Source of the DNA: Microthyrium microscopicum
Taxonomy: Eukaryota
Direction of reading: 5' to 3'
Length of the DNA stretch: 64,000 nucleotides
NCBI GenBank assembly: GCA_010405405.1
Contig: MU004230.1
Coordinates: 1,150,627-1,214,626, forward strand
The translations under genes were made by a program, and so were the position numbers. The notes under the pieces are model-generated. The model was not told the DNA's origin. It did no database searches and saw only the letters and a list, made by a program, of their open reading frames with translations. This document shows positions 1 to 64,000 of this stretch, piece after piece. Positions within the stretch are counted from its first letter, which is position 1, and each line of letters starts with the position of its first letter.

Positions 1-172
1 CAGGATCGTATGTGAGCAATGCGCCGCATTGAATCAGCCTATCTTCCAGGTCGTGTAAATCATCTGTTGAGATATCATCTGCTACGATGAATACTGGTGG
101 TAGCTCAGATAAGTCTAGTTCATGCTTCTCATCTGGCGCTGGTGATGAGCTAAAGCCACGCGTGGAAGGCAT
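1..172 (-). CDS. 5' end of a family X DNA polymerase (Pol lambda/mu-like, BRCT-type N-terminus); runs off the window edge
   Basis: Manual translation from ATG at 172: MPSTRGFSSSPAPDEKHELDLSELPPVFIVADDISTDDLHDLEDRLIQCGALLTYDP. It resembles the LDLS.LPP.F....LH.LE..L...GA.LTYD start recalled from fungal PolX proteins. Not in the ORF track. Confidence 0.6.
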   Translation of the reverse strand, partial: MPSTRGFSSSPAPDEKHELDLSELPPVFIVADDISTDDLHDLEDRLIQCGALLTYDP

Positions 173-544
173 CTTGAGATTTATCCAAAAAACCGCGATG
201 CCGACACGCAAGCTAGGTATGACGCGTATCGTATATAATGTCCAGAAGTGCGCCTTAACAGTCTGTGGGATGAGCAACTAGTATAGTCGATATATAAGTC
301 GCGATTACCTATTTTGGTAGTGATAAGGGTATGTGCTCTGGTGGTATCATTTGTTCGTTAGTGGTCCAGTATCCAATCTGACATTGTCATTGAGGCTCAA
401 AGTAATGAATATAATCATTTCCTCGATCTTCACACGTCTCCATTCCTGTGACCAATTGACAAAAGGATGACGGAGCCAAGCTGCGATTTGAGCTCAGGTC
501 AGGTCAAGTGAAAGCTTTCGGAAAGATATCAGTGAGCCTTGTGC

Positions 545-583
545 TGAGGTAATAAGGTGAGGTAATAAGGTGAGGTAAAAAGG
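545..583. repeat. 13-bp tandem repeat x3 (TGAGGTAATAAGG)
   Basis: tgaggtaataagg tgaggtaataagg tgaggtaaaaagg in the divergent intergenic region. Confidence 0.85.
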
Positions 584-829
584 TATATTTCGTCTAGAGA
601 TGATGAAGAATGCAGGATGGGGAAGTGGGAAAGAGGTACCTGTGATGAAGTGAAGTCATGGAAAACCAGGATTCATTATAGGCGAGGTTCAATACCCCGC
701 CCAGCCACGATATGCAAATGGGAAGGTCACCTGTTTCGTCCCAAGAATCGTATGTCTTCTACTCATCTTGCATCCAACCTCTAAGCTTTCGGCAACATTC
801 GCCATAAACTGTAATCTGCTGAAAGAGGC

Positions 830-2203
830 ATGTTTAACATCAATTTCAATCCTTCCAAATGGATACCAAACTTTGGCTCCGCTGCCACTACGGTGATTAA
901 GCTACCCTCTGTGGCAATTGATGACATCGAGACATCGACGGACAGAGTTGCTAGGCGACTGAAGCATCTCATCTTGGCCAACCATGCCAACCACTCTATC
1001 CTATATCATAAACTGGAATTTCACAATCACACGGCACATGTAAATGGTCCGTCAAACTGTTTTATTGCTGTCCAGCTTACCTATTGTCAAGGCCTTGGGC
1101 GCTGCGTATTTGCTAGGAGGAACGGCAGAACATCTTACGGATATATACGATGAAGAGATCAGAGAGCTAGAGTCCTGGGAAGACGCACCTGGTGAAATCA
1201 GTGCCGACGACTGGAGAGACTACCTAGGCAAGAAAGAGTACGCATCCTCTTGAGTTAAGGACTAGTACTGACAGGTCAGATATCAACGGGCCTATGTTGA
1301 CTTCTTTGAAGACCAAATGGTCACACATTCTTATCACTGGAAAGAGCTCATCCAAGAGTACCTATTCGAAGGCGAAAAGCCGTTGGTCAACAATCTGATA
1401 TCAGGTCGTAAGTTGACATTTCGGACGTTTACGCCTCAGCTGCTCATTACCTAGTCGCCCACAGCATGATACATACTGGCTATGCTCTAGAACTAGACTC
1501 CAAGACACTGGCTATCGAAGCTCTAGCCATGAGTTGCTGCTGTTATAATTTTATGCACAAATATCTAGATGACCCAACATACAGCCAACGCACCTCAACC
1601 CAGCCACCATCCTCACTACTCAACATAATGCATAAGATAAGAGAGGATAAACGATTCGATGAGTCGCAGAGCACACCCGGCGAATTTGACCTCGAAAAGC
1701 TTTTTGCATCACGCGAAGATGAGATTTTGGAATACTGGAACGCATGGGATCTGAGCGACCCAACCGCGCAATTCCAAGAATCACAACGTGTCGCTGCCGC
1801 TCTCGTCGCCGGTTCAAGTCCACGCGAAGGAGACTACAATTTCTTCTCCGCACATGTTCTTACCAGCTCCCACGCAGTCCGCGTCCTCCTGCCTCTTGTG
1901 CCAGCGCAACATCAGCTCTCGCTGGTCCGCCAATGGGCATTGTTAACCATCGCTGTGTACATTCTACAAGGCCGGCCACCAATTTCGACCGAAATGATCT
2001 GTAATTTAGATGTGGGCACGTCGAAGTGGAAGCATGTGAGACATTTGGCGTTGAATGGTAAAGGAGCGCTTGATGCACATTATGTCAAGGTTTTGAGGGC
2101 GCTGGTGGTGGCGGGCCAAACTTGGGGGGATGAGGATGAGCTGTTCTTGAAGGCGGCGATCAGGTTCGGGGAGGGATGGGATAATTGGAGATATGAGAAG
2201 TAG
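830..2203 (+). CDS. Questin oxidase-like / MGS207 (HypA-like) oxidoreductase, 4 exons
   Basis: Introns 1040-1091, 1238-1279 and one near 1407-1454 join the ORF pieces into one protein with FHNHTAH..ALG, YQRAYVDFFED, HSMIHTGYALE, NFFSAHVLTSSHA and DAHYVK motifs typical of the family. Confidence 0.8.
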
Positions 2204-3751
2204 TGAAGACTGAGCGCGGAGAGAAACCGCGGGATCAGTAAAGAACGGGTGGCAAGAGTTTAGTTGCGGGAAGATCGGACTCGAGATGGTGGCATGGCAA
2301 TCCCTAACTCCAGTCGTTATAACTTATGGTTTCCTTCACTGTTAGTTAGCATGTTGAAGTTCAAGTCGTCCATCACAAGTTGAAAGAAAACCCGATAGCT
2401 CACTTGTTGATATAATTCTACTCACCATCAACGATATGATATTCTGATACGTACATTCTTGACAGGTACTTAAGAGTCATGTCAGGTACAAAAACTACCG
2501 GCTGGCCGTCATGCACAAGAGAGTTATGTACCAAGCTAGATATCCCGTTATGCAGCCTATAGAAAGCTTAAGCTTGCTGAGTGATCATGTCATATCATCA
2601 TATGCATGCGGATCCAGCCGGGAGGAGGAGAGCTCAGCTGCCGCATTATACTATTCGAGGCAACGAAGAGAAACGTACGATAGAGACAGGGACTTAAAGA
2701 GCTGCCGGGGCCCCAAATGCATCCTCTTCACCTCCTCCCGAATTTTCCTATCACGTAGGGCCGACGATCTTTGAATCTTCAGAATCAAGATTGATACCAA
2801 GTAACACGATACAAGCATTCCGCCAAGGCGATAGCTCCCCATCCCTACAAAGCACAAGGTCGCAGACCAGTTACCGCTCCCTCAAGCTGCGGCTCAACAG
2901 CGTACTAGTCTCACGAACAATCCGTCATCCGTCCGCATCCAGAAAAGGTGTCACGCTGGATCCTATCAAAGACCGCCAAGATTGGACTAGTTGTGGCCAA
3001 AAAAACCGGATCCACTCAGAATAGGAATCTGTGGGTGGCGCAAAGGAAATTTCCAGGTTGATCGGCAGAGGGGCGTACAGTACCGAATTGTCAAAGTGCC
3101 ATCATTTGTCGCAGTAATTTGTCGATATCAGGTTATCAACCTTGGAAAAACAGCTAGGAATTGGGCTTAGATCTCGATTGTCCATGCTGTCTGGTGTCAG
3201 ACTACTACAAGAAAGTGCTCAAACTTGAAATAAAGTACAAAGTGGTGGTTTGTGACAAGATCAGAAACAGAGGGTTGGTACGTCACAGTTTAGCCAATGC
3301 CAAGACTGGCAAGTCCATTGTTGACACTTGACACAGCTCCGGTTGACAGGCGTTGCTCTCTCGCAGATTCCCAGCGCTCCCAGCAAAATTGCGACCCAAT
3401 ATCGACCCCCCGACTGAAAAAAGCCCGCACTCTGTACTCTTCCGTACTTTAACGCCGCAAGCCTGTGCCTGTCCAGCCTCTGACGATTCTCGGTTTATTT
3501 CAAGGAACCAAGATTGTCCCAGCCTGTCAACGCCTCAAGTTGTCACAGCGCCCTGTTCGCCCGCTTAGTTAACTGGCACCTGGCGCCTTCGACCAACGAA
3601 TCCACCAACCTTTCCCTTTTCCTCTCCATCATCACCTTCATCCTAAAATCCCGATAATTCTTCTGGTCTAATTGCCTTTGACAGTCTCTACTGAGGTTGT
3701 CAACCAATCCCTATACTCAATTGCCTGTCTTGATTTTCATGATACCCTAAA

Positions 3752-6700
3752 ATGTCGTCCCTCAAGAAAGCACTTCACAAAATACGGCACCCTTCAGTCT
3801 CCGGCGACACTTCTCCCAAAGACTCCAATGATGCCGCCACCAGCGAGGTTTCCTCCGTCACGAGCGCCCCCGTCATTGGTAACGGCACCAACACTTCTCG
3901 ATCTAACAGCGTGAGAAAAGCCAAAACCGATGTCTTCCCTGAAAATGGCTCTCCACGTTCCAGTGGTGTGTTCAGCAGAGGTCGAATTGGCTCAACCAAG
4001 GAACGTACCCATACCCACAGCCCCATTCGCGCCGTCAAGGAGAAGCTTGGTCTTGTCACCAGCGACTCGAGCGACGACGGAACCGTTCCGCTCAATCGAG
4101 ATGGCGAAAAGGCTAGCAAGAATCAAATGCGAAAGTTTGAAAAACAAGCCGATCAAGAACGACGGGCCGAGGCTCAAAGAGAAAAGGATCGTGAACTTGA
4201 GGAAAAGAAGCACCAAATGGAAGAGGAGGCAGAAAAGGAAGAAACTCCTGAGCAGAAAGCAATGTATGGAGTTTTGCCAATCAACAATTACTCTGGAGTA
4301 GAGAAGCGCGAGCCACGACTCTTACTGGAGAACATTGAAAGCTCAATGATTGGAAAAGAGGTTGTATTCCGAGCGCGAGTTCACTCAATGCGCAAGATGA
4401 GCGCCAAGCTAGCCTTCTTCCTCCTTCGTCAAAGCACTCGTTCAATCCAAGGCGTTTTACAACAACATGGAGACGTAACAAAATACTTTATGTACTGGGC
4501 TGAGAGACTAGACGTCGAAACTGTTGTTCTAGTCCGAGGCATTGTTCAGGAACCAAAAGCAAAAGAAGGCAAGGTTCTCGGTGCCCATGTTCATGATTTC
4601 GAAATCATGATCACTGACATGCACGTCGAGGGCAAAGTCACAAATGCTCTACCATATACAGTCCAGGAAGACGAAGTCAATCCCAAAATGTCAACTGATG
4701 GGTCCGACCCTCGGGCTGCCGTGTCACAACGAGTTCGAATGGCCAATCGTGTTATTGATTTACGTACCAACTTCTCGCAAGCCATCTTCCGAATTCAGTC
4801 CGGGCTCTGCTATGGCTTCCGAAGCTATTTGGATGAGGCAGGATTTGTTGAAATTCATACTCCAAAATTGCAAGGTGGAGCCACTGAGTCTGGAGCAAGT
4901 GTTTTCAAAGTCGACTATTTTGGTCGAGGTGCCTTCCTAGCACAAAGTCCTCAGTTGGCCAAGCAAATGAGCATATCTGCCGACTTTGGCAAAGTGTACG
5001 AAATTGGTGCTGTATTCCGAGCAGAAAACAGCAACACCCATCGCCATCTTACAGAGTATACTGGTCTAGATCTGGAAATGGCCATTGACGAGCATTATCA
5101 TGAAGTTTTGCGTGTGCTTGATGCTACATTCAAGTCCATGTTCAAGGGCATCTACGAAAAATACCGCCATGAGATTGACATTGTCAAGACACACTTCCCT
5201 CATGAGGATTTAATCTGGCTGGATAAAACTCCTATCCTGCCGTTTGCGGAAGCTATCCAGATGCTCAACGAAACCGGCTGGCGAGATGAGCACGGCAATC
5301 CTCTACCACTCGACGAAGATCTTGGAACAAGAGATGAGATTCAACTCGGAAAGGTTGTGAAAGAAAAGTATGGCACCGACTACTACGTTTTGGACAAATT
5401 TCCCATCTCTGCGCGACCATTCTACGCTATGCCAGACCCTACCAATCCGCTCGTCACCAACTCATTCGATATCTTTCTTCGTGGTCAAGAAATTCTATCT
5501 GGTGGACAACGTATTCACGATGCTGAAATGCTGCTTAAGCGGTTATCGGATGCAAATGTCGACCCGCGATCAATGGAAGAATACATCCAAGGCTTTGAGT
5601 GGGGTTGCCCTCCTCACGGCGGTGGTGGTATTGGTCTCGAACGTATGCTCATGTTGTTGCTGAATCTCGGCGACATCCGCAATGCTTCCCTATTCCATCG
5701 TGATCCTCGATCCTTCCCTGCGAGACCAGCAATGGTCCAGCTCAGACATCCAGAAGCAAGCACCATGCATCCACCATGGGAAGGCAAGGACCGTGTTACT
5801 GCTGGAGAAGACTTCCAGCCACTCGAAAAGCTCATTGCCAACTATGGAGATGCTTCGAATACATCCTGGTTGGAACCACGCACCAAGATCTGGCGAGACC
5901 CATTTACTGGAGCTGCTGTTGGTTATGCTAATCAAGATGGATTCGCAATCATTGTTGGCGATCCCCTTTGTCATGAGTCTCAGTATACTAAGACTATCGC
6001 TGGCTTCTTGAAACATGTCAAGAAGGAGGAGGGTCTAAAACCATTGTGGCTACTTGTTGGTCAGCCTGTAGAAGAAGTTTTGGCTGATCGCTTCAACTGG
6101 CGAACATTCTCGGTGACCGCCGGACAACGCCTCAATCCAGCAAACGCAACGAATCTTGACGCAGAGGTTATGCGCAAGATTCGCCACGCAGAGAAAGAAG
6201 GTGTCAAGGCTATCGACATTCCACTTGGCAAAGCTGTACCCGACGAGGTGAAAGAGAAGGTTGATGCCCGTGTCAAGGACTGGCTGGCCGGCCGCAAAGG
6301 CAAACAAGTGCATTTGACCAACATCCATCCATGGCAAGATCAGGAACATCGTCAATACCATTACACAGTCGACAAGGAGGGTACCATTGGAGCTCTCGTA
6401 GTCTTTGCTCAACTCAGCCCTGAGCATGGTTTCCAGATCAAATACTCCATGGACTTCCCAGGTGCTCCCAGTGGAAGCATTGAGTTCCTCATCACCCATT
6501 CGCTCAAGCGTCTTGCAGCTGATGGTGTAACGAACTGCACATTCGGCGATGGTGCAGCTCACCACTTGACTCCTGGCCACAACATGAACAGCACCAAGGT
6601 CAAGATGCTAGGCAAAGCATACTCCGCAATTGTTAATGAGCTAAAATTGACAAACAAGAGCGAGTTTCGTGAAAAGTTGGGTGCGAAGGACGATCCCATG

Positions 6701-6775
6701 TATATTTGTTACCCTGCGCATGGTCTGGGACCAATGGCAGTTAAAGCGCTGTTATCATTCTTCGAGGATCCTTAG
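3752..6775 (+). CDS. erdS: Aspartyl-tRNA synthetase fused to a C-terminal DUF2156 aminoacyl-transferase (ergosteryl-3beta-O-L-aspartate synthase), 1007 aa, intronless
   Basis: OB-fold (VVFRARVH), class II AspRS motifs (IHTPKL, LAQSPQLAKQ, VFRAENSNTHRHLTEY, EILSGGQRIH, PPHGGGGIGLER), then about 350 aa with LIANYGDASNTSW, IIVGDPLC, APSGSIEFLI and FREKLG typical of DUF2156/GNAT transferases. Confidence 0.9.
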   Translation: MSSLKKALHKIRHPSVSGDTSPKDSNDAATSEVSSVTSAPVIGNGTNTSRSNSVRKAKTDVFPENGSPRSSGVFSRGRIGSTKERTHTHSPIRAVKEKLGLVTSDSSDDGTVPLNRDGEKASKNQMRKFEKQADQERRAEAQREKDRELEEKKHQMEEEAEKEETPEQKAMYGVLPINNYSGVEKREPRLLLENIESSMIGKEVVFRARVHSMRKMSAKLAFFLLRQSTRSIQGVLQQHGDVTKYFMYWAERLDVETVVLVRGIVQEPKAKEGKVLGAHVHDFEIMITDMHVEGKVTNALPYTVQEDEVNPKMSTDGSDPRAAVSQRVRMANRVIDLRTNFSQAIFRIQSGLCYGFRSYLDEAGFVEIHTPKLQGGATESGASVFKVDYFGRGAFLAQSPQLAKQMSISADFGKVYEIGAVFRAENSNTHRHLTEYTGLDLEMAIDEHYHEVLRVLDATFKSMFKGIYEKYRHEIDIVKTHFPHEDLIWLDKTPILPFAEAIQMLNETGWRDEHGNPLPLDEDLGTRDEIQLGKVVKEKYGTDYYVLDKFPISARPFYAMPDPTNPLVTNSFDIFLRGQEILSGGQRIHDAEMLLKRLSDANVDPRSMEEYIQGFEWGCPPHGGGGIGLERMLMLLLNLGDIRNASLFHRDPRSFPARPAMVQLRHPEASTMHPPWEGKDRVTAGEDFQPLEKLIANYGDASNTSWLEPRTKIWRDPFTGAAVGYANQDGFAIIVGDPLCHESQYTKTIAGFLKHVKKEEGLKPLWLLVGQPVEEVLADRFNWRTFSVTAGQRLNPANATNLDAEVMRKIRHAEKEGVKAIDIPLGKAVPDEVKEKVDARVKDWLAGRKGKQVHLTNIHPWQDQEHRQYHYTVDKEGTIGALVVFAQLSPEHGFQIKYSMDFPGAPSGSIEFLITHSLKRLAADGVTNCTFGDGAAHHLTPGHNMNSTKVKMLGKAYSAIVNELKLTNKSEFREKLGAKDDPMYICYPAHGLGPMAVKALLSFFEDP

Positions 6776-7177
6776 AGGTAGTCTAAAAGGAAATGAAATT
6801 GCCGGTGGTTGAAGTTGTAAAAAGGCTAGAAAAGGTATTTTCTTTTTCGTGTTGATATCCAGACTTGCTGGGTTTTGGGCAGGTTACTGTTAGGATGATA
6901 CTCTATGTAGCGTAGACCGATAATACTATTCTGTACGTTTAGCTTGAATTCAAAGCTCGTTATCTAGTGACTAAAGAAATGATGGTCTTCGAAAAAATAC
7001 ACAACGTGTCTGGAGTTGGTGTAGATCTTGCTGAACCACGGCCATTGTGATTGGCTCTTTTTGTTTGATATTTCCCCAGCTTCATTTCATGCTAGAGTAC
7101 TCTCCAGGCGCCAGTACCCATCAATCCACCATAATTTCCTAGTATGAGCTTGGGAAATTTTCAAGAATGATCATACG

Positions 7178-9955
7178 ATGGATTTCTGGTCACGACTGAT
7201 CGGAGGAGCTCGCCTTGGTGATGGAAAGGCATCTGCAGCTTCGAATCCCCAGCAACGACTCCAACGGTTCCGACGGCATTTCGAACAGATCCGAGTATAC
7301 TAAATGGAGTTCTTGTCGATGGGTTCTTGCTAATACTAGATCTAGAGTACCTACGATAAAACTCCCCTCCTTCAGTCCGATTCTGCGGCCGCTGAGTCCA
7401 TCCGCTCTAACCTTTCACGCCTCACCACAATCCTTCAAGATGAATCGCGAGCGCCCCAACCACACACCTGCCTATCCTTTGTCGACTCCGCCAACCTCTA
7501 CACCACCATCGGCCGTATCGGCGCCGTCGCCCAAAATGAAGGCATCATTCGTGAAGCCGCTGCGTTCTTCTCCGTCCTCGTCGACAGCGACGATGAAGAA
7601 TTTCTGTCCAACCGCCGATTCGCGCGCGCACTCATGACATTTGTGGACCGCACCTGTGGTTCCGGGAATCTCTATGTTGGTGAAGAGACAGAAGGCGAGA
7701 TCATCGAGCTACTCTTTGGCATCGCGGCCAAGATACGGCTAGAGCCACAACTGCTGAACGTGTGGTTTTCAACGAGCGGCGCGCGAGCGCCTGTCGCGGG
7801 CGATCAGGGGTTACAGAATGCATTTGTGGGAGTTACGTCTAAAGAGGACTTTCCGCTATGCTATCAGCTCATTGACCATGTGCACCATGAAGGTCGGATG
7901 GGAGATTTTGCGCGCACAGGACTGCTATATGTGTTTGAGACGGCGTCGCGGTCGCAAGCGCTGGAGCAGTGGATTATTGAGAGTGATCTACCGACACTGA
8001 TGGCTAGTGGGCTGGGCGCGCTATACAGCCAGTTGAGTAGGAAGCTGTCCATCATACATCCCCAAAGAAGCCTCCCGGTCATATTGCAGCTGTCGGATTA
8101 TCTATCTTTGGCTCCACCGGTGGAAGCGGAGAGCTTATTTTCGGAATATCTGCAGGGTCATTTGGAGACTTTTCTGTCTTATTTGACGTTTTGGCAGGAT
8201 GTTTTGGAGCATTGCACTTCTGCGGATGTCAAACAGACGCTGCTGGATCATTTCCAGATTCTATTTTTGCAGCAGCTCTTATATCCATCTCTACTGGAAT
8301 CTTCGGATGTAGATGGAGGCTCTTCAGTAGCGGTGCTGACATATGTTCGGCAAATACTAGTAACATTGGATCATCCAGAATTCGTTCACCTGGTATTACA
8401 ATACCTCTTAGCATTACCGCAAGAAGTCGGGATGGAGATGTCGGTTGTCTCACTGTCACATTATGCGGCCAACAAGCGGAAATCGCTGTTATTATTGGCC
8501 AAAACGACAAATGAAGAAGACGATGCCAGCCCGGATCTATTCAATCTGGCTGATTTAGTCCAAAGCAGCATTCGGTCGAGTAATGTACAGACTACAATTG
8601 CTGCTTTGAAGCTCATGACCATACTGCTACACAAAGATCACAAGTACGCTCTCAATTCGATTATCAACACCGAACGACCACTCCAGGAAAGCACTCAAAG
8701 AACGTATGGTGGCCTCAATGCGGAAGTTCAAGCATATATTACCGTAGCTGAGGACATTGCTGGCGAGACTGGTCTTGACGAAGCCTATGAGAGCCACGTC
8801 AAAGATGCCCAACGACATGTAGAGCTTCACTGCTGCTCAACTCCTCTCCTGACCTTAGAAAGTCTTGGAATACCATCTATGAATGCACTCTCCAACGCAA
8901 ATGCAAGTAACGCTACAAATGCTCCACCACACGCTCTCCAACATGGCGACCTCTTCATCACCCAAATACTCTCGCTTGTCGAAAACTTCCTCACCAACAA
9001 CGTCGAGCTCAACCTGAGTCTGACCGAAGTCATCCTCACTCTCGCATCTTGCCCCCAACTTCGCCTGGAAGACTGGGCCGCCGTTGATCCACAGCAGTAC
9101 CACTTCACCGAATCTGCCCCAGCCAACGACGATGGCGATCTCACTGATCTCCAACGTCTTCAACTTGCGCGCCGCCAACCCACTTGGTCGCCGAAAGCAA
9201 CTCCCCTCCTGCTCAATACCTTCCACCGCCTCGCTACCAACCTTACATCCCTCCGCCCCCTTTTCCCCTCCCTCTCGCAGCTCATCAACACCCGCAAGCA
9301 AGCATTCCGCCTTCATGACGAAATCTCTGAAGCCATCATCGCCAGTCCCGCCTCCCGGCCACCTCTCCCATCTACACCTTCACGTAACGAATTCCCAGCC
9401 ACGCCAACTCCCTCGCGGTCCCTCGGTGAGGCGCTACAGTCACGCCTCTTCCCTGGACGCACCGCCGACTCTTCACCCAGATCCGACTCACCAAGAGGAC
9501 TTTCGCCGCGAGGACGCACGCCTGCCCGTCCAGACCTGCGCGTTGGTCCAACAAGTTCGCCAAGCCCAGGGCAGCGCGCAGCAAGTTTCTTTGGCAGTCC
9601 AGCAGCCGGGCACGCAGGATCACCAGCAAGGACGGTGAGTGGGGAGGCAAGGCCGGTGGTTGTGGGGCATGCGCCGGAGGAGTTGTTGAGTGATATTATT
9701 GAGGGGGCAAATTCGGAGTTGTTGGGGAAGAAGATCATGTTTCCGCTCCAAAGCACTGGCAAGGTACAAGAAGGTGATGTAGCTGAAGAGTCAGAGGTGG
9801 GAGAGGAGGATGAAGAGAAGGAGACTGGACCAAAGATTGAGGTCAGTTTGAGCCATGTGTTGACGAATATTGTGATTTTACAAGAGTTTATACTCGAGCT
9901 GGCGGCGGTGATGCAGGTGCGCGCAAGCTTATTCGGGGAAGTCGTGTTTGCTTGA
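7178..9955 (+). CDS. FHIP / retinoic-acid-induced-16-like protein (Hook complex component), 2 exons
   Basis: ATG 7178 MDFWSRLIGG; intron 7295-7345 joins in frame to the 7634 ORF. Motifs GDFARTGLLY, LMASGLGALYSQLSR, LLYPSLLESSD and SHVLTNIVILQEFILELAA. Confidence 0.85.
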
Positions 9956-10151
9956 GATTTGCGCGATGGCAGCTTTGTATGCTGCTTTGATACCCATATA
10001 GAATTGAAGCTGTGCAGAAGATATCACTCGAATCTGTAAGTCTACGGATATATGCAAGAAATGGACGATATCGTGAATATCGAATCTGGGGTATATATTT
10101 GATCGATTCATACGTTCCATTTAGTTGTTGTTTCCCACATACTCTGATATT

Positions 10152-10258
10152 TTCCAGCGAATGCGAAAAGTCCCATCGAGTGCGATAATTCCCATTGAAT
10201 GCGATACTACTCATCAGGTCTAATAGGTCCCATCGAATGCGATGTCTCCCATCGTAGC
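10152..10258. repeat. Degenerate 19-bp minisatellite, about 5.5 units (consensus TCCCATCGAATGCGATNNN)
   Basis: Units start at 10152, 10171, 10190, 10209, 10228 and 10247, an exact 19-nt period. Confidence 0.75.
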
Positions 10259-11347
10259 TGAAGAATACAAACAATGGACCGCTGCTACATATCCGGGGCA
10301 GGGGATAAACAAAAGTTACAACATCAACTTGGCCATTGTTGTAACTTGTATATCCAAGTCTAACTTATTAGCACTTACGTATCGAACTATGCGGGGGTTT
10401 CAAAGTAAAAGCCTTTCGCCTTGCCAAACATTAATACTGACGAGAAAAAAGTGAAAGCACGACAGAGGTTAATATCAAAAGCTCGTCATTTGTTCCGACT
10501 TCACCCGCGACCAACCAAATGCCAGCTCCGATGGCCCGACGTTGATGCAATGGGAGCTGCAGGTCCAAGTTTAAAGGATCTGCGCATTGCTTGTCGTCCT
10601 GTTGTTGTCACCAAAATCTTTACAACTCCGTCACATGCCCTTTCCAATTCCTACTGCGCCTGGTCCAGCCCTTCACCAGTTCGCATCTCCTAAACGCGAC
10701 TGGTTGTTCGCCCTACCTGGTTCCGTTGTCGGCCCTCCAATGCTTGTGCTTTAGAGCTTGTGAGCTGAAGAGCCCAGGGGCGGAAGACCTTCACGATGAG
10801 GCTGTTGAACTGCCAAATAGTATTGATACTACACGAAGTAGAGTAGAAAGGTCGCGTGTTGAGCAAGGAACTTAGTTCGCGTGCCCAAGAGGCCTCCCTC
10901 TAGGAGTAGCAATGGCAGTAGCCGGTTGGCCGGAAACGAAAAGTATTGATCGTGGAAAAGCATACCATTACCCCGGCTGCCGCACTTAGTCTCTCTCGAC
11001 CTTGGATGCAGCTTGTCAGTTTCCACCAACCCTCCCGACCGAGGCAAAGGTTCATTTCGACCCAAGTACCGCCGGCGCACTTTTTTTTGTACTTCCGAAA
11101 CAAAATCTTGGTTCTATTCTTCTCTTCTTCTAATACATCAACTTCTTTCATTTGGCAGTGTGTCCTGTTTGGTGTTCGTTACTCTCCACTCCGTCCGTTC
11201 TTAAAGCTCCAGTCGCATCGTGAACCCCTTGTCAGCGAGCTTGTACAGCTACAAACCACAATACAATTGAACAGTCACTATTCGTTTTTGAGACTGGTGA
11301 CTTTGTCCCCTCGATCCTCGTAGCTTGGAAACGTAAAAGAAATCGCC

Positions 11348-12680
11348 ATGTCGAAAGAAACAAGAGCTCCCGCTTCGGCGGCGACCAATCTTATAGGTAT
11401 TACAACCAGAAAAGAGCTCTGAAGCATCATACTAAAAGTGTTCTCAGCCGGTGGAGGTGCTGGAATGATGGAAGCTCTCATATGTCATCCTCTAGGTATT
11501 TCTTACAAGCCAACAACCAAAACTGTTATTAACAGAATGTCTAGATACAATCAAAGTCCGCATGCAGCTATCACGACGTGCGCGAGCTCCTGGTGTACGT
11601 AGAATCCCACCCTAATGATCAGACGAGTCGCGTAGAGTTCAAGGAGAACCACCTAGATTCGAAGCCCTTCTGGACTGTTTAAAATCGGAAGCTAATATTC
11701 AAGCTAGGTAAAAGCGCTTGGATTCATAGGAACTGGTGCCTCGATTGTAAAGAGAGAAACCGCGCTTGGTCTATACAAAGGTCTCGGAGCTGTTCTGACG
11801 GGTATCGTACCGAAGATGGCTATTCGATTTACCTCGTACGAGCAATATAAGCAATTACTGGCAAAAGATGGAATGACGACGGCTGGTGGTACTTTTATTG
11901 GTGAGTTTGTCTTGACGTTCAGTCGTAGGAGCAACGAGGTTGAAGATTGATCATTTCCGAGACCTTAGACCAGCTTTTCTGTTTCAAGTCATACGTTAGA
12001 AGATGCTAATTCATTGGATAGCCGGTCTCGCAGCAGGTGTCACAGAAGCAGCGTTAGTGGTAACACCAATGGAAGTCATCAAAATCAGACTTCAAGCTCA
12101 ACAGCACTCCATGGCTGATCCTCTCGACATTCCGAAATACCGCAATGCCGCACACTGTTTATACACCGTAGTCAAGGAAGAAGGCCCTATGACATTGTGG
12201 CGAGGAGTGTCACTTACAGCATTAAGGCAAGGCACAAACCAAGCTGGTATGCTTTATATGAACACTTTTCAATCAGATTACAGCACTAACCCGTATACAG
12301 CTAACTTCACTGCCTACTCTTACCTCCGAACGAAATTAGCAGAGCACCATAAAGGGGAAGCTATTCCTGGATGGCAAACATCCATTATAGGACTCATTTC
12401 CGGTGCAATGGGTCCCTTCTCCAATGCTCCCATCGACACCATCAAAACCCGTCTCCAAAAAGCCACCGCTCAACCAGGCGAATCAGCCGTCAAACGAATC
12501 GTCAATATCGCGTCAGATATGTGGAAGACAGAAGGTGTACAGAGTTTCTACAAGGGAATCACACCCCGAGTGATGCGTGTTGCTCCAGGCCAAGCAGTTA
12601 CCTTCACCGTGTACGAATATGTTCGAGCAATCTTGGAAAAGACAAAAGAAATGCCGATCGCCGACAAGTTTGAGGAATAA
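11348..12680 (+). CDS. SFC1: Mitochondrial succinate-fumarate carrier, 6 exons
   Basis: Spliced: MSKETRAPASAATNLIAGGGAGMMEALICHPLDTIKVRMQLSRR...GIVPKMAIRFTSYE...VVTPMEVIKIRLQAQ...PKYRNAAH...NAPIDTIKTRLQK...GITPRVMRVAPGQAVTF; three PxD/ExxK carrier signatures. Confidence 0.9.
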
Positions 12681-12896
12681 GCTTCCATAACGGACTGGCT
12701 ACCAGATTTCATATTCTCATTTTTCATGTTGAAAGCATTTTGAACTGGTGTTTGGCCATGCAGGACTCTGAACGATTCAAGAGACCTAGCATTACTGTGT
12801 AGAGAAAATCTGGGCAGCATGATATACGTGCTGCTACATAGCTTTGGCGATTCGGATCTGTGTATTAATTGATATCCTATAAAACATCAATTCAAA

Positions 12897-13553
12897 CTAA
12901 GCTTTCGACACGACTTTTCTCACTGTGTCCAAATCCAGCTCCCCCTTCTTACCCCAGCCGCCCTGTCCACTCTTGACTGTAGGTCTGAACTCTTCATACA
13001 TATGAAAGGCTGCTTTATTCAAGTCCTCAAGACCATCTGAACTCCAGCTCTGCAGACTTTCTTCAAACACTTTCCTCACGTCCTCATACCGATCACCAAA
13101 CTTCTTGCTCAGCAACTCCTCCTTCGCAGGCTTCATATCGCTCTTCTTCAGCTTGAAATGCATGACCTCCAGACGCTCAGATTTTGCTGACTTTTTGGTC
13201 GAGTCTTTCTCATCTTTATCCTTCTCTTCAATCACGCCGATAGATTTGCCTTTAGCCACTGCACAGAGTCGCGCAACTGAGGTTCCGGCGCTCAGACATG
13301 TGGACCAAGGTAGATCCGGGTGGACTTTGTGTGCTACACATGCGCCCCATAGCTGAAGGACTGGAGAGCGATTGATCAAAACAACCGAGGAGGATGATTT
13401 TGATGGAGTCTTTTGCCGCTTCGAAGTTGTAGTTGATTTTGCTTCAGAGGTATCAGGTTCCTTGCGTTTGCGAGAGACGTTGGCTGGAGTTTTTGTCTTT
13501 GCTGGAGCTTTCGATGCCTCAGCCTTTGAGGCGGCGGACCTAGTTGTGACCAT
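12897..13553 (-). CDS. Hypothetical protein, 218 aa; basic disordered N-terminus plus globular domain
   Basis: Single ORF; NLS-like RKRK; globular part INRSPVLQLW...MYEEFRPTV.SGQGGWGKKGELDL. Confidence 0.75.
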   Translation of the reverse strand: MVTTRSAASKAEASKAPAKTKTPANVSRKRKEPDTSEAKSTTTSKRQKTPSKSSSSVVLINRSPVLQLWGACVAHKVHPDLPWSTCLSAGTSVARLCAVAKGKSIGVIEEKDKDEKDSTKKSAKSERLEVMHFKLKKSDMKPAKEELLSKKFGDRYEDVRKVFEESLQSWSSDGLEDLNKAAFHMYEEFRPTVKSGQGGWGKKGELDLDTVRKVVSKA

Positions 13554-14090
13554 GATTTCGAGATTTTGGAGAGTGTACTTGACTAAGTTTCGATTCTACC
13601 GGTTGTTTGTTATGTGGCAGGTGGTCAAACATTCGTGAGTGACGTAGAGGTCACAACACAAGGGATATCTCGGAGTTAGCTCCGGGAATTTCAGAGTCAG
13701 TCCACGCTTTCATTTTTCGTCTCATATTTATGTAACTTTCAATAGTTGTGTTTTAGCAAAATGAGAACTCCAGAGAAATGCATTACAAGCATGTGGAATA
13801 TGTGGTTGAATGGTACAACAATCATACACGATCAGCAAGTTCTTGTCAAACACTGGACTTTCATGAGCTAAATTGATATAGGTTGTTAATAAAATACCAA
13901 TGAGAATTATGCGTTATTACCACTACCTTATAAACCAGGATACGCCCTACATCTATACTCGGTACTGCCGCCACCGAACTTTTGCACCATGAACAAATCA
14001 ATCCATTTTAGACTGGGTTGTTGATGTCTGTCAATCTTGTCTCCTCCTCGAGACTGAAGCCTCGAAGCGCGGATGAGACACTAGTTACCT

Positions 14091-15648
14091 TCAAAGACGA
14101 CTGGAATCAAGTTCTGCGGGGTCAGGCATCCATTTTCGACGCTTCGCAGGTCTCTCGCCGTCTTCATCATTCTCGTTCTGTTCAGAGCGTGCAGCAATAT
14201 CGAGACCTCTTGTAGCATAGGGAGCAGCCTCTGCACCAGTCGAAATCGCAGGTGAGGAAGCTCGTGCAGCGTCATCTTCCTTGACCTTGGCAAGCCATTG
14301 GACTTTCTTCCACCTGGAAGTGCCAGTGAGACTCAATCCACGAGCTACAAGCAGAGCTTTGATCTCCTTGATTGTCTTATGTGCATAGGGATCAGATAAA
14401 TCATCTTTGCTGGGGCGAGAAGTTTTGTTTAGTCGCGGTCTTAGAGTTTCGGCACGTGTTGGACTTGCTGCGAGAGTCGTAGATATATTTGCTTGCTTAC
14501 CAGCAGACTGAGGTCGTGGTGGAGTGGTTGGTTTGGCGATTTCATACCCAGTGCTATCATCAAAAAAGTCCTTCTCACTCCAGTTATCTTTGAAAGGTTC
14601 GTTTTCGCCGTCAAAGTACCCAGAATTGTCGGGGGCATCGGCCTCTTCGCCTTCTCGTATGATAGATTCCTCTTCAAGTTTAGTAGTCTCCGCCTCTTGG
14701 AGCAAAATTATCTGTTCTCGTATCCATCTGATGAGCAGCGAGTGGCCATATTCAGATACACCAGGCTTTCGCAGGCTGTGATAAAGCAGATACTCGATGA
14801 AAGTCAGCTTTTCTGACTGCTCTTTGGGGTCTTTCAAAAAGTATTTGAACGATATCCTGTTCGTTGTTGAAGAACTGGAAGATCCTAAAAAGCCGCCAGT
14901 TTCGCGCGATCTACTTGCAAGATACGGCCATAGTAGACGACCAAACTCTGGCGTTTTTTCATCTTTTGCGTTCCTGGCCTCCGTAGCAGATTCTTCTCTC
15001 ACTTCGTGCTGCGGCTTTTGGGAATCTTGAGCTTTGAACCCTTCCTCGTAAACCCCTAGAATGTTCGTGATTTGCCTTGGCAGCGGACCTTTGTCTCCTG
15101 GTTCCAGATATCCCTTGAAACTTTCAATCGCTTCTGGGCTGTCTTGGTTCCTGATGTTTTGTTGGAATGTACGGAATTGCATCCAATCCCCTAGCTGACG
15201 CATGAATACTCGCCATTCGGCAGAATCACCTTGCTGCCAATATGGCAATACGTATCCCCATTTGTCTTCATAACGATGTTGCAAGACAGTCGCATACAGC
15301 TGGAGTGGGTGTGAAGGTCTACCGCCTTCGCTCAACAGGATATGATATGCTTCACCCTCCTGTTGCTCTTCTAACTCCTTCACAGATAGCTCAGATTTGT
15401 CAAGCTTTGTTGCGTTCTTTGTATTTCCTTTACCCAGTCGAGATGACCAAGCTTGCTGCAATTCCGCAGAAAGGGTTGTTCGTTTGATAGTCGACGTGAC
15501 TGATATGTCAACTTCCTTGGTGAAGCGCTGCGCTTCTTCATCATCGTCCGACACTGCCGACCTGGTTCCAAAAAATTAGTTTATGATAACACGTTGAATA
15601 TGGTATAATTAAAACTTACCTTTTGTGTTCGTGGTGGATTTCCGACAT
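14091..15648 (-). CDS. Hypothetical protein, about 500 aa, with a C-terminal SAP-like helical motif and NLS; 2 exons
   Basis: ATG 15648 (MSEIHHEHKR); intron 15562-15619 (GTAAGT...CTAAT...CAG) joins in frame to the 487-aa ORF. Contains YAHKTIKEIKALLVARGLSLTG and RPAKRRK. Confidence 0.7.
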
Positions 15649-16071
15649 ACTTGTCCCGCAAACTTCAAAATTTAATCTCTGGAATGCTTTATTGTACTGC
15701 AAATTTCCAAGTGAGTTGATACGGTGTTCAATTAAAGAAGTTTGAACTTGAAAAGTGCAAGTGAAAGAACGCCGGAAATGGTCGAACAAGGCTGAAAGCA
15801 GCGATAAGGCTGGATGGGCGCGCTAGCGCACCACGCGATCACGCTAGCCCCATGCGACGCTAGTAGCTGCACGCAACGCTAGTCGACCAGCGATGCGGGG
15901 ACCCCTGTACAAGCATCGTCATCACTCCATAATAACATGACTATTATTCTGGATGGAAGAAAAATATGTGAGTAGGAATCGGGAATTCGTGAATTCATTA
16001 CTATCATAACAAGTATTGTAACATTGACGTCCACCCCAATGCATGTTGATTTCTCTTCGAGTCATGTTGAT

Positions 16072-16337
16072 TTAGTTGTGCTTGACGTAGTTGTTGAAGA
16101 GGCTACCCAAGACGCCGGGCTTTGAATGTGTAGCATCTTGTTTATGGTCATCGACGCTTCCCTTTCCATCGTTCACTTTTCGAAATCCCTGATAGCGTTC
16201 GATGGACTGTTCTTTGTTAGTTCGTGGCAGAGTCAAAGAGGTGTGACAACACTTACGGAGCGGCGACGTGAAGACTCTTCGGCTGGAGCAGTAGATCCCA
16301 CGCCTTGTTGCTGTTGTTGTTGTGCGTTGTCAGACAT
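16072..16337 (-). CDS. Spliced 71-aa microprotein
   Basis: Exon 16257-16337, intron 16207-16256 (GTAAGT...CTAAC...CAG), exon 16072-16206: MSDNAQQQQQQGVGSTAPAEESSRRRSSIERYQGFRKVNDGKGSVDDHKQDATHSKPGVLGSLFNNYVKHN. Confidence 0.7.
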
Positions 16338-17250
16338 GATGTTTGAGGTTGATATATCGGCGTTGGTGAAATTGATTTGAGGTAGTTATCAGTAGGTAGT
16401 AGATGTGTAGATGTGTAGATGAGAGATGAGGTTGAGAATCGTTGGACTGAACGGGCATGTATGCACTTATGAAGGCAACTCGACTGTCAGCTGCGTTGTA
16501 AGCATTCTGTAAGCTACGATCCATGAAAGGGTTCAGTCTCCTGATGCTCGCTTTGTTTGATGCGCTAACCATGCTAGTGATGTTGTGTAATCCATATGAT
16601 TGGTATGATTGAATTCTTTGGCGATTCGAAATGAGGCCTCGATCTACAGATATTCCCCACTTAAGCTCAAAAAGTTATAGTGTTCTATCTTCGGTTTCGA
16701 TGACCAGTTGGATTTTACATCATTGCCTATCAATTGGAGATAAGCCTTGTGCGATCTCAATATCCTTATGTCGCATCCCCAGTGATGATTCGCTAACCTC
16801 GCTCTATGTGGTGGTCATGACGCCTTGAACTATTATTAGTAGGGATAGTGCATAGACATCGGAATTTACTCCTAACACATTCCCCAGGATAAGATCATCG
16901 GGCTGCTGACGACTTGAATATGCCATCGTCAAGGACTGGAGTGCAAGTGTTTCTTGCTACCTGTTAGGACTAACGACAACATGCCAACCATTTGCACGAG
17001 TCAATTACACGTGCTCATCACAACGGACAATTATTGATGTGGTAAGCAAGGGAAGCGCGATTGGGTGGCATGAAATTTAACTCGGCTATTTTCACGTTAG
17101 GAAATCAATAGTCACCAAAGGAGAGGAACACACAAGTATTGATCAAATCAGTATTTGATATTGAAGCTATTTGAGAAATATGGCATCGAGATGTCCATAA
17201 GAGAAGAGAAATTATCCAAGTACTCGCACCACAGCAGACCCAGTGCCATC

Positions 17251-18279
17251 TTACTCATATATCCTGACACTGTTGATGAGCCAGTACACATCAGTGAAAG
17301 CTCCTGGGTTGTTGGTCACATACTCGTCGCAAGTAGGCGCGAGCTTACTGCAAACTGGGTTGCTTGACCAAACTCCACCAGCCCAAGCTCCACAGAAATC
17401 AGTGTTAATGATAACTTGCAAGTCCTTGAAGTGACTGGTGACGGCATTAGTTGCGAAAACAGCATTGGGGGTTCCCCAAGTGCTGCCGGTGCTTACGGTT
17501 GGGTTGGACAGAGAAGCTGCTGCGATATCAGCAGGAATCTTGTCCCGAGGGAAGAACCAGATTTTGATACCATCTGGTTGGATAAGAGTTGCGAAGACAC
17601 CGCCTCCGTTATTGTTGAAAGCGGTGCCATAAGAGCCAGCCGAGGGAACATCTTGAATACCGCAGCCAGAATTTGTTGGCTGGTCGGAAGCAGTGACGTC
17701 GCAGTTGGCAGTTACTATCTTACCTTTCATCGAGGCCTGGGTCTGGGTATCGTTGCTGAGCTTGATACCGGAGGTGGTATGCAGAGTATAGCTGTTGGCA
17801 TCTGCATTGTTGACACCTTCGAGAATATCAATCTCGCCAGACTTTGGCCAATCCGCGCCAGTACCAAGAAGCCAGAATGCTGGCCAAGATCCACAAACAG
17901 GGGCAGGCATGTGCAGAATGTCTACGATGACAAGGCCGAGGTTGACTTTTGGCTTGCTCTCAATTCTGACTGATTGTCTGCCATTGGGAGCCTTGTTCAC
18001 GGAGTCTACAGTCAGTAAGATGGGGTCTGTTGGGCCAGCATTTGGCACACCTTGAGCAAAGCCAGCGAGAGTACCGTTGGCCGTTTGGGCATCAACATAC
18101 TGGACGTGTCCATTGGTCGGATCAGGTCCAGAGTAGAAGTTCCACTCATCGAAGAAGTGGAGGCCAGAGAGATCATACTTCATCTGAAGCATGGTATCGG
18201 TAGGAAGTGCTAATGCACGCTGGATGAACGTGCTAAGAATGATTAGCGCGTGGATGAGATGCATCGTGAGTACCAGCAT
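17251..18279 (-). CDS. Secreted GH16 endo-1,3(4)-beta-glucanase (Lam16A-like)
   Basis: Signal peptide (start at 18279 or 18264), DPTNGHVQYV, GRQSVRIESK, CGSWPAFW, catalytic EIDILE, NTDFCGAWAG. Confidence 0.9.
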   Translation of the reverse strand: MLVLTMHLIHALIILSTFIQRALALPTDTMLQMKYDLSGLHFFDEWNFYSGPDPTNGHVQYVDAQTANGTLAGFAQGVPNAGPTDPILLTVDSVNKAPNGRQSVRIESKPKVNLGLVIVDILHMPAPVCGSWPAFWLLGTGADWPKSGEIDILEGVNNADANSYTLHTTSGIKLSNDTQTQASMKGKIVTANCDVTASDQPTNSGCGIQDVPSAGSYGTAFNNNGGGVFATLIQPDGIKIWFFPRDKIPADIAAASLSNPTVSTGSTWGTPNAVFATNAVTSHFKDLQVIINTDFCGAWAGGVWSSNPVCSKLAPTCDEYVTNNPGAFTDVYWLINSVRIYE

Positions 18280-18941
18280 CTTGTGATAAGATATCGTGCG
18301 GAAGTTAGAGATTTTGCTTGAAGTCGATTGCTGAATTGGGCCGCTTTCAAACGTTCTTTGGACAAGTCGCTGTAAACGATTTGATCTGACATTGCTAAGA
18401 TAACGATTGCAACGTCTTAAATGCTTTCGAAGAAGAGATATATAAAAAGATAGTATCATCAGTGCTCTCCTTTACTTGCGTGACTAGAGTCTTTATAGCC
18501 AGCACAAACAAAGAAATTCAGCGTCTTACATCGTCTTTTGGTAGATTGAGACAAAGTCTTTGTGTGTATCGTAGCTGACAGCCTACAGGTGCGCGATGAG
18601 AGAATTCGATACCGCAACAGTAAAACTCGTTAGGTCTACTTCTCTTTACTATGATACCGTTCTTCTATCTTCCCACAGTTTTTGTCGATCTATCCCGGCG
18701 AAACTCAAAATTAATTGCATGGTCCAGTCTTCGCCATTTGAAACTGCCTGCCTTTGCCTGCCATAGGATATATACAGTACTTTTCTTTCCATGATGATCA
18801 ATCAACCGGTAACAAGCATTGAAATAGACGAAATGATTCTGACGGACGGACCGTTATGTTCGCTCAGTCCGCAGGAATGAAGTAGCGATCGCTGAATAGC
18901 CACATTTATTGTATCACAGAAATATCTACCGGAGATGAGTA

Positions 18942-20190
18942 TCAAGCAATTCCTATCTCCTGCCAGAACTTCCATATTTCTGCAGCCACTTCGTCCGACA
19001 TTGATATGGGAAGCTCGTGTCCGACCTTGAATAAAACCATCTTGACGTTCTGCTCACCCAGCGCCTCTTTGATATCAGGCTCTGTATCTTCTCTGACAAT
19101 CTGAACATCATCTTCTCCCAGTAGGACGGCAACTTTGCGTCCAACAAGTCCATGATCATCTTCACCCACAGCTTCCAACCGTTTCCTGATCTGAGCCCAG
19201 CTTTGATGTTGACCGGAGAGAGGCGCATATTTCATTGAGCCTATCAAAGCGCTGGGGAAGCCTTGATTGTTATCAACCTGCCATTTCATTGCATGAAAGA
19301 CTCGCAGTAGTGCCTCTTGACCATTACTTTCGGAGGGAGTTTTCTGCTCAACCATCTCTGGTTGTACCTCTGTTGTGCGAGTTATGGGTTTTTGCTTTTC
19401 AGTAGAACTGCGAATGAGTCGCCGCAGTAATGAGCTTGGTAAGATGCTCTCGGCGATAGACATGAACCTGCGCATCATGCTTATGCGATGTCCTCTGATA
19501 AGTCCAGCTGGGGCTATTAGAACTAGAGACTTTACTGGTAAAGGAAAAGTTGCAGCAAAGTTCACAGCTAGAGCACCTCCCATGGAGTAACCGATTAGCG
19601 AGAATGCATTCACTCCTGTCCATGGGAGAGTGGATGAAGCCAGTACGCTCAGTATTTGAGTCATGTATAGGTGAGATGAATGGACAACTCCAATTGGTGT
19701 ATCCGAGAAGCCTCTTCCATACAGATCTGTTCAAGTTAGTCTTAGAGCTTTCAGTCTCAGATAACGTCAAACGAGCTGCATGGAAACCAAATTTCCCGAG
19801 TCTTTGGGCTTGATCGCCTAACAACTTACCAAAGAGCATCACTCGACATCCTTTCTCAACCAACTTTTTAGCTAGATCTACCAGTCCCACAGAGGGTATG
19901 CTGATTCCGTGCACTAGCAACACCTTCGGTCCATCCTCCGGACCAAACTCGTACACCCTGCAGTTTCCATATGGTGTACTGACAGTGCGTGCACCAGGTA
20001 GTGCATTTGGTGGGTAAGCAAGGTCAGAGATCTCGCTTGCACTCAATGTCGTTATCTTCGTCTCCAGTGGTGAAGGGGAGATGGCTACGTAAGCTGCTTG
20101 ACGGAGTTGGACGTTTCGAGCATAGGTGAAGCCTAGCACGGCTGAGGCGACGCCTATTGTGGCTGTTGACAGTGATAGATATGACGGCAT
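18942..20190 (-). CDS. Alpha/beta hydrolase with N-terminal membrane anchor, 2 exons
   Basis: Intron 19727-19829 restores MLFDLYGRGFSDTP; LLVHGIS oxyanion segment, GYSMGG nucleophile elbow, GEDD, VGHEL. Confidence 0.85.
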
Positions 20191-20933
20191 GATGATCTGC
20201 TCAAAGAACACGATGGTTCACCGGATTTAGTTTACAAAGATTCGTAGTTTGGAAGTGCGAAAGTTGCGTGTAGCTTTGATTATTGTGCTGGATGTAGGGT
20301 TTCGGCATTCAACTTCGTCTCATCGTGGTGAGAGTTCAGGGCGGAACTAAGCATCCTTAACTAATTCTAATTCACCCAATGCACCCCTGGGAACCTAAAC
20401 GAAATATTTTCAGCGAATCTGTCGTTCAAGTGTTTTCTGAGTAAAATGATCAAGTTCCTAGCGTCATAACTGTCAGGATTATTGGGTCAAAAACAGAAGA
20501 ATTGGTTACTGAATTATTACGACATTACGTATATATATTTGACAATAACGAGCCAACAGAATAACTGTTTTGATCCTATCAGCTGTGATAGTTCCCCCAT
20601 CCTTTATTCAATTACTCTACCGAGTGCTACATTTCTAAAGAGGGCTTTGACTTCTAAACCGACTATCGGATACGCAGAGATATACAGCATCTTTCACTTG
20701 GTAACAGAAGCTGTATGCCGACAACGACGAAAGAGGGCTCCATTTTATGTTGGAAGGTGATCTAGCCAAGTTTCCTTTCATGGAGGAGTTTCTAGACCTT
20801 GGCTTCGAAGAGAGATGGATTAACTTGGGCGGTTAGTCTGAAGTACTTGTCATAAGATTTTCAAATTCCAGTATTTCCTCGAACCTGGATGCTATAAAAG
20901 CAGAATATGTACAATCAGCCAAAAGCTTTCTGC

Positions 20934-21312
20934 TCAAGGGCACTCTTTATTGCAAACTAAAACGGTGTTGGAGCCAGTCCAAAGTGAAGCATAACAATTA
21001 CGTACAGATGTGACAAGCAAGGTCTTGAATTCCATTGGCCGTATTGGAACCTCTCTCTCCAACGCCCCTTGATCGTCTGTTGCGTTGATTTTCATCCTCG
21101 CAAACTTGGTTACAATGGGCCTTGGAGGCTTTGCAGTTGCTCTTATCGCAACATTCTCCAAATTTATGATTGCAGCAATTCGCTGCTCCTACGAGAAAGT
21201 CAGCGTTTTTTAATGCCATGTTGAACATCATCCAGAGCATCATGCTCAATTTACCCGCGAGAGAAAAGTTGATACCCACTGCGAGTAATACTGAAATGGT
21301 TGAGTAACGCAT
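20934..21312 (-). CDS. Small secreted cysteine-rich protein, 87 aa, 10 Cys, 3 exons
   Basis: Introns 21189-21254 and 20957-21005 give MRYSTISVLLAVGINFSLAGAANCCNHKFGECCDKSNCKASKAHCNQVCEDENQRNRRSRGVGERGSNTANGIQDLACHIFCNKECP; exon lengths 58+183+23=264 nt. Confidence 0.75.
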
Positions 21313-22148
21313 TCTATAGGAAGGATTTATGGAAGCAGTAGTCAGTTATATGGTAGGAGCTGAAGCGAATAATCGAGGCATTGATGGTCTTTGGCGGAGG
21401 AGATAGCTTATAAAAACCAGAAGTTTGCGGGAATATTGGCGGAATTGCATACCTATTTTGGGTCCATTATATCTTGCTGAAGATCTAATTGTTCGAATGC
21501 TGAAGGATAGTGGACATGCGTAATCGTACGTCCTACTTGATCCTTCTGCCACCAAGACGCATCCTTCGGAGCCAATGTCCTTGAAACCTTGATATCGGAA
21601 TCATCCTGAAATGGTAGTTTTGGTAGAAGAGAAATGCAGATGAGCTTTTAAAAGAACGTAGTACTTCTATTCAAAGTATTGTTGAAAATTTGATAAAGTC
21701 CAACTAATCCTCTACTCCTATGCTCCAGAGTCACCTAAACCTGCTAGAATTCTTAAAAATATTCTTATCATAGCATGCTAAGATAGGGATATGCAATATC
21801 ATACTCATATCTCGACTTGATTGTTGCATTAAATATCAGAAGTAGTCGAAATCTGAGATCTAAAGCACCTTGCAAATTCATTATACACCGAGAGCTTAAA
21901 GAAGTAGAACATTTCGAGTGATATGGTGCTAGATCAGCACTTCTGTGAGTAATAAGTTAAGGAGACTTGGCCTCTTTCGGTAGACACGCAATAATATGCA
22001 AAATCTATATCATTACTCATTCATGCAGTCTGATCACAACCAAAACTGACATCTACAACGCTAAACCCGTATTTCCAAAACTAATGTACAGAACTACTCT
22101 AACATCAAGTTAGGAAACAGACAGTAATTCGCCACCCACCGCATTCGC

Positions 22149-23353
22149 TTATTTCAACTCCATCTTCTCCCCGTCATTCGGCCAATCAATCAAATCCATC
22201 CCACAAACCCGATACCGTCGATCTTTGTATGTACTATACATCTTCTCCCACACAAATCCCTGATCCTCATCCTTCGGCCTCAAATCCACAATCTTCTGAT
22301 ATGGCACGTCATACTGCGCGCCTGGCAATTGTGTGTCATCTAGCTGCATAAACGCTGTACTCTCCGAAAAGGCGGTTGCGTTGAACCTCTCCCCTACGGC
22401 AAGCGGCGCACGTACTTGTTCGACGGTTTTGTACAGTGTTGGCTTGAAGTCGGGATCTGTCTCTACGAGCAGTGGCTCCGAGTTGGGGAATTCGGCTCGC
22501 AGAAGCTCCATGTCGGATTTGTGGAATGGTTTACGTGCCGCGAGGGACGAGTATGTTTCCTTTGAGGGCGCGATGAGGAGCATGGATGGAGATGCTTGTG
22601 AGAGGGGTGGATAGGCGGAGAGCGTGGAGAGGGAGAAGTAGGCGAGGATGGAGTCGAGAGGGCGCGCGTTGAGGACGAGAGATGGGGAGGGGAGGACCAT
22701 GATGCGGTCGTAGCGGGTAAGGGAGAAGATGCTGGCGAGGGAGTAGGAGCTGGGTTCCGTTACTGATGTTATTAGTACGTGACCATACAAAAAATAGCTA
22801 GAATCGTACCGTTTGCTCCTTTTTCTACAGGACTGACGGGCACGAGAATGGTGCCGTATTGTCGGCTGGCTTTCTTCAGCATGCGTAGACTGATATCTAG
22901 GTCGCCGTTGCGTTCTGGTACTTCTTGTCCACTTTCTCGTTCTTCTACCCATGATTTGGGGAAGAGTAGGAGCTTTGGAGCTGGACTTCGAAGCCGATGT
23001 AGTTCATGGAAAAGTATCAAAGCATGGCATAGCTGCTCTGGACCGGTCGCCAATTGAGCATGCGCCAACTTGCTCCAGTCAAATGCCTTGGGCTCATGCC
23101 AATGTATCTGCTCTTGTAGCCTGCCCAGTGGCCTCGATAATCGTGATCTTGAATTTGTATACTCGATGGTCGGTACTGGATTGGAATTGTGTCTCGGCGA
23201 AGGCTGTTGAGGTCGTAACGTGGCATGAAGTTGCTCTAATGATTGTTGCTGTAATATGTATCCCGCTAGGAACAGTAAAAATGTGAAGCTGACTATAATA
23301 AAAGAAGAGATAGCGATCGAAACCTGCGAGCTCGTTAACAAAAGCTTCCCCAT
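22149..23353 (-). CDS. Type II membrane glycosyltransferase family 8-like (Gnt1-like) protein, 2 exons
   Basis: MGKLLLTSSQVS + TM helix; LAHAQLAT...LCHALILFHELHRLRSPAPKLLLFP; intron 22763-22809; FSLTRYDRI; ends W..MY..Y..RR..VCG. Confidence 0.75.
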
Positions 23354-23607
23354 TATGATGGATGTCGTATATTTCGTGATTCTCTCATGAATGTTGGTGG
23401 TTGTCTCAACTTCACCTCGTTGTTGGTAAACTGTCATTGCTAGGGCGATCGAACCCCTGCCTCTACGGGAACACCCGACACTAACCATATCAGACATCGC
23501 CCCAAATTTTCTCCCAAGCTCCCCTCGACTCTTCCACCATCTTCAAACTCTCTTCCCTCGCCCACCAAGAACCTACTTTCTCCAGTAATACAACTCGAAG
23601 CAAGACA

Positions 23608-24507
23608 ATGACAACAGCAACCCACCGCGCCGACGCAACCGCCCTCCTCGACGAACGCGGCTACTCCGGCCCCCTCGTTCGTGGCGGCAATCCCGCGCAC
23701 CTAATCGAAAAAGCAGTGCGCGACCGCATTACCAGCTCTCTCTACTGGCTCGAGCAATGCTACGGTCTCAACGCCGCGACTCTCTGTGACCGTGCAGCCG
23801 AGCTCACAGCCGTCGGCGGAACATATGGAGGTGTCGGGAAACCAACGCCATTTCTTTGTTTGGCGTTCAAGATGTTGCAGCTTGTGCCTGAGCGCGATGT
23901 AATACTTGCATATCTAAATTGGAGAGACGATGAATATGAGAAGGAGGAAGAGGATGGTGAGGAGGTAAAAAAGGAGGAGAAGGAAACTGGTGATGTGGTG
24001 AATGGGAGTAATGGGAGGGACGGGGAGTTCAAGTATCTGAGGGCTTTGGCAGCGTTTTATATTCGACTGACGTGGGAGCCGGTGGAGATATACAAGACGC
24101 TGGAGCCGTTGTTGGCGGATATGAGAAAGTTGAAAAGACGGACTAGGGAGGGCTATGCGTTGACATATGTGGATCAATTTGTGGACGATTTGTTGACAAA
24201 GGACCGCATATGTGCAACAAGTTTATGGAAGCTGCCGAGCCGGACTATGCTGGAGGATTTGGATCTACTGGAACCGCGAGAATCACCGCTGGGCGAGGAG
24301 TTGGAAGAGTTGGAGCGGGAGCAAGAAGAAAAGATGGATGAGAGTGAAGAGGGCCAATATACTTCGGACGATGGCGACGACCGGAGTCGTGATCGTAGTT
24401 ACAGTCGAAGCCAAAGTCGCAGCAGAACTCCAAGTAGGAGTCGAAGCCGAAGTCGAACACCTAGATCTCGGAGTAGATCTCGTAGATCGGATTATTCAGA
24501 AGATTGA
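23608..24507 (+). CDS. PRP38: Pre-mRNA splicing factor Prp38 with C-terminal RS tail
   Basis: NPAHLIEKAVRDRI, GGTYG..KPTPFLCL.FK, FKYLRALAAFYIRL, D.RKLKR, YVDQFVDDLL. Confidence 0.93.
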   Translation: MTTATHRADATALLDERGYSGPLVRGGNPAHLIEKAVRDRITSSLYWLEQCYGLNAATLCDRAAELTAVGGTYGGVGKPTPFLCLAFKMLQLVPERDVILAYLNWRDDEYEKEEEDGEEVKKEEKETGDVVNGSNGRDGEFKYLRALAAFYIRLTWEPVEIYKTLEPLLADMRKLKRRTREGYALTYVDQFVDDLLTKDRICATSLWKLPSRTMLEDLDLLEPRESPLGEELEELEREQEEKMDESEEGQYTSDDGDDRSRDRSYSRSQSRSRTPSRSRSRSRTPRSRSRSRRSDYSED

Positions 24508-24639
24508 AGTATTGACAGATTTGCATTCCCTCTATTTACTGTTCAAACTCCTGGCACCAGCTCTAATCTTTAAACAATTGAAAAAGTAAGAAACTCATTA
24601 ACTCCTTACAGCGCACTTTTGACCGCAATAGTTAAACCT

Positions 24640-25765
24640 TTAGTGGCCACCCGTTGTTGGCAGACCAAGGAACACCTTGAATGAATCGTAGATCAACCAC
24701 TGGGCTCCCGTGAGCGTACCAATCATGAGGATACGAACTGGCAAGCCATTGAAGAGGCCACGGAATCCGATGTTACCGTATATTCTGGATATAGCCTGTA
24801 GGGCACCTTCGCCAGCTTTTCGGTCACTGTTCAATTTGGAAACCATGACATCTGGATAAAAAGTCAGTAATCATACACCCTTCACATCAAAACAAAACCT
24901 ACCAGCTGGATGCGATACTGCAGCACTGCCAATACCAGCAATGTAGCCTCCCAGGAAGGATACACCAGTCTGCTGAAGCGACGTAAAGCTGTCCTTTGGC
25001 TTCCCGAGTCCCTTGTAAATCGCTTCGACCGCCTTCTCAAATGTCGCAAACTTGACCTATTTTATCGTCAGAACCTTTCACTCTCACTATTCAGCTACAC
25101 ATACCATAGTATACGGCACCTGTCGCGCCCAAAGCGGATACAATCCCTTATACAACCTATCCCCAATTAGCACAGACCCTTCACCACCATCTCGTTTCCA
25201 CTCACCCAGCAACACCCTCCTTAGCCACAATCTTCCCCATCCCCTCCCTCATCGTCCTCGCAAAAGGTGGCAACGTAGTCTGCATCCTAACCTTAACCGC
25301 CTCAAACGGACAAAGCGCCAAATCCGCAATAAACTCCGCACTAGCGCTCGCACCAAGATACACCACCGTCTGATTCAAGTTTGGGAACAACTTCTCCCCA
25401 TATCCATATTTGAACACCTCATAAAGTCCATATTTACCAGCTCCTTGAAACGAGTAGCCGACGAACGTGGGAGACCATCCGAGGAAGATTCCGCGGACAC
25501 CGTCTTGCGCGATGATGGTGCGCCAGCCTTGCAGGTTGGAGGTGTAGAGTTTTGGGTCGACTTGGCGGCGGGTTTTGACGAGATCGAGGGGTGTTACGGC
25601 TGTGTGGGTTGGACCGCATGCTGGTGGTTGTTAGTAGGATGGTCGGGAGGGTGGAAGGGTGAATGTACCGATTATACCACCGAGCGTGCATGCGGCGAAG
25701 TAGGTTGGTGAGAAGAGTTCGATTGAGCCGCGTTTGGGGACGGCTTTTTTGATTGAGTCCGTCAT
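24640..25765 (-). CDS. PIC2: Mitochondrial phosphate carrier, Pic2-type, multi-exon
   Basis: [84 protein letters not shown]. Confidence 0.8.
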
Positions 25766-26760
25766 TGTTGTTGGCGGTGAGTGGAGATTGGTTTTGTGGT
25801 GTTGTTCTTGGAGTTGCGAGGCGCGATAACAGATGCTAAAATGGAGGGCTGGTAGCTGAGCTTAACGCAGGGAACGGTTAGTTTACAAGAATCACTTGGT
25901 CACTCGTGTAGCAATCAACGACAATGAAGCAGCAGAGGTATGGGCTAAGAAGCAATTGGCACTGGAAATTGTTGAAAAAGATAAAGTCTTGGGAGTTGTT
26001 GCAAGCAACGAGCTCATTCAGAAGCAAGGCTGGGTTACGTGGGGCCACGCTATCATCCCTGCTGAAACTCCGAGCCTTCCGTCCAATGATGACGTCGATT
26101 TTGCACTTGTCCTTTCTTGACTAAGCGGCTCTAAGCAAGGTCATATCTCGGGAGTTCTCCGAGTTGATCGTCTATCAAATGTGTTGTGCATAGATCAACA
26201 CGTCGCTCGTGTGAGGCTAGTTCTGTAAACAACATCGAAGCAGAAAACAAAAAAGCAGGTACGGCAGTAGACAGAGTATCACTTAGCTTCAAGGAAATAT
26301 GTATTAAATCATCAACGTGTCATTCCCCATTCGCTATCCATATGTCGACTCTTCCACGAGTTGATCAATGCTATAAGATATTCACGATCCCAGTTTTGCA
26401 AATCGCACCTACAAAGTGCCTAAATACATCCCTAGACAAGGCAATTCTTTCTTCCCCATGCACGTCAACTCCTTGATTCTTCAATGCGTGCACAAATAAC
26501 CGGCCCGAGTTTGCAAAAAAGGACCGTGACAATGCGTGTATGCTGTGCTTGTAGCTGTCATGAACATTAAGCATAGAAGCAAGGTCGAGTCCACATGCTC
26601 AGATCTTTGCTCCTTCGCGATGATGCTGAAAATGCTGAATTGTCCGAGTCAATCGGATAATCTCCAACGGGAGACAATGGAATGGCTGATGGCATGAGAG
26701 AATGAGACGATGCCGGAGGCTAGAGAATGATGCAGTGCTTTCTTGCTGAAAGACAATCGT

Positions 26761-29058
26761 TCATGGACCGCGTCGAATTCGCCTATTTGGAATTGGAGAC
26801 TTGGGCGCATCTTTTTCAGTTGAGCTTTCCGCGACAGCTAATTTTGGTGCTGACGCTGGTTCTGGGTCTGCGTCCGTCATCGTAACATCCTTGACATCCG
26901 GGAGCTCTGTAACGGGTGTAGTACCTGCGGAATCTTGATACTCGACATAAGTCTGGTCTGGCATGCTCATAGGCGAAGCAGATCGATAGTCGCTAAGAAT
27001 CTCGTCTTCGGGTGGAGAAAAGGACCATACTTCCATGACCGTCTTGCCTCCTCGAGAAGCCATAACCACGCAATGCTCTGGCTCAAATACCACTCGCCAA
27101 ACCGCATCAGCGGGCTGACAAAGATCGCGGACATGGGCTCCAGTCTTGAGATCCCAGACTTTGACTCGACCATCCGAGCCACCGCTGACAATACGAGTGT
27201 CGTCAAACTGAAGACTTGTGACGCTGTTGTCATGAGCAGCCAGCCTATGGATTGCTTGATACTCGGTCAAAGACCAAACACGAACTCCTCCATCGGAGCC
27301 TCCTGTTACGAGGATATCCCCTCGCATCTGAAGCTGACCGACAAGCGAGGTATGGCCTTGTAAAACTGCAAGACACCGCCTATATAGTTGTTAGCGAGGT
27401 TGATTCAATAATCTAGACGAAACCGGCGCGCTTCCTTGAGATGCTTGTGCAGGGGTAGAAAACTTTTACCTTCCTAAATTGGAAGGAAATGAGGGGAAAT
27501 CACTTACCCATCAGTTGGATCCCAAATACGGACCATGGTATCCAGACTTCCTGTTGCGATCTTCTTGCCATCAAACGCAATCGCATAAATTTGAGAAAAG
27601 TGACCCTGCAAGGTACGCAGGCATTTTCCATCTTTGATGCTCCAGATCTTGGCCGTGGTATCGTAACTACCACTTACAACCAAGTCACCGTGAATTTCAA
27701 GGCAGCGAACGCTTGAACCATGTCCAACAAGCACATGCTTACAGACACCCTTTTGAATGTCCCAGATCCGCAAGGTGGTGTCTCGAGACCCTGAGATAGC
27801 GGTGGTGGCGTCAGACATCTTCAAACAGCGCACAGTCGAGGTATGCCCTCGTAATACGTGTGTGCTAGTTCTAGAAACCAATATTAGCATAATCCGCAAT
27901 GAATGAATGTTATGAACATACCCAGTGGCCATATTCCATACACGGACATCTCTATCGCACCCTCCAGACACAAGAACATCATCCCAAGGTACCATAGCCC
28001 AGACTCCCATAACATGCCCTTGCAAGGTCTTTTGGTGGTTTCCATCCGTGTCAAACACGTGGATCTTAGCGTTATCAAGTGCTACAACGATATACTTGTC
28101 TGTGAGATGGAGACTTGTGACTACGCCATGATCAGGAGTGATCTGGCGGTGCTCCATTTTGCCGCCATGCTTCCAAGCCGTATCAACCATGTATCGCTGC
28201 TTGAAATGTGATCGGTAGGACAACGCTGGTGGACGTCTTCTCGAGTTGCGCTGATTTCGCCAACGATCTACGCTTTGAGTTCTCAAATCAGGTGCACTAT
28301 TGAATCCAGGTCCTGTAAGATGTGGTGGACGAGTGTATCCAAATTGCATCTGATAGGGAGATGTACCAGGCGTAGTGACGTCGCGAGATGTTTGAGCCAA
28401 GCGCTTGCGGGGTTCATCGGAAGGTCGTCGATAGTAGTATTTATCAGAAAGTGTTTTCCAGGCAGCGTCGTCGAGTACGAGTTCTCGCCATCTATGTGAC
28501 ACTTGGGAGGATCTTGCGAGTGTCTGAGGGTCATCGAAGAATTGTAAAATCTATTAGGGTTATATTAGCAAATGGCCCAATCATCCCCTGTGCACTTGTA
28601 CTCACCCGTAAGCAGATTTCATTGGGAAATGTCATAAACGGATCCTTTTTTAGTCGTGGGCTGACAAAGTCTTGTACGAATGCTAGTTGTTGACTACTGC
28701 ATAGATTGAGCAACTCCGCAAGCAGACGCTGCTTTTCGGCATCGTTCATTTCTACGAATACTGAGCGAACATGGCGAACATTACTATCTTCATGTTCTGC
28801 TGCAGTACTCCAATCTGGGGCTCGACCCATTGGTGTAGGACTTGGCGCGGGAGTAGGAGGTGATGCTGGCGCGGAAGGAAGAAGATTATGTGCCATGCTT
28901 GCGGCTATTGGACTGCTCGGAGTGTGTATTGCTCTAGGCGGCGGCCGTGTACTCGACATGGGGGCTTTTCGCTTTGTTAAAGAAGAAGATGGAGGAAATA
29001 CTGGTGGAGGAGGAGGAAGTTGCATATCATCAGGTGTTGGCTGGGATGGTAAATCCAT
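26761..29058 (-). CDS. F-box/WD40 repeat protein (Cdc4/Fbw7-like SCF substrate receptor), 4 exons
   Basis: Dimerisation helix (LLAELLNLCSSQQL), F-box (DPFMTFPNEICLR|ILQF, intron 28551-28605), seven or more WD repeats (GH...SGS.D..VRIW). Confidence 0.9.
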
Positions 29059-31732
29059 GTTGAATAATCAATAGAACAATGAGGCTATTGTCCGAATTGA
29101 GCAGGCTCGATGGCCTCGGATACCGCGAAAATGACCCAACAATAGCCAACGGTAGTATTGACAATGGAATAGACAGAGGTTGACTGCGTGGTCTCTTGGA
29201 AAGGTAGGAGTAGGGCGGAATGGTTCACAGCACGAGTCGTGGTGTTTCAGAGTGGGTGGAACGAAGATAGATGGCAGAGTGAGGTTACGAAAGGCCTGAA
29301 GCGAGTCGAAGGTTTTGCAAGCGGTGGTAGATATGAAAGACTGGCGGGGATTGCGGATGCGTAGAGAAAGATGGGAATATTCGGAGGAGAAGAAGTTGGA
29401 AAGTTGTAAGCGAAGATGAGCAGCAGCAGCACTGTACGCAGAAGTGGTCTGGTCTGGTGGTGGAGAAAAGTACTGAGGGCAAGGAGTTACTTTGGGAGAG
29501 TTGGCACTTGCAAAGTCTTGGTTTGGTGCAAGGCAAGTGCAAGGCAAGTGCCACCAACCACTGACCCAGCCGCTCCTTCCTCCCACCATCAAACCTGACC
29601 TTCGCGTGCAGTCGTCCCTGCCAATTTCAACCGCATACTTTACCCACCAAAATAACCGACCCTGATTCTTATATGGGCATCATGTCCATGATCTAAAGCC
29701 TGCTTATCATGCGACTGAGCTAACCTCAAGTGTTCCTTACTCTAGTTCTGGGCCTGATCCTCCCTTTAAACGTGGGCTCTTTAACAATGGTCCGTTGAAC
29801 CGCTTTTTTCACATATCGATTTATATTATTGACTATTTATTTACCTGTCATTACAAACCATCAACAAACATCTAATCCACCCACTCTACCACACATGTAT
29901 CTTACGGTTGAACAGCCAGCCATCTGATCCATCTGTACAACCTCTTGTGGTCACTTCTATCATCCCCTACCGGTACCTCACTTTTCCCTCTAGCCTAACT
30001 TTCATTTTTACCCCGTTCGTTGTGAAACTAACACCCGTTTCTTTTTCACTCAACTGCCAGGAACCTGGCAAAAGCACCTACTTAAGATCCACCAGCTACA
30101 TTTTGCTTTACTGGTCACGAGAGATGACTTGACTTTGAGACCATCACCTGTCGCTGTCTCTGCGAAAAGCTCCCAACAAAGATCTGGTGCAAGAGCGGCC
30201 TCATCACACTCTTTTTTTCTGTCACACACAACACATTCTACTCAAATTGTCAGGTGCGATTAAGGCCCACCTCTATACAAAATGTGACGATGTTTATTTC
30301 CGACGAATTGGTGATTACAACTCAAAAAATAACCACAGAGCTATATCCAAAAAGCCTTGCCACTATCAGAGTATATTTCACACTATATTGATTTGATCAC
30401 CGCACGCTCTAGGAAGGTCAATAACATGCACATAGCCACATACAGAAAAAGCATTGACGAAAGTCGCCAAACCACCAATCCACACCAAATATCTGACTGC
30501 CATACAATTCTTGCCAATGAAAACACTCAATAGAAGACAGTCTTTATGATTGACGAACTTGGTTTGCTAGCTGACGTATGCCAATAGACCGAAATAAAGC
30601 ATTCACTTTTCAACCTCCAGGATGTGCTGCTAGGATCTCCGCAGGCAAGACAGGCTCGTCGGTCTATTTTTGGCAACATCTATTCCTTCACCTGGTTTTT
30701 GAAGAGATCTTTGAGAGATACGGTTCGATCTACTGCTGGGAACTATTATGGACTAATTGTCCATGCTTGTAGAAACAAGTTTTGTTCTCAGGGCTTTTGT
30801 CTCTTACAGTTGGTTTTGGTAGTATCCAATAGCACTATCGTGAGTGGTACACCATTGCGACTAGAGCATGAGAAGTCTTCAAGGTAAACTTAGAGTACTG
30901 TTAACAGTCTCAAATGCTTGATCCTGGCTCTGAAGCTTGAAATTCTGGGTTCTAATAGAGATCAGTTAGTTTACATATGTGTGGAAAACATGACGTTGAG
31001 TTTCTGAGTGAATGTCAGATAAAGCGCTACAGTCCTCGGTTTCTAGAAATATTACGTCTCTGACCATTACTATCTAGAGTTTACAGGAGCCGACGGGCAG
31101 AAATCAGCTAGCTGGTTTAGCCGTAAGCACGACAGTATTCTACCAAGAGATTGTGTCTAAGAACCAAGAGTAGTAGACAACGACATCACAATCTGGTGAC
31201 TTGATTGTCATATAGCAGAAAAGTGTGGCCACTTCTGATTTCTGATCGATATCCTCCATTGGATCAGATCAAATGCATATTGCCTGCCCAGATGTATCTT
31301 CTGAACTTCGTTAGGAAAGACTTGGAAATAGTCCTATTCATCTTCCATTCATATTTGATACTTATCTGCGGATATCGACTCAAGCATTTTTCCTTCCTGG
31401 CAAATTCGGCACGTTGTGAATGTCGGGATTGGAATAATGCGTCCATAGCAAAAAATTGAGACCGAGACTTGATGAGAAATATGCATGCCGACCTGGAAGC
31501 GAAAACCTTCGCATTCCGAGCCTACTTCAGAGCTACTGTGCTGAGATCATGACCATATGAAGCCTAGATCCCGTTTCTCGTAGGACTTGGCTCTAATCGA
31601 TAAAAGTCTTTGACTTCAAGACGAACGGTAGCACCTCTTTGTGTCAACCGACCAATAATTTGACGATGGCCCAAATGAGTATTCATAATTTGTATTGTTT
31701 CTATCATTCATTTCCAATATGCCACTCCACAT

Positions 31733-32555
31733 CTAGCAAGTGAACACCGAAGGTCCAGGTACAGTATACGACTTGAAGTTATTGTAAATATTGGCCGTAT
31801 AGCCCGAATCACTCGCCTTGAAAGCACCTGGGATCGAAACAGTAGGTTTTGGTAATGTACTTGCACCTCCCGAGACCTTAATTTGCGCACACGAAATGTA
31901 GAATTGCGGCTTGCCACCCGGGTTGTGAATGGCAAGCTGTTGTATGCGGAGAAGGTAGTCGCCAGGAGCGATGCAAGATGGGATCTTGACCGAGTAGTTT
32001 TCTGGATAGAATCAATCAGCAAAGTTAATATATATGTGCGAAGGGGTGTTCTTACTTGACATATCCCATTTAGCCTGTCCGCCTGCGAACGTTGGGCCAA
32101 TGTCTTTGACTTTGAACCATGGTGTGCTTCCATCTGCTGTCTTTGCGTCGGGCACTTGTGTCATGTAGAAGGAGATTGGTCTAGAAATCAGCACTTGTTG
32201 CTCTATGGAGTCTATAGAGGCTTACCCTTGGTGGTAGACAGCAGTGTCTGCGCCAAATGTCACCGTTGAGCCAGCAGCGACGGGCATAGTCTCAGTGCTC
32301 GCGCCTGATGTGCCACCTACATTGCAGCGAAGGTCTTTGTCGCCCAAGTCGACGACGGGGGAATTGTGATTTGTGTTTTTGCGGACGAATTGGTAGACTC
32401 CTCCTCCTTGGCTTCCAGATTTGACGGTTTGGAACATATCTATGTATGGTTAGAGTGCGCTAACGAATGTCGAGTTAGGCTGAGAACGTACAATGACCCT
32501 CTGTTACGGCGGACAGCAGCGCTATGGCTGAGGCAATGACTGATGTTGACTTCAT
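31733..32555 (-). CDS. AA9 lytic polysaccharide monooxygenase, secreted, no CBM, 4 exons
   Basis: Signal peptide [20 protein letters not shown] then His1 (HY across an intron), NSPVVDL..KDLRCN, VYHQGP, WFKV, GDYLLR...[18 protein letters not shown], ends PGPSVFTC. Confidence 0.92.
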
Positions 32556-33557
32556 GATATTGTTTGGCTGATATGTTGCAGTAAAGAGTGAACAGTTGAG
32601 AATCACGAAAATGATATGCAGGAGCGCTCGGGCGCTTTGATCCCTTATAGCAAATGTCTATGGCCAGAAGGCCTATAGAATGATTTGCCTAATCTCCTAA
32701 TGTACAACAGACCAGACGTAGGATTATTTCCATTCCTTGGATTAACCCTAGAATTAAAGGATGTCAATACTGCCGCGTTGACGGGCAGTGCGGAGAAAAT
32801 CATCATTGGCCAAAGACTTATGCGGCGAAGAATGGAACAACGCAAGTGCTTCCATCGTCCTGCTGCAAGTAGAAATTGTCCGACATGGATAGATTGAGCT
32901 GCGTGGAAGACTTGTCCTGTTTTGCTGTCTACGGCCCGTCTAAGCGAGGAGCTTTCCATGTCCTTTGGCCAGCAACTTTGTATTCGTCGACTGCAATTGA
33001 GCGGAACAAGCAAGTGATCTTGCCGGGAGTATAGTGATCGTGAGAATGGGGTAGGGACCAGCTGGGGACATAGATGAAGAAACCTGGGAAAAGAAGCCTT
33101 GCTGCTCTGTGCGCTGACGCGTGATTTTAAAGACCTTGCATGGTAATGAAACACTTCCAGGTTCTGGAATTGTCGATATGATATTCCTAGGATCCGATCT
33201 GGCCATCAAGCAAGACCGTTTCTATCGCTTGTAGCTGGACAATAAGTTGATAAGAAGCTCACCTGGAAAGTTCTGGAGAAGCTGACTTGGACCTATTTTC
33301 TGAGCTGTCAGCCGTCATTAGACCCTGACAGAAGCTTAAAACAATAGGAGGAACATATACGGTCCGGCAGTGCACCCTAAGTAGGTATGCAGGGTTTGTT
33401 GCTGCCAAACGGCTTACTGTTTAAAGCATAAGGAACACATGGCAGTTTGAAGACACCCAATGTGAAGTTCTGAGCCAGGAGAGGAGAACGTAAACAAAGC
33501 ATGAATCAAATTTCAAGTCGGGGGTATCAAATAATGAACACTTCCACGTCGTTCCGG

Positions 33558-34307
33558 CTAGCTGCCATTATCGCTGGCAGCAGCAGCCTCCGGATTCTTC
33601 TCCTCTCTGCCGTCTTGCCAGCTTGTACAATTGAAGCATCGTTTTGCGTGATCCTGACTACGTTAGTATACTAATTTGCATGTTTGGAGGTCATACTTAC
33701 ACTAATGTACTTCCTACAATACCTGCATCTGACTTGACGTTTGATGACATTATCGTTAGCTAGCCAGCCGTATGTTTTGCCAATTACGAAGAGGCCGAAT
33801 GCAATGAGAAAGAATCTCATCAGCTTGTCGATAAAGTTTCCATACGCCTGTAATATGTTAGTTCAGCGGTTCGCACTGTTCGACCAGAAAGTATGGTAGT
33901 CAAAGGAAGCCTTACCCAGACAACGGCTCCATCTTCCAAGGCTTGATCGACGGTGTTGTATATGAGCGATCTATGCTGACCACGACGAAGAATGAGGAAC
34001 TTCTCTTCGAGATTGCGAGAAAGAAAAGGGAGGAGAGATATGATAGGTAGAATGATATCGGACACAAGACTGTTGGCCACAGCAGTGAAAGAGGTTGCGA
34101 AGCTATCAAATGAGTTAGCATGGAGACTTGCTGCTCATGTGTTATTGTGTTATCAATTTACATCAATCCAACAGCAACTTCAAGCACATTGTCTCGAAAG
34201 CAAAAGTCTAAAAATCCATCCCAGGTCTTGCGTGCCGCTGAGCGAACGTCGTCAAAGTCCAAGTCGCCATCACCGTCGAAATCAAAAGAGTCGACCAGCT
34301 GAGGCAT
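33558..34307 (-). CDS. MscL-family (large-conductance mechanosensitive channel-like) protein, 4 exons
   Basis: Spliced: MPQLVDSFDFDGDGDLDFDDVRSAARKTWDGFLDFCFRDNVLEVAVGLIFATSFTAVANSLVSDIILPII...AYGNFIDKLMRFFLIAF...RCRYCRKYISDHAKRCFNCTSWQDGRE. It matches the MscL pattern F..F..RGNV..LAVG..IG.AF..IV.SLV.DII.P and YG.F. Confidence 0.85.
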
Positions 34308-35044
34308 GATATTGTAGTTGAATGCTATTGTTCTGTGGTGGACGCTGTCTTGCCGGGCTTTGGCAGTTGCTGTGCGAATTGAGAGGCGCCGAACAGAACA
34401 AGCTGATAACAGGAGATGCGAAAGAACTGTCGTACAGGTCTAGAAATACTAGGGTATAACAAGGAAAGCAGAGATTATGGGGAGCATAGGATGCAGTTGA
34501 GAGTCGAGATGGATTATGATGCATGTGAAGGACGCGAGCTGAAGCTTGATCCGTAAAAAGCAAAGCGCGTCCAACTTCCAACTTCCTGGCTCGCCTCCCT
34601 TTTCACTCTTGACAAAATCAATGGCACTCTCCCAACGAATACGATACTCAGTATCGGTGTTCAGAAAGAGCAATTTCCATCGTATTCAGTACTCCACATT
34701 CTTTCCTACGTGTTCAGGGAGAAACACAGTACCTATCGCTGACAGAAGGCTGTGAAAGCTGACTCTGCGATTCAACGTCAACTTTGTCCAATAATTCAAT
34801 CAATTATCACCATCGATGCCATGTGGAAGACATTTTCATTATTGAGAGTCAGCAGAGTTGAAGACACAAAAGCGCCTCCCCGCTTTAAATCGAACCAACT
34901 CTAAGAAGTGAAGTGTTAGCAAAATATCCGAACAGCATCATTTACTGGGGGCCATGCAAGCTCGTGTATCTCCATGATAAACCATCTCCGATGTATGCTA
35001 GGCTTTATCAATGTATTCACAGCTGTTTGAAGGATCTCTTCCCA

Positions 35045-35440
35045 GCTGGAATACGCACTGAAGTTTTCAAGAGCTTTATGAGCCAAATTTCCAACTTTCA
35101 GAGCTTGAATTTCCAGAGGGCCTCCCTGCCAACACAATCGATGCTCTTCTACTCGCATACTACGAAACCATGAACCTCGACCATTTCACAGCCTGCCTGC
35201 CCAGTGCCAGACAGGCCGAAGACACCCTTCTTGACACTTCCTGGCCTCGTCCGCTGGCTGTACTGGTATCTGATGTCAGAAGCAACATTGCGATCTCTTA
35301 ACGCTGTCCTAAACAACCCGAACATGACCATTAATGATCCATCGACACGGCAAGAGTTAATCTACAAACATATTCCAGATTACTGCTGCCCTCAGGTTAG
35401 CAATGAAATACGCCAGCTTCTTGTCAGGACTCAGCCGTAA
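35045..35440 (+). pseudogene. Possible frameshifted gene remnant of an uncharacterised fungal domain
   Basis: Protein-like segments in different frames (DALLLAYYETMNLDHFTAC; PVPDRPKTPFLTLPGLVRWL...LNAVL...INDPSTRQ...IPDYCCP) join if a 4-nt duplication in gcctgcctgcc at about 35191-35201 is removed. Confidence 0.3.
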
Positions 35441-35784
35441 ACTATACGACTGGTATCTTACAAAAAAAAATAAAAATTGGTAGCGTGTCAGTCGATCCTA
35501 GTGCGTCTACGATAGAAAAGGTCTAGCAAACTCATGTCAAACAGTGTGATAGAGAGAGAAACATAATTGCAAACAATCACGGATCTACCGGTAAAAACTC
35601 AAATGGTCCTTCTTCCTTGAAGCCTCTTTCGATATTCTACTACGATACTCATTGACATTTCAGTGATAATCTGATTCAACCAAACTCTACACCCACCCGC
35701 ATACTGGTAAATTACAGTTTGGTCTGTTCTTACGTCCAATCATTCAATCCTGAGGTTCTCTGAAATTTTCCGCAGACCATGACC

Positions 35785-37216
35785 TCAAACAGCCTTGGGT
35801 TCCGTCCCATCCTGCACTCTGGCCTCTTCAGGAACATCCTCTGCTACAGGCTTTCGCCCCCAGACGACAATCATATCCATCATAGGTCGGATTCTAGTCT
35901 GTACCAACTCATCAACAGCCAGACAAAGCAGCGCCTCAGTATCTTCGCCCGTCCACCCTAAGCGGTCTAGCATTCTTGGAGCAGCAGCTCGAATCCCGTC
36001 AACCCAGTTGTCCATATTCCACGCCCCCAACTTTTTGCTCTTCGCATCTTCCATCCACGGCCCAATCGCAATCCGCCGTGTCTCCTCTGTGACGTCCACA
36101 AAACCCGCCTCGCGCAGCCAACCCGAATATCTTGGTGCGATGGTCCAGGGCCTGCCAGCACGCTCAGCCGATTCTAGTAGCAGCGAGAACAATCGCACAA
36201 AAGCCGAGTCTCGCGGTGGTGTGCGGCCGTATTGTAGTGGGAAGACGCCGTCCTGAAACTCGATGTATCCGCCAGGGGTAGTAGCAGCGTAGGCGGATCG
36301 TATTACAGCGGCTGGGTTAGCGAAGCAGGTTACGACTGCGCGCAGATGGATGTAGTCGAACGATTGACGAAAAAGCCATTCATCCTCGGCATCGTCGACC
36401 TCAAAAGTTAGGTTAGGTGGGACCCTGTGAGCTTTTAGGGACATGTAGGAGTAGGGTGCGGATGAGCTACATGTCTGGCTGTATCGGTGATAAGTCTGTG
36501 CCTATTACATTCGTGTCTGGATACTTGTCCGCTGGACAGGTCAGCCAATGAATCAGCAGATAAGGGTTCACAAACCGAACTCGACGGCCCATAGACCAGT
36601 TCCTAAAAATGGTCAACAGCAAGATGGCATGGCGTGTGTATGTTTCCTACCAGTAGCAACGTCTAGCACATTGTTAAGTTGTATGGATTCAATAGGCGCA
36701 AGCGCTAATTGGCCATCAAGATGTTGCTTCAGAATCTGGTGTTGTCTATCTACACTTATGTAAGTAAAGCCGAAGTATTTGATTTAGGTTAACCTACCTA
36801 ATCGATCCTGTTCCTTCTAGAAAGCCTAAGATCAACAATCATCATTTGATATCGAATGGGGCACCTACTTCGTCATTGGGTAGGACATACTCTGAAACCA
36901 TCAGTGAAAAAAACCATGAAACATGAAGATAACGCACTGCCATCTTTGTATGCATGATAAGTCCTGCCATGTTCTTGAACATGGTTGTACAAACTTGATC
37001 TCACACTCGTCAGGGAGGACCTGCAAACCGGTCAGTCATCCTCATGGTCTGACTGAGTTTTAGGTCAACATACGCAAAGTCAGAATCTTCGCCATCGAAT
37101 GTAGAAGTGCTGTCACCATAAGCGCTGCTTTTGACGGCCTGTACTTCTTGTGCAAACACAGCTTGCTCTGGCTTGAGTGATTCAACGATTCTATCTGGAA
37201 ATTGGGTGTCCGTCAT
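35785..37216 (-). CDS. LaeA-like class I SAM-dependent methyltransferase, 8 exons
   Basis: Spliced: EHGRTYHAYKDGKYVLPNDEKEQDRLD.QH...VLDVATGTGLWAVEFADKYP...GTDLSPIQP...PPNLTFEVDDAEDEW...FDYIHLR...PGGYIEFQD; all 7 introns are GT-AG and keep the frame. Confidence 0.9.
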
Positions 37217-38052
37217 TTTCGAAAATACTGGAGGAAAAGCACGCAAAACTGAATTATAGAAGCGATATATGCCCGACTCTTTGGTTTGATTGGGAATGTA
37301 TTTCAAATACTCTCGAAACGCCCGGATCATGTCTGCCGTTACATGGACGTTCGTGTAGCCGTTGAGCCATGCTGCTCGCCTCCCAAGTCAATGCAAACGC
37401 TACTCTGGCTTGACCGCCTGGAAATAGCAAATAACAATAAGAAGATATCTAAAGCATTCATCGCTGTTCCATCGTTCTCCTTCAAACTTCCTCCCAACGA
37501 TCATTATCGCTGTTCTTCTGCATGGAAGACCTTCGACTCGAGAGCTATTGTGAGTCACTTCATAGTTTATCAATGTTGTAAGACCATTCGTATCGTGTGC
37601 AACTCTGATGTCTCATTTTGATCCATGTTTGTATCGCTCAATGGGGTCACCGAAGCATGCGGCGAGACTGCTGCATTTGTGATTGGTGAGCTATCGACGG
37701 GCCACGGTTTTTGTGCCACACAAATCATGTTCGCATGAAAGCGGCTCCAGCGCCGCCCAGATTATAAGGAGTTTGGAATAGATGTGAAGACGGCCTCTCG
37801 GGGTGATATAAGAGCGGTCCATAGCAGGTTCAAAGGTATATGCGTACACTGCCAGACATATACTGGTACTGATAGACTGAAGTTCCCATCACCTTCAATC
37901 ATAGGTACTCCATTCACTTTAAACAGTCAAACTTACTCAAAACCGCTCTAGCTCGGTCCACCTGCCACGTTCTAGTAAAATGGCAGGCGCAAGGCTGAAG
38001 TGGGGTCACTCAGCCTTATCGCTGGAGCTAATTTTCTGGGGAAAATGAACAA

Positions 38053-38058
38053 CCGAGG
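38053..38058. promoter_or_regulatory. Candidate FarA/FarB (CTF1-type) fatty-acid response site CCGAGG (= CCTCGG)
   Basis: Hexamer about 146 bp upstream of a peroxisomal enoyl-CoA hydratase ATG. Confidence 0.45.
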
Positions 38059-38203
38059 TCGGCCAATGCGGACAATGATTCCCTTCATCAACACCACCAC
38101 CTAATTCTCCAAGCCCTCTAAACATCATCCTCTCCGCACTGTCAATCGCAAATTACCTACCAACAGGAACTTCACCGCATCACAATCCTACAACCCGCCC
38201 AAC

Positions 38204-39084
38204 ATGGCTGACCAACTCACCAACCAACCGCCATCCGTCACAACCTACAAGCTCTCATATCCCGCACCCCATGTCCTCCTCATAACCATCAACCGTCCCA
38301 AACAAATGAACTCCATCCCCGTCCTCGGCCACTGGGAAGCCGATTCACTCTTCACCTGGTTCGACGAGGAGCCCAGCCTACGCGTTGCCGTCATCACTGG
38401 CGCGGGCGACAAGGCCTTCAGCGCTGGTGCTGACCTGATAGAAGCGGGGAAGACACGAGGTGCAGGAAAGGCCCAGGCGCCGGTGCCGTTAAGTGGATTT
38501 ATGGGTGTGTCGAGACGTGTGGGCAAGAAGCCGATTATTGCTGCTGTCAATGGATTTGCGCTCGGCGGTGGATTCGAAATCTGTCTTGGATGGTAAGTGC
38601 AACAAATTTAGGCAGTGGTTGGAGGGGGCTAATTATGATTAGTGATATGATTGTCGCATCGCCCAAGGCACAATTTGGTCTCCCAGAAGCGCTGCGTGGT
38701 CTATATGCGGGCGCTGGTGGTCTGTCGCGACTTGTTCGCTTGGTGGGCTTGACGCAGGCATCGGAGATTGCACTGACTGGCAAGCGTTTGAGCGCGGAAG
38801 AGGCTGTTGCGCGTGGTGTGGCCAACAAGGTGTCCAAGACTCACGAGTCGGTCGTTGAGGAGGCCATTGAGATGGCCACGCTGATTGGCGAGCTATCTCC
38901 AGACGCCGTCATCGTCACAAAGCATGGTCTTCGTCAAGCATTGGAGACCGCGAGTGTGGAGCGTGCTAGCCAGTTGACGCAAGAACGGTATGGGTATGCG
39001 CTCTCGCAGGCTCCCAACTTCCGCATCGGATTGACGGCGTTTGCTCAGAAGCAAAAGCCCAACTGGGTCGCTTCTAAGCTATGA
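38204..39084 (+). CDS. Peroxisomal enoyl-CoA hydratase/isomerase (crotonase family), 2 exons
   Basis: AFSAGADL, KPIIAAVNGFALGGGFE, intron 38593-38642, FGLPE; C-terminal PTS1 -SKL. Confidence 0.92.
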
Positions 39085-39355
39085 GAAGCGTGCAATTGGA
39101 AAGGATAGGTGTCAATGTTCATGTATAGCGGAATTATGTAGGAAAAAGCCACGTTATAACGACCACGGCAGCATGTGTATATAAAACAAATCAACTGTCC
39201 AAAACAAGGTCGTGGAACTTTCAATTTGCGCGAATCAGAATTATGCGGAGTCTCAGCATTTACATCAAGCTGCATTGCATCGAAGACCGGATAGGATCTA
39301 TGATAGAACATATGTAGTCTTATATTCAAACTATGATTCAAGAAAGTCTAATGTA

Positions 39356-39776
39356 CACTGGTTTGCGAAATGTGGTGCGCTCTCACCCTCCCCCTACTAT
39401 GTGTAAATTGCTAGAATTTTTAGGAACCCACCAATCACACGTAGAATAGCCTGTGGAATTGGAATATGTGAAACTCTGGTTATCAAGAGTACTATTTACT
39501 AACTAGGAAGTTTAGTGCTGAATTCGATCGTTAGTATACCAAACGTTGGTGGTTTGTTATGTTCTAGTAACCATAATAATCAGCTTCTTCCACCAAATTG
39601 GCACACTAAATCTTCCATACCGCTTCATAATTTGGAACACTTATTGTGATAGTTGAAAATAGCGCGCTTTTCTACCTCCCGAAGCTGCAGGCAATTTTAC
39701 GTGTGATTGGTGGAATTCTGTAAAAATCGACATAGTAGGGGGAGGGTGAGAGCGCACCACATTTCGCAAACCAGTG
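39356..39776. mobile_element. MITE (non-autonomous Tc1/mariner-type), 421 bp, perfect 47-bp TIRs, TA target-site duplication
   Basis: TA|CACTGGTTTGCGAAATGTGGTGCGCTCTCACCCTCCCCCTACTATGT at 39356-39402 and its exact reverse complement at 39730-39776 followed by TA; AT-rich non-coding interior. Confidence 0.92.
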
Positions 39777-39837
39777 TATCAACCCAAGGCCAACGCTATG
39801 CAATATTTACAAAGATATCATACTTACTAGAAGAAAA

Positions 39838-41736
39838 TTATAGTTCATCCCGATGGGGAATATATATACTCCAACCTCGCTCACCAGCTTGTAAGCCGAC
39901 GAAAGAGTGCCAGAAACGAACAAATTCCCATTTCACAATGTGCCACGCTTTCTGGGGGAAGGCTAACCACGAGCCGATGATGTATCGAAAGACGCGGTAC
40001 ACAAGTCCAAACTCCTCACGGAAGATCTCCATGATACTCATGTCTGGATCGTTCCGGCGATTGAAGTTGGGATAGTCATCTGCCTCGTCTTCAGCATCAG
40101 AAACTGTCTGAAGTTTCGGCCTTTCTGGTCGTGATTTTTCAGAGGCATTTTGCTTTGGAGCAGAGTTGGTTACATTTGGCGTAGAAGAGGATTCTTCAAT
40201 CTGACTTCTGAAGTATTGAAGGGCGCTTAGACTATTACTGACTTTGCCCAGGGTATTCATAAGAGCAACAAGCTCTGTACGACGTAGAGGCGGGTTGTTC
40301 CTGGGATTCTTCTCGTCAAACTCAAAGAGAATTTTCAATGCGGTGCCGTAACCGTTAGTTTGTAGCTTGCCCCAAAGACGACATTTATCGCAGCCCACGC
40401 AATCCATGACCCGGCTGATGTTGCGAAATCGCTGCTTGAAGTCTTCCTTGAGGCCAATAGCATCTGGCGATTGAAACATGATGCTTTCATCAAAGATCTC
40501 GCCACTGCTCTTGACAGTGTCGGAAAGTGCAACGACCAACATCTTCGTACGCGCATTCTGTGATGGATCCGCCGAACAGAAAGTGTAATCTTTCAGACTC
40601 TTGTTGATCTTTCCAACTGCTCTTAGGAGCAGGGCGTAGTTGAAGTAAAGGTTGGATATTCTCTCAGGATGGTCGAGTACTCGTGACTTGAAGCATTCGG
40701 CATTCGGTCCCCACTCTCCAGTGGTCTGGTTGAGAAAGTCGTAGCATAAATGAGTCGAGATTGATGCGTGCATCCCACTGACAACTCTATGGAAGACACG
40801 CTTTTCAACGCACTCTTGGTCAAATTCGAGCTGGTCGATTGGTTGCATGGACAGTCCGTTTGCAATCGCGTCCTTGACTCCTTGTTGCATGCTTCCTTCC
40901 TTCATTACGGAGAAAAGATCATTCGCAGCCTGCGCCTGAAATGGATTCTTTGGTCCGAAGGATGGTGGCATGGAGGTTGACTCCTGATTCTTGGCTGGTT
41001 TCGAAAAACAGTTCTCGCGATAGATTGCTCCCCAAACTTGCTGAGAGCTTGGTCCAGAGTAACCAGTAAACCGTTCAGGGTTATCGGTCAAGCTAACATA
41101 GTCGCCTTTGCTAGTCGCACGTTCGTCCTCTGGAACACAATAGTCTCGCTCGTCGCATTCGTCATCGTATTCCACCACGCAACTTTCGCCAACATCCTCG
41201 CCAAGTTGACCTTGTAGTGGCTTTTGCGGAGCTCTTTCTTTTTGAAGTTTCTTCCCAGGATGTTCTGCTTTTGGACCTTGCAGCTTTCCTAGTTCCTCTG
41301 CGCGCCATGATAATGGTATATCCTCCTCGTTTTCTATTGTATTAACAGCACAGGCTATGTTTCCGCACGTTCCGCTTTCGTCCGTCCAGAAAGGGCACTT
41401 TTTATTGTACAAGTTGAGGCGATAATGTGAAAAGAAATCGGTATGTAGTGTGACTGCTTGAAGTTGTTGGCTCAGCGCAGCATTGATGGAGTCGAGGGAG
41501 GAGTAGGAGACGCATGCATCGGATACGATAGAATTAGGTTCGTACTGGAAGCCAACAGTGTAAGTATTCTGACCAGCTTGAATGGTAGCGGGAGGCGGCG
41601 GAGTTCGCTTTTGCACACTTACAGCGCAGACATCTGAGCCTGTCCCTGCTTGCTTGCCATTGCTGCTTTCCGCATGCGCCGAACTACCCCACAGCGCAAA
41701 GACTGCGAGGTAGAAGACTTGTCTTGCGGATCGCAT
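39838..41736 (-). CDS. ERO1: ER oxidoreductin 1, 2 exons
   Basis: Signal peptide, CPFW, DNPERFTGY, VSGMHASISTHLC, MDCVGCDKCRLWGKLQ, C-terminal RDEL; in-frame intron 41545-41622. Confidence 0.95.
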   Translation of the reverse strand: MRSARQVFYLAVFALWGSSAHAESSNGKQAGTGSDVCAVSVQKRTPPPPATIQAGQNTYTVGFQYEPNSIVSDACVSYSSLDSINAALSQQLQAVTLHTDFFSHYRLNLYNKKCPFWTDESGTCGNIACAVNTIENEEDIPLSWRAEELGKLQGPKAEHPGKKLQKERAPQKPLQGQLGEDVGESCVVEYDDECDERDYCVPEDERATSKGDYVSLTDNPERFTGYSGPSSQQVWGAIYRENCFSKPAKNQESTSMPPSFGPKNPFQAQAANDLFSVMKEGSMQQGVKDAIANGLSMQPIDQLEFDQECVEKRVFHRVVSGMHASISTHLCYDFLNQTTGEWGPNAECFKSRVLDHPERISNLYFNYALLLRAVGKINKSLKDYTFCSADPSQNARTKMLVVALSDTVKSSGEIFDESIMFQSPDAIGLKEDFKQRFRNISRVMDCVGCDKCRLWGKLQTNGYGTALKILFEFDEKNPRNNPPLRRTELVALMNTLGKVSNSLSALQYFRSQIEESSSTPNVTNSAPKQNASEKSRPERPKLQTVSDAEDEADDYPNFNRRNDPDMSIMEIFREEFGLVYRVFRYIIGSWLAFPQKAWHIVKWEFVRFWHSFVGLQAGERGWSIYIPHRDEL

Positions 41737-44027
41737 AGTGACTAATGCAGTAGGATTCTAGATAGAGACTCAAATGTCAGCGCATGTTCTGCAGCGATTG
41801 TATGCGACAGATGGAGATAAAAATGCTATAAAGCGCAAATACAGAGATCGTGGCATTTGAAGGTGCATGGGAGAAACAATACCTTCTTAAGACACCAGCT
41901 GTGTCAAAGAGGCCAAGTCACGGACTTGGGGTTCAATAATCTATATCTGTCACTCTTTAAAGTGCCGGTGATAAGGCCGGGTTCTGGACTTGTAATGTGG
42001 GCCAAATATAGAAACTATCAAAGAGCATTTCAAGCGCAGAAGACATGGAAGAAAAAGGTGTAGCCAAGAAGAGGATTAAAAGGAGGATTGTGTTGTACCA
42101 GTGGGAGAGGCGATGAAGTGGTGAAGTTGGCATCTGACGATTGCTGTCCCAAAGCGGAAGGGGAGAAAACACGTTGCGGCACTTGTTAGCTTCGAGGCTT
42201 GGCTTGGCATCCACTCCTTTTCTTTGTTGATGACAATCAAGATCCTGACAACCTGATCCTGATCCTGCCATTGTCATTGGCCTTTGTCTCTCAAAATGGT
42301 CAGACTTCCATCTGATTATCTGGTTACTTCTACTTGATTATTAAACTACCCCGATAATGCTTACCTTATAGAGCACCATACCTATATTTGTCCCAAATTT
42401 GGTCTCTGTGAGCTCTTACATGAAGCTATGGCCATTGCCACTGTCCAAAACAGATAGAGGATTGCAAGCTGGCTTCATGACCAAACCACACATAGTATTT
42501 TACTATTTCAACTCATCGTCATATGAAAGTCGGCCATTTTCTTCGTACAGAAGTCGCGGAAGTTGCCATTGATTCGATCTTCCACCAATCCCAGCACCAT
42601 CTTTGAACATTCTGACATTCTTTTGACTACAGCCGCAGAGAGGAAAAGCTCGTGTTGTTAAAATGAACATCTGCCTGACGGATATATGTCTGGATGCGAG
42701 GATATCAAAAGAGTGGCTTAGAAGTACAAGTATGTTCCCCTTGACCCGCGAAGTCACTGTAACATCCAGAATTCCTTGAAAGTGTGAAGCGCTCAAGATG
42801 ACTACGGGAGCGATGAGCCCGATAGAAAAGATACTTGTAGATTGGATATGGGGGTGAGTAGATAACCTTGAGCCTGGCCTGACTGATGCTCCGAAACGGA
42901 GGCGCTCTGTTTTGTCTTTACACCAATCAAAATACTCAAAATTTGTCGTCTCCCAGCTGTCATTTGACAGCGTTTCAAACCTCGAAACATTTGGCCGCCC
43001 GTCCATGAAAAGGCAAGTTCAAAAGTTCAATGAAGTTGAAATTAGCGCTTTCTCCTGCTTCCCCTTTTCATATCCTATCATCCCTCTCGGCCTTGTGTCA
43101 ACCCGTACACTTTTGATTTGGATTACGACCACTTCCAGAAATACCTTGCTATCAATTGCGCAAGACATGGTTAGCCAACAAGAATCTCCAAGTCAGTCAA
43201 GCAGACCTTGTGTTCATGCTGGTTCAATGTTGGAATGCACATGACAAAAGTTATAGCGAAATACAACAATCATGACGACTCGCAGTTATGTATGACTGAT
43301 CAAGAACACTTGGAGACAGTTGTCCCTGCAATGATCCTGAGCGTACTTTACAATGAAAAAGTCCTGAATCAACAGCTTTATTTTGGTCCTAGGCAAATAT
43401 TCCTTTGTTCGGAAGGGTAAAGGCCGACGTAAGTTCAAACATCCCCTCAATCATGACCCTTGATTCCACCATCCCCGGTACAGCCCATTTGCTCCAACAG
43501 GCGACAAAAAAGAAGCGCTGTCAATGAGCAAGCTCATCGGATCGCCTGTATTCCCATGCAGCCGGCCTTGGCCGCTTAGTCCAAACGGAACCCGAGCATC
43601 ATTGCATCTCCCGTCAATCTTCCTGACCAATGACCTGACTGCGTCTGTGTTTCGAGGTATGCAAACACCACTTTCTATCCTCTGTAGGCCTCCCATTCAT
43701 CTCGAGGAATACATCCTGTATGCTGGTCGTTCGCTATTCTATGAAACTGTGGAACTGGGAGAAGTATGAATTCTTATGAGGTGGCTGTGATGAAAGGCCT
43801 CCCATCATCAAACATGGTTGTTTATATGGAAGCCATCTGCCCAAGATCTCTTTTCTAACCTCTTCGTCTTCGTTTTGCCATTTGCTATAGTTCGCTGTTG
43901 ATTTCTCAAGTACATTCGTTTCTTTGCCGCACGGTCGGTTTACCTTACTCAAACATCCTCTGTGAGGACCAATATCATATTCAACGTCGTCGAACTTTTC
44001 CAATATCACATTACTTACATCTTCAAC

Positions 44028-44765
44028 ATGAAGCTTCCAACATGTCTTCTCCTTGCTTTGGCATCATCAGCTCTCGCCCTACCCCAAGATCAAAACATGC
44101 AAGAAAGCTTTCCCCTCGGGAGTTCAGGAACAACCTCCCTCAGTGGTCCAGAGGCAGCCGCAGCCACCGGTAGTCCGGAGTCGAGCACTGGCAGCCCAGA
44201 GTCAAGCACACTCAGCCCAGAATCAAGCACACTCAGCAACGAAGCCTCATCACCAGCCGCTCAAGTAGGGAGTACCGTCATTGAGTCCGTCACCGGTGCA
44301 CCATCTTCGCCCCAAGCAACTGGCTCCAGCCCATCAGGTTCAGTCGCTGGCCAGAAAGCAGTCGTCACCATCATGGTAGCCGGTGTAGCCAACCGAGTCA
44401 ATGGTTCCGCGGGAGGTATGGCCGCAGCCGCAGCCGGAAACAACTCAGGAGGAGGACTCGTCGTCAACGCTGCGCCTTCACAGCTGGCTTCAACAATCAG
44501 CATTGGAACCGGAGGAGCAGGTGCTCCCGCTGCCGCTGCTACTGGCGCCAGTGGAAGCGGTGCTGCGGCCGCTGGAGCTGCTGGTGCATCAGTTACTGTG
44601 CCTGTAGCAGGTGGAGCAGCGTCTGCGGTCGCTGGTGGAAATGGCTCAGCAACTTCAAGCGCCCTAGTGGCTCAACAAACAACGAACGCTGCATTCAAAC
44701 ATGCTGTTGTCTCGTGGACTTCTTGGGCTGCTCTCGCTGGTCTTGTCGGTCTGATAGTAGCGTGA
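44028..44765 (+). CDS. Ser/Ala/Gly-rich GPI-anchored cell-surface protein
   Basis: Signal peptide MKLPTCLLLALASSALA, low-complexity body with (G/L)SPESST repeats, omega-like TNAA and hydrophobic C-terminus. Confidence 0.85.
   Translation: MKLPTCLLLALASSALALPQDQNMQESFPLGSSGTTSLSGPEAAAATGSPESSTGSPESSTLSPESSTLSNEASSPAAQVGSTVIESVTGAPSSPQATGSSPSGSVAGQKAVVTIMVAGVANRVNGSAGGMAAAAAGNNSGGGLVVNAAPSQLASTISIGTGGAGAPAAAATGASGSGAAAAGAAGASVTVPVAGGAASAVAGGNGSATSSALVAQQTTNAAFKHAVVSWTSWAALAGLVGLIVA
44169..44240 (+). repeat. 21-bp coding tandem repeat (GSPESST GSPESST LSPESST LSN)
   Basis: Visible in DNA as (c)agcccagagtcaagcacact-like units. Confidence 0.75.
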
Positions 44766-45301
44766 ACATAGAGGCTATGCAACGGTGGATGAGGTTTACA
44801 TCGATGCTCAGTTGGGGAGTATACAGCCGGGCTGGTTATGGAGTTACGCTTCGCAAGAACGAAGTATATTATTATTGTTTCTCACCCAAGGACGATCTGA
44901 CTCAAAATGGTATTGCCATTCTCAAGTCATGATTGAACTTACAGCCACATTTGACTCGGAAGAGTTGGCCTTACATTGTACTATTAACATAAATACAACA
45001 CATTACTTTACAATGACATGTTCTCCTGTGCTTACACATATCTCCCCATGAACATAGGGACTGCCTCTTCAGACAGATATCTGCTGACGAAGGAATAGAG
45101 GTAGATATCGGCCAATGGGTGAATAACAAAGAAAAAAAATGATACGAATCAGACGCTATGATTTTCGACTCCAGCAAATGCCACTACAAGCTATGACTAT
45201 TCTAATACATACAAAGGGGTATCGTCGCTTTTGCTACAACTTTAAATCAACTTGGTACCAACATAAGAAATGGCTGTCCGCACGGAATCTAAGCAAGCAG
45301 A

Positions 45302-47134
45302 TCATTCGACATCATCTTCAACCGATACGGGAGGTGGCATGATAGCCAGCGCTTGAGTTCCGAACATTCTTTTGTATGCCTCATTCTCTTCAATCAAACT
45401 TCGATTGAGTCGCTCCTGAAGGCTGACGAAGCCTCTCATCTGATCGTTGCAGTAATCTCTGTGGTGTTTTCTCAGCTCTTCAAGCTGATCTTCATGAGCC
45501 TTCGAGAGCTCCGTCCTCTCGTTGTTGTATTCGGCCTTGATCTTCTCTTTCATAACCTCTTCAGTGCGGCCTAGAGCATCCAATTTACTCTGCGCCTCCG
45601 CCAACTTGGCCTCCAGCTCCTCCTTCTCTTTTTTCGCTACTGCTTCAACATCACCAACATCTTGGCTCGCTTTGTTCTCCAATTCCTCTCTCAAACTCTT
45701 CATATCACGCTCGTACCGCTCCCTCTCTCCATCAACCTTCCCTTGCTCTGCCACAATCCTCTCATTCAACACCTTCTTAACACCACTCATATCCGCTCCA
45801 AACTGCCTCCTCATAGCCTGTGTCTCCCTCTCCGCCTTCTCCCCCATCTGCATCTTGACATCCCTTACGGCCCGCTCCCTTTCCTCCGCCCCACTCTTGA
45901 CCAACGCCGCCTTCTCCACCACATGCGCCTCATTAACCTTCAACAGCCGCTTCTCACTCTCCTCCAGCGCTTTGAGACGTAACTCCGCCATCTCAGCCCT
46001 TTCCTCCGTCTCCCTCACCACCATCTCCATCTCAGCAACTTTCGTCCTCCCCTCCTCAATCTGTGCCCTTAACCCACTAACCTCCGCCGCCCGTTCGCGC
46101 GCATCCTGCTCCAGTTGTGCCATAAGTCCAGCAATAGTCTCATCCTTACTGCGCACCATTTCCGTCAACTGTGTCTCCAGACGCCGCCGGACTTGATCGC
46201 GGACTCCCAGCGCGCCATTGACGTCTTTGAATTTGCTGAGGAGGAGACTGAGGTCTGGAATCGCACTGCTGATGCGGCCGAGTAGTTCATCGCCTCCTCC
46301 ATCTTCCGCGGGCTCAGCGTGGTCCTCGGCGGGGATGATGGCGGAGTCTCGTGCCGCTTTACTGGGGACGCGTTTGCTGGGTGGTTTAGGGCTCTCGTTT
46401 GGACGCCGTCGGTGGCGGACTTGCATTGCTGCGGAACGGGTTGGTGCGGGCGTGCTGGTGCTGCGGGCTAGAGACTTGCTTTTCGTGGGTGCTTTGATGT
46501 TCTTGGATTGGCGGGTGGTGCGGGTGGGTGGGCGCCGGGAGCGGGTTTCTGTTTCTGTGTCGGAGGGTTCGCTGCCGTGGTCGGAGGAGGTGGTGGCGGA
46601 GATGACGCTGTCTTGGTCGGAGAAGATGACGCGGGATTGACTGCGTTGGTGGTGTTGTGGTGGAGGTCGTGGCATGGTGGTGGGTGGGATGAGGGCCTGG
46701 CGGTGCTTGTCGTCGAACATCATGGGATGCTCCATCATTGGGTGTTGCTCCATGGTTGCGGCAGCGGCATGGTGCATGAGGTATGGGTCGTAGGGTGGAT
46801 ACATGGTGTCTGGATTGGCGTAGGTTGGTGAGAAACCGCCGGGTGGAAGGAGGAAAGGGTTGATGTCGTGTGGTAGATCTGGTACGTCGGGCATGGAAGG
46901 ATATGAGTTGTGTGTGTTGATGGTTGAGGAAAGGGATGGTGAGAGTTCTGGAGAGAGATATTGTGAATCGTCGAGTTCACTGCCAGTTTCTGAGCCGGTG
47001 TAGCTTGATTCGGTGAGAGTGGGTGTATCAAGGAATTCGGGATCTTGATATTTCTTTGGGGAACGAGATGCTCGTACAGACACAAGGCCGTTCTTGGGAT
47101 GCCGTGCAACTTTCCGTCCTGGTAGAGATGGCAT
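45302..47134 (-). CDS. Hypothetical protein, 610 aa: disordered Pro/Ser N-half, long coiled-coil C-half
   Basis: Uninterrupted ORF; E/K/R/A-rich heptad-like region after LLGRISSAIPDL. Confidence 0.8.
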   Translation of the reverse strand: MPSLPGRKVARHPKNGLVSVRASRSPKKYQDPEFLDTPTLTESSYTGSETGSELDDSQYLSPELSPSLSSTINTHNSYPSMPDVPDLPHDINPFLLPPGGFSPTYANPDTMYPPYDPYLMHHAAAATMEQHPMMEHPMMFDDKHRQALIPPTTMPRPPPQHHQRSQSRVIFSDQDSVISATTSSDHGSEPSDTETETRSRRPPTRTTRQSKNIKAPTKSKSLARSTSTPAPTRSAAMQVRHRRRPNESPKPPSKRVPSKAARDSAIIPAEDHAEPAEDGGGDELLGRISSAIPDLSLLLSKFKDVNGALGVRDQVRRRLETQLTEMVRSKDETIAGLMAQLEQDARERAAEVSGLRAQIEEGRTKVAEMEMVVRETEERAEMAELRLKALEESEKRLLKVNEAHVVEKAALVKSGAEERERAVRDVKMQMGEKAERETQAMRRQFGADMSGVKKVLNERIVAEQGKVDGERERYERDMKSLREELENKASQDVGDVEAVAKKEKEELEAKLAEAQSKLDALGRTEEVMKEKIKAEYNNERTELSKAHEDQLEELRKHHRDYCNDQMRGFVSLQERLNRSLIEENEAYKRMFGTQALAIMPPPVSVEDDVE

Positions 47135-48483
47135 CTTGATGTATGAGTAGAGATGGCTTTCGTACGACTAATGAAGGTGTTTCCTGGGGCGAACAAGTCA
47201 TCCAATGCCAAACATGATACCAAGAAGAGAAATGGCAGGGCGAATATCTGACGGCAGGTATTCGTGGTTGCAATAATATCGGCTACTGAGACTAAATATG
47301 GGGTTTTGGGTTGTGTGCTTTTGGGTATCAAGTAGCAATGCCGAAGCCACCAACGCAACTAAAGATATATGAAAAAGTTTCATGGAAGATGGAGATCTCC
47401 GCGCGGTACTTCTTCTTTGATACTTAAAGGAACGACAAATATTAGATAGGCTTAAGACATTGTATGCACTACCGCACTAACTCGGCATGGCTTGTCCCAG
47501 TGCAGATTGAATATCTGGTTGCACGAACCTCGTTGGAGCAAGATCGATGTATCCAGATACTTTGGTATCAAACCAAGCGTTTTACTGTACCTACCTGCCA
47601 CCGGAATAATAGTCGAGTGAGACAATACGACTCATATCTGCCAGCAAAGCTCGTCCGGTCTCTGAGCAACAGCGAGCACATAACGAGCCAACAATGGCCA
47701 AAGGTCAAAACAGGCGGTGTTGAACGGGTAAACGCTCCGACATCAAACATGGGAAACCAAGTAACAAAGACATGAGAACTGCAGAGCATTGTTCACGACC
47801 AGGACAAGGCTGGTTCAGGTTGAACGTGGACCTATAAGGTTTTGACAACCTTAAAAACTGCCCAACGCGACAACGCCCTGCCGGCAGACGCATGCCTCGC
47901 GAGAGTTCCTCAGCTCGTTGGTCCTGGCTGTTCGGTGGCAACATTGAAGACGGTGCTGACTGAACCATCGTCGCTTTGAGTGTACGATTCTGCAATGAAG
48001 GAGAAAGTTTAGAGAGTGATGAGGAGAGCAGGTTTGGGGGATGAGAAATTGAGAATGAGGTTGGGCAGATGGACAGGGGTCAGAAGCGTGCTTTGATACA
48101 TCCATCAATCCACCAAGGGCATAATTGGACATGATCTGCATGCATGTATAGTTCTAAAAGTTCGGTTAATAAGGTCACTTGGTAAGAATAGGTTTGGGCG
48201 TTGGTGATGGTATGTATCCATTTTGTTCCTTCCTAATAGTACTAAAAATTCCGAGTGTTGCCGTCGAATGACTTCAATGAAGATGCAATTTGATCAATCA
48301 TCAGATTCACAAACAATGCAACTCCAAGGCACGAGTTAAGTGAAATGGTTCAATTTTTTCAGAACCAAAGTCATGATATCTTGTAGACATGACAAATGCT
48401 AAAACGAACAAGGCCCTGCAAACCAGCTAAAACTACCCAGGCTGGTATCTCCGCATCAAAACATTGCCTTCTCACTACCATCC

Positions 48484-50705
48484 TCACTGCACAAAGGCCT
48501 CCGGGGGAATGTTCGCCTTTGCCTGATTAAAGCTCTCCAGCGCAGTATCAAACTTCCATTCCGTCTGCTCCAGGCACATGGTGGCGTATTGCAGATTCAT
48601 GCCTGTTTGTCGCATGATCTCGGCCACCATTGCAGCACGTTCCTCCTCTGGGCTCATAGCCACCTGTGCTCCTGTCTCATACGCCTTGGTTCCACCATAG
48701 GACCGCACGACAAGCATGTCGCTGATGATTCCAACACCATCGGGATTGTTGCCTCCTGGACCAAGGATGAAGGTCCGATCGAAGCTTCGATGCTTGCGCT
48801 TGTTTGAATTTGTTGGATGCTCAAAGAACTCGCCGTGGATGGTTATGGTGAGCCCATTGACACCGTTTGGAGATTGGCCAGAGGGGTCACGAAGACCAGA
48901 GATCGGCACCGATTCCACAAGCCATTTGGATGCATCTTCCGATGAAGCATGTTGTGTCGGGGGAAGTGTTTTGAAAGACTCTCCAATTGAGCGCGATCCT
49001 TTTCGTTTGTTAGACTTCACTCGAAGTTTTGAATAGACAGATCACATACCTTTGTGTAATCGAGACTTTCTCACACCAGCACTAGTAAGTGTCCAAATGT
49101 TTCGGCTATTGTAAATCCAAGCATCCCATTCTCCTTTTCTTGGCTTAGGAGCGCTTGGGTCTCGTAAAGATTGGTTATTGACCGCGTACGAAAAGGTTGA
49201 GTTCTTATCGTAATAGTAGTTCAGTAATGTAGTCCGGTCAGTGTCAAAGCCTGCAAAGAAGGTTTGCAGAAACTTTGCACCAAGGCCGGTGGTGTCTTCG
49301 AAGAGTCCGGGAGAAATCTTTGGAGTGGCACCGTGAATCTGAATGCCTTCACGGTCAGCGGGGGTAATGACTGCACCGTCGACCAGTGCGAGTTTGGGGA
49401 AGGCCCGTAGGACATCCTTCTTGAATTCGGCAGTTTGCTCGATAGGATTGCCAGAAAGAATGATATGCTGGAGCTCGAGACATCTTCGGAAGTGAGAGAC
49501 TCCATCTATTCCGCCGATCTTGTTGTTGGAAAGGTCTAGATTCTGAATATCCGGAAATTCTAGAGCCAAAGGTCGAGCGATGGACGCGGAGTGCCAGCCA
49601 TTGTTGCTCAGGATGATACCAGTGACTGCTTCCTTTCGGGCCTCGGGAGTGGGGAAGACGTCTTCAAAAACGGCACAGAGTGCTGCAAACAGCTTTGTCG
49701 TGGTGTTGTTTGGCTGTTTTAGAAGTTCCTTCACATCGGGCTCTTCGCCAATGTTACTGAAATTTAGGACTTTAGTCTCAGCATCGTAGCGGGTGGTTAG
49801 AAGCTGTCGGAGTGTTTCTTTGAGAGATTCCGTCTCCTTGTTTGACTTGAAAGAGAATGCGGCTTGTCCAGGTGCAGGAGATCTTGCAGGCGAATCTCTA
49901 GCAGGTCTAGATCCACCAATTGCTCGAATATTGATGGTGGCCTGAGCGTACTCATAGCCATCGAGTTTGCTGAAAGCAGTTGAGTCTTCCGCTGTCACAT
50001 AGATATGTAGAACGTCTTTCTCGACTTTTGACTATATTTTCACAATGGTTAGTATAAATCTCAAATTAAAAAGTTGACCATCGCAGATCCGCCGAGGACC
50101 GTCAGAGTGACACCACGAGTGGAGGCACCTATGCCATCAAGACCCATAGAGAGCTTTTGCTATTTGTCAAGCGTCCAAGTAACCGGAGCTTCGGGAACTC
50201 CAGAATTGAATGCGGTCGAGAGGATATGGCTCGTCAGAAGACACAATTTGTGAACGTATGCTGCTTGTGCTTCGAATGCGCAATGCGCAAAGAGGATGAG
50301 GTTGGACAACACTGTGGTGGCCCCCGACTAAAATACGTGGCCATCTCCATGGAGGAAATGGGCTTATTCCAAGGACCGGTGGTTACACACCTTTCGAATT
50401 CTCACGTTCCCGCGTTTCTGGATTCCGGCGTGCTGTGGAAGTTTATCTTGTATCACCCGCGCCTTGCGCTCTAGCCATTGCGTGAGAGCTCGGATTAATG
50501 TTGAAGTGTTTTCGGTTGTCTTTACCGCGGCAGAGTCGGTCCATCCTGTGACCTGGAGATGGATAAGTGGTGACGAGCCAGAGCGCGTTGGCATAGGCCC
50601 GTTGTTGATTCGAGAAGAAAGACTGCTGCGTGACGCGATGGGTTCTCTAGTTGTTGCGCCGCGACCTCGACCTCGACCACGACGAGCTGGGCCTGTCGGC
50701 GGCAT
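48484..50705 (-). CDS. MEX67: mRNA export receptor Mex67 (NXF1/TAP orthologue), 3 exons
   Basis: RG-rich start, LRRs (IQNLDLSNNKI, IILSGNPI), NTF2-like domain (FFAGFDTDR..L..YY, HGEFFE, RSFDRTFILGP), UBA/TAP-C (QTGMNLQYATMCLEQTEW...IPPEAF); introns 50032-50390 and 48999-49049. Confidence 0.93.
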
Positions 50706-50925
50706 ATTGAAAGGTTGATGAGTGCGGAATAGATGTGGCGAAAGCTGTGTAGAAGCTGTGTGGAAGCTGTTTGTAAGCGGTAGAGGAGGATGGGAAAGAC
50801 GACGATAGCAAAAGCAGTTGGAGGAGAAGAAGAGCAATGAAAGGCTGAAGAGAATTGGTGGGTGGGTGGTGTTTTATGTTATTGACGGGGATGAAGGTGA
50901 TGTTGGGTTTTGCAAATGGCGAGGA

Positions 50926-50969
50926 TGAATGGGTGAATGAGTGAATGGGTGAATGGGTGAATGGGTGAA
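50926..50969. repeat. 8-bp tandem repeat (TGAATGGG) x5 upstream of MEX67
   Basis: tgaatggg tgaatgag tgaatggg tgaatggg tgaatggg tgaa. Confidence 0.85.
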
Positions 50970-51761
50970 GGATGTGTCGAGTGAAGGTTGGTGGAGAAAC
51001 CAAACCAAAGTAAAGGTGTGAGGTTGAGGTAGTTGTGAGCGGGACAAGAGAACAATGAGGAAGGCACGAGACAAAGCTGCGGGCAGTTGCGACCTGCGAC
51101 TGGTTGAGATGTTGGTCTCAGGAATGCCTCGTGGTTGCCTGATTTAATTTGACAGTTTTTGAGTCACCCAGCGCCAAGCCCGCTAAGCCTCTTTAGACTT
51201 CACTTTTGTTCCTTCAACTAAATTACCGCCAAATGAGATCATGAGAGATAGAATACAACATATATAGCGTAATATAGGTATGGGTTGAGCATTTTGAAAT
51301 AGGAGCGAAATCTTTGAGGATTATTCATGCGGGCACACAAAGGAACAAGGACATCGGGCTTCAAGCTGTGAGCCAATAAAACGGTTCAGAGCGAGATATA
51401 TCGAAATAGCACTATATTCATCTATATGAAGGCTATTTAAGGGTATATAAAATCAGAAAAGGACATCTTCTCATGCTGCATTGCCCCACTTGACCCAGAC
51501 AACCCCACTAAGAGAGAAGCGGCGACAGTTGATGGGTCAAAGTCAAATGTCATCAGAAAGCTCGCCATCCTCCCCCAAGTTTTCTCCAAACACTTTTGAG
51601 CTTCAGATACCCGTATCCAAGACCTCTTTGTTGATTACTTCTCCATTGGCCTCAATTGCTACTTCCCCATCACCATTTGCCAGACCAAACACTGATATCT
51701 TCCGCTCACACCCTCTGCTTAAGGCAATTTCGTAATCGCGCAAAATCTATAGCTTGCGACC

Positions 51762-52753
51762 ATGACTGAGGTAATTTCCACCGCTAATCTTATCAATCAG
51801 CATCTAATTCGTCTACAGGTCAAAGAAATCACCACAGAGGAGGCATACTCCAGCTTCGTCTCGTCCTTCCCCTCTTCCTCCCTCCTAGTCATATACTTCT
51901 ACGCATCATGGGCCCAGCCATGCAAGCAAATGTCCGCTGTCCTCGAGGCACTAGCCAGCACATACCCAGTCGAATCTCCCCCAACCATTGGCTTCATCTC
52001 CATGGACGCTGAAGAGCTCTCCTCCATAGCCGAAGAACATGATGTGACGGCCGTCCCCTTCGTCGTTCTCCAGAAAGATGGCAAGACACTAGAGTCCGTA
52101 TCAGGAAGCGATGCCGGCAAAGTGCGAGCAGCAGTTGAGAAGTACGCTGCGCAACCCGAGCAAACCAACGGCTTCAGTATACCACCAGCCCAGAAGGTCA
52201 CACGACCAACAGAGGAGAGAGAACCAGCACCTGCGCCAACAGGTGCTGCTGTGCCATCTACAACCGGCGCATCATCCGGAGCTTCAAAGGATCTGAGTGC
52301 GTATGTGCCCCCGGCTGATGCTCCAGCAACAGCACCGGAAGTTACAGGTGGAGAAGTGGACAAGGAAGCGCTATTCAAGCGTCTGGAGCAGCTCGTGAAG
52401 GCTGCACCCGTCATGCTCTTCATGAAAGGCATTCCCGCTTCTCCACAATGTGGATTCAGTAGACAGCTAGTTGCTATGCTTAGAGAACGGAGCATTCGCT
52501 ACGGATTCTTCAACATTCTTGCCGATGACGAAGTGCGGCAAGGCCTCAAAGAATTCTCCGACTGGCCTACCTTCCCACAACTCTATGTCGAGGGAGAGCT
52601 GATTGGAGGCTTGGACATAGTGAGTTCTTTCTGTCATACATTTTTCGGATACCAAAAGCTAATCAGTCATATCAGGTAAAAGAAGAGCTCAATAATAATC
52701 CAGAGTTCATGATGAACTATGCAGTCAAAGGACCCGAAGCAACAGCCGCCTAG
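51762..52753 (+). CDS. GRX4: Monothiol glutaredoxin with N-terminal thioredoxin domain (Grx3/4, GrxD), 3 exons
   Basis: WAQPC Trx-like site, PQCGFS, WPTFPQLY, GGLD; introns 51771-51818 and 52620-52675. Confidence 0.93.
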
Positions 52754-52944
52754 AAGGTACTGTAGATCAGGATGCCATGTAGTTGTAATCAAATGCTATT
52801 GCCAAACGCTCCCAATTGTTTAACCAACAAAATCGTGCCCACTAAATTGGCAGAAGTACAGGGGTATCTATACAAAATTGCAACCACATCTATCATCCTA
52901 ATCACATGCCGCAACTGAGTCAAAAACTGCTCCACATATCTTCC

Positions 52945-53786
52945 TCAAACCTTAACCTCCTGCGTCTCCTCCCTCAACGACTCCCTCGTCTCCAACCGTC
53001 TCTCCCTCCCCACCCGTGTCTCCGTCAACCAAACCCTCAACCGGATCAGATACCGTACCACCACAAACAACACGACCACCAACAACAGCACCCCAAAAAT
53101 GTACGCCGCTACTCGCCCACGCCCACCAGGCCTATGATAGTCCAAGAATCCATAAACATAGAAATGCTCCGTATCGACCGTGATGAACACCACGCCCAGA
53201 TACATCGCCAACAACACAACCAAGTACGCCAAATGAATCCACGGCATCGGTTCCGTGCGCGCAAACGTTATTTCCAAAAGCGCAAACACGCTATTGAGCG
53301 CATGTTCACTCAAATTACTCCATAATGTGAATGGCGTAGGTAAACTGGTGTATAACAGACTCCAAAACACAACTATTTATCCCATCATTAGCCTAAATTT
53401 ACTTCCCCCAAATCCATCGGAGGGAAGAAACACTTACTAGTCACAAGAAACGGAAATACCACAATCGTGCTATAAAACAGCGAATGTAGCTTTCCCAGCA
53501 CACCAGGCCATCGCGCCAAAGCAGGTGTACCAGTACGCCAATAACTCAAGCTATGGTATGCGGCAAACGCGTGGTAGAAACCGAGACTGATGAATGTTAT
53601 GTTGGTGAAGTAACTCCAGTATCTGGCGACTTCGACAGGTGAGTTGTGCGAGTCCCAGGCGAGGATGGTTAGTATGGATGTTAGGATGTAGAGGGATATG
53701 AGGGCGCGGAATGCGGCGTATGTTTTGGCGGTGAGGGCCCAGCTGGTGGAGAAACGGATTGGGTCGGCGGGTGGGAGGAGGATCAT
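52945..53786 (-). CDS. Multi-pass membrane protein, FAR-17a/AIG1-like, 2 exons
   Basis: YWSYFTNITF, FPFLVTIVFW across intron 53373-53437, SEHALNS, FYVYGFLD. Confidence 0.75.
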
Positions 53787-56595
53787 TTCTGCGGTAGGAG
53801 GTTTGGAGAGGGAAAGGGATGGGTAGATGGAAGGAGGAAGGGAAGGGGGGATGTTATTGTTGAATGTTGGGGAGAGACAAAGAGTGCGGCTGAGAAGGAA
53901 TGAGGTTTCGCTTGATTCAGCCACGAATTTACGAATTTGGTGTTTTGTGGTCTTGTGCTGCGGTCAGCCTAGCGCTTGCAATTGACGACAAGTCAAGAGG
54001 GCTGACATGTGTAGAGAGGCATTTAGGCATATACGAGGCTTTTCTATAGGGATGTAGAGTATATACGCTACTAGTATAGTGTGTTTGTTCTAAGAAGTGT
54101 TGTTGTACCATAGTTTCGAAACTAACCTGTCAGCACTGCCGATCTTGTGAAACACCGGAAATAGGTTCTTGGTATTAGATGGGGTATATGTGATGAGTTA
54201 TAGGTTTAACATTGGTGCTGTGTAGAGTTTTCTCTATATCCGAAATATGGGGTTGGTATAATACTGAAAACTGAGTGAAGTGGGTAAAATGCTTGAGTAA
54301 TTTAGAATACTCTAGCGGGATTGTAGTTTAGTAAAGTTCACTCGAAATGAATCTCAAGGACAATGAATAGTTCTGTAAACTATAAAGTCTCTAGACGACT
54401 GGCTAGCACAGTATTCACAAGCGGAACACAGCGAGACAAGAAGCTATCTTCGAGTCTGGTTATTGCAAGTGTAGTACGTGAGACGTTAGACACTGACGAC
54501 CTTGATGGTAATCTAAGAGCATTTTCAAGACTTCGGGAAAGTCAGAAAGAGTATCTCGTTGCTTACCTGAAATGATCGAAAAGATCGTTGTGCCAAATCT
54601 TTGGATCAGTGTCGCGGAGGAGTCTTGTTAAGACATATCTCATAGCAATGAGGGTGTACATATTGAAATACAGAATAATGAGAGATATGGATCTTCAGTG
54701 GAACGGGGGCCAATGGCGAGAAGGAAATGACGGATTAGATCCCAAAGTCACATTGATTTTTACATAGAATGATGATTTATGCATGGGAATAAAGCTTTTA
54801 ATCTTTTCCTTGAGATCATTGAGGACCCATCTCTAATGTGGATACAACAAACGATAGTAGCAGCTCACCTTTCGAGGCTCTGCTCGCAAAAATCTCTCAA
54901 GCCTCACATCATTAACTCTTATCAACTTCATATTGTTCCATTGAAGTGAAAGAATGAACTTGCAGTACTTGCAATGCCCTCTTCAACAGAAAATTCATTT
55001 TTGTAGGCGTAAGGCTGAAATGCTTGGCTATCAGGCTGAAAATATCAAAAACATTATATTGCGTTTGAAAGCCGATAAATGTCTCTTTTTGTGGTTCGCG
55101 GACCATTAGAAACTCTCAAACAATTGCTTTCATGCTCAAGCTTCTCGTGCCTCTTTTTCAGGGACGTGTTGCAGTTTACAATTGTTCATGGACGCGCTTA
55201 GTTGCTCACAGTGCTGCTCCATTTCTCCAAGCACAAGCTTCCAGGGACTCAGAGAAGAGGTCCAGAGGCAGCGACTTCGATTCTTGCGTCCATGCGTCGA
55301 GCTGTTGCGAGTCTTAACATTATTCATCTAATCTTTCTTGACTTCCATCTCGATAAGGGAAGCCTTATCCTATACTGCCACGTATCCCAGCCACTCTGCC
55401 GCTTTGATACTCCCTTTCACATTGCCCCCTTTTATGCGCAGATCCTGAAATTGAGATACTGGAAGGTCGGCAATACTGACCACATGATAACATACGTGGT
55501 ACCAACCGTTATTGTCAATATCAGGCCTCCGCGTGCTATCACTGACCGGCAACCAACAGTGCAAACCCTTTTGCCAAAGACTTGCAGATGCTCTGCGAAT
55601 GGTAGTCATGCCTCAACGTGGTACCGCATGGAAATGCCGCTTAGAATAATTAGGCTGATCGGACATGAGGCATCCATCCTTGTGTGGCTATAGCAGGCGA
55701 ACAACCAGTTGCCTTGTTCCTCTGACCGGTCGTGTCAACCAGTTCCGGTGAGTGGGTCAAGGGGTTCAGCTAATTTGCACTTAATGTCCTTGTTCCGGGG
55801 GTTTGAGCCATTGAGAGTGGCGAACATGATGGTGGTGCTAAGGAGTGGCTCTACACAGCCGTTGAGATTGAACTAGTTGTTGCTGTTTGATTCTGCGATA
55901 TTCTGCCGATTTCTGGAAAAGAGGTCGGAACAAGGATCGATCTCTTGGATTTCGGCAATGTGAGTTAGTTCATTGTCTAACATGGCAGCAATGTCAGCGT
56001 TGAGAAGTGTTGCTGAGTGGCAACCATATATTTATCCTTATCTGGTCATGTATCGCTGCGGCTCGTAAACGAGCCGAGAGCATCTTATGTTCTCAAGGTT
56101 TTGTTTCGACGTAAGTTGATCTTCCCGTTCAAAGCTCTTTGGTGTCATGCACAACATAAATCCTAAGAACGATGCGTTGTCACTTATCTGCATGGCGTGC
56201 AAGGACGATATTGCTCCCATGTTGTCTCATTACCATTTGGTGTTGCACACTTACCTATCGGTTGGTCTGTCTATAAGATTGGCATGAAAATTCTATCTTG
56301 ATATACGCCCTCATGATTGTCCTCGGATTTGGAACCGAAAGTGACCCTGTTCGAGTGGTCTATTGTTTAAAATTGTGTACCGTCATACCGGGATAAAAGT
56401 CCAGACAACCTTCAGAAGAATACTGCGGTTGATAATCCCGGTAAGTGAAGTCTAAGTCATCTTCTAGTATTTGAAATTAGCCTTAAGATCTAACAAGAGT
56501 GGATGTAGAACCTCTACCGCGCAGCTCTCGTGGATACCATTCTCAAGCCAGCATATTTACCTAGAAAGTTTTTCACCCTTTTGGCTCGAATCAGC

Positions 56596-57120
56596 ATGGC
56601 TACAAACTCTCCAGCGAGAAATATAGATCGGACCAATGGAACTGGAACTGGCCAGACACCGGATGATGTTAATACTCAACATGAGCACCAACAGCCATCA
56701 GAGGATGGCACGGAACCACCTTGGATTGATTCCGACGATCACTCTCAGGACAACGTGGGTCATGTGTTAGAATAGCATATCCAGGTAATCAGCTAATCAG
56801 TAGAATAGGAGCCCATCAGCTCCGAGTCCTCGATGGTCGATTCAGATGATATGTCAGGACAAGCTGGAGAGAGTGACGGGCTAGCCCGTTACGAACATTT
56901 GCAAGAAGACCCATGGACTCCAGAAATACTCCAGGCTAGCACCGAGGATAATTCTAGAGCTGGATTTGGTCAATTCCCTCATTTCCAGTGGAACAATTTC
57001 GCTTCTGAGTCCCGACCGAATGGAATTGTGTCGAGAGCCAATTTTGAAGAAGCAGAAGCCGAGGATGGAGAAGAGCAGGAAAGTAATGGTGTAGATGATG
57101 AAGAAAGTTACAGTGACTAA
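56596..57120 (+). CDS. Acidic disordered hypothetical protein, 156 aa, 2 exons (possibly truncated)
   Basis: Intron 56755-56808 (GTGGGT...GCTAAT...TAG) joins two ORF-track fragments in frame. Confidence 0.45.
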
Positions 57121-58035
57121 AGAATCAGGAGTAGTAGAATGTAAGAGAACGGGCTTAGATACCAGTAATATGAGACAACAAGGGCCACTAAACAGTTGAT
57201 TGAAGCAATGCATTTCCGCTCTTATGACCCGACGTTGTTATCTCGGCATGTAGCAGCCCACTAATCTCATCACTACTAGTAGTGAGGCTGTTCATATGAT
57301 GCCAATCATGCACAACTTCACCAGGCTGAGGTCGTGAGGGGTCACAGTGACTTGGGTAGCAATTACTGGGAGCCCGATAACCCAAAAGCAAGGCGTAGTA
57401 AGAAAGAGTAAATACCGGAAACCTTAAGCTTAGAATCTGGATGGCATGTGGGAGACCTGTTACGCAGTAAGGGAAGGATGACTGACGAGACAAGTAAGCT
57501 AGCTGGACTAATCAAGGACTTCTCAAAAGAAAGCAAGCCCTCTTTCTGGTGGCATGTACGTGTCTGTAGTAGCTTTGATTCCTTGACAACAAATAAATCT
57601 ACCAATCATCCATATATCGAAGCGTGGTGTTGTAGGCTTGCAGTGATGAAGGTCGGAACCATGAAGTGACATTCGGCTCATCGGATATTTGCACAGTGAT
57701 CCCACCACTCGTCCGGTATTACCCGACTTCAGTGCTGTATTCTAACCCATTAATTCACCAATTACTCCATCATGTAAGGAAGGCTTCATAATGGGAGTGA
57801 AGAACATGCCGCAGCACTGAAACACGATTTGAAAATGCAGAAAGAGCTTGGATTCTCGGGAATGGAAGCTTAGGGGCATCAATCAGGCAGCCCATATATA
57901 TCGCGAAAGGATCTCCTAAGCTCACAATTTTGGCAGGACCACTTGTTATACTAAAGACCAACATCATAAGTAAGCGGCCAGACGGTTATTAGTAGGAGAG
58001 GTTTTACTTCTGCATACGACAGTCTTCACTTCAAA

Positions 58036-59079
58036 ATGGCAGACCAACCGCTTCCTCCGCCGCCGGACAAAGGAAAATCCAAGGCTAAAAACGAACAAGA
58101 TGCATCACAGGAATCATCGAACCCAGCATCAATGGCTTCAAGAGTCCTCGCATCAGCAACTGGTCTAGCCAGAGACTTTATGTCCTCCACCAACGGAAAC
58201 ATGGCCACCGACCTAGGCTCGACTTTATCGTCAAATGGAAAAGCCATACCTTCGGCATCAAACACCAACAGCTCAGCGTTAGAATCCCTTCAGTCCCCTC
58301 AGACTAGACTCCCCAGTGCGGCAACAGCCGTTCGACAAGGAGAGACGTTCCAGGAACCAGAAATGCATTTCAACACGGAAGCCGAATTCCAGAAATTCAC
58401 ACAAACTGGCCTCTATCCGTCCTCTCTAGCATATGCCCAACCTTACACCACAGCCTCCCAGTGGACATCTGAATTCAACAACTCCACAACAACCCCCGAC
58501 CGTGGAGCCGGAATTCAGAAATCAACCCCTGTTGGCCTATATCCATCACCCTTAGCTTTTGCCCAACCATCCACCACAGCCTCTGAATGGAAAGACGAGT
58601 TCAGCACCTTCATAGAAACTCCCGCCGATGGAGCCGAAGTATCCGCGCTTCTAGATGATCCCTCCTTCGTGGCCATGACAGACATCTACGAGCTGGACGA
58701 CCCCAATGCGCCCGATGCCGCAGATCTCTTTTCCACTGAAGCACTCTCGCCCGCCGAGCTTGAGTCACTTAGAGATCTCAAGACAAACGCTCTCGCTCCC
58801 CCACCCACACATGGCAAAGTGGGCGCACACAGCAATATCAACTTGCTCCCTGACTTCAGCGGTGCTAGCCCCGAACAGCGCGAAGCCTGGTTCAGAGACT
58901 GGGATAATGTGCTGAATGGCTACACGGACCAGGTATGGGGCGACATCTTACCAACAGTGCAAGAAGCGCGTAAGCATCTGGAGGAGGTGCAAGCTGGCAC
59001 GAGCTCGCTGGATAATTCAGCAGTGGCAAGGTTACGTATGATCTTGGGACATGTGGACGCGATTGCAAACACGCAGTGA
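58036..59079 (+). CDS. Fungal hypothetical protein, 347 aa, with an internal 42-aa duplication
   Basis: Single ORF; DGAEVSALL and W..VL..YTDQVWGD....V.EAR...ARLRMILGH segments. Confidence 0.8.
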   Translation: MADQPLPPPPDKGKSKAKNEQDASQESSNPASMASRVLASATGLARDFMSSTNGNMATDLGSTLSSNGKAIPSASNTNSSALESLQSPQTRLPSAATAVRQGETFQEPEMHFNTEAEFQKFTQTGLYPSSLAYAQPYTTASQWTSEFNNSTTTPDRGAGIQKSTPVGLYPSPLAFAQPSTTASEWKDEFSTFIETPADGAEVSALLDDPSFVAMTDIYELDDPNAPDAADLFSTEALSPAELESLRDLKTNALAPPPTHGKVGAHSNINLLPDFSGASPEQREAWFRDWDNVLNGYTDQVWGDILPTVQEARKHLEEVQAGTSSLDNSAVARLRMILGHVDAIANTQ

Positions 59080-59167
59080 GATGTCTTTGATATAGTCTTC
59101 TATTGCGCTGTCTATGACTATTTCTTGCACGAACGCTAGCAGTGCATACTTGACAGCAATGGATTTC

Positions 59168-62100
59168 TTAGAGTCTATTTTGCGCCATAGCTTCCGGGGC
59201 CTCACTCCCATCTTTACGCGTCCACGCTTGCTCAGTGCTCGCTGCACCGCTCGGTCGCCGCCGACTTACGACTCCTGGAAACATGCGCGGTTCGCTACCG
59301 TCTAGTGGACCAGTTTGCTGTGCCATTGAGCTAGAGCGTATTGGCATTGCAACAGGAGAAGAAGCGCCGCCTGCGGCACTACTAAGGTCCGGAGAGAGGA
59401 CTCCCGAGGAGAGAAGTTCCGAGGCTGATGGCTGCGGTACTGTGGCGGGTGTAAAATGCTGCTGTAGATTCAAAGCACTTGGCTCCGTGTGCATGGATGC
59501 GGTCGGCGAGCCAGGCACCTGCGTCTTCGATGCTGTCGGATGCGTAGCAATCGCCGAAGCAGAGAGTGGTTCAGGCGGCGGCAAGTGGGAGGAAGGCTGC
59601 ATGTTGGATGTATATTTGTCGATCATGGCAAGTTCCTGCACGAGAGTTTCATGGCGGAAGGATTCGCGGATATTGGGCACGTTGCATTTGGAGACATCGT
59701 TACCAGCGACGCCAGGCAAATTATAGTTATGGCCGAGCCAGTGCTGCTTGAGGACGTGTTCAAAGCCTGATTGCTCAACGGAATGTTTGGCCAGCTCGCA
59801 CATATCTACCGCGGAGAGCTTGTAGATTTGCGCAGCGACGGCGTATTCTTCGATGAGCGGCTCTTTGGTGAAAGCGAACTGGAGTGGGTCGTCGGTGGAG
59901 AGGGAGACGTTGAGACCTCGGCGAAAGTATTGGAGAAAGGGATTGCGCTCATAGGCGAGGAAAAGGGCATTATTGCTGAGCGGCGACATGGCTATGCCTA
60001 TTTGCTCGAGGTAGAAGATGTATTGTAAAAATGGAACTTTGCGGAGTAATAGACCATGACTGATGCTGTGGCAGCATAAGACGGCGCTGGCTAAGTGATC
60101 AGTGTCCCCAGCCTCGCCGCAATGCGGCCTTAGTAGAAATGTGTTGAAGCCGCGGGCTTTGCGCCAGACGTTTAACGAAGCGATATTGGCAAATAGATAG
60201 TATATCCAGTAACTGTAAGGCGGATTTTGTTTGGTGCCCCATTCTCGTGGTGGAGGAAATTTCTTGAAGAGACGACGTTCGACTTTGCTTTCATCATCGA
60301 CGCTATCGAAACCAATAACGCGTTGTAAGAATATATGCAGCTTAGGGTGACTTGCTGGATTTTGTGTCACTTCAAACAGCGGCTGGAAAACGTTGATGAT
60401 GACTTGCTCAAAGTTGTCCATAAGTTTGGACGATTTGTAAACATCAAAGAGGCGAGGTATTTGGATCAGCCATCGAACATTTGGTGAGAACAGCTTGTTA
60501 TCAATGACCCAAGCTGCGAGTTTATCCCATTCGTCAATGGTGCGACCGTAAATGGAGATCCGCCATTCGACAAATTGATATTTGCTTGCTTCGAGATCTG
60601 AGATGACTTCTTTAGTGATTTCTGCAAGGTACCGACCTTTGATATCGTTATCTGTCTTCAGAAATATGGTTCTCAATCTCGATTCACCCACTGGGTTATA
60701 TTTCAGATTGAACTTGTCGAAGCGATGGAAAGAGTCAGTGTGAGCATGCATATCCAACGTGTCGATACTGAGATCATATGCTGTCAATTGAATGCTCTCA
60801 AACACTTCCTTGAGCGTAAGATACCGTCCGTCTCTGAAAAGCACCACTTCATCTGTGCTCTTCTTCATTTTGCTCTTGATGAAGCGAAGCAGATGCTTTT
60901 GATTCATACAAGCCGAATGATGTACGTGAGTATCCACTTTACGCACATTGTAAAAGTCTCTATGAGGAACACGCTTTGTATCTGCCATCTCTTGATACTC
61001 ATTGAGGAGGATGTACAGATTAAACTTTCCTTCCAGATACTGTAGTCGCCGGAATGCAAAGCTCTTACTAGGGCCATCAGAAGAGACGTCTAGAAGTGTA
61101 TCCAGATCCATGTAAAACTCGCGAATGCTTGGAACATTTACAATCGGCGTCGAGGTCTCCACGTTTGCAATTGGACTTTCATAGACTTGAAAGACACCTT
61201 GATCATCGAGTCGAAAGGTCCACTCATCTGTGCCAGGCAGAGGATGGAGATCATCCATATCAAAGTCCTCGCCGATATTCTTTCCCGGCTTACGAGACTT
61301 TTTGGGCGGGCTTTCCTCTTCCTCCTCCTCTTCTTCCAGAATCGTGCTATTCACCATGCTATTCTGAGCCGTCGCCTCCTTGTGGCTTTTCCACGCCGGC
61401 ACAGGCGGAGGCGGATAAATATTCCACTCCGGATCGTCCTTTGGATTATCATTCGCACCCTGCAGCGACAGCCGTATGTATTTATGCCGAATATCCAACA
61501 CCTTCTGAATATTCCCGTATATCGCACTCAGCTCGGCAGCCACATGATCATCCGCATCAGCAAACCCGCCCGCTCCACTGCCAACACCCACACCCGCGCC
61601 GGCTCCATGCAGACCTGCGTCTGCAAGTATACTGCCCGGCGGCTTGGGTTCATGTGGCAGCCCCGGGTGTCGGGTATGTGCTCGCGCGCTCTGATCCGCC
61701 TGGGCTAGGAACCCATCTTGATGCCCCATGACATAATGTTCGCTCCCCGCAACCTCTGTGCCTGCCACACTGCCCATCTGGCTTGTGATACTACGCATGC
61801 TCTCGATGCGGCTCAGCGCGTCAGGATCATTGCTGTTGGCGTGTGCAAGACTCGTGCCACTACGCGCTCGAAGCATTGGACTTGCGCCGTCAACGCTGGA
61901 GCCGCGCTCGAGTTCGCGGTGGCGCTGGTACATCTGCTTGGCTTCTTCATGGCCGGTGCGGCGCTCGGAGGAGTAGTCATAATAGGCAGTTTTACGTTGC
62001 TTGTCGCGGGGCAGCACGCCTAGGAGGTCTTCGTTGGGATTCGTTGCGTCATTGGGAAGGTCTTGAGGGATGGTGTCGTAGCCGAGTTGATTGCTGGCTC

Positions 62101-62313
62101 CAGCGTTGGGAGTGGGGACGTCGTCGAAGGAGCTGGAGGAGTCACTTGCTCTTCGAGGTCCGGATTCGAGCTCTTCGTCGGAGAGAGGATCCATTGTGAG
62201 ATGTGTAGAGTGAAGATAGGGAGAGGTGGTAGGAGAGTGGGCGCTGTCTGCAGTCAATTGAGTCAGTGGAAACAAAGAAAGTTGGAGGGATTGGAGATTA
62301 TACTTCTGTCCAT
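59168..62313 (-). CDS. AMD1: AMP deaminase
   Basis: [54 protein letters not shown]; start at 62313 via a 10-nt exon and intron 62248-62303, or at 62194. Confidence 0.95.
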
Positions 62314-62774
62314 GGTGGTACACAGCGAGGATCTAGGAAGAGTCTATTGTAGGAGGTGCCAATGGCGGTCAGCGGCTTGCGTCTTGGTGCAAGGCCACAG
62401 ACCTCGAAAAGTGAACGCGGAGATGCGGTTGGACGCGGCAGGTGCAAGGCTGAGACAACTTGCCCATCCATCATATGCGCTCCTGCACTTCAATATTGGC
62501 TTAGATTAAAGTACACAGCACAACGATATGGAGAAATAATGGGTATTGTAATTGTCTTGAAATTGTATACAGAAACAAATGTCATATACATTCGACCCAC
62601 CGATACCAGAAAATGCAGCTCATTCATCCATCAACCATTCTTCCGCTTCAGCAATCTTTCTTATACAGTCCTTCGTACTATTCACTAGGCTAAAATGCCA
62701 ATATCTAAGGTTTCGCCCCTAAGCACCTATGGTATGCAAAGCCACAAAAGAATCCAACTCCCAAGAAAAGCATT

Positions 62775-64000
62775 TTAGTAAGTTCTCTTGAAAGGAGGTA
62801 CAGGCTTGCACTCGGCCTCGTCGAGGGTAGTTGCGATCACAGAGCGGTATCCAATGTCCACCTTGCCATGTGGTTCTTTTTGCCATGTTAGTGTGTGCTT
62901 CATCCAGTTCTTGTCGTCACGATCAGGGAAGTCTTCACGGGCGTGAGCTCCACGAGATTCCTTGCGGTTGGATGCAGCCTGGGCTGTTTGTGTACTATAT
63001 AGGATTAGCATGCTGTGTTGATAGAAGATGAAGGTTCACTTACGCGCAGGTTAAAAGGTTTCGAAGTTCGAGGGTTTCAACCAAATCCGAGTTCCAGATC
63101 ATGCTGCGATCCTTGGTGCCAACTTGGGAGAACATCTGGTCAACCTTGTCGATACCTTTGACACCCTCATCCAAGCTCTCTTGAGTTCGGAAAACGCTGA
63201 CGTCTGTTTGCATGACCTTTTGCATGGCAGAACGAATCTCAGCAGTGCTCTTGGGACCATCTGCAACACGAGCCTTGTCAATGACCGAAATGCTGTCTGC
63301 ACCGGCATCAGGCGCAACCTCTTTTTGTGCCTGGCCAGGCTTGAAGTTGTCGCGGATAGTGTGTGAAACAGCACGGCCGAAGACAATGAGATCGAGTAGA
63401 GAGTTTGCACCAAGACGGTTAGCACCGTGGACGGACACACATGCAGCTTCACCACACGCGAAGAGTCCGGGTACGACTTCATCGTCACCCTTGGCATTTT
63501 GGGTGAGAACTTCTCCGGTATATTTGGTTGGGATACCACCCATGTTATAATGGACGGTTGGAAGGACAGGAATTGGTTGTTTAGTGACATCGACACCGGC
63601 GAAAATGGCAGCAGTTTCGGAGATACCTGGTAGACGCTCGTGAAGAATATCCGGAGGAAGATGGCTGAGTTGGAGGAAAATGTGATCTTTCTCGGCGCCC
63701 ACACCACGTCCTTCACGGATTTCCATGGTCATTGATCGAGATACGACGTCACGACTGGCGAGATCCTTTGCAGTTGGGGCATAACGTTCCATGAACCGTT
63801 CTCCCTCGGAGTTGAGTAGATATCCACCCTCACCTCGAGAACCTTCGGTGATGAGGCAGCCAGCGCCGTAGATACCAGTAGGATGAAATTGCACAAACTC
63901 GAGATCCTGGTTAGGAAGACCAGCACGAGCAACCATAGCCATACCGTCTCCAGTGCAAGTATGGGCTGATGTGCAACTGAAGTACGCACGACCGTAACCA
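62775..64000 (-). CDS. SDH1: Succinate dehydrogenase flavoprotein subunit, 3' part; gene continues beyond the window
   Basis: [64 protein letters not shown]; intron 62995-63043. Confidence 0.96.

Follow-up and report, generated by a model that had tools for sequence, protein, structure and literature searches.

A predicted ergosteryl-3beta-O-L-aspartate synthase gene without an adjoining erdH in a Dothideomycete-like ascomycete

The 64-kb stretch of DNA analysed here (the window) carries, at positions 3752..6775 of the + strand, a gene that in all likelihood belongs to a Dothideomycete-like ascomycete and encodes its ergosteryl-3beta-O-L-aspartate synthase (ErdS), a reading to which we assign a probability of about 0.92. 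This is the identity put forward in the original prediction, and it is supported by full-length orthology to the characterised ErdS of Aspergillus fumigatus and by the conservation of its functional residues. The ErdS family has already been described and structurally solved, and the presence of ErdS in Dothideomycetes is reported in PMC8913301; as such, the gene is a further ortholog and reveals nothing new about the system, in keeping with the earlier expectation, upheld by the orthology, of a new instance of a known system.

Results

The open reading frame at 3752..6775 (+) comprises 1007 codons and a TAG stop at 6773-6775, and an ORF check of the window found it to be intronless and free of internal stops, with an in-frame TGA 9 nt upstream of the ATG. 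Its orthologs are 998-1056 aa long and cover 100 % of the frame, so that the gene model, intronless and with this start codon, is sound. The first residues of the protein (M-SLKKAL) are conserved across the family.

Three Pfam families (PF01336, PF00152 and PF09924) lie above their curated cut-offs within this single polypeptide, the aspartyl-tRNA synthetase (AspRS) being N-terminal to the transferase. The anticodon-binding OB fold of the AspRS (aa 204-292; 4361..4627, +) was matched by PF01336 (tRNA_anti-codon) at 37.1 bits against a cut-off of 27 bits and shows beta strands in the structural model, and the class II catalytic core (aa 326-650; 4727..5701, +) was matched by PF00152 (tRNA-synt_2) at 242.5 bits against a cut-off of 25 bits. 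A complete class II AspRS had been predicted at about aa 185-655, and Pfam and NCBIfam agree on it, the latter recognising aa 194-653 as aspS_nondisc at 428.9 bits (cut-off 368.4). The core bears the signatures QSPQ (398-401), FRAEN of motif 2 (422-426) and GLER of motif 3 (628-631), and both the profile and an alignment of 77 orthologs show that the functional class IIb signatures, namely the residues binding aspartate, ATP and tRNA, are in place. The columns QSPQ 398-401, R423, E425, N426-T429, R431, H432, Y558 and R631 are invariant in those 77 orthologs. The AspRS acceptor-binding residues mutated in PMC13219428 have their counterparts here in Q398, S399, N426, S427, N428, H430, R431, H432 and Y558; eight of these nine fall in invariant columns, and the ninth, H430, is present here at a position that is neither invariant nor near-invariant. 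A Foldseek search with the full-length model returned AspRS structures alone, among them yeast AspRS (1eov/1asy) at a TM score of 0.82-0.83 on the target and 45-46 % identity. The active-site loops at aa 370-400 and 420-436 are of low confidence in that model.

The synthetase was also predicted to run without a stop into a DUF2156-type part of about 350 aa, and this description holds: in the one open reading frame, aa 702-939 match LPG_synthase_C (DUF2156, PF09924) at 53.6 bits (cut-off 27.5), and alignment to the solved ErdS extends the transferase domain to aa 1006. The two halves are joined by a linker (aa 651-690; 5702..5821, +), delimited by alignment to 9w9f, which is itself conserved in the family, with a mean top-residue frequency of 0.80 over aa 656-690. 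When the C-terminal domain was modelled and searched alone, it gave a double-GNAT fold (pLDDT 84.5) whose best Foldseek match was the LysPGS 4v36 (E 1.8e-16, TM 0.72), followed by MprF, AlaPGS and FemX, such that the DUF2156/GNAT assignment of the C-terminal third is borne out by profile and fold alike. Within this domain, the GNAT I subdomain (aa 691-797; 5822..6142, +) forms the sterol-pocket side and contains Y698, T704, S705, W706, E708 and R710, together with G791 at the place of A. fumigatus (Afm) E731. [quoted passage not shown] The GNAT II subdomain (aa 821-1007; 6212..6772, +), delimited by alignment and fold, contains the CCA pocket for Asp-tRNA and the catalytic residues, comprising W844, R848, K849, G850, Q852, H854, Q895, K897, F972, R973 and K975.

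Preceding the AspRS is an N-terminal extension that had been described as some 180 aa of disordered, charged sequence. The extension is real (aa 1 to about 175), but pLDDT falls below 50 over aa 1-94 and 99-110 only, and disorder does not hold for its charged part, in which a helix is confidently predicted. The first 110 residues (3752..4081, +) are of low complexity (47 % S/T/P/G/N, net charge +6) and contain conserved islands, M-SLKKAL, SPR-SG-F, HSPIRAVKEKL and PLNRDGE. The charged domain that follows (aa 111-175; 4082..4276, +) was delimited from the model, a motif and alignment to the ErdS structure: its helix spans aa 123-163 at pLDDT 75-88, and the segment ASKNQMRKFE at aa 121-130 matches the pattern xSKxxLKKxx, with S122 and Q125 invariant. 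In A. fumigatus ErdS, a helix at aa 59-102, described in 2026, clamps the elbow of tRNA-Asp (PMC13219428). The helix at aa 123-163 is the counterpart of that tRNA-elbow clamp.

Comparison with whole proteins points in the same direction. Residues 105-1006 align to residues 45-947 of 9w9f_A at 1132.6 bits, the entries 9W9E, 9W9F and 9W9G being cryo-EM structures of A. fumigatus ErdS, and the alignment with yeast AspRS scores 442 bits and is confined to aa 169-654. Among relatives that carry a name, those closest to the protein are Dothideomycetes, and both PF09924 and PF00152 were found in every one of the matches listed, at least 119 in number. It had been anticipated that automatic annotation would call such a protein a plain AspRS, which is mostly the case: the remaining named relatives among the matches listed are entered as aspartyl-tRNA synthetase, aspartate-tRNA ligase or hypothetical protein, and the exception is 6 of the 119 matches listed, which already bear the JGI name 'ergosteryl-3beta-O-L-aspartate synthase'. 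In a tree of AspRS domains against ErdS and unfused AspRS, the protein lies deep within the fused clade. Identity of its AspRS domain with ErdS is 65-76 % for close members and 52-60 % for distant ones, against 47-49 % with unfused fungal AspRS, the last being represented by two loci (L071 and L079), and the point at which these two join the distant ErdS has a support of 0.091.

The conservation extends to individual residues. All 25 of the experimentally defined ErdS residues that could be mapped match the residue kept by all or nearly all of the 77 orthologs, or, in the case of two, by about half of them. Every residue whose mutation reduced ErdS activity is present, including Afm W785, R789, K790, G791, Q793, H795, F913 and K916, as well as Afm Q836, S644, W645, K838 and the residues of the alpha(+) helix; R914 is present too. 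According to PMC13219428, H795 is the proposed general base and R914 the proposed oxyanion residue of the A. fumigatus enzyme. In the numbering used here, Afm W785, R789, K790, G791, Q793, H795, F913, R914 and K916 become W844, R848, K849, G850, Q852, H854, F972, R973 and K975; the alpha(+) residues Afm R749, K750, R752 and R753 become R808, K809, R811 and H812; and the sterol-cavity residues with a mutational effect, Afm S644, W645, D647, Q836 and K838, become S705, W706, E708, Q895 and K897. Activity-linked residues are kept in 75-77 of the 77 orthologs with the exception of R808 (K in 9), and those of the CCA pocket and catalytic site are each kept in 76-77. Two of the substitutions relative to A. 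fumigatus are common to the relatives, with H at the Afm R753 position in 69 of 77 orthologs and E at the Afm D647 position in all 77.

The surroundings of the gene are less typical. In A. fumigatus, erdH and erdS form a bigenic cluster (PMC7334510, PMC13219428), and a divergently transcribed erdH (a PF07859 hydrolase) beside erdS is frequent, if not universal. The upstream intergenic region (2204..3751), where most ascomycetes have the divergent erdH, is without it here. PF07859 matched none of the 96 ORFs (110 aa or longer) taken from the whole window and none of the 98 flanking ORFs of 45-109 aa; ten tblastn probes for erdH gave no match at E<=1e-3 in the window, and five more (two from Dothideomycetes) reached a best E-value of 4.4. 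The triad contexts seen for ErdH in this comparison are GFS[SA]G, EWDML and PHAW. Nor is erdH present at any of the 43 close-relative loci, and the matches listed in an ErdH search with the probe from locus L045 (at least 120 in total) are dominated by Penicillium, Aspergillus and Talaromyces. The next upstream gene is Questin_oxidase-like (+ strand, exons about 1044-2203), and a gene of this kind adjoins erdS in several relatives as well. The window contains neither a tRNA-Asp gene nor a separate AspRS.

Discussion

By analogy with the A. fumigatus enzyme, we infer that the gene would be expressed, that its product would be active through a dimeric, trans mechanism, and that a canonical AspRS and ErdH would be encoded elsewhere in the genome. 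The AspRS half (aa ~190-655) would bind tRNA-Asp via its OB-fold anticodon-binding domain, activate aspartate with ATP and esterify it to A76. In the presumed dimer, the transferase domains would hold the tRNA together with the N-terminal helix at aa 123-163. The acceptor arm of the tRNA would then swing to a double-GNAT aminoacyl-tRNA transferase domain at the C-terminus (aa ~691-1007), probably the one on the other subunit, where the alpha(+) helix (R808, K809, R811 and H812) and the CCA pocket (W844, R848, K849 and K975) would receive it. The aspartate would ultimately be moved onto ergosterol, yielding ergosteryl-aspartate.

Other explanations of the locus deserve consideration. A housekeeping cytosolic AspRS, engaged mainly in protein synthesis and merely carrying an extra C-terminal domain, would have an equally complete AspRS half with all of its signature residues, and the window (uninformative on the rest of the genome) holds no further AspRS; moreover, ErdS partly complements a yeast dps1 deletion, as related in PMC13219428. 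Nonetheless, we consider this explanation extremely unlikely, as the AspRS domain shares 52-76 % identity with fused ErdS, against 47-49 % with fungal AspRS lacking the fusion, and the N-terminal and transferase domains, which sequester tRNA-Asp in ErdS, are conserved here. In the accounts of PMC7334510 and PMC13219428, furthermore, a separate AspRS is kept by all ErdS fungi. An unexpressed or decaying copy of erdS is scarcely credible either: the missing partner gene could be taken as a sign of one, yet the 3-kb frame is intact, the functional residues are all kept, 986 of the 1007 positions show no departure from a residue that 90 % or more of the relatives share, and the Questin_oxidase-like upstream neighbour is found beside erdS at other loci too (L003, L009/L010 and L033).

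The 21 positions that do differ from such residues are mostly conservative changes, and three departures bear on whether the protein is an ErdS-derived enzyme with an altered acceptor, be it another sterol or a lipid, owing to an altered sterol cavity. Where this protein has G791, 75 of 76 relatives have a glutamate (Afm E731, predicted to line the sterol cavity); F894, adjacent to the essential Q895, replaces a tryptophan found in 75 of 76; and D933 replaces a glycine found in 96 %; sterol use by ErdS is, in addition, described as promiscuous in PMC13219428. We nevertheless regard a changed acceptor as very unlikely, given that the cavity residues with the strongest mutational effect (S705, W706, Q895 and K897) are unchanged, that mutation of E731 in A. 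fumigatus ErdS had a slight or non-significant effect according to PMC13219428, and that the A. fumigatus enzyme carries M where F894 stands. An ErdS acting on ergosterol remains the reading we prefer.

A joint reading of the peculiarities of this locus is offered tentatively, and we doubt that it holds as a whole. It would have the erdS of the Dothideomycete-like clade leaving the bigenic erdH-erdS cluster and its shared promoter, with the clade-specific N-terminal extension of ~110 aa and its conserved islands possibly acting as a replacement regulatory or localisation module, and with the unique G791 possibly shifting the acceptor preference. Were this so, synthesis and hydrolysis of ergosteryl-aspartate would be regulated separately in that clade. 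In any case, an erdS locus without erdH presents a natural case for the control of Erg-Asp homeostasis without a shared promoter.

In the fungi that have been studied, ErdS affects sporulation, germination and stress tolerance (PMC13219428). The ErdS label proposed here corrects the name 'aspartyl-tRNA synthetase' carried by most of the relatives, and it predicts that the organism produces ergosteryl-aspartate. No eukaryotic enzyme family other than that of ErdS and ErgS is known to channel aminoacyl-tRNA into the modification of lipids.

The bacterial MprF/aaPGS enzymes transfer an aminoacyl group from aminoacyl-tRNA to the hydroxyl of a lipid, the acceptor being a glycerolipid. They share the DUF2156 double-GNAT fold with the present transferase domain (LysPGS 4v36, AlaPGS 4v35, MprF 7duw and 9goe; TM 0.69-0.72, E 1e-14 to 1e-16) but just 14-18 % of its sequence. 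In MprF, the N-terminal domain is a membrane flippase and a synthetase is absent; in the present protein, Pfam detected no such integral-membrane domain. LysX, the bifunctional LysPGS/LysRS of mycobacteria, is likewise a single polypeptide made up of a class IIb synthetase and a DUF2156 lipid aminoacyl transferase, and it uses lysine and phosphatidylglycerol. Its domain order is, however, reversed, positions 578-1091 of profile NF002821 (the C-terminal synthetase half) matching aa 125-644 here. Membership of LysX was rejected, as the score of 66.1 bits falls below the NCBIfam cut-off of 742 and only the synthetase half was matched.

Yeast Dps1 (1asy/1eov) has the same anticodon-binding and catalytic folds, whereas canonical fungal cytosolic AspRS are without the 350-aa transferase domain and, as seen for L071 and L079, are 47-49 % identical in the common domain. 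S. cerevisiae itself has no ErxS enzyme. ErgS, the ergosteryl-3beta-O-glycine synthase, is described in PMC8913301 as having a homologous DUF2156 transferase that acts on the 3beta-OH of ergosterol and relies on an essential alpha(+) helix. It is, by the same account, free-standing and supplied with Gly-tRNA-Gly made in trans, unlike the present protein, which is fused to a complete AspRS, and its specificity is reported not to overlap with that of ErdS (PMC8913301). A search for shorter relatives returned no ErgS among the matches listed (at least 119), all of which were ErdS fragments or truncated forms.

The closest counterpart is A. fumigatus ErdS itself. The two differ in length (947 aa against 1007 aa, with 60 aa extra at the N-terminus here) and in the adjoining erdH, present there and not here. 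The A. fumigatus residues R753, D647 and E798 stand against H812, E708 and N857, which are the norm of the present protein's own clade, and E731 stands against G791, which is peculiar to the protein itself. The two align over their full length at 1132 bits, and common to both are the order of N-terminal helix, AspRS and double-GNAT transferase, the N-terminal helix motif, the residues of the catalytic site, the CCA pocket and the alpha(+) helix, and the key ones of the sterol pocket.

Gene structure, domains and predicted fold

The erdS gene, at 3752..6775 of the forward strand, is one uninterrupted reading frame of 1007 codons, with an in-frame TGA 9 nt before the ATG, an A at position -3 and a TAG stop codon at 6773-6775. 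Relatives 998-1056 aa long align with 100 % of the product and keep its first residues, M-SLKKAL, which makes both the intronless model and the choice of start codon reliable. Pfam places tRNA_anti-codon at aa 204-292 (37.1 bits, cut-off 27), tRNA-synt_2 at aa 326-650 (242.5 bits, cut-off 25) and LPG_synthase_C/DUF2156 at aa 702-939 (53.6 bits, cut-off 27.5), and the NCBIfam model of archaeal/eukaryotic-type AspRS matches aa 194-653 (428.9 bits, cut-off 368.4). These matches, each above its cut-off, bear out the AspRS-DUF2156 anatomy of the original prediction. LysX was rejected as an identity, given that its NCBIfam model scored 66 bits where 742 are needed, matching through its synthetase half alone.

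The full-length structural model (mean pLDDT 74.9) is confident in the AspRS and transferase halves, with low-confidence loops at aa 370-400 and 420-436. Searched as a whole chain with Foldseek, it retrieved AspRS structures only (yeast 1eov/1asy, TM 0.82-0.83 on target); the library extends to 2026-04-08, and ErdS entries were not among its matches. When the C-terminal domain was folded alone (aa 690-1007, 23-row alignment, pLDDT 84.5, pTM 0.75), the best match was LysPGS 4v36 (E 1.8e-16, TM 0.72), followed by MprF 9goe/7duw, the DUF2156 domain 5vrv and AlaPGS 4v35, and then by aminoacyl-tRNA-dependent peptide synthases and FemX. On these matches, the C-terminal third has a double-GNAT aminoacyl-tRNA transferase fold, which agrees with the Pfam match in placing DUF2156 where it had been proposed. 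This fold is common to the protein and the bacterial LysPGS, MprF and AlaPGS enzymes, although sequence identity to them is 14-18 %.

The N-terminus had been described as some 180 aa of disordered, charged sequence, and this holds for part of it. Residues 1-110 are 47 % S/T/P/G/N with a net charge of +6 and contain conserved islands, and pLDDT falls below 50 at aa 1-94 and 99-110; aa 123-163, however, are modelled as one long and confident helix (pLDDT 75-88). The start of this helix is overlapped by ASKNQMRKFE (aa 121-130), which fits the motif xSKxxLKKxx. Section 14 of PMC13219428 describes the counterpart helices of A. fumigatus ErdS (aa 59-102) as reaching from the anticodon stem of the tRNA as far as its elbow and retaining tRNA-Asp on the enzyme, their truncation cutting ergosteryl-aspartate (Erg-Asp) synthesis 12- to 18-fold.

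Orthology to ErdS and conservation of functional residues

By sequence search, the top three PDB chains were 9w9f, 9w9e and 9w9g (1108-1133 bits), which the data-availability statement of PMC13219428 gives as A. fumigatus ErdS structures. The 9w9f alignment joins aa 105-1006 to chain residues 45-947; the next PDB match, yeast AspRS, scored 442 bits over aa 169-654 only. The residues studied in PMC13219428 were mapped by hand from the PDB alignment, with chain numbering taken as the paper's own, since R749/K750/R752/R753, W785 and H795 coincide.

Conservation was counted by script in an alignment of the protein with 76 of its 119 listed relatives (77 rows), from which partial-coverage rows and many unnamed relatives had been dropped by hand. 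The CCA-pocket and catalytic residues W844, R848, K849, Q852, H854, F972, R973 and K975 are present in 77/77 rows and G850 in 76/77, and in the sterol cavity S705, Q895 and K897 are likewise invariant (77/77), with W706 in 75/77. The position of A. fumigatus D647 is occupied by E708, a glutamate in all 77 rows. The basic alpha(+) helix between the GNAT halves comprises R808, K809, R811 and H812, the last in 69/77. The AspRS counterparts of the acceptor-binding residues mutated in PMC13219428 are Q398, S399, N426, S427, N428, H430, R431, H432 and Y558; their columns are invariant except that of H430, which is present here and falls outside the invariant and near-invariant positions. Overall, the protein departs at only 21 of 1007 positions from a residue that 90 % or more of the other sequences share. 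A single such departure touches a named functional site, namely G791 at A. fumigatus E731 (glutamate in 75/76 relatives), a cavity residue whose mutation is reported in PMC13219428 to have slight or non-significant effects.

Relatives and phylogeny

PF09924 and PF00152 are present in all 119 listed relatives, the best of which are 69-71 % identical (60-67 % for the best named ones); the four named relatives whose lineage was looked up are all Dothideomycetes. Six of the 119 carry the JGI name ergosteryl-3beta-O-L-aspartate synthase, and the remaining named ones are labelled aspartyl-tRNA synthetase, aspartate-tRNA ligase or hypothetical protein.

An AspRS-domain tree (FastTree, LG+gamma, 25 rows) was built from the protein, 13 close ErdS, nine distant ErdS loci (each entered as its longest tblastn segment) and two unfused AspRS loci (L071, L079). 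The protein is sister to the relative P0002 (support 0.872) and groups with P0004 and P0009 (1.000), and a split with support 1.000 sets the close ErdS clade apart from all other rows. Support is only 0.091 for the point at which the two unfused AspRS attach to the distant ErdS, and the tree shows the nesting of the protein inside the fused clade, not the monophyly of ErdS. AspRS-domain identity to the protein is 64.8-75.8 % for close ErdS, 51.9-59.7 % for distant ErdS and 46.7-49.4 % for the unfused enzymes. The occurrence of ErdS in Dothideomycetes is already stated in PMC8913301.

Proteins of 534-545 aa also recur (P0276, P0281, P0283, P0287, P0292-P0294, P0332 and others), with part of PF00152 and a full DUF2156, 40-46 % identical to the transferase domain. 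Some come from contigs of great length (e.g. Fusarium oxysporum, 4.4 Mb), so that a contig end does not explain their shortness; they are possibly ErdS paralogs truncated so as to lack the anticodon-binding domain, or errors in the gene models.

Absence of a linked erdH

The partner hydrolase gene erdH encodes a PF07859 protein with the triad S153/D277/H307 and, in most ascomycetes, is divergent and adjoins erdS (PMC7334510, sections 9-10; PMC13219428, Discussion). No such neighbour was found in the window. Upstream of erdS is a Questin_oxidase-like gene (exons about 1044-2203, forward strand) and downstream a RAI16-like gene (7346-9955). The former also precedes erdS in the close relatives L003, L009/L010 and L033 (tblastn, 45-54 % identity), with weaker matches in L032, L035 and L036; the latter turned up at none of the 80 metagenome loci that encode relatives. 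PF07859 matched none of the 96 ORFs of 110 aa or more in the whole window, nor any of the 98 ORFs in the 45-109 aa range within 1-3760 and 6700-13000. Ten ErdH probes from relatives' loci gave no tblastn match at E<=1e-3 across the 64 kb, and for five more, among them A. fumigatus ErdH and two proteins from Dothideomycetes, the best E in the window was 4.4. These probes are authentic: the L045 hydrolase is 69 % identical to the A. fumigatus Af293 protein, and a 13-row probe alignment shows S153, D277 and H307 to be invariant.

An alpha/beta-hydrolase gene (Hydrolase_4, Abhydrolase_6) does lie 12 kb downstream of erdS, at 18945-20217 on the reverse strand. It was rejected as ErdH, as it is not of the PF07859 family and the probes match it at chance level (E 7.4). 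Elsewhere in the window, four ORFs had no Pfam match at E<=1e-5: 14094-15575 (-), 494 aa; 17254-18471 (-), 406 aa; 45305-47167 (-), 621 aa; and 57970-59076 (+), 369 aa.

Linkage was surveyed across the 80 loci, taken as distant at <=55 % and close at >=56 % ErdS identity. Of the 18 distant loci with an upstream flank of 2 kb or more, 13 have a divergent upstream ErdH, the exceptions being L055, L066, L073, L075 and the unfused L079; ErdH is also present at L074, which has a shorter upstream flank. Among close loci with 2 kb or more upstream it was found at 0 of 16, or about 12 distinct loci, as four pairs look like one sequence sampled twice, and across all locus DNA surveyed at 0 of 43 close loci. 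An exhaustive profile search with name look-ups found full-length ErdH-like proteins in two Dothideomycetes, Lineolata rhizophorae (460.7 bits) and Eremomyces bilateralis (423.0 bits), with intact triads and 39-45 % identity to A. fumigatus ErdH; score and triad make them candidate orthologs. In L. rhizophorae the ErdH-like gene is on a 1.16-Mb contig whereas ErdS is on one of 1.51 Mb, and in E. bilateralis the respective contigs are of 1.59 and 0.25 Mb. ErdH has probably not been lost in the close clade, and erdS and erdH are most likely unlinked there. The distribution of ErdH in Dothideomycetes may already be documented in published figures or supplements.

The same profile matched many high-scoring ErdH-like representatives of 425-536 aa (P0364-P0367, P0370-P0373, P0379-P0382) in two or three stretches, with a break near profile position 180-200, which points to a large insertion in the hydrolase of some lineages. 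It also strongly matched P0368/P0510 (436 bits), recorded on contigs of 12 and 67 Mb as sequence of the liverwort Calypogeia fissa, where either fungal DNA within the plant assembly or a transfer may be the cause. A further match, P0378 (406.6 bits), belongs to a bin assigned to the lichen fungus Pycnora praestabilis (Candelariomycetes).

Proposed mechanism and relation to known ErdS

The architecture, folds, orthology and residue conservation of the protein are direct results of this analysis; the mechanism is carried over by orthology from PMC13219428 (sections 10, 11, 13, 14 and 15). The AspRS half would make Asp-tRNA-Asp, and the N-terminal helix, together with the transferase domains, would keep the tRNA bound. 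The acceptor end would swing into the partner subunit's transferase domain. There, H854 would activate the sterol 3beta-OH and R973 would stabilise the transition state, such that aspartate is esterified to ergosterol.

The protein is a member of a known and structurally solved family, previously reported in this fungal class. Its sole departures from known ErdS are the unlinked erdH, most likely a feature of the clade, a longer low-complexity N-terminus, and G791.

What the first reader, a model, noticed from the sequence alone, without database searches (positions are those of the whole stretch)
33558..34307. Fungal MscL-like channel with an N-terminal EF-hand-like Ca2+ loop and a C-terminal zinc ribbon
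Seen: residues 9-20 (34248-34283) read D-F-D-G-D-G-D-L-D-F-D-D, preceded by F and followed by V and a helix. This matches the canonical 12-residue EF-hand loop (D1, D3, D5, G6, hydrophobic 8, D9, acidic 12). It lies directly before the amphipathic F..F..R.NV helix. The C-terminus has CRYC-x9-CFNC. Established: MscL is an oligomeric tension-gated channel whose cytoplasmic N-terminal helix couples to gating; fungal homologues are poorly characterised. Inference: a Ca2+-modulated mechanosensitive channel, with single EF loops pairing between subunits. I know of no description of this architecture. The ORF track shows only a fragment of the gene.
Basis: partly seen in the sequence, partly recalled or inferred. 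Interest (0 to 1): 0.72.

Follow-up and report, generated by a model that had tools for sequence, protein, structure and literature searches.

The report
Fungal MscL channel with calcium-type loop
This is an expressed fungal gene for a pressure-release membrane channel (MscL) whose front end carries a short calcium-binding-type loop seen only in a few close relatives, while its zinc-binding tail turns out to be an old, widespread feature of this channel family.

Summary
On the minus strand a four-exon gene (34307-33558, 191 aa) encodes a fungal MscL. A spliced contig from a public run removes exactly the three predicted introns. Residues 9-21 (DFDGDGDLDFDDV, 34283-34245) fit the 12-residue EF-hand loop consensus. 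The C-terminus has two CxxC pairs, spaced x10, not x9.

The two add-ons differ in novelty.

- **Zinc ribbon: ordinary.** It occurs in 72 of 97 fungal relatives, in 100 of 147 further family representatives, and in 76 of 80 bacterial MscL loci.
- **EF-like loop: rare.** It occurs in the window protein and five metagenomic relatives that may form one clade. It was absent from the other 64 full N-termini and from 85 further representatives.

Across those six sequences the metal-liganding positions 1, 5, 9 and 12, plus G6 and F10, are invariant. Position 3 is D/N and position 8 is hydrophobic. Positions 2, 4, 7 and 11 vary. A model of the closest homologue starts a helix at loop position 10, and that helix runs into the S1 gating helix.

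Against a full EF-hand: Pfam scores are below threshold, the entering helix is rudimentary, there is no second hand, and position 12 is Asp.

Best reading: a lineage-specific divalent-cation site placed to tune S1-dependent gating. Metal binding and any gating effect are untested.

The parts
33558..34307 (-). Whole coding region of the fungal MscL gene (191 aa, four exons, stop TAG at 33560-33558)
   Evidence: tblastn of P0007 gives four segments on these exons. A spliced contig of run X1 confirms the junctions.
34162..34307 (-). Exon 1: start codon, N-terminal extension with the EF-like loop, S1 amphipathic helix, start of TM1
   Evidence: ATG 34307 is the first in-frame ATG, GTG or TTG after a stop. 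The MP[RQ]L start is shared with many homologues.
34245..34283 (-). EF-hand-type loop, residues 9-20 (DFDGDGDLDFDD), plus V21
   Evidence: Regex fit. Pfam EF-hand families at 18-19 bits, below cutoff. Conserved in P0005, P0007, P0010, P0011 and P0100.
34185..34223 (-). S1 amphipathic helix region, W29 to V41 (WDGFLDFCFRDNV), aligned with the MscL N-terminal helix
   Evidence: Pfam MscL profile positions 2-3 begin here in the homologues. The model of P0007 has helix 18-36.
34103..34161 (-). Intron 1 (59 nt, GT..AG, CTAAC branch site)
   Evidence: Contig joint 34102/34162.
33916..34102 (-). Exon 2: rest of TM1 and the outer loop
33848..33915 (-). Intron 2 (68 nt)
   Evidence: The contig skips 68 nt here.
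33701..33847 (-). Exon 3: TM2 and the first CxxC (CRYC) of the zinc ribbon
33654..33700 (-). Intron 3 (47 nt), which splits the zinc ribbon
   Evidence: The contig skips 47 nt here.
33558..33653 (-). Exon 4: second CxxC (CFNC), the conserved TSWQDGRE motif, an acidic and alanine-rich tail, and the stop codon
34308..34496 (-). 5' leader covered by the spliced contig; holds a 12-codon upstream ORF from 34487 that ends before the main ATG

Best explanation
**What it is.** The locus is an expressed, four-exon gene for a fungal member of the MscL family, the tension-gated large-conductance channels. It has two transmembrane helices. By analogy with bacterial MscL, both ends lie on the cytoplasmic side.

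**C-terminal end.** The Cys4 zinc ribbon (CxxC-x10-CxxC) is an inherited, family-wide module. In a large MscL subfamily of bacteria and fungi it takes the place of the C-terminal helix of the E. coli type.

**N-terminal end.** The tail of about 28 residues that fungal MscLs carry has, in this lineage only, been turned into an EF-hand-type metal loop. It consists of the loop plus the exiting helix, with at most two turns of entering helix. This resembles the dockerin 'F-hand' more than a full EF-hand; the dockerin comparison is recalled, not tested.

**Mechanism (inferred).** The exiting helix is predicted to run straight into S1, the amphipathic helix that couples MscL to the bilayer and stabilises the closed state. 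I infer that Ca2+ (or Mg2+, given Asp at loop position 12) binds the loop, orders it, and neutralises about eight negative charges. That would change how S1 sits on the membrane and shift the tension threshold. The channel would then be linked to the cytosolic Ca2+ rise that follows hypo-osmotic shock.

**Shown:** gene model, family membership, motif, its conservation pattern, and the spread of both add-ons.
**Inferred:** metal binding, topology, and any effect on gating.
For: **Gene and expression**
- A contig of run X1 skips exactly 47, 68 and 59 nt at the predicted introns and covers the ATG and 189 nt upstream.
- ATG 34307 is the first in-frame start, and exon 1 has no later Met.
- Four of the five EF-bearing relatives, and many others, also begin MP (MPR/MPA/MPQ).

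**Family**
- Pfam MscL scores 67.8 bits for P0007, 69.1 for P0011 and 75.4 for the Verruconis protein, against a cutoff of 27.4.
- P0007 aligns to all four exons at 62-81% identity.
- The model of P0007 (mean pLDDT 80.7) has helices 18-36, 40-71 and 112-139.
- The three best Foldseek matches are solved MscL structures.

**Zinc ribbon**
- The four Cys, plus R155, K156, I158, R164 and the T169-W171-DGRE motif after the last Cys (S170 nearly invariant), are invariant in 12 asco- and basidiomycete sequences.
- CxxC-x10-CxxC is present in 72 of 97 and in 100 of 147 family proteins, and in 76 of 80 bacterial loci.
- The mean pLDDT is 94 for residues 151-170.

**EF-like loop**
- It fits the regex, and 353 of 200000 shuffles do.
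- Across the six sequences, D1, D5, G6, D9, F10 and D12 are invariant. Position 3 is D or N and position 8 is L, V or F. Positions 2, 4, 7 and 11 vary. This is the pattern expected of a working EF loop. By hand count, the chance that all four variable positions fall among the five side-chain-free positions (2, 4, 7, 10, 11) is 5 in 495.
- These proteins are only 60-77% identical in exon 1, and path lengths in the tree are 0.42-0.77.
- The modelled helix starts at F18, which is loop position 10, as in canonical EF-hands.
- Exon 1 residues 3-22 align to troponin C as QLIDEFDPFGNGDIDFDSFK.

**Role of S1:** Bavi et al. 2016, PMC4917966 (abstract read).

**Precedent for an EF-hand on a fungal mechanosensitive channel:** the MscS-like Msy2 type, PMC13463886 (passages read).
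Against: - Pfam EF-hand scores are below the gathering scores: 18.7-18.9 bits against 25 for the window, 13-14.5 bits for three homologues, and no hit for P0007 or P0010.
- Only 5-10 residues precede the loop, and they are not conserved. The model leaves residues 1-17 as coil with pLDDT 52-59, and below 50 at residues 9-12.
- There is no second EF loop in the protein, yet EF-hands normally work in pairs.
- Position 12 is Asp in all six sequences, not the usual Glu. From recalled knowledge, this lowers Ca2+ affinity and favours Mg2+.
- The six carriers may be a single clade, so the conservation could partly reflect shared ancestry.
  - With N-terminal columns included they group at 98% SH-aLRT.
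  - Without those columns they split into two weakly supported groups.
  - The AU test does not reject one clade, p = 0.30.
- 64 of 69 other full N-termini, and 85 of 85 further representatives, lack the loop. It is therefore dispensable for the channel as such.
- No tool here measures metal binding or gating.
- Subcellular location and topology are assumed, not shown.
Confidence: 0.45

Rival explanations
1. The loop is an acidic N-terminal tail with no specific metal site. Fungal MscL N-termini are generally charged and variable. In one lineage the tail drifted to an Asp-rich sequence that happens to fit the loose EF pattern, and its apparent conservation reflects the close kinship of six sequences.
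For: - All EF-hand profile scores are below the curated thresholds.
- The N-terminal 17 residues are modelled as low-confidence coil.
- The carriers may form a single clade.
- Non-carrier relatives have acidic but non-EF tails at the same place.
- The PROSITE EF-hand pattern is known to give false positives (recalled).
Against: - Even with this composition only 353 of 200000 shuffles fit the pattern.
- The flanks of the loop and its positions 2, 4, 7 and 11 vary, while G6, hydrophobic position 8, F10 and every liganding Asp are kept across proteins that are 60-77% identical. Mere acidity would not need G6, L8 or F10.
Confidence: 0.3
2. The loop binds a divalent cation, but its role is structural. 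Loops of neighbouring subunits pair and stabilise or set the oligomer, rather than tune gating acutely.
For: - Lone EF-hand peptides can homodimerise on Ca2+ binding (recalled from work on troponin C site III peptides).
- The protein has only one loop, and MscL is an oligomer.
- Hydrophobic position 8, which forms the inter-loop beta bridge in EF pairs, is conserved as L, V or F.
Against: - An odd-numbered (pentameric) ring cannot pair all of its loops.
- S1 helices of solved MscL radiate along the membrane, away from one another (recalled).
- Most fungal MscLs assemble without the loop.
Confidence: 0.1
3. The acidic stretch is a sorting or partner-binding signal, for example a di-acidic ER-export motif or a docking site for another protein, rather than a metal sensor.
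For: - It is a cytosol-facing, Asp-rich N-terminal tail with repeated D-x-D.
- Di-acidic export signals exist in other channels and transporters (recalled).
- The tail is variable across the family.
Against: - Di-acidic signals need no Gly at position 6 or a fixed 12-residue spacing.
- The conservation pattern follows the EF loop position by position.
- No partner or location data exist.
Confidence: 0.1
4. The loop is not part of the protein, because translation starts elsewhere or exon 1 is spliced differently.
For: None found. An upstream in-frame ATG at 34487 exists but stops after 12 codons.
Against: - ATG 34307 is the first in-frame start, and the next Met lies in exon 3, beyond TM1.
- The spliced contig covers 34162-34496 without a joint.
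- Four of the five carrier homologues also begin MP, and all place the loop 5-10 residues from Met1.
Confidence: 0.02

Closest known systems
Bacterial MscL (E. coli EcMscL, M. tuberculosis TbMscL; Pfam PF01741, NCBIfam TIGR00220)
   Same: It has the S1 amphipathic helix, TM1, an outer loop and TM2. The Pfam and NCBIfam MscL profiles match homologue P0007 over residues 30-140. The best structural matches are 4y7k, 2oar and 3hzq.
   Different: - About 28 extra N-terminal residues carry the EF-type loop.
- The outer loop is longer.
- A zinc ribbon stands where these proteins have a C-terminal helix.
- The gene is eukaryotic, with three introns.
- Function has not been tested.
Bacterial MscL subfamily with a C-terminal zinc ribbon (for example P0243 and P0154; loci L004-L083 from Gammaproteobacteria, Gemmatimonadota, Zixibacteria and others)
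   Same: It has the same CxxC-x10-CxxC-T motif after TM2 with identical spacing, found in 76 of 80 loci. The fungal profile ranks these proteins among its best hits.
   Different: They start directly at S1, with no N-terminal extension and no EF loop. They lack the fungal W-x-DGRE motif after the ribbon.
Other fungal MscL homologues (for example Verruconis gallopava, Elsinoe, Pleosporales, Sordariales, Agaricomycetes)
   Same: They share the architecture, the N-terminal extension, the MP[RQ]L start, the zinc ribbon and the TSW-x-DGRE motif.
   Different: Their N-terminal extension has no EF-type loop. 64 of 69 full N-termini lack it.
Fungal MscS-like channels Msy1/Msy2 (S. pombe) and their relatives in nematode-trapping fungi
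   Same: They are mechanosensitive channels of fungi that carry an EF-hand motif and are tied to Ca2+ and hypo-osmotic responses (PMC13463886 and PMC9367656, passages read).
   Different: They belong to an unrelated channel family (MscS fold, more transmembrane helices). Their EF-hand is annotated by InterPro as a full motif, whereas this one is loop plus exiting helix at the extreme N-terminus.
Canonical EF-hands (calmodulin, troponin C) and loop-plus-exit-helix 'F-hands' of dockerins (DxDxDG class)
   Same: The 12-residue loop has D1, D/N3, D5, G6, hydrophobic 8, D9 and acidic 12, and a helix starts at position 10. Asp at position 12 and the lack of an entering helix resemble dockerin repeats; this resemblance is recalled, not tested.
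   Different: - It is a single copy.
- Pfam scores are below threshold.
- The entering helix is rudimentary.
- It is attached to a membrane channel helix rather than lying within a globular four-helix domain.

Membership tests
MscL (Pfam PF01741) | Profile match above the curated cutoff | tested here: met
   The window exons, scanned singly, score 18.2 and 17.0 bits, each below 27.4. The spliced protein could not be handed to the tool. Homologue P0007, 62-81% identical over all four exons, scores 67.8 bits; P0011 scores 69.1 and P0006 scores 75.4.
MscL (Pfam PF01741) | N-terminal amphipathic helix followed by two transmembrane helices | tested here: met
   The AlphaFold2 model of P0007 has helices 18-36, 40-71 and 112-139, with mean pLDDT 80.7. 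This was tested on the homologue, not on the window protein itself.
MscL (Pfam PF01741) | Fold likeness to solved MscL | tested here: inconclusive
   The top three Foldseek rows are MscL structures (4y7k_D, 2oar_A, 3hzq). Their E-values are 0.012-0.17 and TM-scores 0.28-0.51, and no match reached E <= 0.001.
MscL (Pfam PF01741) | Tension-gated, large-conductance pore formed by a homo-oligomer | not testable with these tools
   Needs patch-clamp of the reconstituted or heterologously expressed protein.
EF-hand (PROSITE PS00018; Pfam PF00036/PF13405) | 12-residue loop consensus | tested here: met
   DFDGDGDLDFDDV fits the pattern, which was recalled and coded as a regex. 353 of 200000 shuffles fit it.
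EF-hand (PROSITE PS00018; Pfam PF00036/PF13405) | Profile match above the curated cutoff | tested here: not met
   18.9, 18.7 and 18.3 bits against cutoffs of 25, 25.4 and 30. Homologues score 13.3-14.5 bits or give no hit.
EF-hand (PROSITE PS00018; Pfam PF00036/PF13405) | Entering (E) helix of about ten residues before the loop | tested here: not met
   Only 8 residues precede the loop here, and 5-10 in relatives, and they are not conserved. The model has residues 1-17 as coil with pLDDT 52-59. In the window, hydrophobic residues M1, L4, V5 and F8 could form two turns (by eye).
EF-hand (PROSITE PS00018; Pfam PF00036/PF13405) | Exiting (F) helix starting at loop position 10 | tested here: met
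   The modelled helix begins at F18, which is loop position 10, in P0007.
EF-hand (PROSITE PS00018; Pfam PF00036/PF13405) | Occurrence as a pair of hands in one domain | tested here: not met
   There is one match in the 191-aa protein. Pairing between subunits could not be assessed.
EF-hand (PROSITE PS00018; Pfam PF00036/PF13405) | Glu at loop position 12 (bidentate ligand) | tested here: not met
   Position 12 is Asp in all six sequences. The PROSITE pattern allows Asp, but it is the minority form (recalled).
EF-hand (PROSITE PS00018; Pfam PF00036/PF13405) | Ca2+ binding | not testable with these tools
   Needs ITC, Tb3+ luminescence or 45Ca overlay.
Zinc ribbon (Cys4) | Two CxxC knuckles at a conserved spacing | tested here: met
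   CRYC-x10-CFNC at residues 152-169. The four Cys are invariant or at least 90% conserved in 106 family sequences. Spacing is x10 in 76 of 80 bacterial loci.
Zinc ribbon (Cys4) | Profile match to a curated zinc-ribbon family | tested here: not met
   Zn_Ribbon_1 scores 10.1-10.7 bits against a cutoff of 25. The bacterial forms score 15-16 bits on DZR against 27.3.
Zinc ribbon (Cys4) | Beta-hairpin knuckle fold | tested here: inconclusive
   Short strands at 148-150 and 157-159, with mean pLDDT 94 over residues 151-170. Local Foldseek rows match NZF/RanBP2-type fingers and ribosomal eL40 at rmsd 0.8-1.1 A over 24 residues, but with E above 1.

The most novel reading that the evidence does not exclude
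This would be a natural MscL whose tension threshold is set by cytosolic Ca2+. The EF-type loop's exiting helix is the N-terminal continuation of S1. Metal binding would therefore re-position the very helix that couples the channel to the bilayer. That would give a small clade of ascomycetes a channel that combines membrane stretch and Ca2+ signalling in about 190 residues. It would be a ready-made natural template for ligand-tunable MscL.
Probability: 0.25. Interest if true: 0.7.

Novelty: new variant of a known kind. Interest (0 to 1): 0.5.

Why it matters
MscL is the standard model for force-from-lipid gating, and its N-terminal helix is a key coupling element (PMC4917966, abstract read). 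Fungal MscLs are essentially uncharacterised. The one statement I found is an unpublished knockout without a trap-formation phenotype (PMC13463886, passage read).

A natural variant with a metal-binding loop fused in-line to S1 would allow a direct test of how loading that helix changes gating. It would also link a second fungal mechanosensitive channel family to Ca2+ signalling, beside the EF-hand-bearing MscS-like channels.

A separate point also matters. A large MscL subfamily in bacteria and fungi ends in a zinc ribbon. Neither Pfam's nor NCBIfam's MscL models cover it, and none of the papers I searched mention it. This affects annotation and the understanding of the channel's cytoplasmic end.

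Tried and rejected
- **Complex prediction** (residues 1-30, two copies, with two Ca2+): the verdict was 'no answer'. It is no evidence either way on pairing of the loops.
- **The search for homologous proteins with exon 1, 'longer'**: no hit.
- **The search for homologous proteins with P0005 region 1-48**: two further proteins, of which P0100 carries the loop.
Three loci were kept: two MscL genes without the loop and one unrelated EF-hand protein. No new carriers were found.
- **The genome search 'own'**: no genome is held for this window, so paralogues elsewhere in the genome could not be sought.
- **The look-up of sequencing runs**: no RNA holder is listed on record. The one run given (X1, kind guessed) was laid.
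- **The search of earlier findings**: nothing.
- **Paper searches:**
  - 'MscL' with fungal/zinc, Neurospora, or eukaryotic/mitochondria terms gave nothing on fungal MscL architecture.
  - Hits in PMC13342296 were 'MSClust'.
  - PMC9156883, PMC12458113 and PMC387263 hold the terms only in reference lists or unrelated tables.
  - Pivetti et al. 2003 (PMC150521) is not held, so I could not check what it says about fungal homologues.
- **Rejected idea: the zinc ribbon is a fungal novelty.** The bacterial loci refute it.
- **Rejected idea: an alternative start omits the loop**.
Full report
**1. What is in the sequence**

The minus strand of 33558-34307 holds a gene that an ORF list shows only as fragments, because it has introns. 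I placed four exons:
- 34307-34162
- 34102-33916
- 33847-33701
- 33653-33558

Joined by coordinates in a script, they give 576 nt and 191 codons without an internal stop. The three introns are 59, 68 and 47 nt. Each begins GT, ends AG and has a CTAAC branch site.

Two independent checks agree with this model:
- tblastn with the closest full-length relative, P0007, gives four segments on exactly these exons at 62-81% identity, and no second copy in the window.
- A 2420-letter contig of public run X1 lies on the region with no mismatches and skips exactly 47, 68 and 59 bases at the predicted introns.

The run's kind is only guessed as RNA, but the intron-less form exists in it. That contig continues unbroken from 34162 to 34496, which is 189 nt upstream of the ATG. 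Exon 1 is therefore not spliced further.

ATG 34307 is the first in-frame start after a stop. An upstream in-frame ATG at 34487 ends after 12 codons. The next Met lies in exon 3, beyond TM1. The loop cannot be left out by another start without losing the channel.

**2. The observation**

- The stretch fits the PROSITE EF-hand pattern, which I recalled and coded as a regex.
- 353 of 200000 shuffles of residues 2-28 fit it, so it is unlikely even given the Asp-rich make-up.
- Pfam EF-hand_6, EF-hand_1 and EF-hand_7 match residues 6-27 with E about 1e-3 and 18-19 bits, below their gathering scores of 25-30.
- All 60 PDB sequences listed for exon 1 are EF-hand proteins. One troponin C site aligns as QLIDEFDPFGNGDIDFDSFK against QLVDSFDFDGDGDLDFDDVR.

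The C-terminal motif is CRYC-x10-CFNC (residues 152-169), not x9, and intron 3 splits it.

**3. Family**

Exon 2 recovered 95 proteins of 110-2000 residues, almost all annotated or pre-scored as MscL (PF01741). They come from asco- and basidiomycetes and from metagenomes. Full-length relatives pass the Pfam cutoff comfortably, at 54-75 bits against 27.4, and match NCBIfam MscL models.

An AlphaFold2 model of P0007, built with 106 family sequences, has mean pLDDT 80.7. It shows:
- a helix at 18-36 (the N-terminal extension plus S1);
- TM1 at 40-71;
- an outer loop with short strands;
- TM2 at 112-139;
- a confident small beta module at 148-170.

Its best Foldseek matches are solved MscL structures (4y7k, 2oar, 3hzq), though weakly. 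The C-terminal module gives local, non-significant matches to small zinc fingers. P0007 is 75-77% identical to it.

**4. The zinc ribbon is old and widespread**

In 12 fungal sequences from both phyla, the four Cys, the flanking R155, K156, I158 and R164, and the T169-W171-DGRE motif are invariant (S170 nearly so).

| Set examined | Carry CxxC-x10-CxxC |
|---|---|
| Word-index relatives | 72 of 97 |
| Further 50%-identity representatives found with a family profile | 100 of 147 |
| Bacterial genome loci fetched with P0243 | 76 of 80 |

Many of the representatives look bacterial. They are about 150 aa and start directly at S1. The 80 bacterial loci come from Gammaproteobacteria, Deltaproteobacteria, Gemmatimonadota, Zixibacteria, Ignavibacteria and others. 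The four loci without the motif failed my anchor regex and were not shown to lack it.

Pfam's and NCBIfam's MscL models end before the ribbon. The ribbon is therefore a feature of a large MscL subfamily, not of this gene. I found no paper holding both 'MscL' and 'zinc ribbon'. The six papers with 'mechanosensitive channel' and 'zinc ribbon' do not, by title or abstract, concern such a channel; I opened two (PMC12458113, PMC387263), and there the two terms are unconnected.

**5. The EF-type loop is rare and lineage-specific**

Among 69 relatives with a full N-terminus, four fit the strict pattern (P0005, P0007, P0011, P0100). One more, P0010, fits it except for Phe at position 8. None of 85 further representatives with a full N-terminus fits even a relaxed pattern. 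All five carriers are metagenomic proteins without names.

In the six-sequence alignment, which is 60-77% identical to the window's exon 1:

| Loop positions | State |
|---|---|
| 1, 5, 6, 9, 10, 12 | invariant (D, D, G, D, F, D) |
| 3 | D or N |
| 8 | L, V or F |
| 2, 4, 7, 11 | variable |

The residues before the loop, and those between the loop and W29, also vary. This is the position-by-position pattern of a working EF loop: side-chain ligands at 1, 3, 5, 9 and 12, a Gly turn at 6, and a hydrophobic residue at 8. By hand count, the chance that four variable positions out of 12 all fall among the five positions free of side-chain constraint is 5 in 495.

Tree results:
- With the N-terminal columns included, the six carriers and P0008 (whose N-terminus is missing) form a group at 98% SH-aLRT, beside the Elsinoe/Sphaceloma proteins.
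- With those columns removed, as they should be for this question, the carriers fall into two weakly supported groups, with the Verruconis protein and P0024 between them.
- An AU test does not reject a single clade (p = 0.30).

One origin is therefore possible but not shown. If there was one origin, some relatives may have lost the loop.

**6. What argues against a true EF-hand**

- All profile scores are below the curated cutoffs.
- Only 5-10 residues precede the loop, and they are not conserved. In the window, M1, L4, V5 and F8 could make two helical turns with the usual hydrophobic spacing, but that is by eye.
- The model leaves residues 1-17 as low-confidence coil.
- There is one loop per chain.
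- Position 12 is Asp in all six sequences. From recalled knowledge, Asp at this position lowers Ca2+ affinity and favours Mg2+.

A loop plus exiting helix with Asp-12 recalls the dockerin 'F-hand' of the DxDxDG class. That resemblance is recalled, not tested. No dockerin model appeared in the Pfam scan at E <= 10.

**7. How it most likely works**

*Shown:* the modelled helix begins at F18, which is loop position 10, where the exiting helix of a canonical EF-hand begins. It continues without a break through S1 to residue 36.

*Inferred:*
- Both ends face the cytosol. This follows from bacterial MscL topology and from a Cys4 zinc site, which suits a reducing compartment.
- A divalent cation in the loop would order the first 20 residues and cancel much of their charge (eight Asp in residues 6-20). 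That would change how S1 lies on the anionic inner leaflet and shift the tension threshold.
- Fungal MscS-like channels already pair an EF-hand with hypo-osmotic Ca2+ responses (PMC13463886 and PMC9367656, passages), so this logic has a precedent in another family.

My estimates are:
- about 0.5 that the loop binds a divalent cation;
- about 0.25-0.3 that this tunes gating;
- about 0.3 that it is an acidic tail without a specific site.

Smaller shares go to a structural inter-subunit role and to a sorting or partner signal.

**8. Novelty and verdict**

The gene is a member of a known family, and its zinc ribbon is ordinary for the subfamily. The EF-type loop joined to S1 is a new variant.

My searches for MscL with EF-hand found 25 and 4 papers. 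I judged them by title and abstract. Of these I opened only PMC13463886 and PMC9156883, and neither describes such a protein. The library lacks most subscription journals, and Pivetti et al. 2003 was not held.

The finding is real and moderately interesting. Its functional claim rests on sequence pattern alone. The neighbourhood is ordinary housekeeping: F-box/WD40, a methyltransferase, enoyl-CoA hydratase and ERO1.

Noticed in passing
L004-L083 (bacterial genome loci); proteins P0243, P0154: A large bacterial MscL subfamily ends in a CxxC-x10-CxxC-T zinc ribbon instead of the usual C-terminal helix: 76 of 80 loci from many phyla. Pfam and NCBIfam MscL models stop before it, and no paper held both 'MscL' and 'zinc ribbon'.
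   Followed up: partly
window 33558-33653 and homologues (alignment A2): After the ribbon, fungal MscLs share the motif C-T-S/T-W-x-D-G-R-E, in which T, W and DGRE are invariant (S nearly so) across asco- and basidiomycetes. The bacterial ribbon-bearing forms I looked at lack it. Its role is unknown.
   Followed up: no
window about 31900-33557 and 34308-34496: The spliced contig of run X1 is 2420 letters long. It covers 189 nt of 5' leader, which holds a 12-codon uORF from 34487. It also runs about 1.65 kb past the stop codon. That is either a very long 3' region or an overlap with another transcript. The 186-codon open frame at 32648-33205 (-) has no Pfam hit.
   Followed up: partly
window 27507-28550 (-), 35788-36501 (-), 38434-39081 (+), 39841-41757 (-): The neighbouring genes are ordinary: an F-box/WD40 protein, a Methyltransf_23 protein, an enoyl-CoA hydratase and ERO1 (E = 6e-136). 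Nothing suggests a functional cluster with the channel gene.
   Followed up: partly
L003:1117-2262: This metagenome locus was picked up through the EF-loop pattern alone. It encodes an unrelated protein with two EF-type loops (DRNGDGDVDFVE and DGDSSGTVDGAE) and a poly-proline tail, and it is not an MscL.
   Followed up: no
P0014, P0047 (Elsinoe proteins): Two fungal MscL homologues are named 'anditomin synthesis protein L' in public records. This looks like an annotation carried over by similarity and was not checked.
   Followed up: no

Follow-up and report, generated by a model that had tools for sequence, protein, structure and literature searches.

A long, partly retained first intron in the MEX67 gene of Microthyrium microscopicum and a conserved intronic core in its relatives

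Intron-based control in export and RNA-processing genes

Mex67/NXF1 is the receptor with which bulk mRNA leaves the nucleus, and its dosage therefore matters to every gene. To our knowledge, there is no account of how fungi hold Mex67 dosage steady. Intron 10 of NXF1 contains a constitutive transport element, for which PMC4338338 reports BLAST homologues only in mammals, zebrafish, and coelacanth. In the case of the S. cerevisiae YRA1 intron, several cis elements control the fate of the unspliced pre-mRNA, and Mex67p is part of the pre-mRNP (PMC2864733). Genes of RNA-binding proteins undergo unproductive splicing that involves ultraconserved elements in introns or exons (PMC4379411). Comparative screens in fungi have revealed conserved intronic RNA motifs in Pezizomycotina, for several of which a controlling role in host-gene splicing was proposed (PMC5640933, PMC8216456). 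The words 'MEX67', 'export', and 'NXF' do not occur in the main text of the latter two papers, and our literature search found no report of a retained MEX67 intron or of a conserved intronic core.

The locus described here is located in a 64-kb stretch of DNA from Microthyrium microscopicum, referred to below as the window. As in the case of vertebrate NXF1/TAP intron 10, a gene of the NXF/Mex67 family has a retained intron that yields an early-stop transcript, but the Microthyrium intron precedes the LRR and lies within the RRM-like region at the N-terminus, whereas it is intron 10 that is retained in the vertebrate gene (PMC4338338). The Microthyrium intron also differs in having no detectable structure or sequence likeness to the NXF1 element, and its product is a putative stub without a domain. 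NXF1 intron 10 falls between domains. The analogy with NXF1, which had been proposed in an earlier reading of the DNA without database searches (the sequence-only reading), holds at the functional level only, as the position differs and no likeness in structure or sequence was found. With YRA1, the locus shares a host gene coding for an mRNA-export factor and intron-based control, which in MEX67 is a candidate; the gene and the elements are different, and YRA1 decay proceeds via Edc3p (PMC2864733). The genes with ultraconserved elements are likewise those of RNA-processing factors and acquire premature stops, and the core of the MEX67 family is more conserved than the neighbouring protein; however, those genes use poison exons or alternative sites, whereas MEX67 displays whole-intron retention only, and the window species is without the core (PMC4379411). 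Finally, the MEX67 core resembles the fungal intronic motifs in being a conserved non-coding element inside a Pezizomycotina intron, but those motifs are defined by a covariation-supported structure, which the core lacks (PMC5640933, PMC8216456).

Structure and splicing of the MEX67 locus

The MEX67 locus, a Mex67/NXF mRNA export-receptor gene, lies on the minus strand and consists of three exons and two introns. Exon 1 (50391..50705, ATG at 50705-50703) was determined from the sequence, the alignment with homologues, and the length of the model. Its 105 codons specify the N-terminus, which is RG-rich, and the beginning of the RRM-like region. Exon 2 (49050..50031), based on Pfam and an RNA contig, codes for the rest of the RRM-like region, the LRR, and the start of the NTF2-like domain; it matched NXF_NTF2 (4.2e-16) and, more weakly and under the cut-off of this family, LRR_NXF1-5. 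Exon 3 (48484..48998, stop codon at 48486-48484) was delimited with the use of Pfam and the end of the open reading frame and contains the NTF2-like (NXF_NTF2, 9.4e-22) and TAP-C/UBA (TAP_C, 8e-20) regions. The spliced model has 603 aa, which is the length of the database protein P0001 (a Microthyrium microscopicum record), and exon 2 is 100% identical, over its full length, to the Microthyrium microscopicum database protein. The identity of the window Mex67 to any other Mex67 found was only 37-38%, so the gene may be a fast-evolving one or a paralogue.

Intron 1 (50032..50390, minus strand) is a phase-0 GT-AG intron of 359 nt, located between K105 and S106. Its donor GTGTGT (50385..50390) directly follows AAG. 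In its branch site TACTAAC (50048..50054), the branch A (50049) is separated by 17 nt from the acceptor TATAG. The junction IRK/SKVE aligned without gaps with the conserved IKK/S.VEG of the homologues, which indicates that no exon is hidden inside intron 1. Intron 2 (48999..49049, minus strand) has 51 nt, and an RNA joint skipping 51 nt, with CT..AC on the plus strand (cut +1), was found for it. The sequence-only reading had set intron 1 against other introns of 42-130 nt, among which only intron 2 was re-derived here; the orthologous introns described below (161-350 nt) are a better comparator. It had also noted a GC-richer interior, and the determined GC content was indeed 0.485 for intron 1, compared with 0.35 for intron 2 and 0.477 for the whole window. 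No part of intron 1 had a repeat or transposon copy elsewhere in the 64-kb window (the best match was 17 nt, E 0.22), and such an origin of its extra length was rejected on this basis. On the plus strand, an open frame of 134 codons (50070-50474) overlaps intron 1; it gave a sub-threshold match to Zn_ribbon_NOB1 (E 0.0014; 19.1 bits, the cut-off being 24.9).

The joint 50031/50391, which skips 359 nt with CT..AC on the plus strand, was present in an RNA contig at a depth of 937.5, confirming the long first intron exactly as it had been proposed. An unspliced contig (50004-50420) was found in run X5 at a depth of 384.4. This corresponds to an unspliced fraction of 384.4/(384.4 + 937.5) = 0.29, i.e., about 29%, a figure derived from contig k-mer depths of this one run at the MEX67 locus alone. 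The run was taken as RNA, a label that is itself guessed, since its contigs hold two canonical splice joints. Runs X6 and X7 contained low-depth copies of the same sequence and one unrelated piece, and no diverged relative; run X3 yielded no contig for the locus. Intron 1 is a genuine, partly retained spliceosomal GT-AG intron, and the retention predicted by the sequence-only reading was borne out in one data set.

In the case of intron 2, the joint had a depth of 1503.3. The exon contig of this depth crosses the spliced intron 2 unbranched and breaks precisely at the boundary of intron 1. No unspliced path for intron 2 was seen in run X5, but this difference between introns 1 and 2 should be taken with caution, because low-level retention of a 51-nt intron could be masked by bubble-popping in the assembler. 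Cover by X5 was absent over 50475-50900, including most of exon 1; such holes prove nothing. The contigs carry no strand information, and the unspliced contig could in principle represent residual DNA or an antisense or overlapping transcript, such as one containing the plus-strand frame, rather than retained sense pre-mRNA. We consider such a source extremely unlikely. The contig spans the exact exon-flank bubble (417 nt = 359 + 2 x 29), as the path of a sense pre-mRNA would, and the Pfam match of the plus-strand frame is below the threshold. Moreover, the exon contig stops about 260 nt beyond the stop codon, with no genomic continuation, and this mRNA-like end argues against DNA contamination.

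When intron 1 is retained, the first in-frame stop is TAA (50364..50366), reached after 8 intron codons. As the sequence-only reading had stated, the product would have 113 aa (105 + 8); it would be a stub that breaks off within the RRM-like region. Since intron 1 interrupts this conserved N-terminal domain, the stub would have no complete domain. The premature TAA lies upstream of a further exon junction, that of intron 2.

Retention at this level does not require regulation if intron 1 is an ordinary constitutive intron that was lengthened neutrally and is removed with passive inefficiency. The unspliced reads would then be pre-mRNA or splicing noise, in line with the view that fungi recognising introns as units remove long introns less efficiently. 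We regard this as a serious possibility, though short of an even chance. About 29% unspliced is high for steady-state RNA, and an unspliced path is not seen for intron 2, which belongs to the same transcript; both points speak against a passive origin. The branch site, however, is perfect and the donor acceptable, the fraction comes from one RNA data set only, and long introns in these data may commonly be retained at a level of 29%.

The sequence-only reading had further proposed that intron 1 carries a structured element with three local stems or hosts an ncRNA. All three stems were found in the MFE fold, i.e., two hairpins with an 8-bp stem and a 5-nt loop (50183..50203 and 50341..50361, minus strand) and a short palindromic hairpin (50277..50289, minus strand), but by shuffling they were at the chance level. 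Intron 1 showed no excess folding (MFE z = -0.78), as 21 of 100 shuffled sequences folded equally well. The number of hairpins of at least 7 bp (4, with 2.1 expected; P 0.22) and the longest stem (8 bp; P 0.44) did not exceed chance either. No conserved, stably folded structure resembling a transport element was found in intron 1, and the proposal of a structured element in it was not upheld. A true analogue of NXF1 intron 10, with a structured element bound by Mex67, export of the unspliced mRNA, and a short N-terminal isoform, is very unlikely in our view. The gene family is the same and the retained intron has an early stop, but the folding z-score, the Rfam search described below, and the lack of conservation all argue against it. 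The 113-aa product ends in the RRM-like region without a complete domain, unlike the vertebrate NXF1 short isoform, which is said to keep the RNA-binding part. Furthermore, BLAST homologues of the element are absent from birds, reptiles, C. elegans, and Drosophila according to PMC4338338, where fungi are not mentioned.

The search against Rfam, suggested earlier as a check, gave no match in intron 1 at E up to 10. A tRNA was not found in the intron, and the C box RTGATGA was absent from both its strands, as none of the 32 matches in the window fall there; H/ACA features were assessed by visual inspection alone. A small ncRNA (snoRNA or similar) released from intron 1 after splicing would be in keeping with the length and the coding-like GC content, and intron-hosted snoRNAs are common in Pezizomycotina (PMC8216456). 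Given these negative searches and no conservation with the orthologous introns, the probability of a hosted ncRNA appears minimal.

Orthologous introns and their conserved core

The comparison set consisted of 80 metagenome MEX67 loci; Eurotiomycetes, Sordariomycetes, Leotiomycetes, Microthyriales, and the orders close to Microthyriales were not represented in it. In 50 of the 80 loci, a phase-0 GT-AG intron was found at exactly the boundary of intron 1, with 36 unique sequences among these introns. The shared boundary pattern is ..[IV][KR]K/S.., and the intron of the window is located at the same boundary. In all 50 intron-bearing loci, the frame after the junction was unbroken to the stop codon or the contig end. 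A second intron downstream of the junction was not seen in the orthologous loci with a modelled junction, where intron 2 of the window is absent. The S. cerevisiae-type MEX67 loci (L064, L066, L069, L070, and L077) had no intron at the boundary. The unique orthologous introns were 161-214 nt long in 35 cases out of 36, and one (L052) had 350 nt. The window intron, with its 359 nt, is outside the 161-214 nt range and is the longest of the 37 unique introns. The donors were GTATGT (27), GTACGT (4), GTACAC (3), and GTAAGT (2), with GTGTGT found in the window intron only. The donor had been called weak; it is unique among these 37 introns, yet compatible with GTRNGT, the loose donor pattern of fungi.

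The window intron showed no similarity to the orthologous introns, as the best local score was 24 and was reached by 30% of 200 shuffles. A 17-nt match to the intron of L044 was not significant, nor were the GGTCC-containing stretches near both ends of the window intron, matched by eye to the core described below. A mini-hairpin of at least 4 bp at the 5' splice site was possible in 24 of the 37 introns, but the mean shuffle P over all 37 was 0.59, and masking of the splice site by such a hairpin was rejected. RNAalifold analysis of whole introns in three subgroup alignments revealed small helices only, with energies of -8.7, -7.5, and -1.8.

The orthologous introns contain a core, about 45-50 nt in length, in which ACGACG is near-invariant. 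It was searched for with an HMM (nhmmer) and a covariance model (R1), both built here, and was detected in 27 of the 36 unique orthologous introns. Each locus had a single copy, which in every case lay within the intron and in the sense orientation, and the core was also recovered outside the respective training sets, in L022 (HMM) and L043 (covariance model, E 6e-4). Loci were assigned to classes by their identity to named proteins (55-73% and 59-83%). Between the Dothideomycetes-like and Lecanoromycetes-like introns, the core had 58-84% nucleotide identity (mean 74%, 24 pairs), and the adjacent protein had 42-53% amino acid identity (mean 47%). In the window intron, nhmmer gave no match to the core, even when this intron was searched alone at E up to 1000. 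R1 with filters off gave no match in 50032-50390 and 11 chance-level matches elsewhere in the window.

A candidate local hairpin of the core, with two helices and 12 pairs, had 88.5% of cells paired, compared with 87.7% in shuffles. The covariation check suggested by the sequence-only reading, performed here on the core alignment, gave a negative result: covariation was not significant, its score being reached by 57 of 500 shuffles, and RNAalifold predicted no pair. The local hairpin was accordingly not upheld. Because there was no significant covariation, the core could act at the DNA level. The 3' half of the core was also assayed for pairing with either exon 1 or the donor site in 14 loci, drawn from the 26 unique core sequences; z ranged from -1.3 to +1.9, there was no common target, and this candidate was discarded. 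On inspection only, the core as a poison exon, internal 3' splice site, CCAAT box, or snoRNA was dismissed, as AG, CCAAT, and box motifs were not conserved. No Rfam 15 match to the core was found in the 8 loci scanned.

The alignment across fungi that had been suggested earlier thus supported a conserved position, a long and narrow length range, and a core in the relatives, but not conservation of the window intron sequence. The position, unbroken frame, narrow long length, and core of the orthologues form the signature expected of a regulated intron. This family-level argument does not transfer directly to the window intron, since the latter lacks the core, similarity to the orthologous introns, and excess structure. 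The absence of conserved sequence or structure from the window intron and the loss of the ancestral core while the gene was kept favour neutral lengthening of an ordinary intron. So does the intron of L052, in which much of the extra length is a simple triplet-like repeat, showing that neutral expansion occurs at this site. The site is, however, clearly constrained in the relatives, which speaks against a purely passive intron.

Possible control of the Mex67 level by intron retention

The reading that we propose is that retention-type unproductive splicing sets the level of productive MEX67 mRNA and that the intron was inherited from an ancient, splicing-controlled site. We consider the chances of this proposal to be evenly balanced. 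The ancestral intron at this boundary would have been a controlled splicing step that was passed down to Microthyrium, where the intron is now twice as long and a core can no longer be recognised; most of the other Pezizomycotina sampled have the intron at this boundary, with the unbroken frame, the length of 161-214 nt, and the core. Splicing of intron 1 is incomplete, with about three in ten transcripts keeping the intron, as estimated from one RNA data set. Such transcripts contain the stop after 8 intron codons, can give the 113-aa stub only, and would presumably be degraded or detained. In this way, retention would tune the amount of productive MEX67 mRNA. We infer that it is regulated rather than passive and that the regulator would be Mex67 or one of its partners; Mex67 autoregulation via this candidate retained intron is plausible.

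It is also conceivable, though in our opinion unlikely, that filamentous ascomycetes in general control the Mex67 level via this intron. The core would then be read by Mex67 or a partner, and Microthyrium would represent a remodelled case in which retention was kept with a different cis element.

The window taken alone gives a modest result, i.e., a real, partly retained intron in which the stems flagged earlier are at the chance level. The comparative finding of a shared intron site with a core across the relatives is new. A retained, stop-bearing MEX67 intron offers a concrete, testable handle on dosage control, parallel to NXF1 and YRA1. The conserved long intron site, with a core that is more conserved across fungal classes than the protein, offers a second one. 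If control via this intron does hold for filamentous ascomycetes in general, the logic known from YRA1 in yeast and from intron 10 of NXF1 in vertebrates would have been invented independently, and a core common to at least the Dothideomycetes-like and Lecanoromycetes-like lineages would tune the balance between splicing and retention of the MEX67 intron.

The MEX67 gene and splicing of its first intron

A Pfam search with the three open stretches of the gene, all on the minus strand, gave NXF_NTF2 and TAP_C above threshold and LRR_NXF1-5 more weakly, which identifies the gene product as the Mex67/NXF1 mRNA export receptor. Exon 1 matched no Pfam family. A 603-aa database protein, recorded as NTF2-like protein or mRNA export factor MEX67 of the dothideomycete Microthyrium microscopicum, is 100% identical to exon 2 across the full length of this exon. 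The gene model consists of an ATG at 50705-50703, exon 1 of 105 codons ending at 50391, intron 1 of 359 nt (50390..50032), exon 2 (50031..49050), intron 2 of 51 nt (49049..48999) and exon 3, which runs to the stop codon at 48486-48484. It comprises 603 codons, the same length as the database protein. At the first junction, the residues IRK/SKVE were aligned without a gap to the conserved IKK/S.VEG of nine homologues, and thus intron 1 contains no hidden exon. Among the other Mex67 proteins found, even the nearest share no more than 37-38% identity with that of the window, whereas other Dothideomycetes-like sequences show 55-73% identity to named proteins. By these identities, the window Mex67 is a long branch: either its protein and intron have diverged unusually far, or it is a paralogue.

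Both introns are supported by RNA. In the contigs of sequencing run X5, two canonical splice joints bridge gaps of 51 nt and 359 nt, each with CT..AC on the plus strand; because of these joints, the run, whose label was only guessed, was taken as RNA. One exon contig (depth 1503.3) has one end some 260 nt 3′ of the stop codon, includes the spliced joint of intron 2, and halts exactly at the intron 1 boundary. Two contigs cover that boundary: a 58-nt contig with the spliced joint 50031/50391 (depth 937.5) and a gapless contig at 50004-50420 (depth 384.4), whose 417 nt equal 359 + 2 × 29, an alternative path through unspliced intron 1. Since the end of the exon contig resembles that of an mRNA and there is no branch at intron 2, the unspliced path was also taken as RNA. 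The unspliced share of intron 1 is then 384.4/(384.4 + 937.5) = 0.29, an estimate from mean k-mer depths of strandless contigs in one run, for MEX67 alone. Relative to any unspliced intron 2, unspliced intron 1 was taken to be far more abundant, in an assembly whose simplification step may have removed small bubbles. The retention proposed in the sequence-only reading is seen in run X5 as incomplete splicing; the structured element proposed along with it is considered below.

Several observations were made around the gene. Shortly before the start codon, the 5′ UTR or promoter contains two short tandem arrays, one of an 11-mer repeated 3.4 times and one of an 8-mer (TGAATGGG, plus strand) repeated 5.5 times, at 50742-50778 and 50926-50969. 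Further upstream are a thioredoxin-glutaredoxin fusion gene (51763-52753, plus strand; Pfam Thioredoxin 1.6e-15, Glutaredoxin 6.4e-19), apparently with two introns of about 50 nt each, and a FAR-17a/AIG1-like membrane protein gene (52945-53963, minus strand; Pfam 1.3e-07). An antisense transcript as the source of the intron 1 signal has little support. A 134-codon open frame at 50070-50474 on the plus strand lies antisense to exon 1 and intron 1; its match to Zn_ribbon_NOB1 is below threshold (E 0.0014, 19.1 bits against a cut-off of 24.9) and is probably due to chance.

Features of intron 1

All the features named in the sequence-only reading were found again. Intron 1 is the longest of the 37 unique introns at this site, carries the donor GTGTGT, and is GC-richer than intron 2 (0.485 in its interior vs 0.35). 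An in-frame TAA follows eight intron codons, so the retained transcript would encode 105 + 8 = 113 aa. The branch site is a perfect TACTAAC, 17 nt from the acceptor.

A structured element comparable to the constitutive transport element of NXF1/TAP has little support. The three hairpins named in the sequence-only reading are all present in the minimum-energy fold, but they do not exceed chance expectation. The fold energy has a z-score of -0.78, and 21 of 100 shuffled sequences folded equally well or better; four hairpins of at least 7 bp were observed against 2.1 expected (P 0.22), and the longest stem has 8 bp (P 0.44). Likewise, there is little support for the suggestion that the intron hosts an ncRNA. 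An Rfam scan of 47500-51500 (E up to 10) gave nothing in intron 1, ARAGORN found no tRNA, and the 32 RTGATGA matches of the window all lie outside the intron. None of the intron sequence recurs at another place in the 64-kb window.

Orthologous introns and their conserved core

The comparison across Pezizomycotina was performed with metagenome loci. A scan of metagenome contigs with the protein alignment gave 467 pattern matches, 96 of them coding for a relative; the 80 best of these were used. The junction was mapped by splitting ten reference proteins at it and running each half by tblastn. A clean pair of exons 1 and 2 was obtained in 57 of the 80 loci, the other 23 being partial or too distant. 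A GT-AG intron occupies the identical phase-0 boundary in 50 of the 57; six lack it (L002 and five yeast-like loci), and one (L039) was mis-modelled. In L002 the boundary residues are contiguous, and the yeast-like loci (L064, L066, L069, L070, L077) are about 30% identical to filamentous sequences. Locus L010, which gave no clean exon pair, also appears to lack an intron at this site, from a single uninterrupted tblastn match.

The 50 introns represent 36 unique sequences, 35 of them 161-214 nt long. The reading frame beyond the intron is unbroken for 498-574 codons up to the stop, or as far as the contig goes in shorter loci. No second intron was seen downstream in the intron-bearing loci, and the 51-nt intron 2 of the window is without a counterpart wherever the junction was modelled, which suggests that it was gained in this lineage or kept while lost elsewhere. 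A GTACAC donor, with A instead of G at +5, occurs in three unique introns (L013:6262-6432, L014:5825-6000, L015:989-1164); it is kept within one lineage, and all three introns have a strong core.

Reading of the 36 unique introns revealed a block of some 45-50 nt in the middle of the intron, common to several groups, in which ACGACG is nearly invariant and the 5′ part is of the GGTCCGC type (L001:1594-1645, L014:5866-5913, L035:5885-5934, L046:5873-5925 and 38 further loci, all in sense orientation). A profile built from 28 of the unique introns, and hence circular for its members, gave one match per locus in 42 of the 80 loci, always on the sense strand and inside the intron. The core was detected in 27 of the 36 unique introns. 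Independent matches upstream of exon 2 came from L022, which is outside the profile, and L043, which is outside the covariance model (23 bits, E 6e-4). By protein identity to named sequences, one core-bearing set was assigned to Dothideomycetes (55-73% identical to Acidomyces, Recurvomyces, Rachicladosporium and Zasmidium) and another to Lecanoromycetes (59-83% to Lecanora, Psora, Dirinaria and others). Between the two sets the core has 58-84% nucleotide identity (mean 74%, 24 pairs), whereas the first 350 residues of the adjacent downstream protein have 42-53% amino acid identity (mean 47%). Better conservation of the core than of the protein points to purifying selection.

The core is a conserved sequence element, and the covariation check gave no significant signal. 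In a plausible two-helix hairpin 88.5% of cells were paired compared with 87.7% in column shuffles, and 57 of 500 shuffles reached its covariation score. RNAalifold predicted no pair for the core alignment and little for subgroup alignments of whole introns, and no Rfam family was matched in the eight loci scanned (E up to 1). Possible identities for the core are an RNA-protein site, a DNA element, and an RNA structure so conserved that covariation does not show. Two other ideas did not pass their controls: that the core pairs with exon 1 or the 5′ splice site, and that a mini-hairpin covers the donor. By eye, positions +5 to +11 (GUCGUCG) of the intron are complementary to the invariant CGACGAC of the core in a few Dothideomycetes-like loci (L001:1543-1560 with 1630-1645; L029:173-190 with 255-275; L004:5114-5130 with 5205-5224), and in L029 changes on both sides preserve the pairing (GUCGCCG with CGGCGAC). 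Most lineages do not have this complementarity, and the duplex test did not single it out.

In intron 1 itself the core was not found, either with the profile (whole window; intron alone, E up to 1000) or with the covariance model with filters off, which gave nothing in 50032-50390 and 11 chance-level matches elsewhere in the window. When its interior, trimmed of splice signals, was compared with the 36 orthologous introns, the best local score was 24, which 30% of 200 shuffles reached. The position is conserved and most orthologues carry the core, but the sequence of intron 1 has no detectable similarity to them. The core was also undetected in nine unique introns (L018, L028, L031, L041, L045, L052, L056, L067, L068), and its loss or strong divergence has consequently occurred more than once.

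Splicing of MEX67 in Pezizomycotina

The best-supported reading is that intron 1 is a genuine first intron, incompletely spliced, which yields an unproductive, stop-bearing transcript. Such a transcript would leave less productive MEX67 mRNA. The main rival is that the intron expanded neutrally and is spliced with passive inefficiency. Among the orthologous introns just one is also very long, L052:3261-3610 (350 nt); it has a triplet-like GCC/ACT-type repeat run in its second half, so the intron at this site can lengthen by simple-repeat expansion; its core is degenerate and below the detection threshold. On the other side, the fixed position, the unbroken downstream frame, the constrained long length and the core together indicate that splicing is likely to be controlled. 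Mex67 itself may regulate intron 1, a proposal drawn from the parallel with NXF1 intron 10 (PMC4338338) and YRA1 (PMC2864733). In a full-text literature search, no paper came up that describes a fungal MEX67 intron as conserved or retained; the main text of two fungal RNA-motif screens (PMC5640933, PMC8216456) does not mention MEX67, export or NXF, and their supplements may list more candidates. We class intron 1 with the retained, unproductive introns known from genes for RNA export and RNA processing. A more interesting lead than the intron of the window is the conserved core, and, judged from the compared loci, splicing at the MEX67 site is likely a controlled step in Pezizomycotina.
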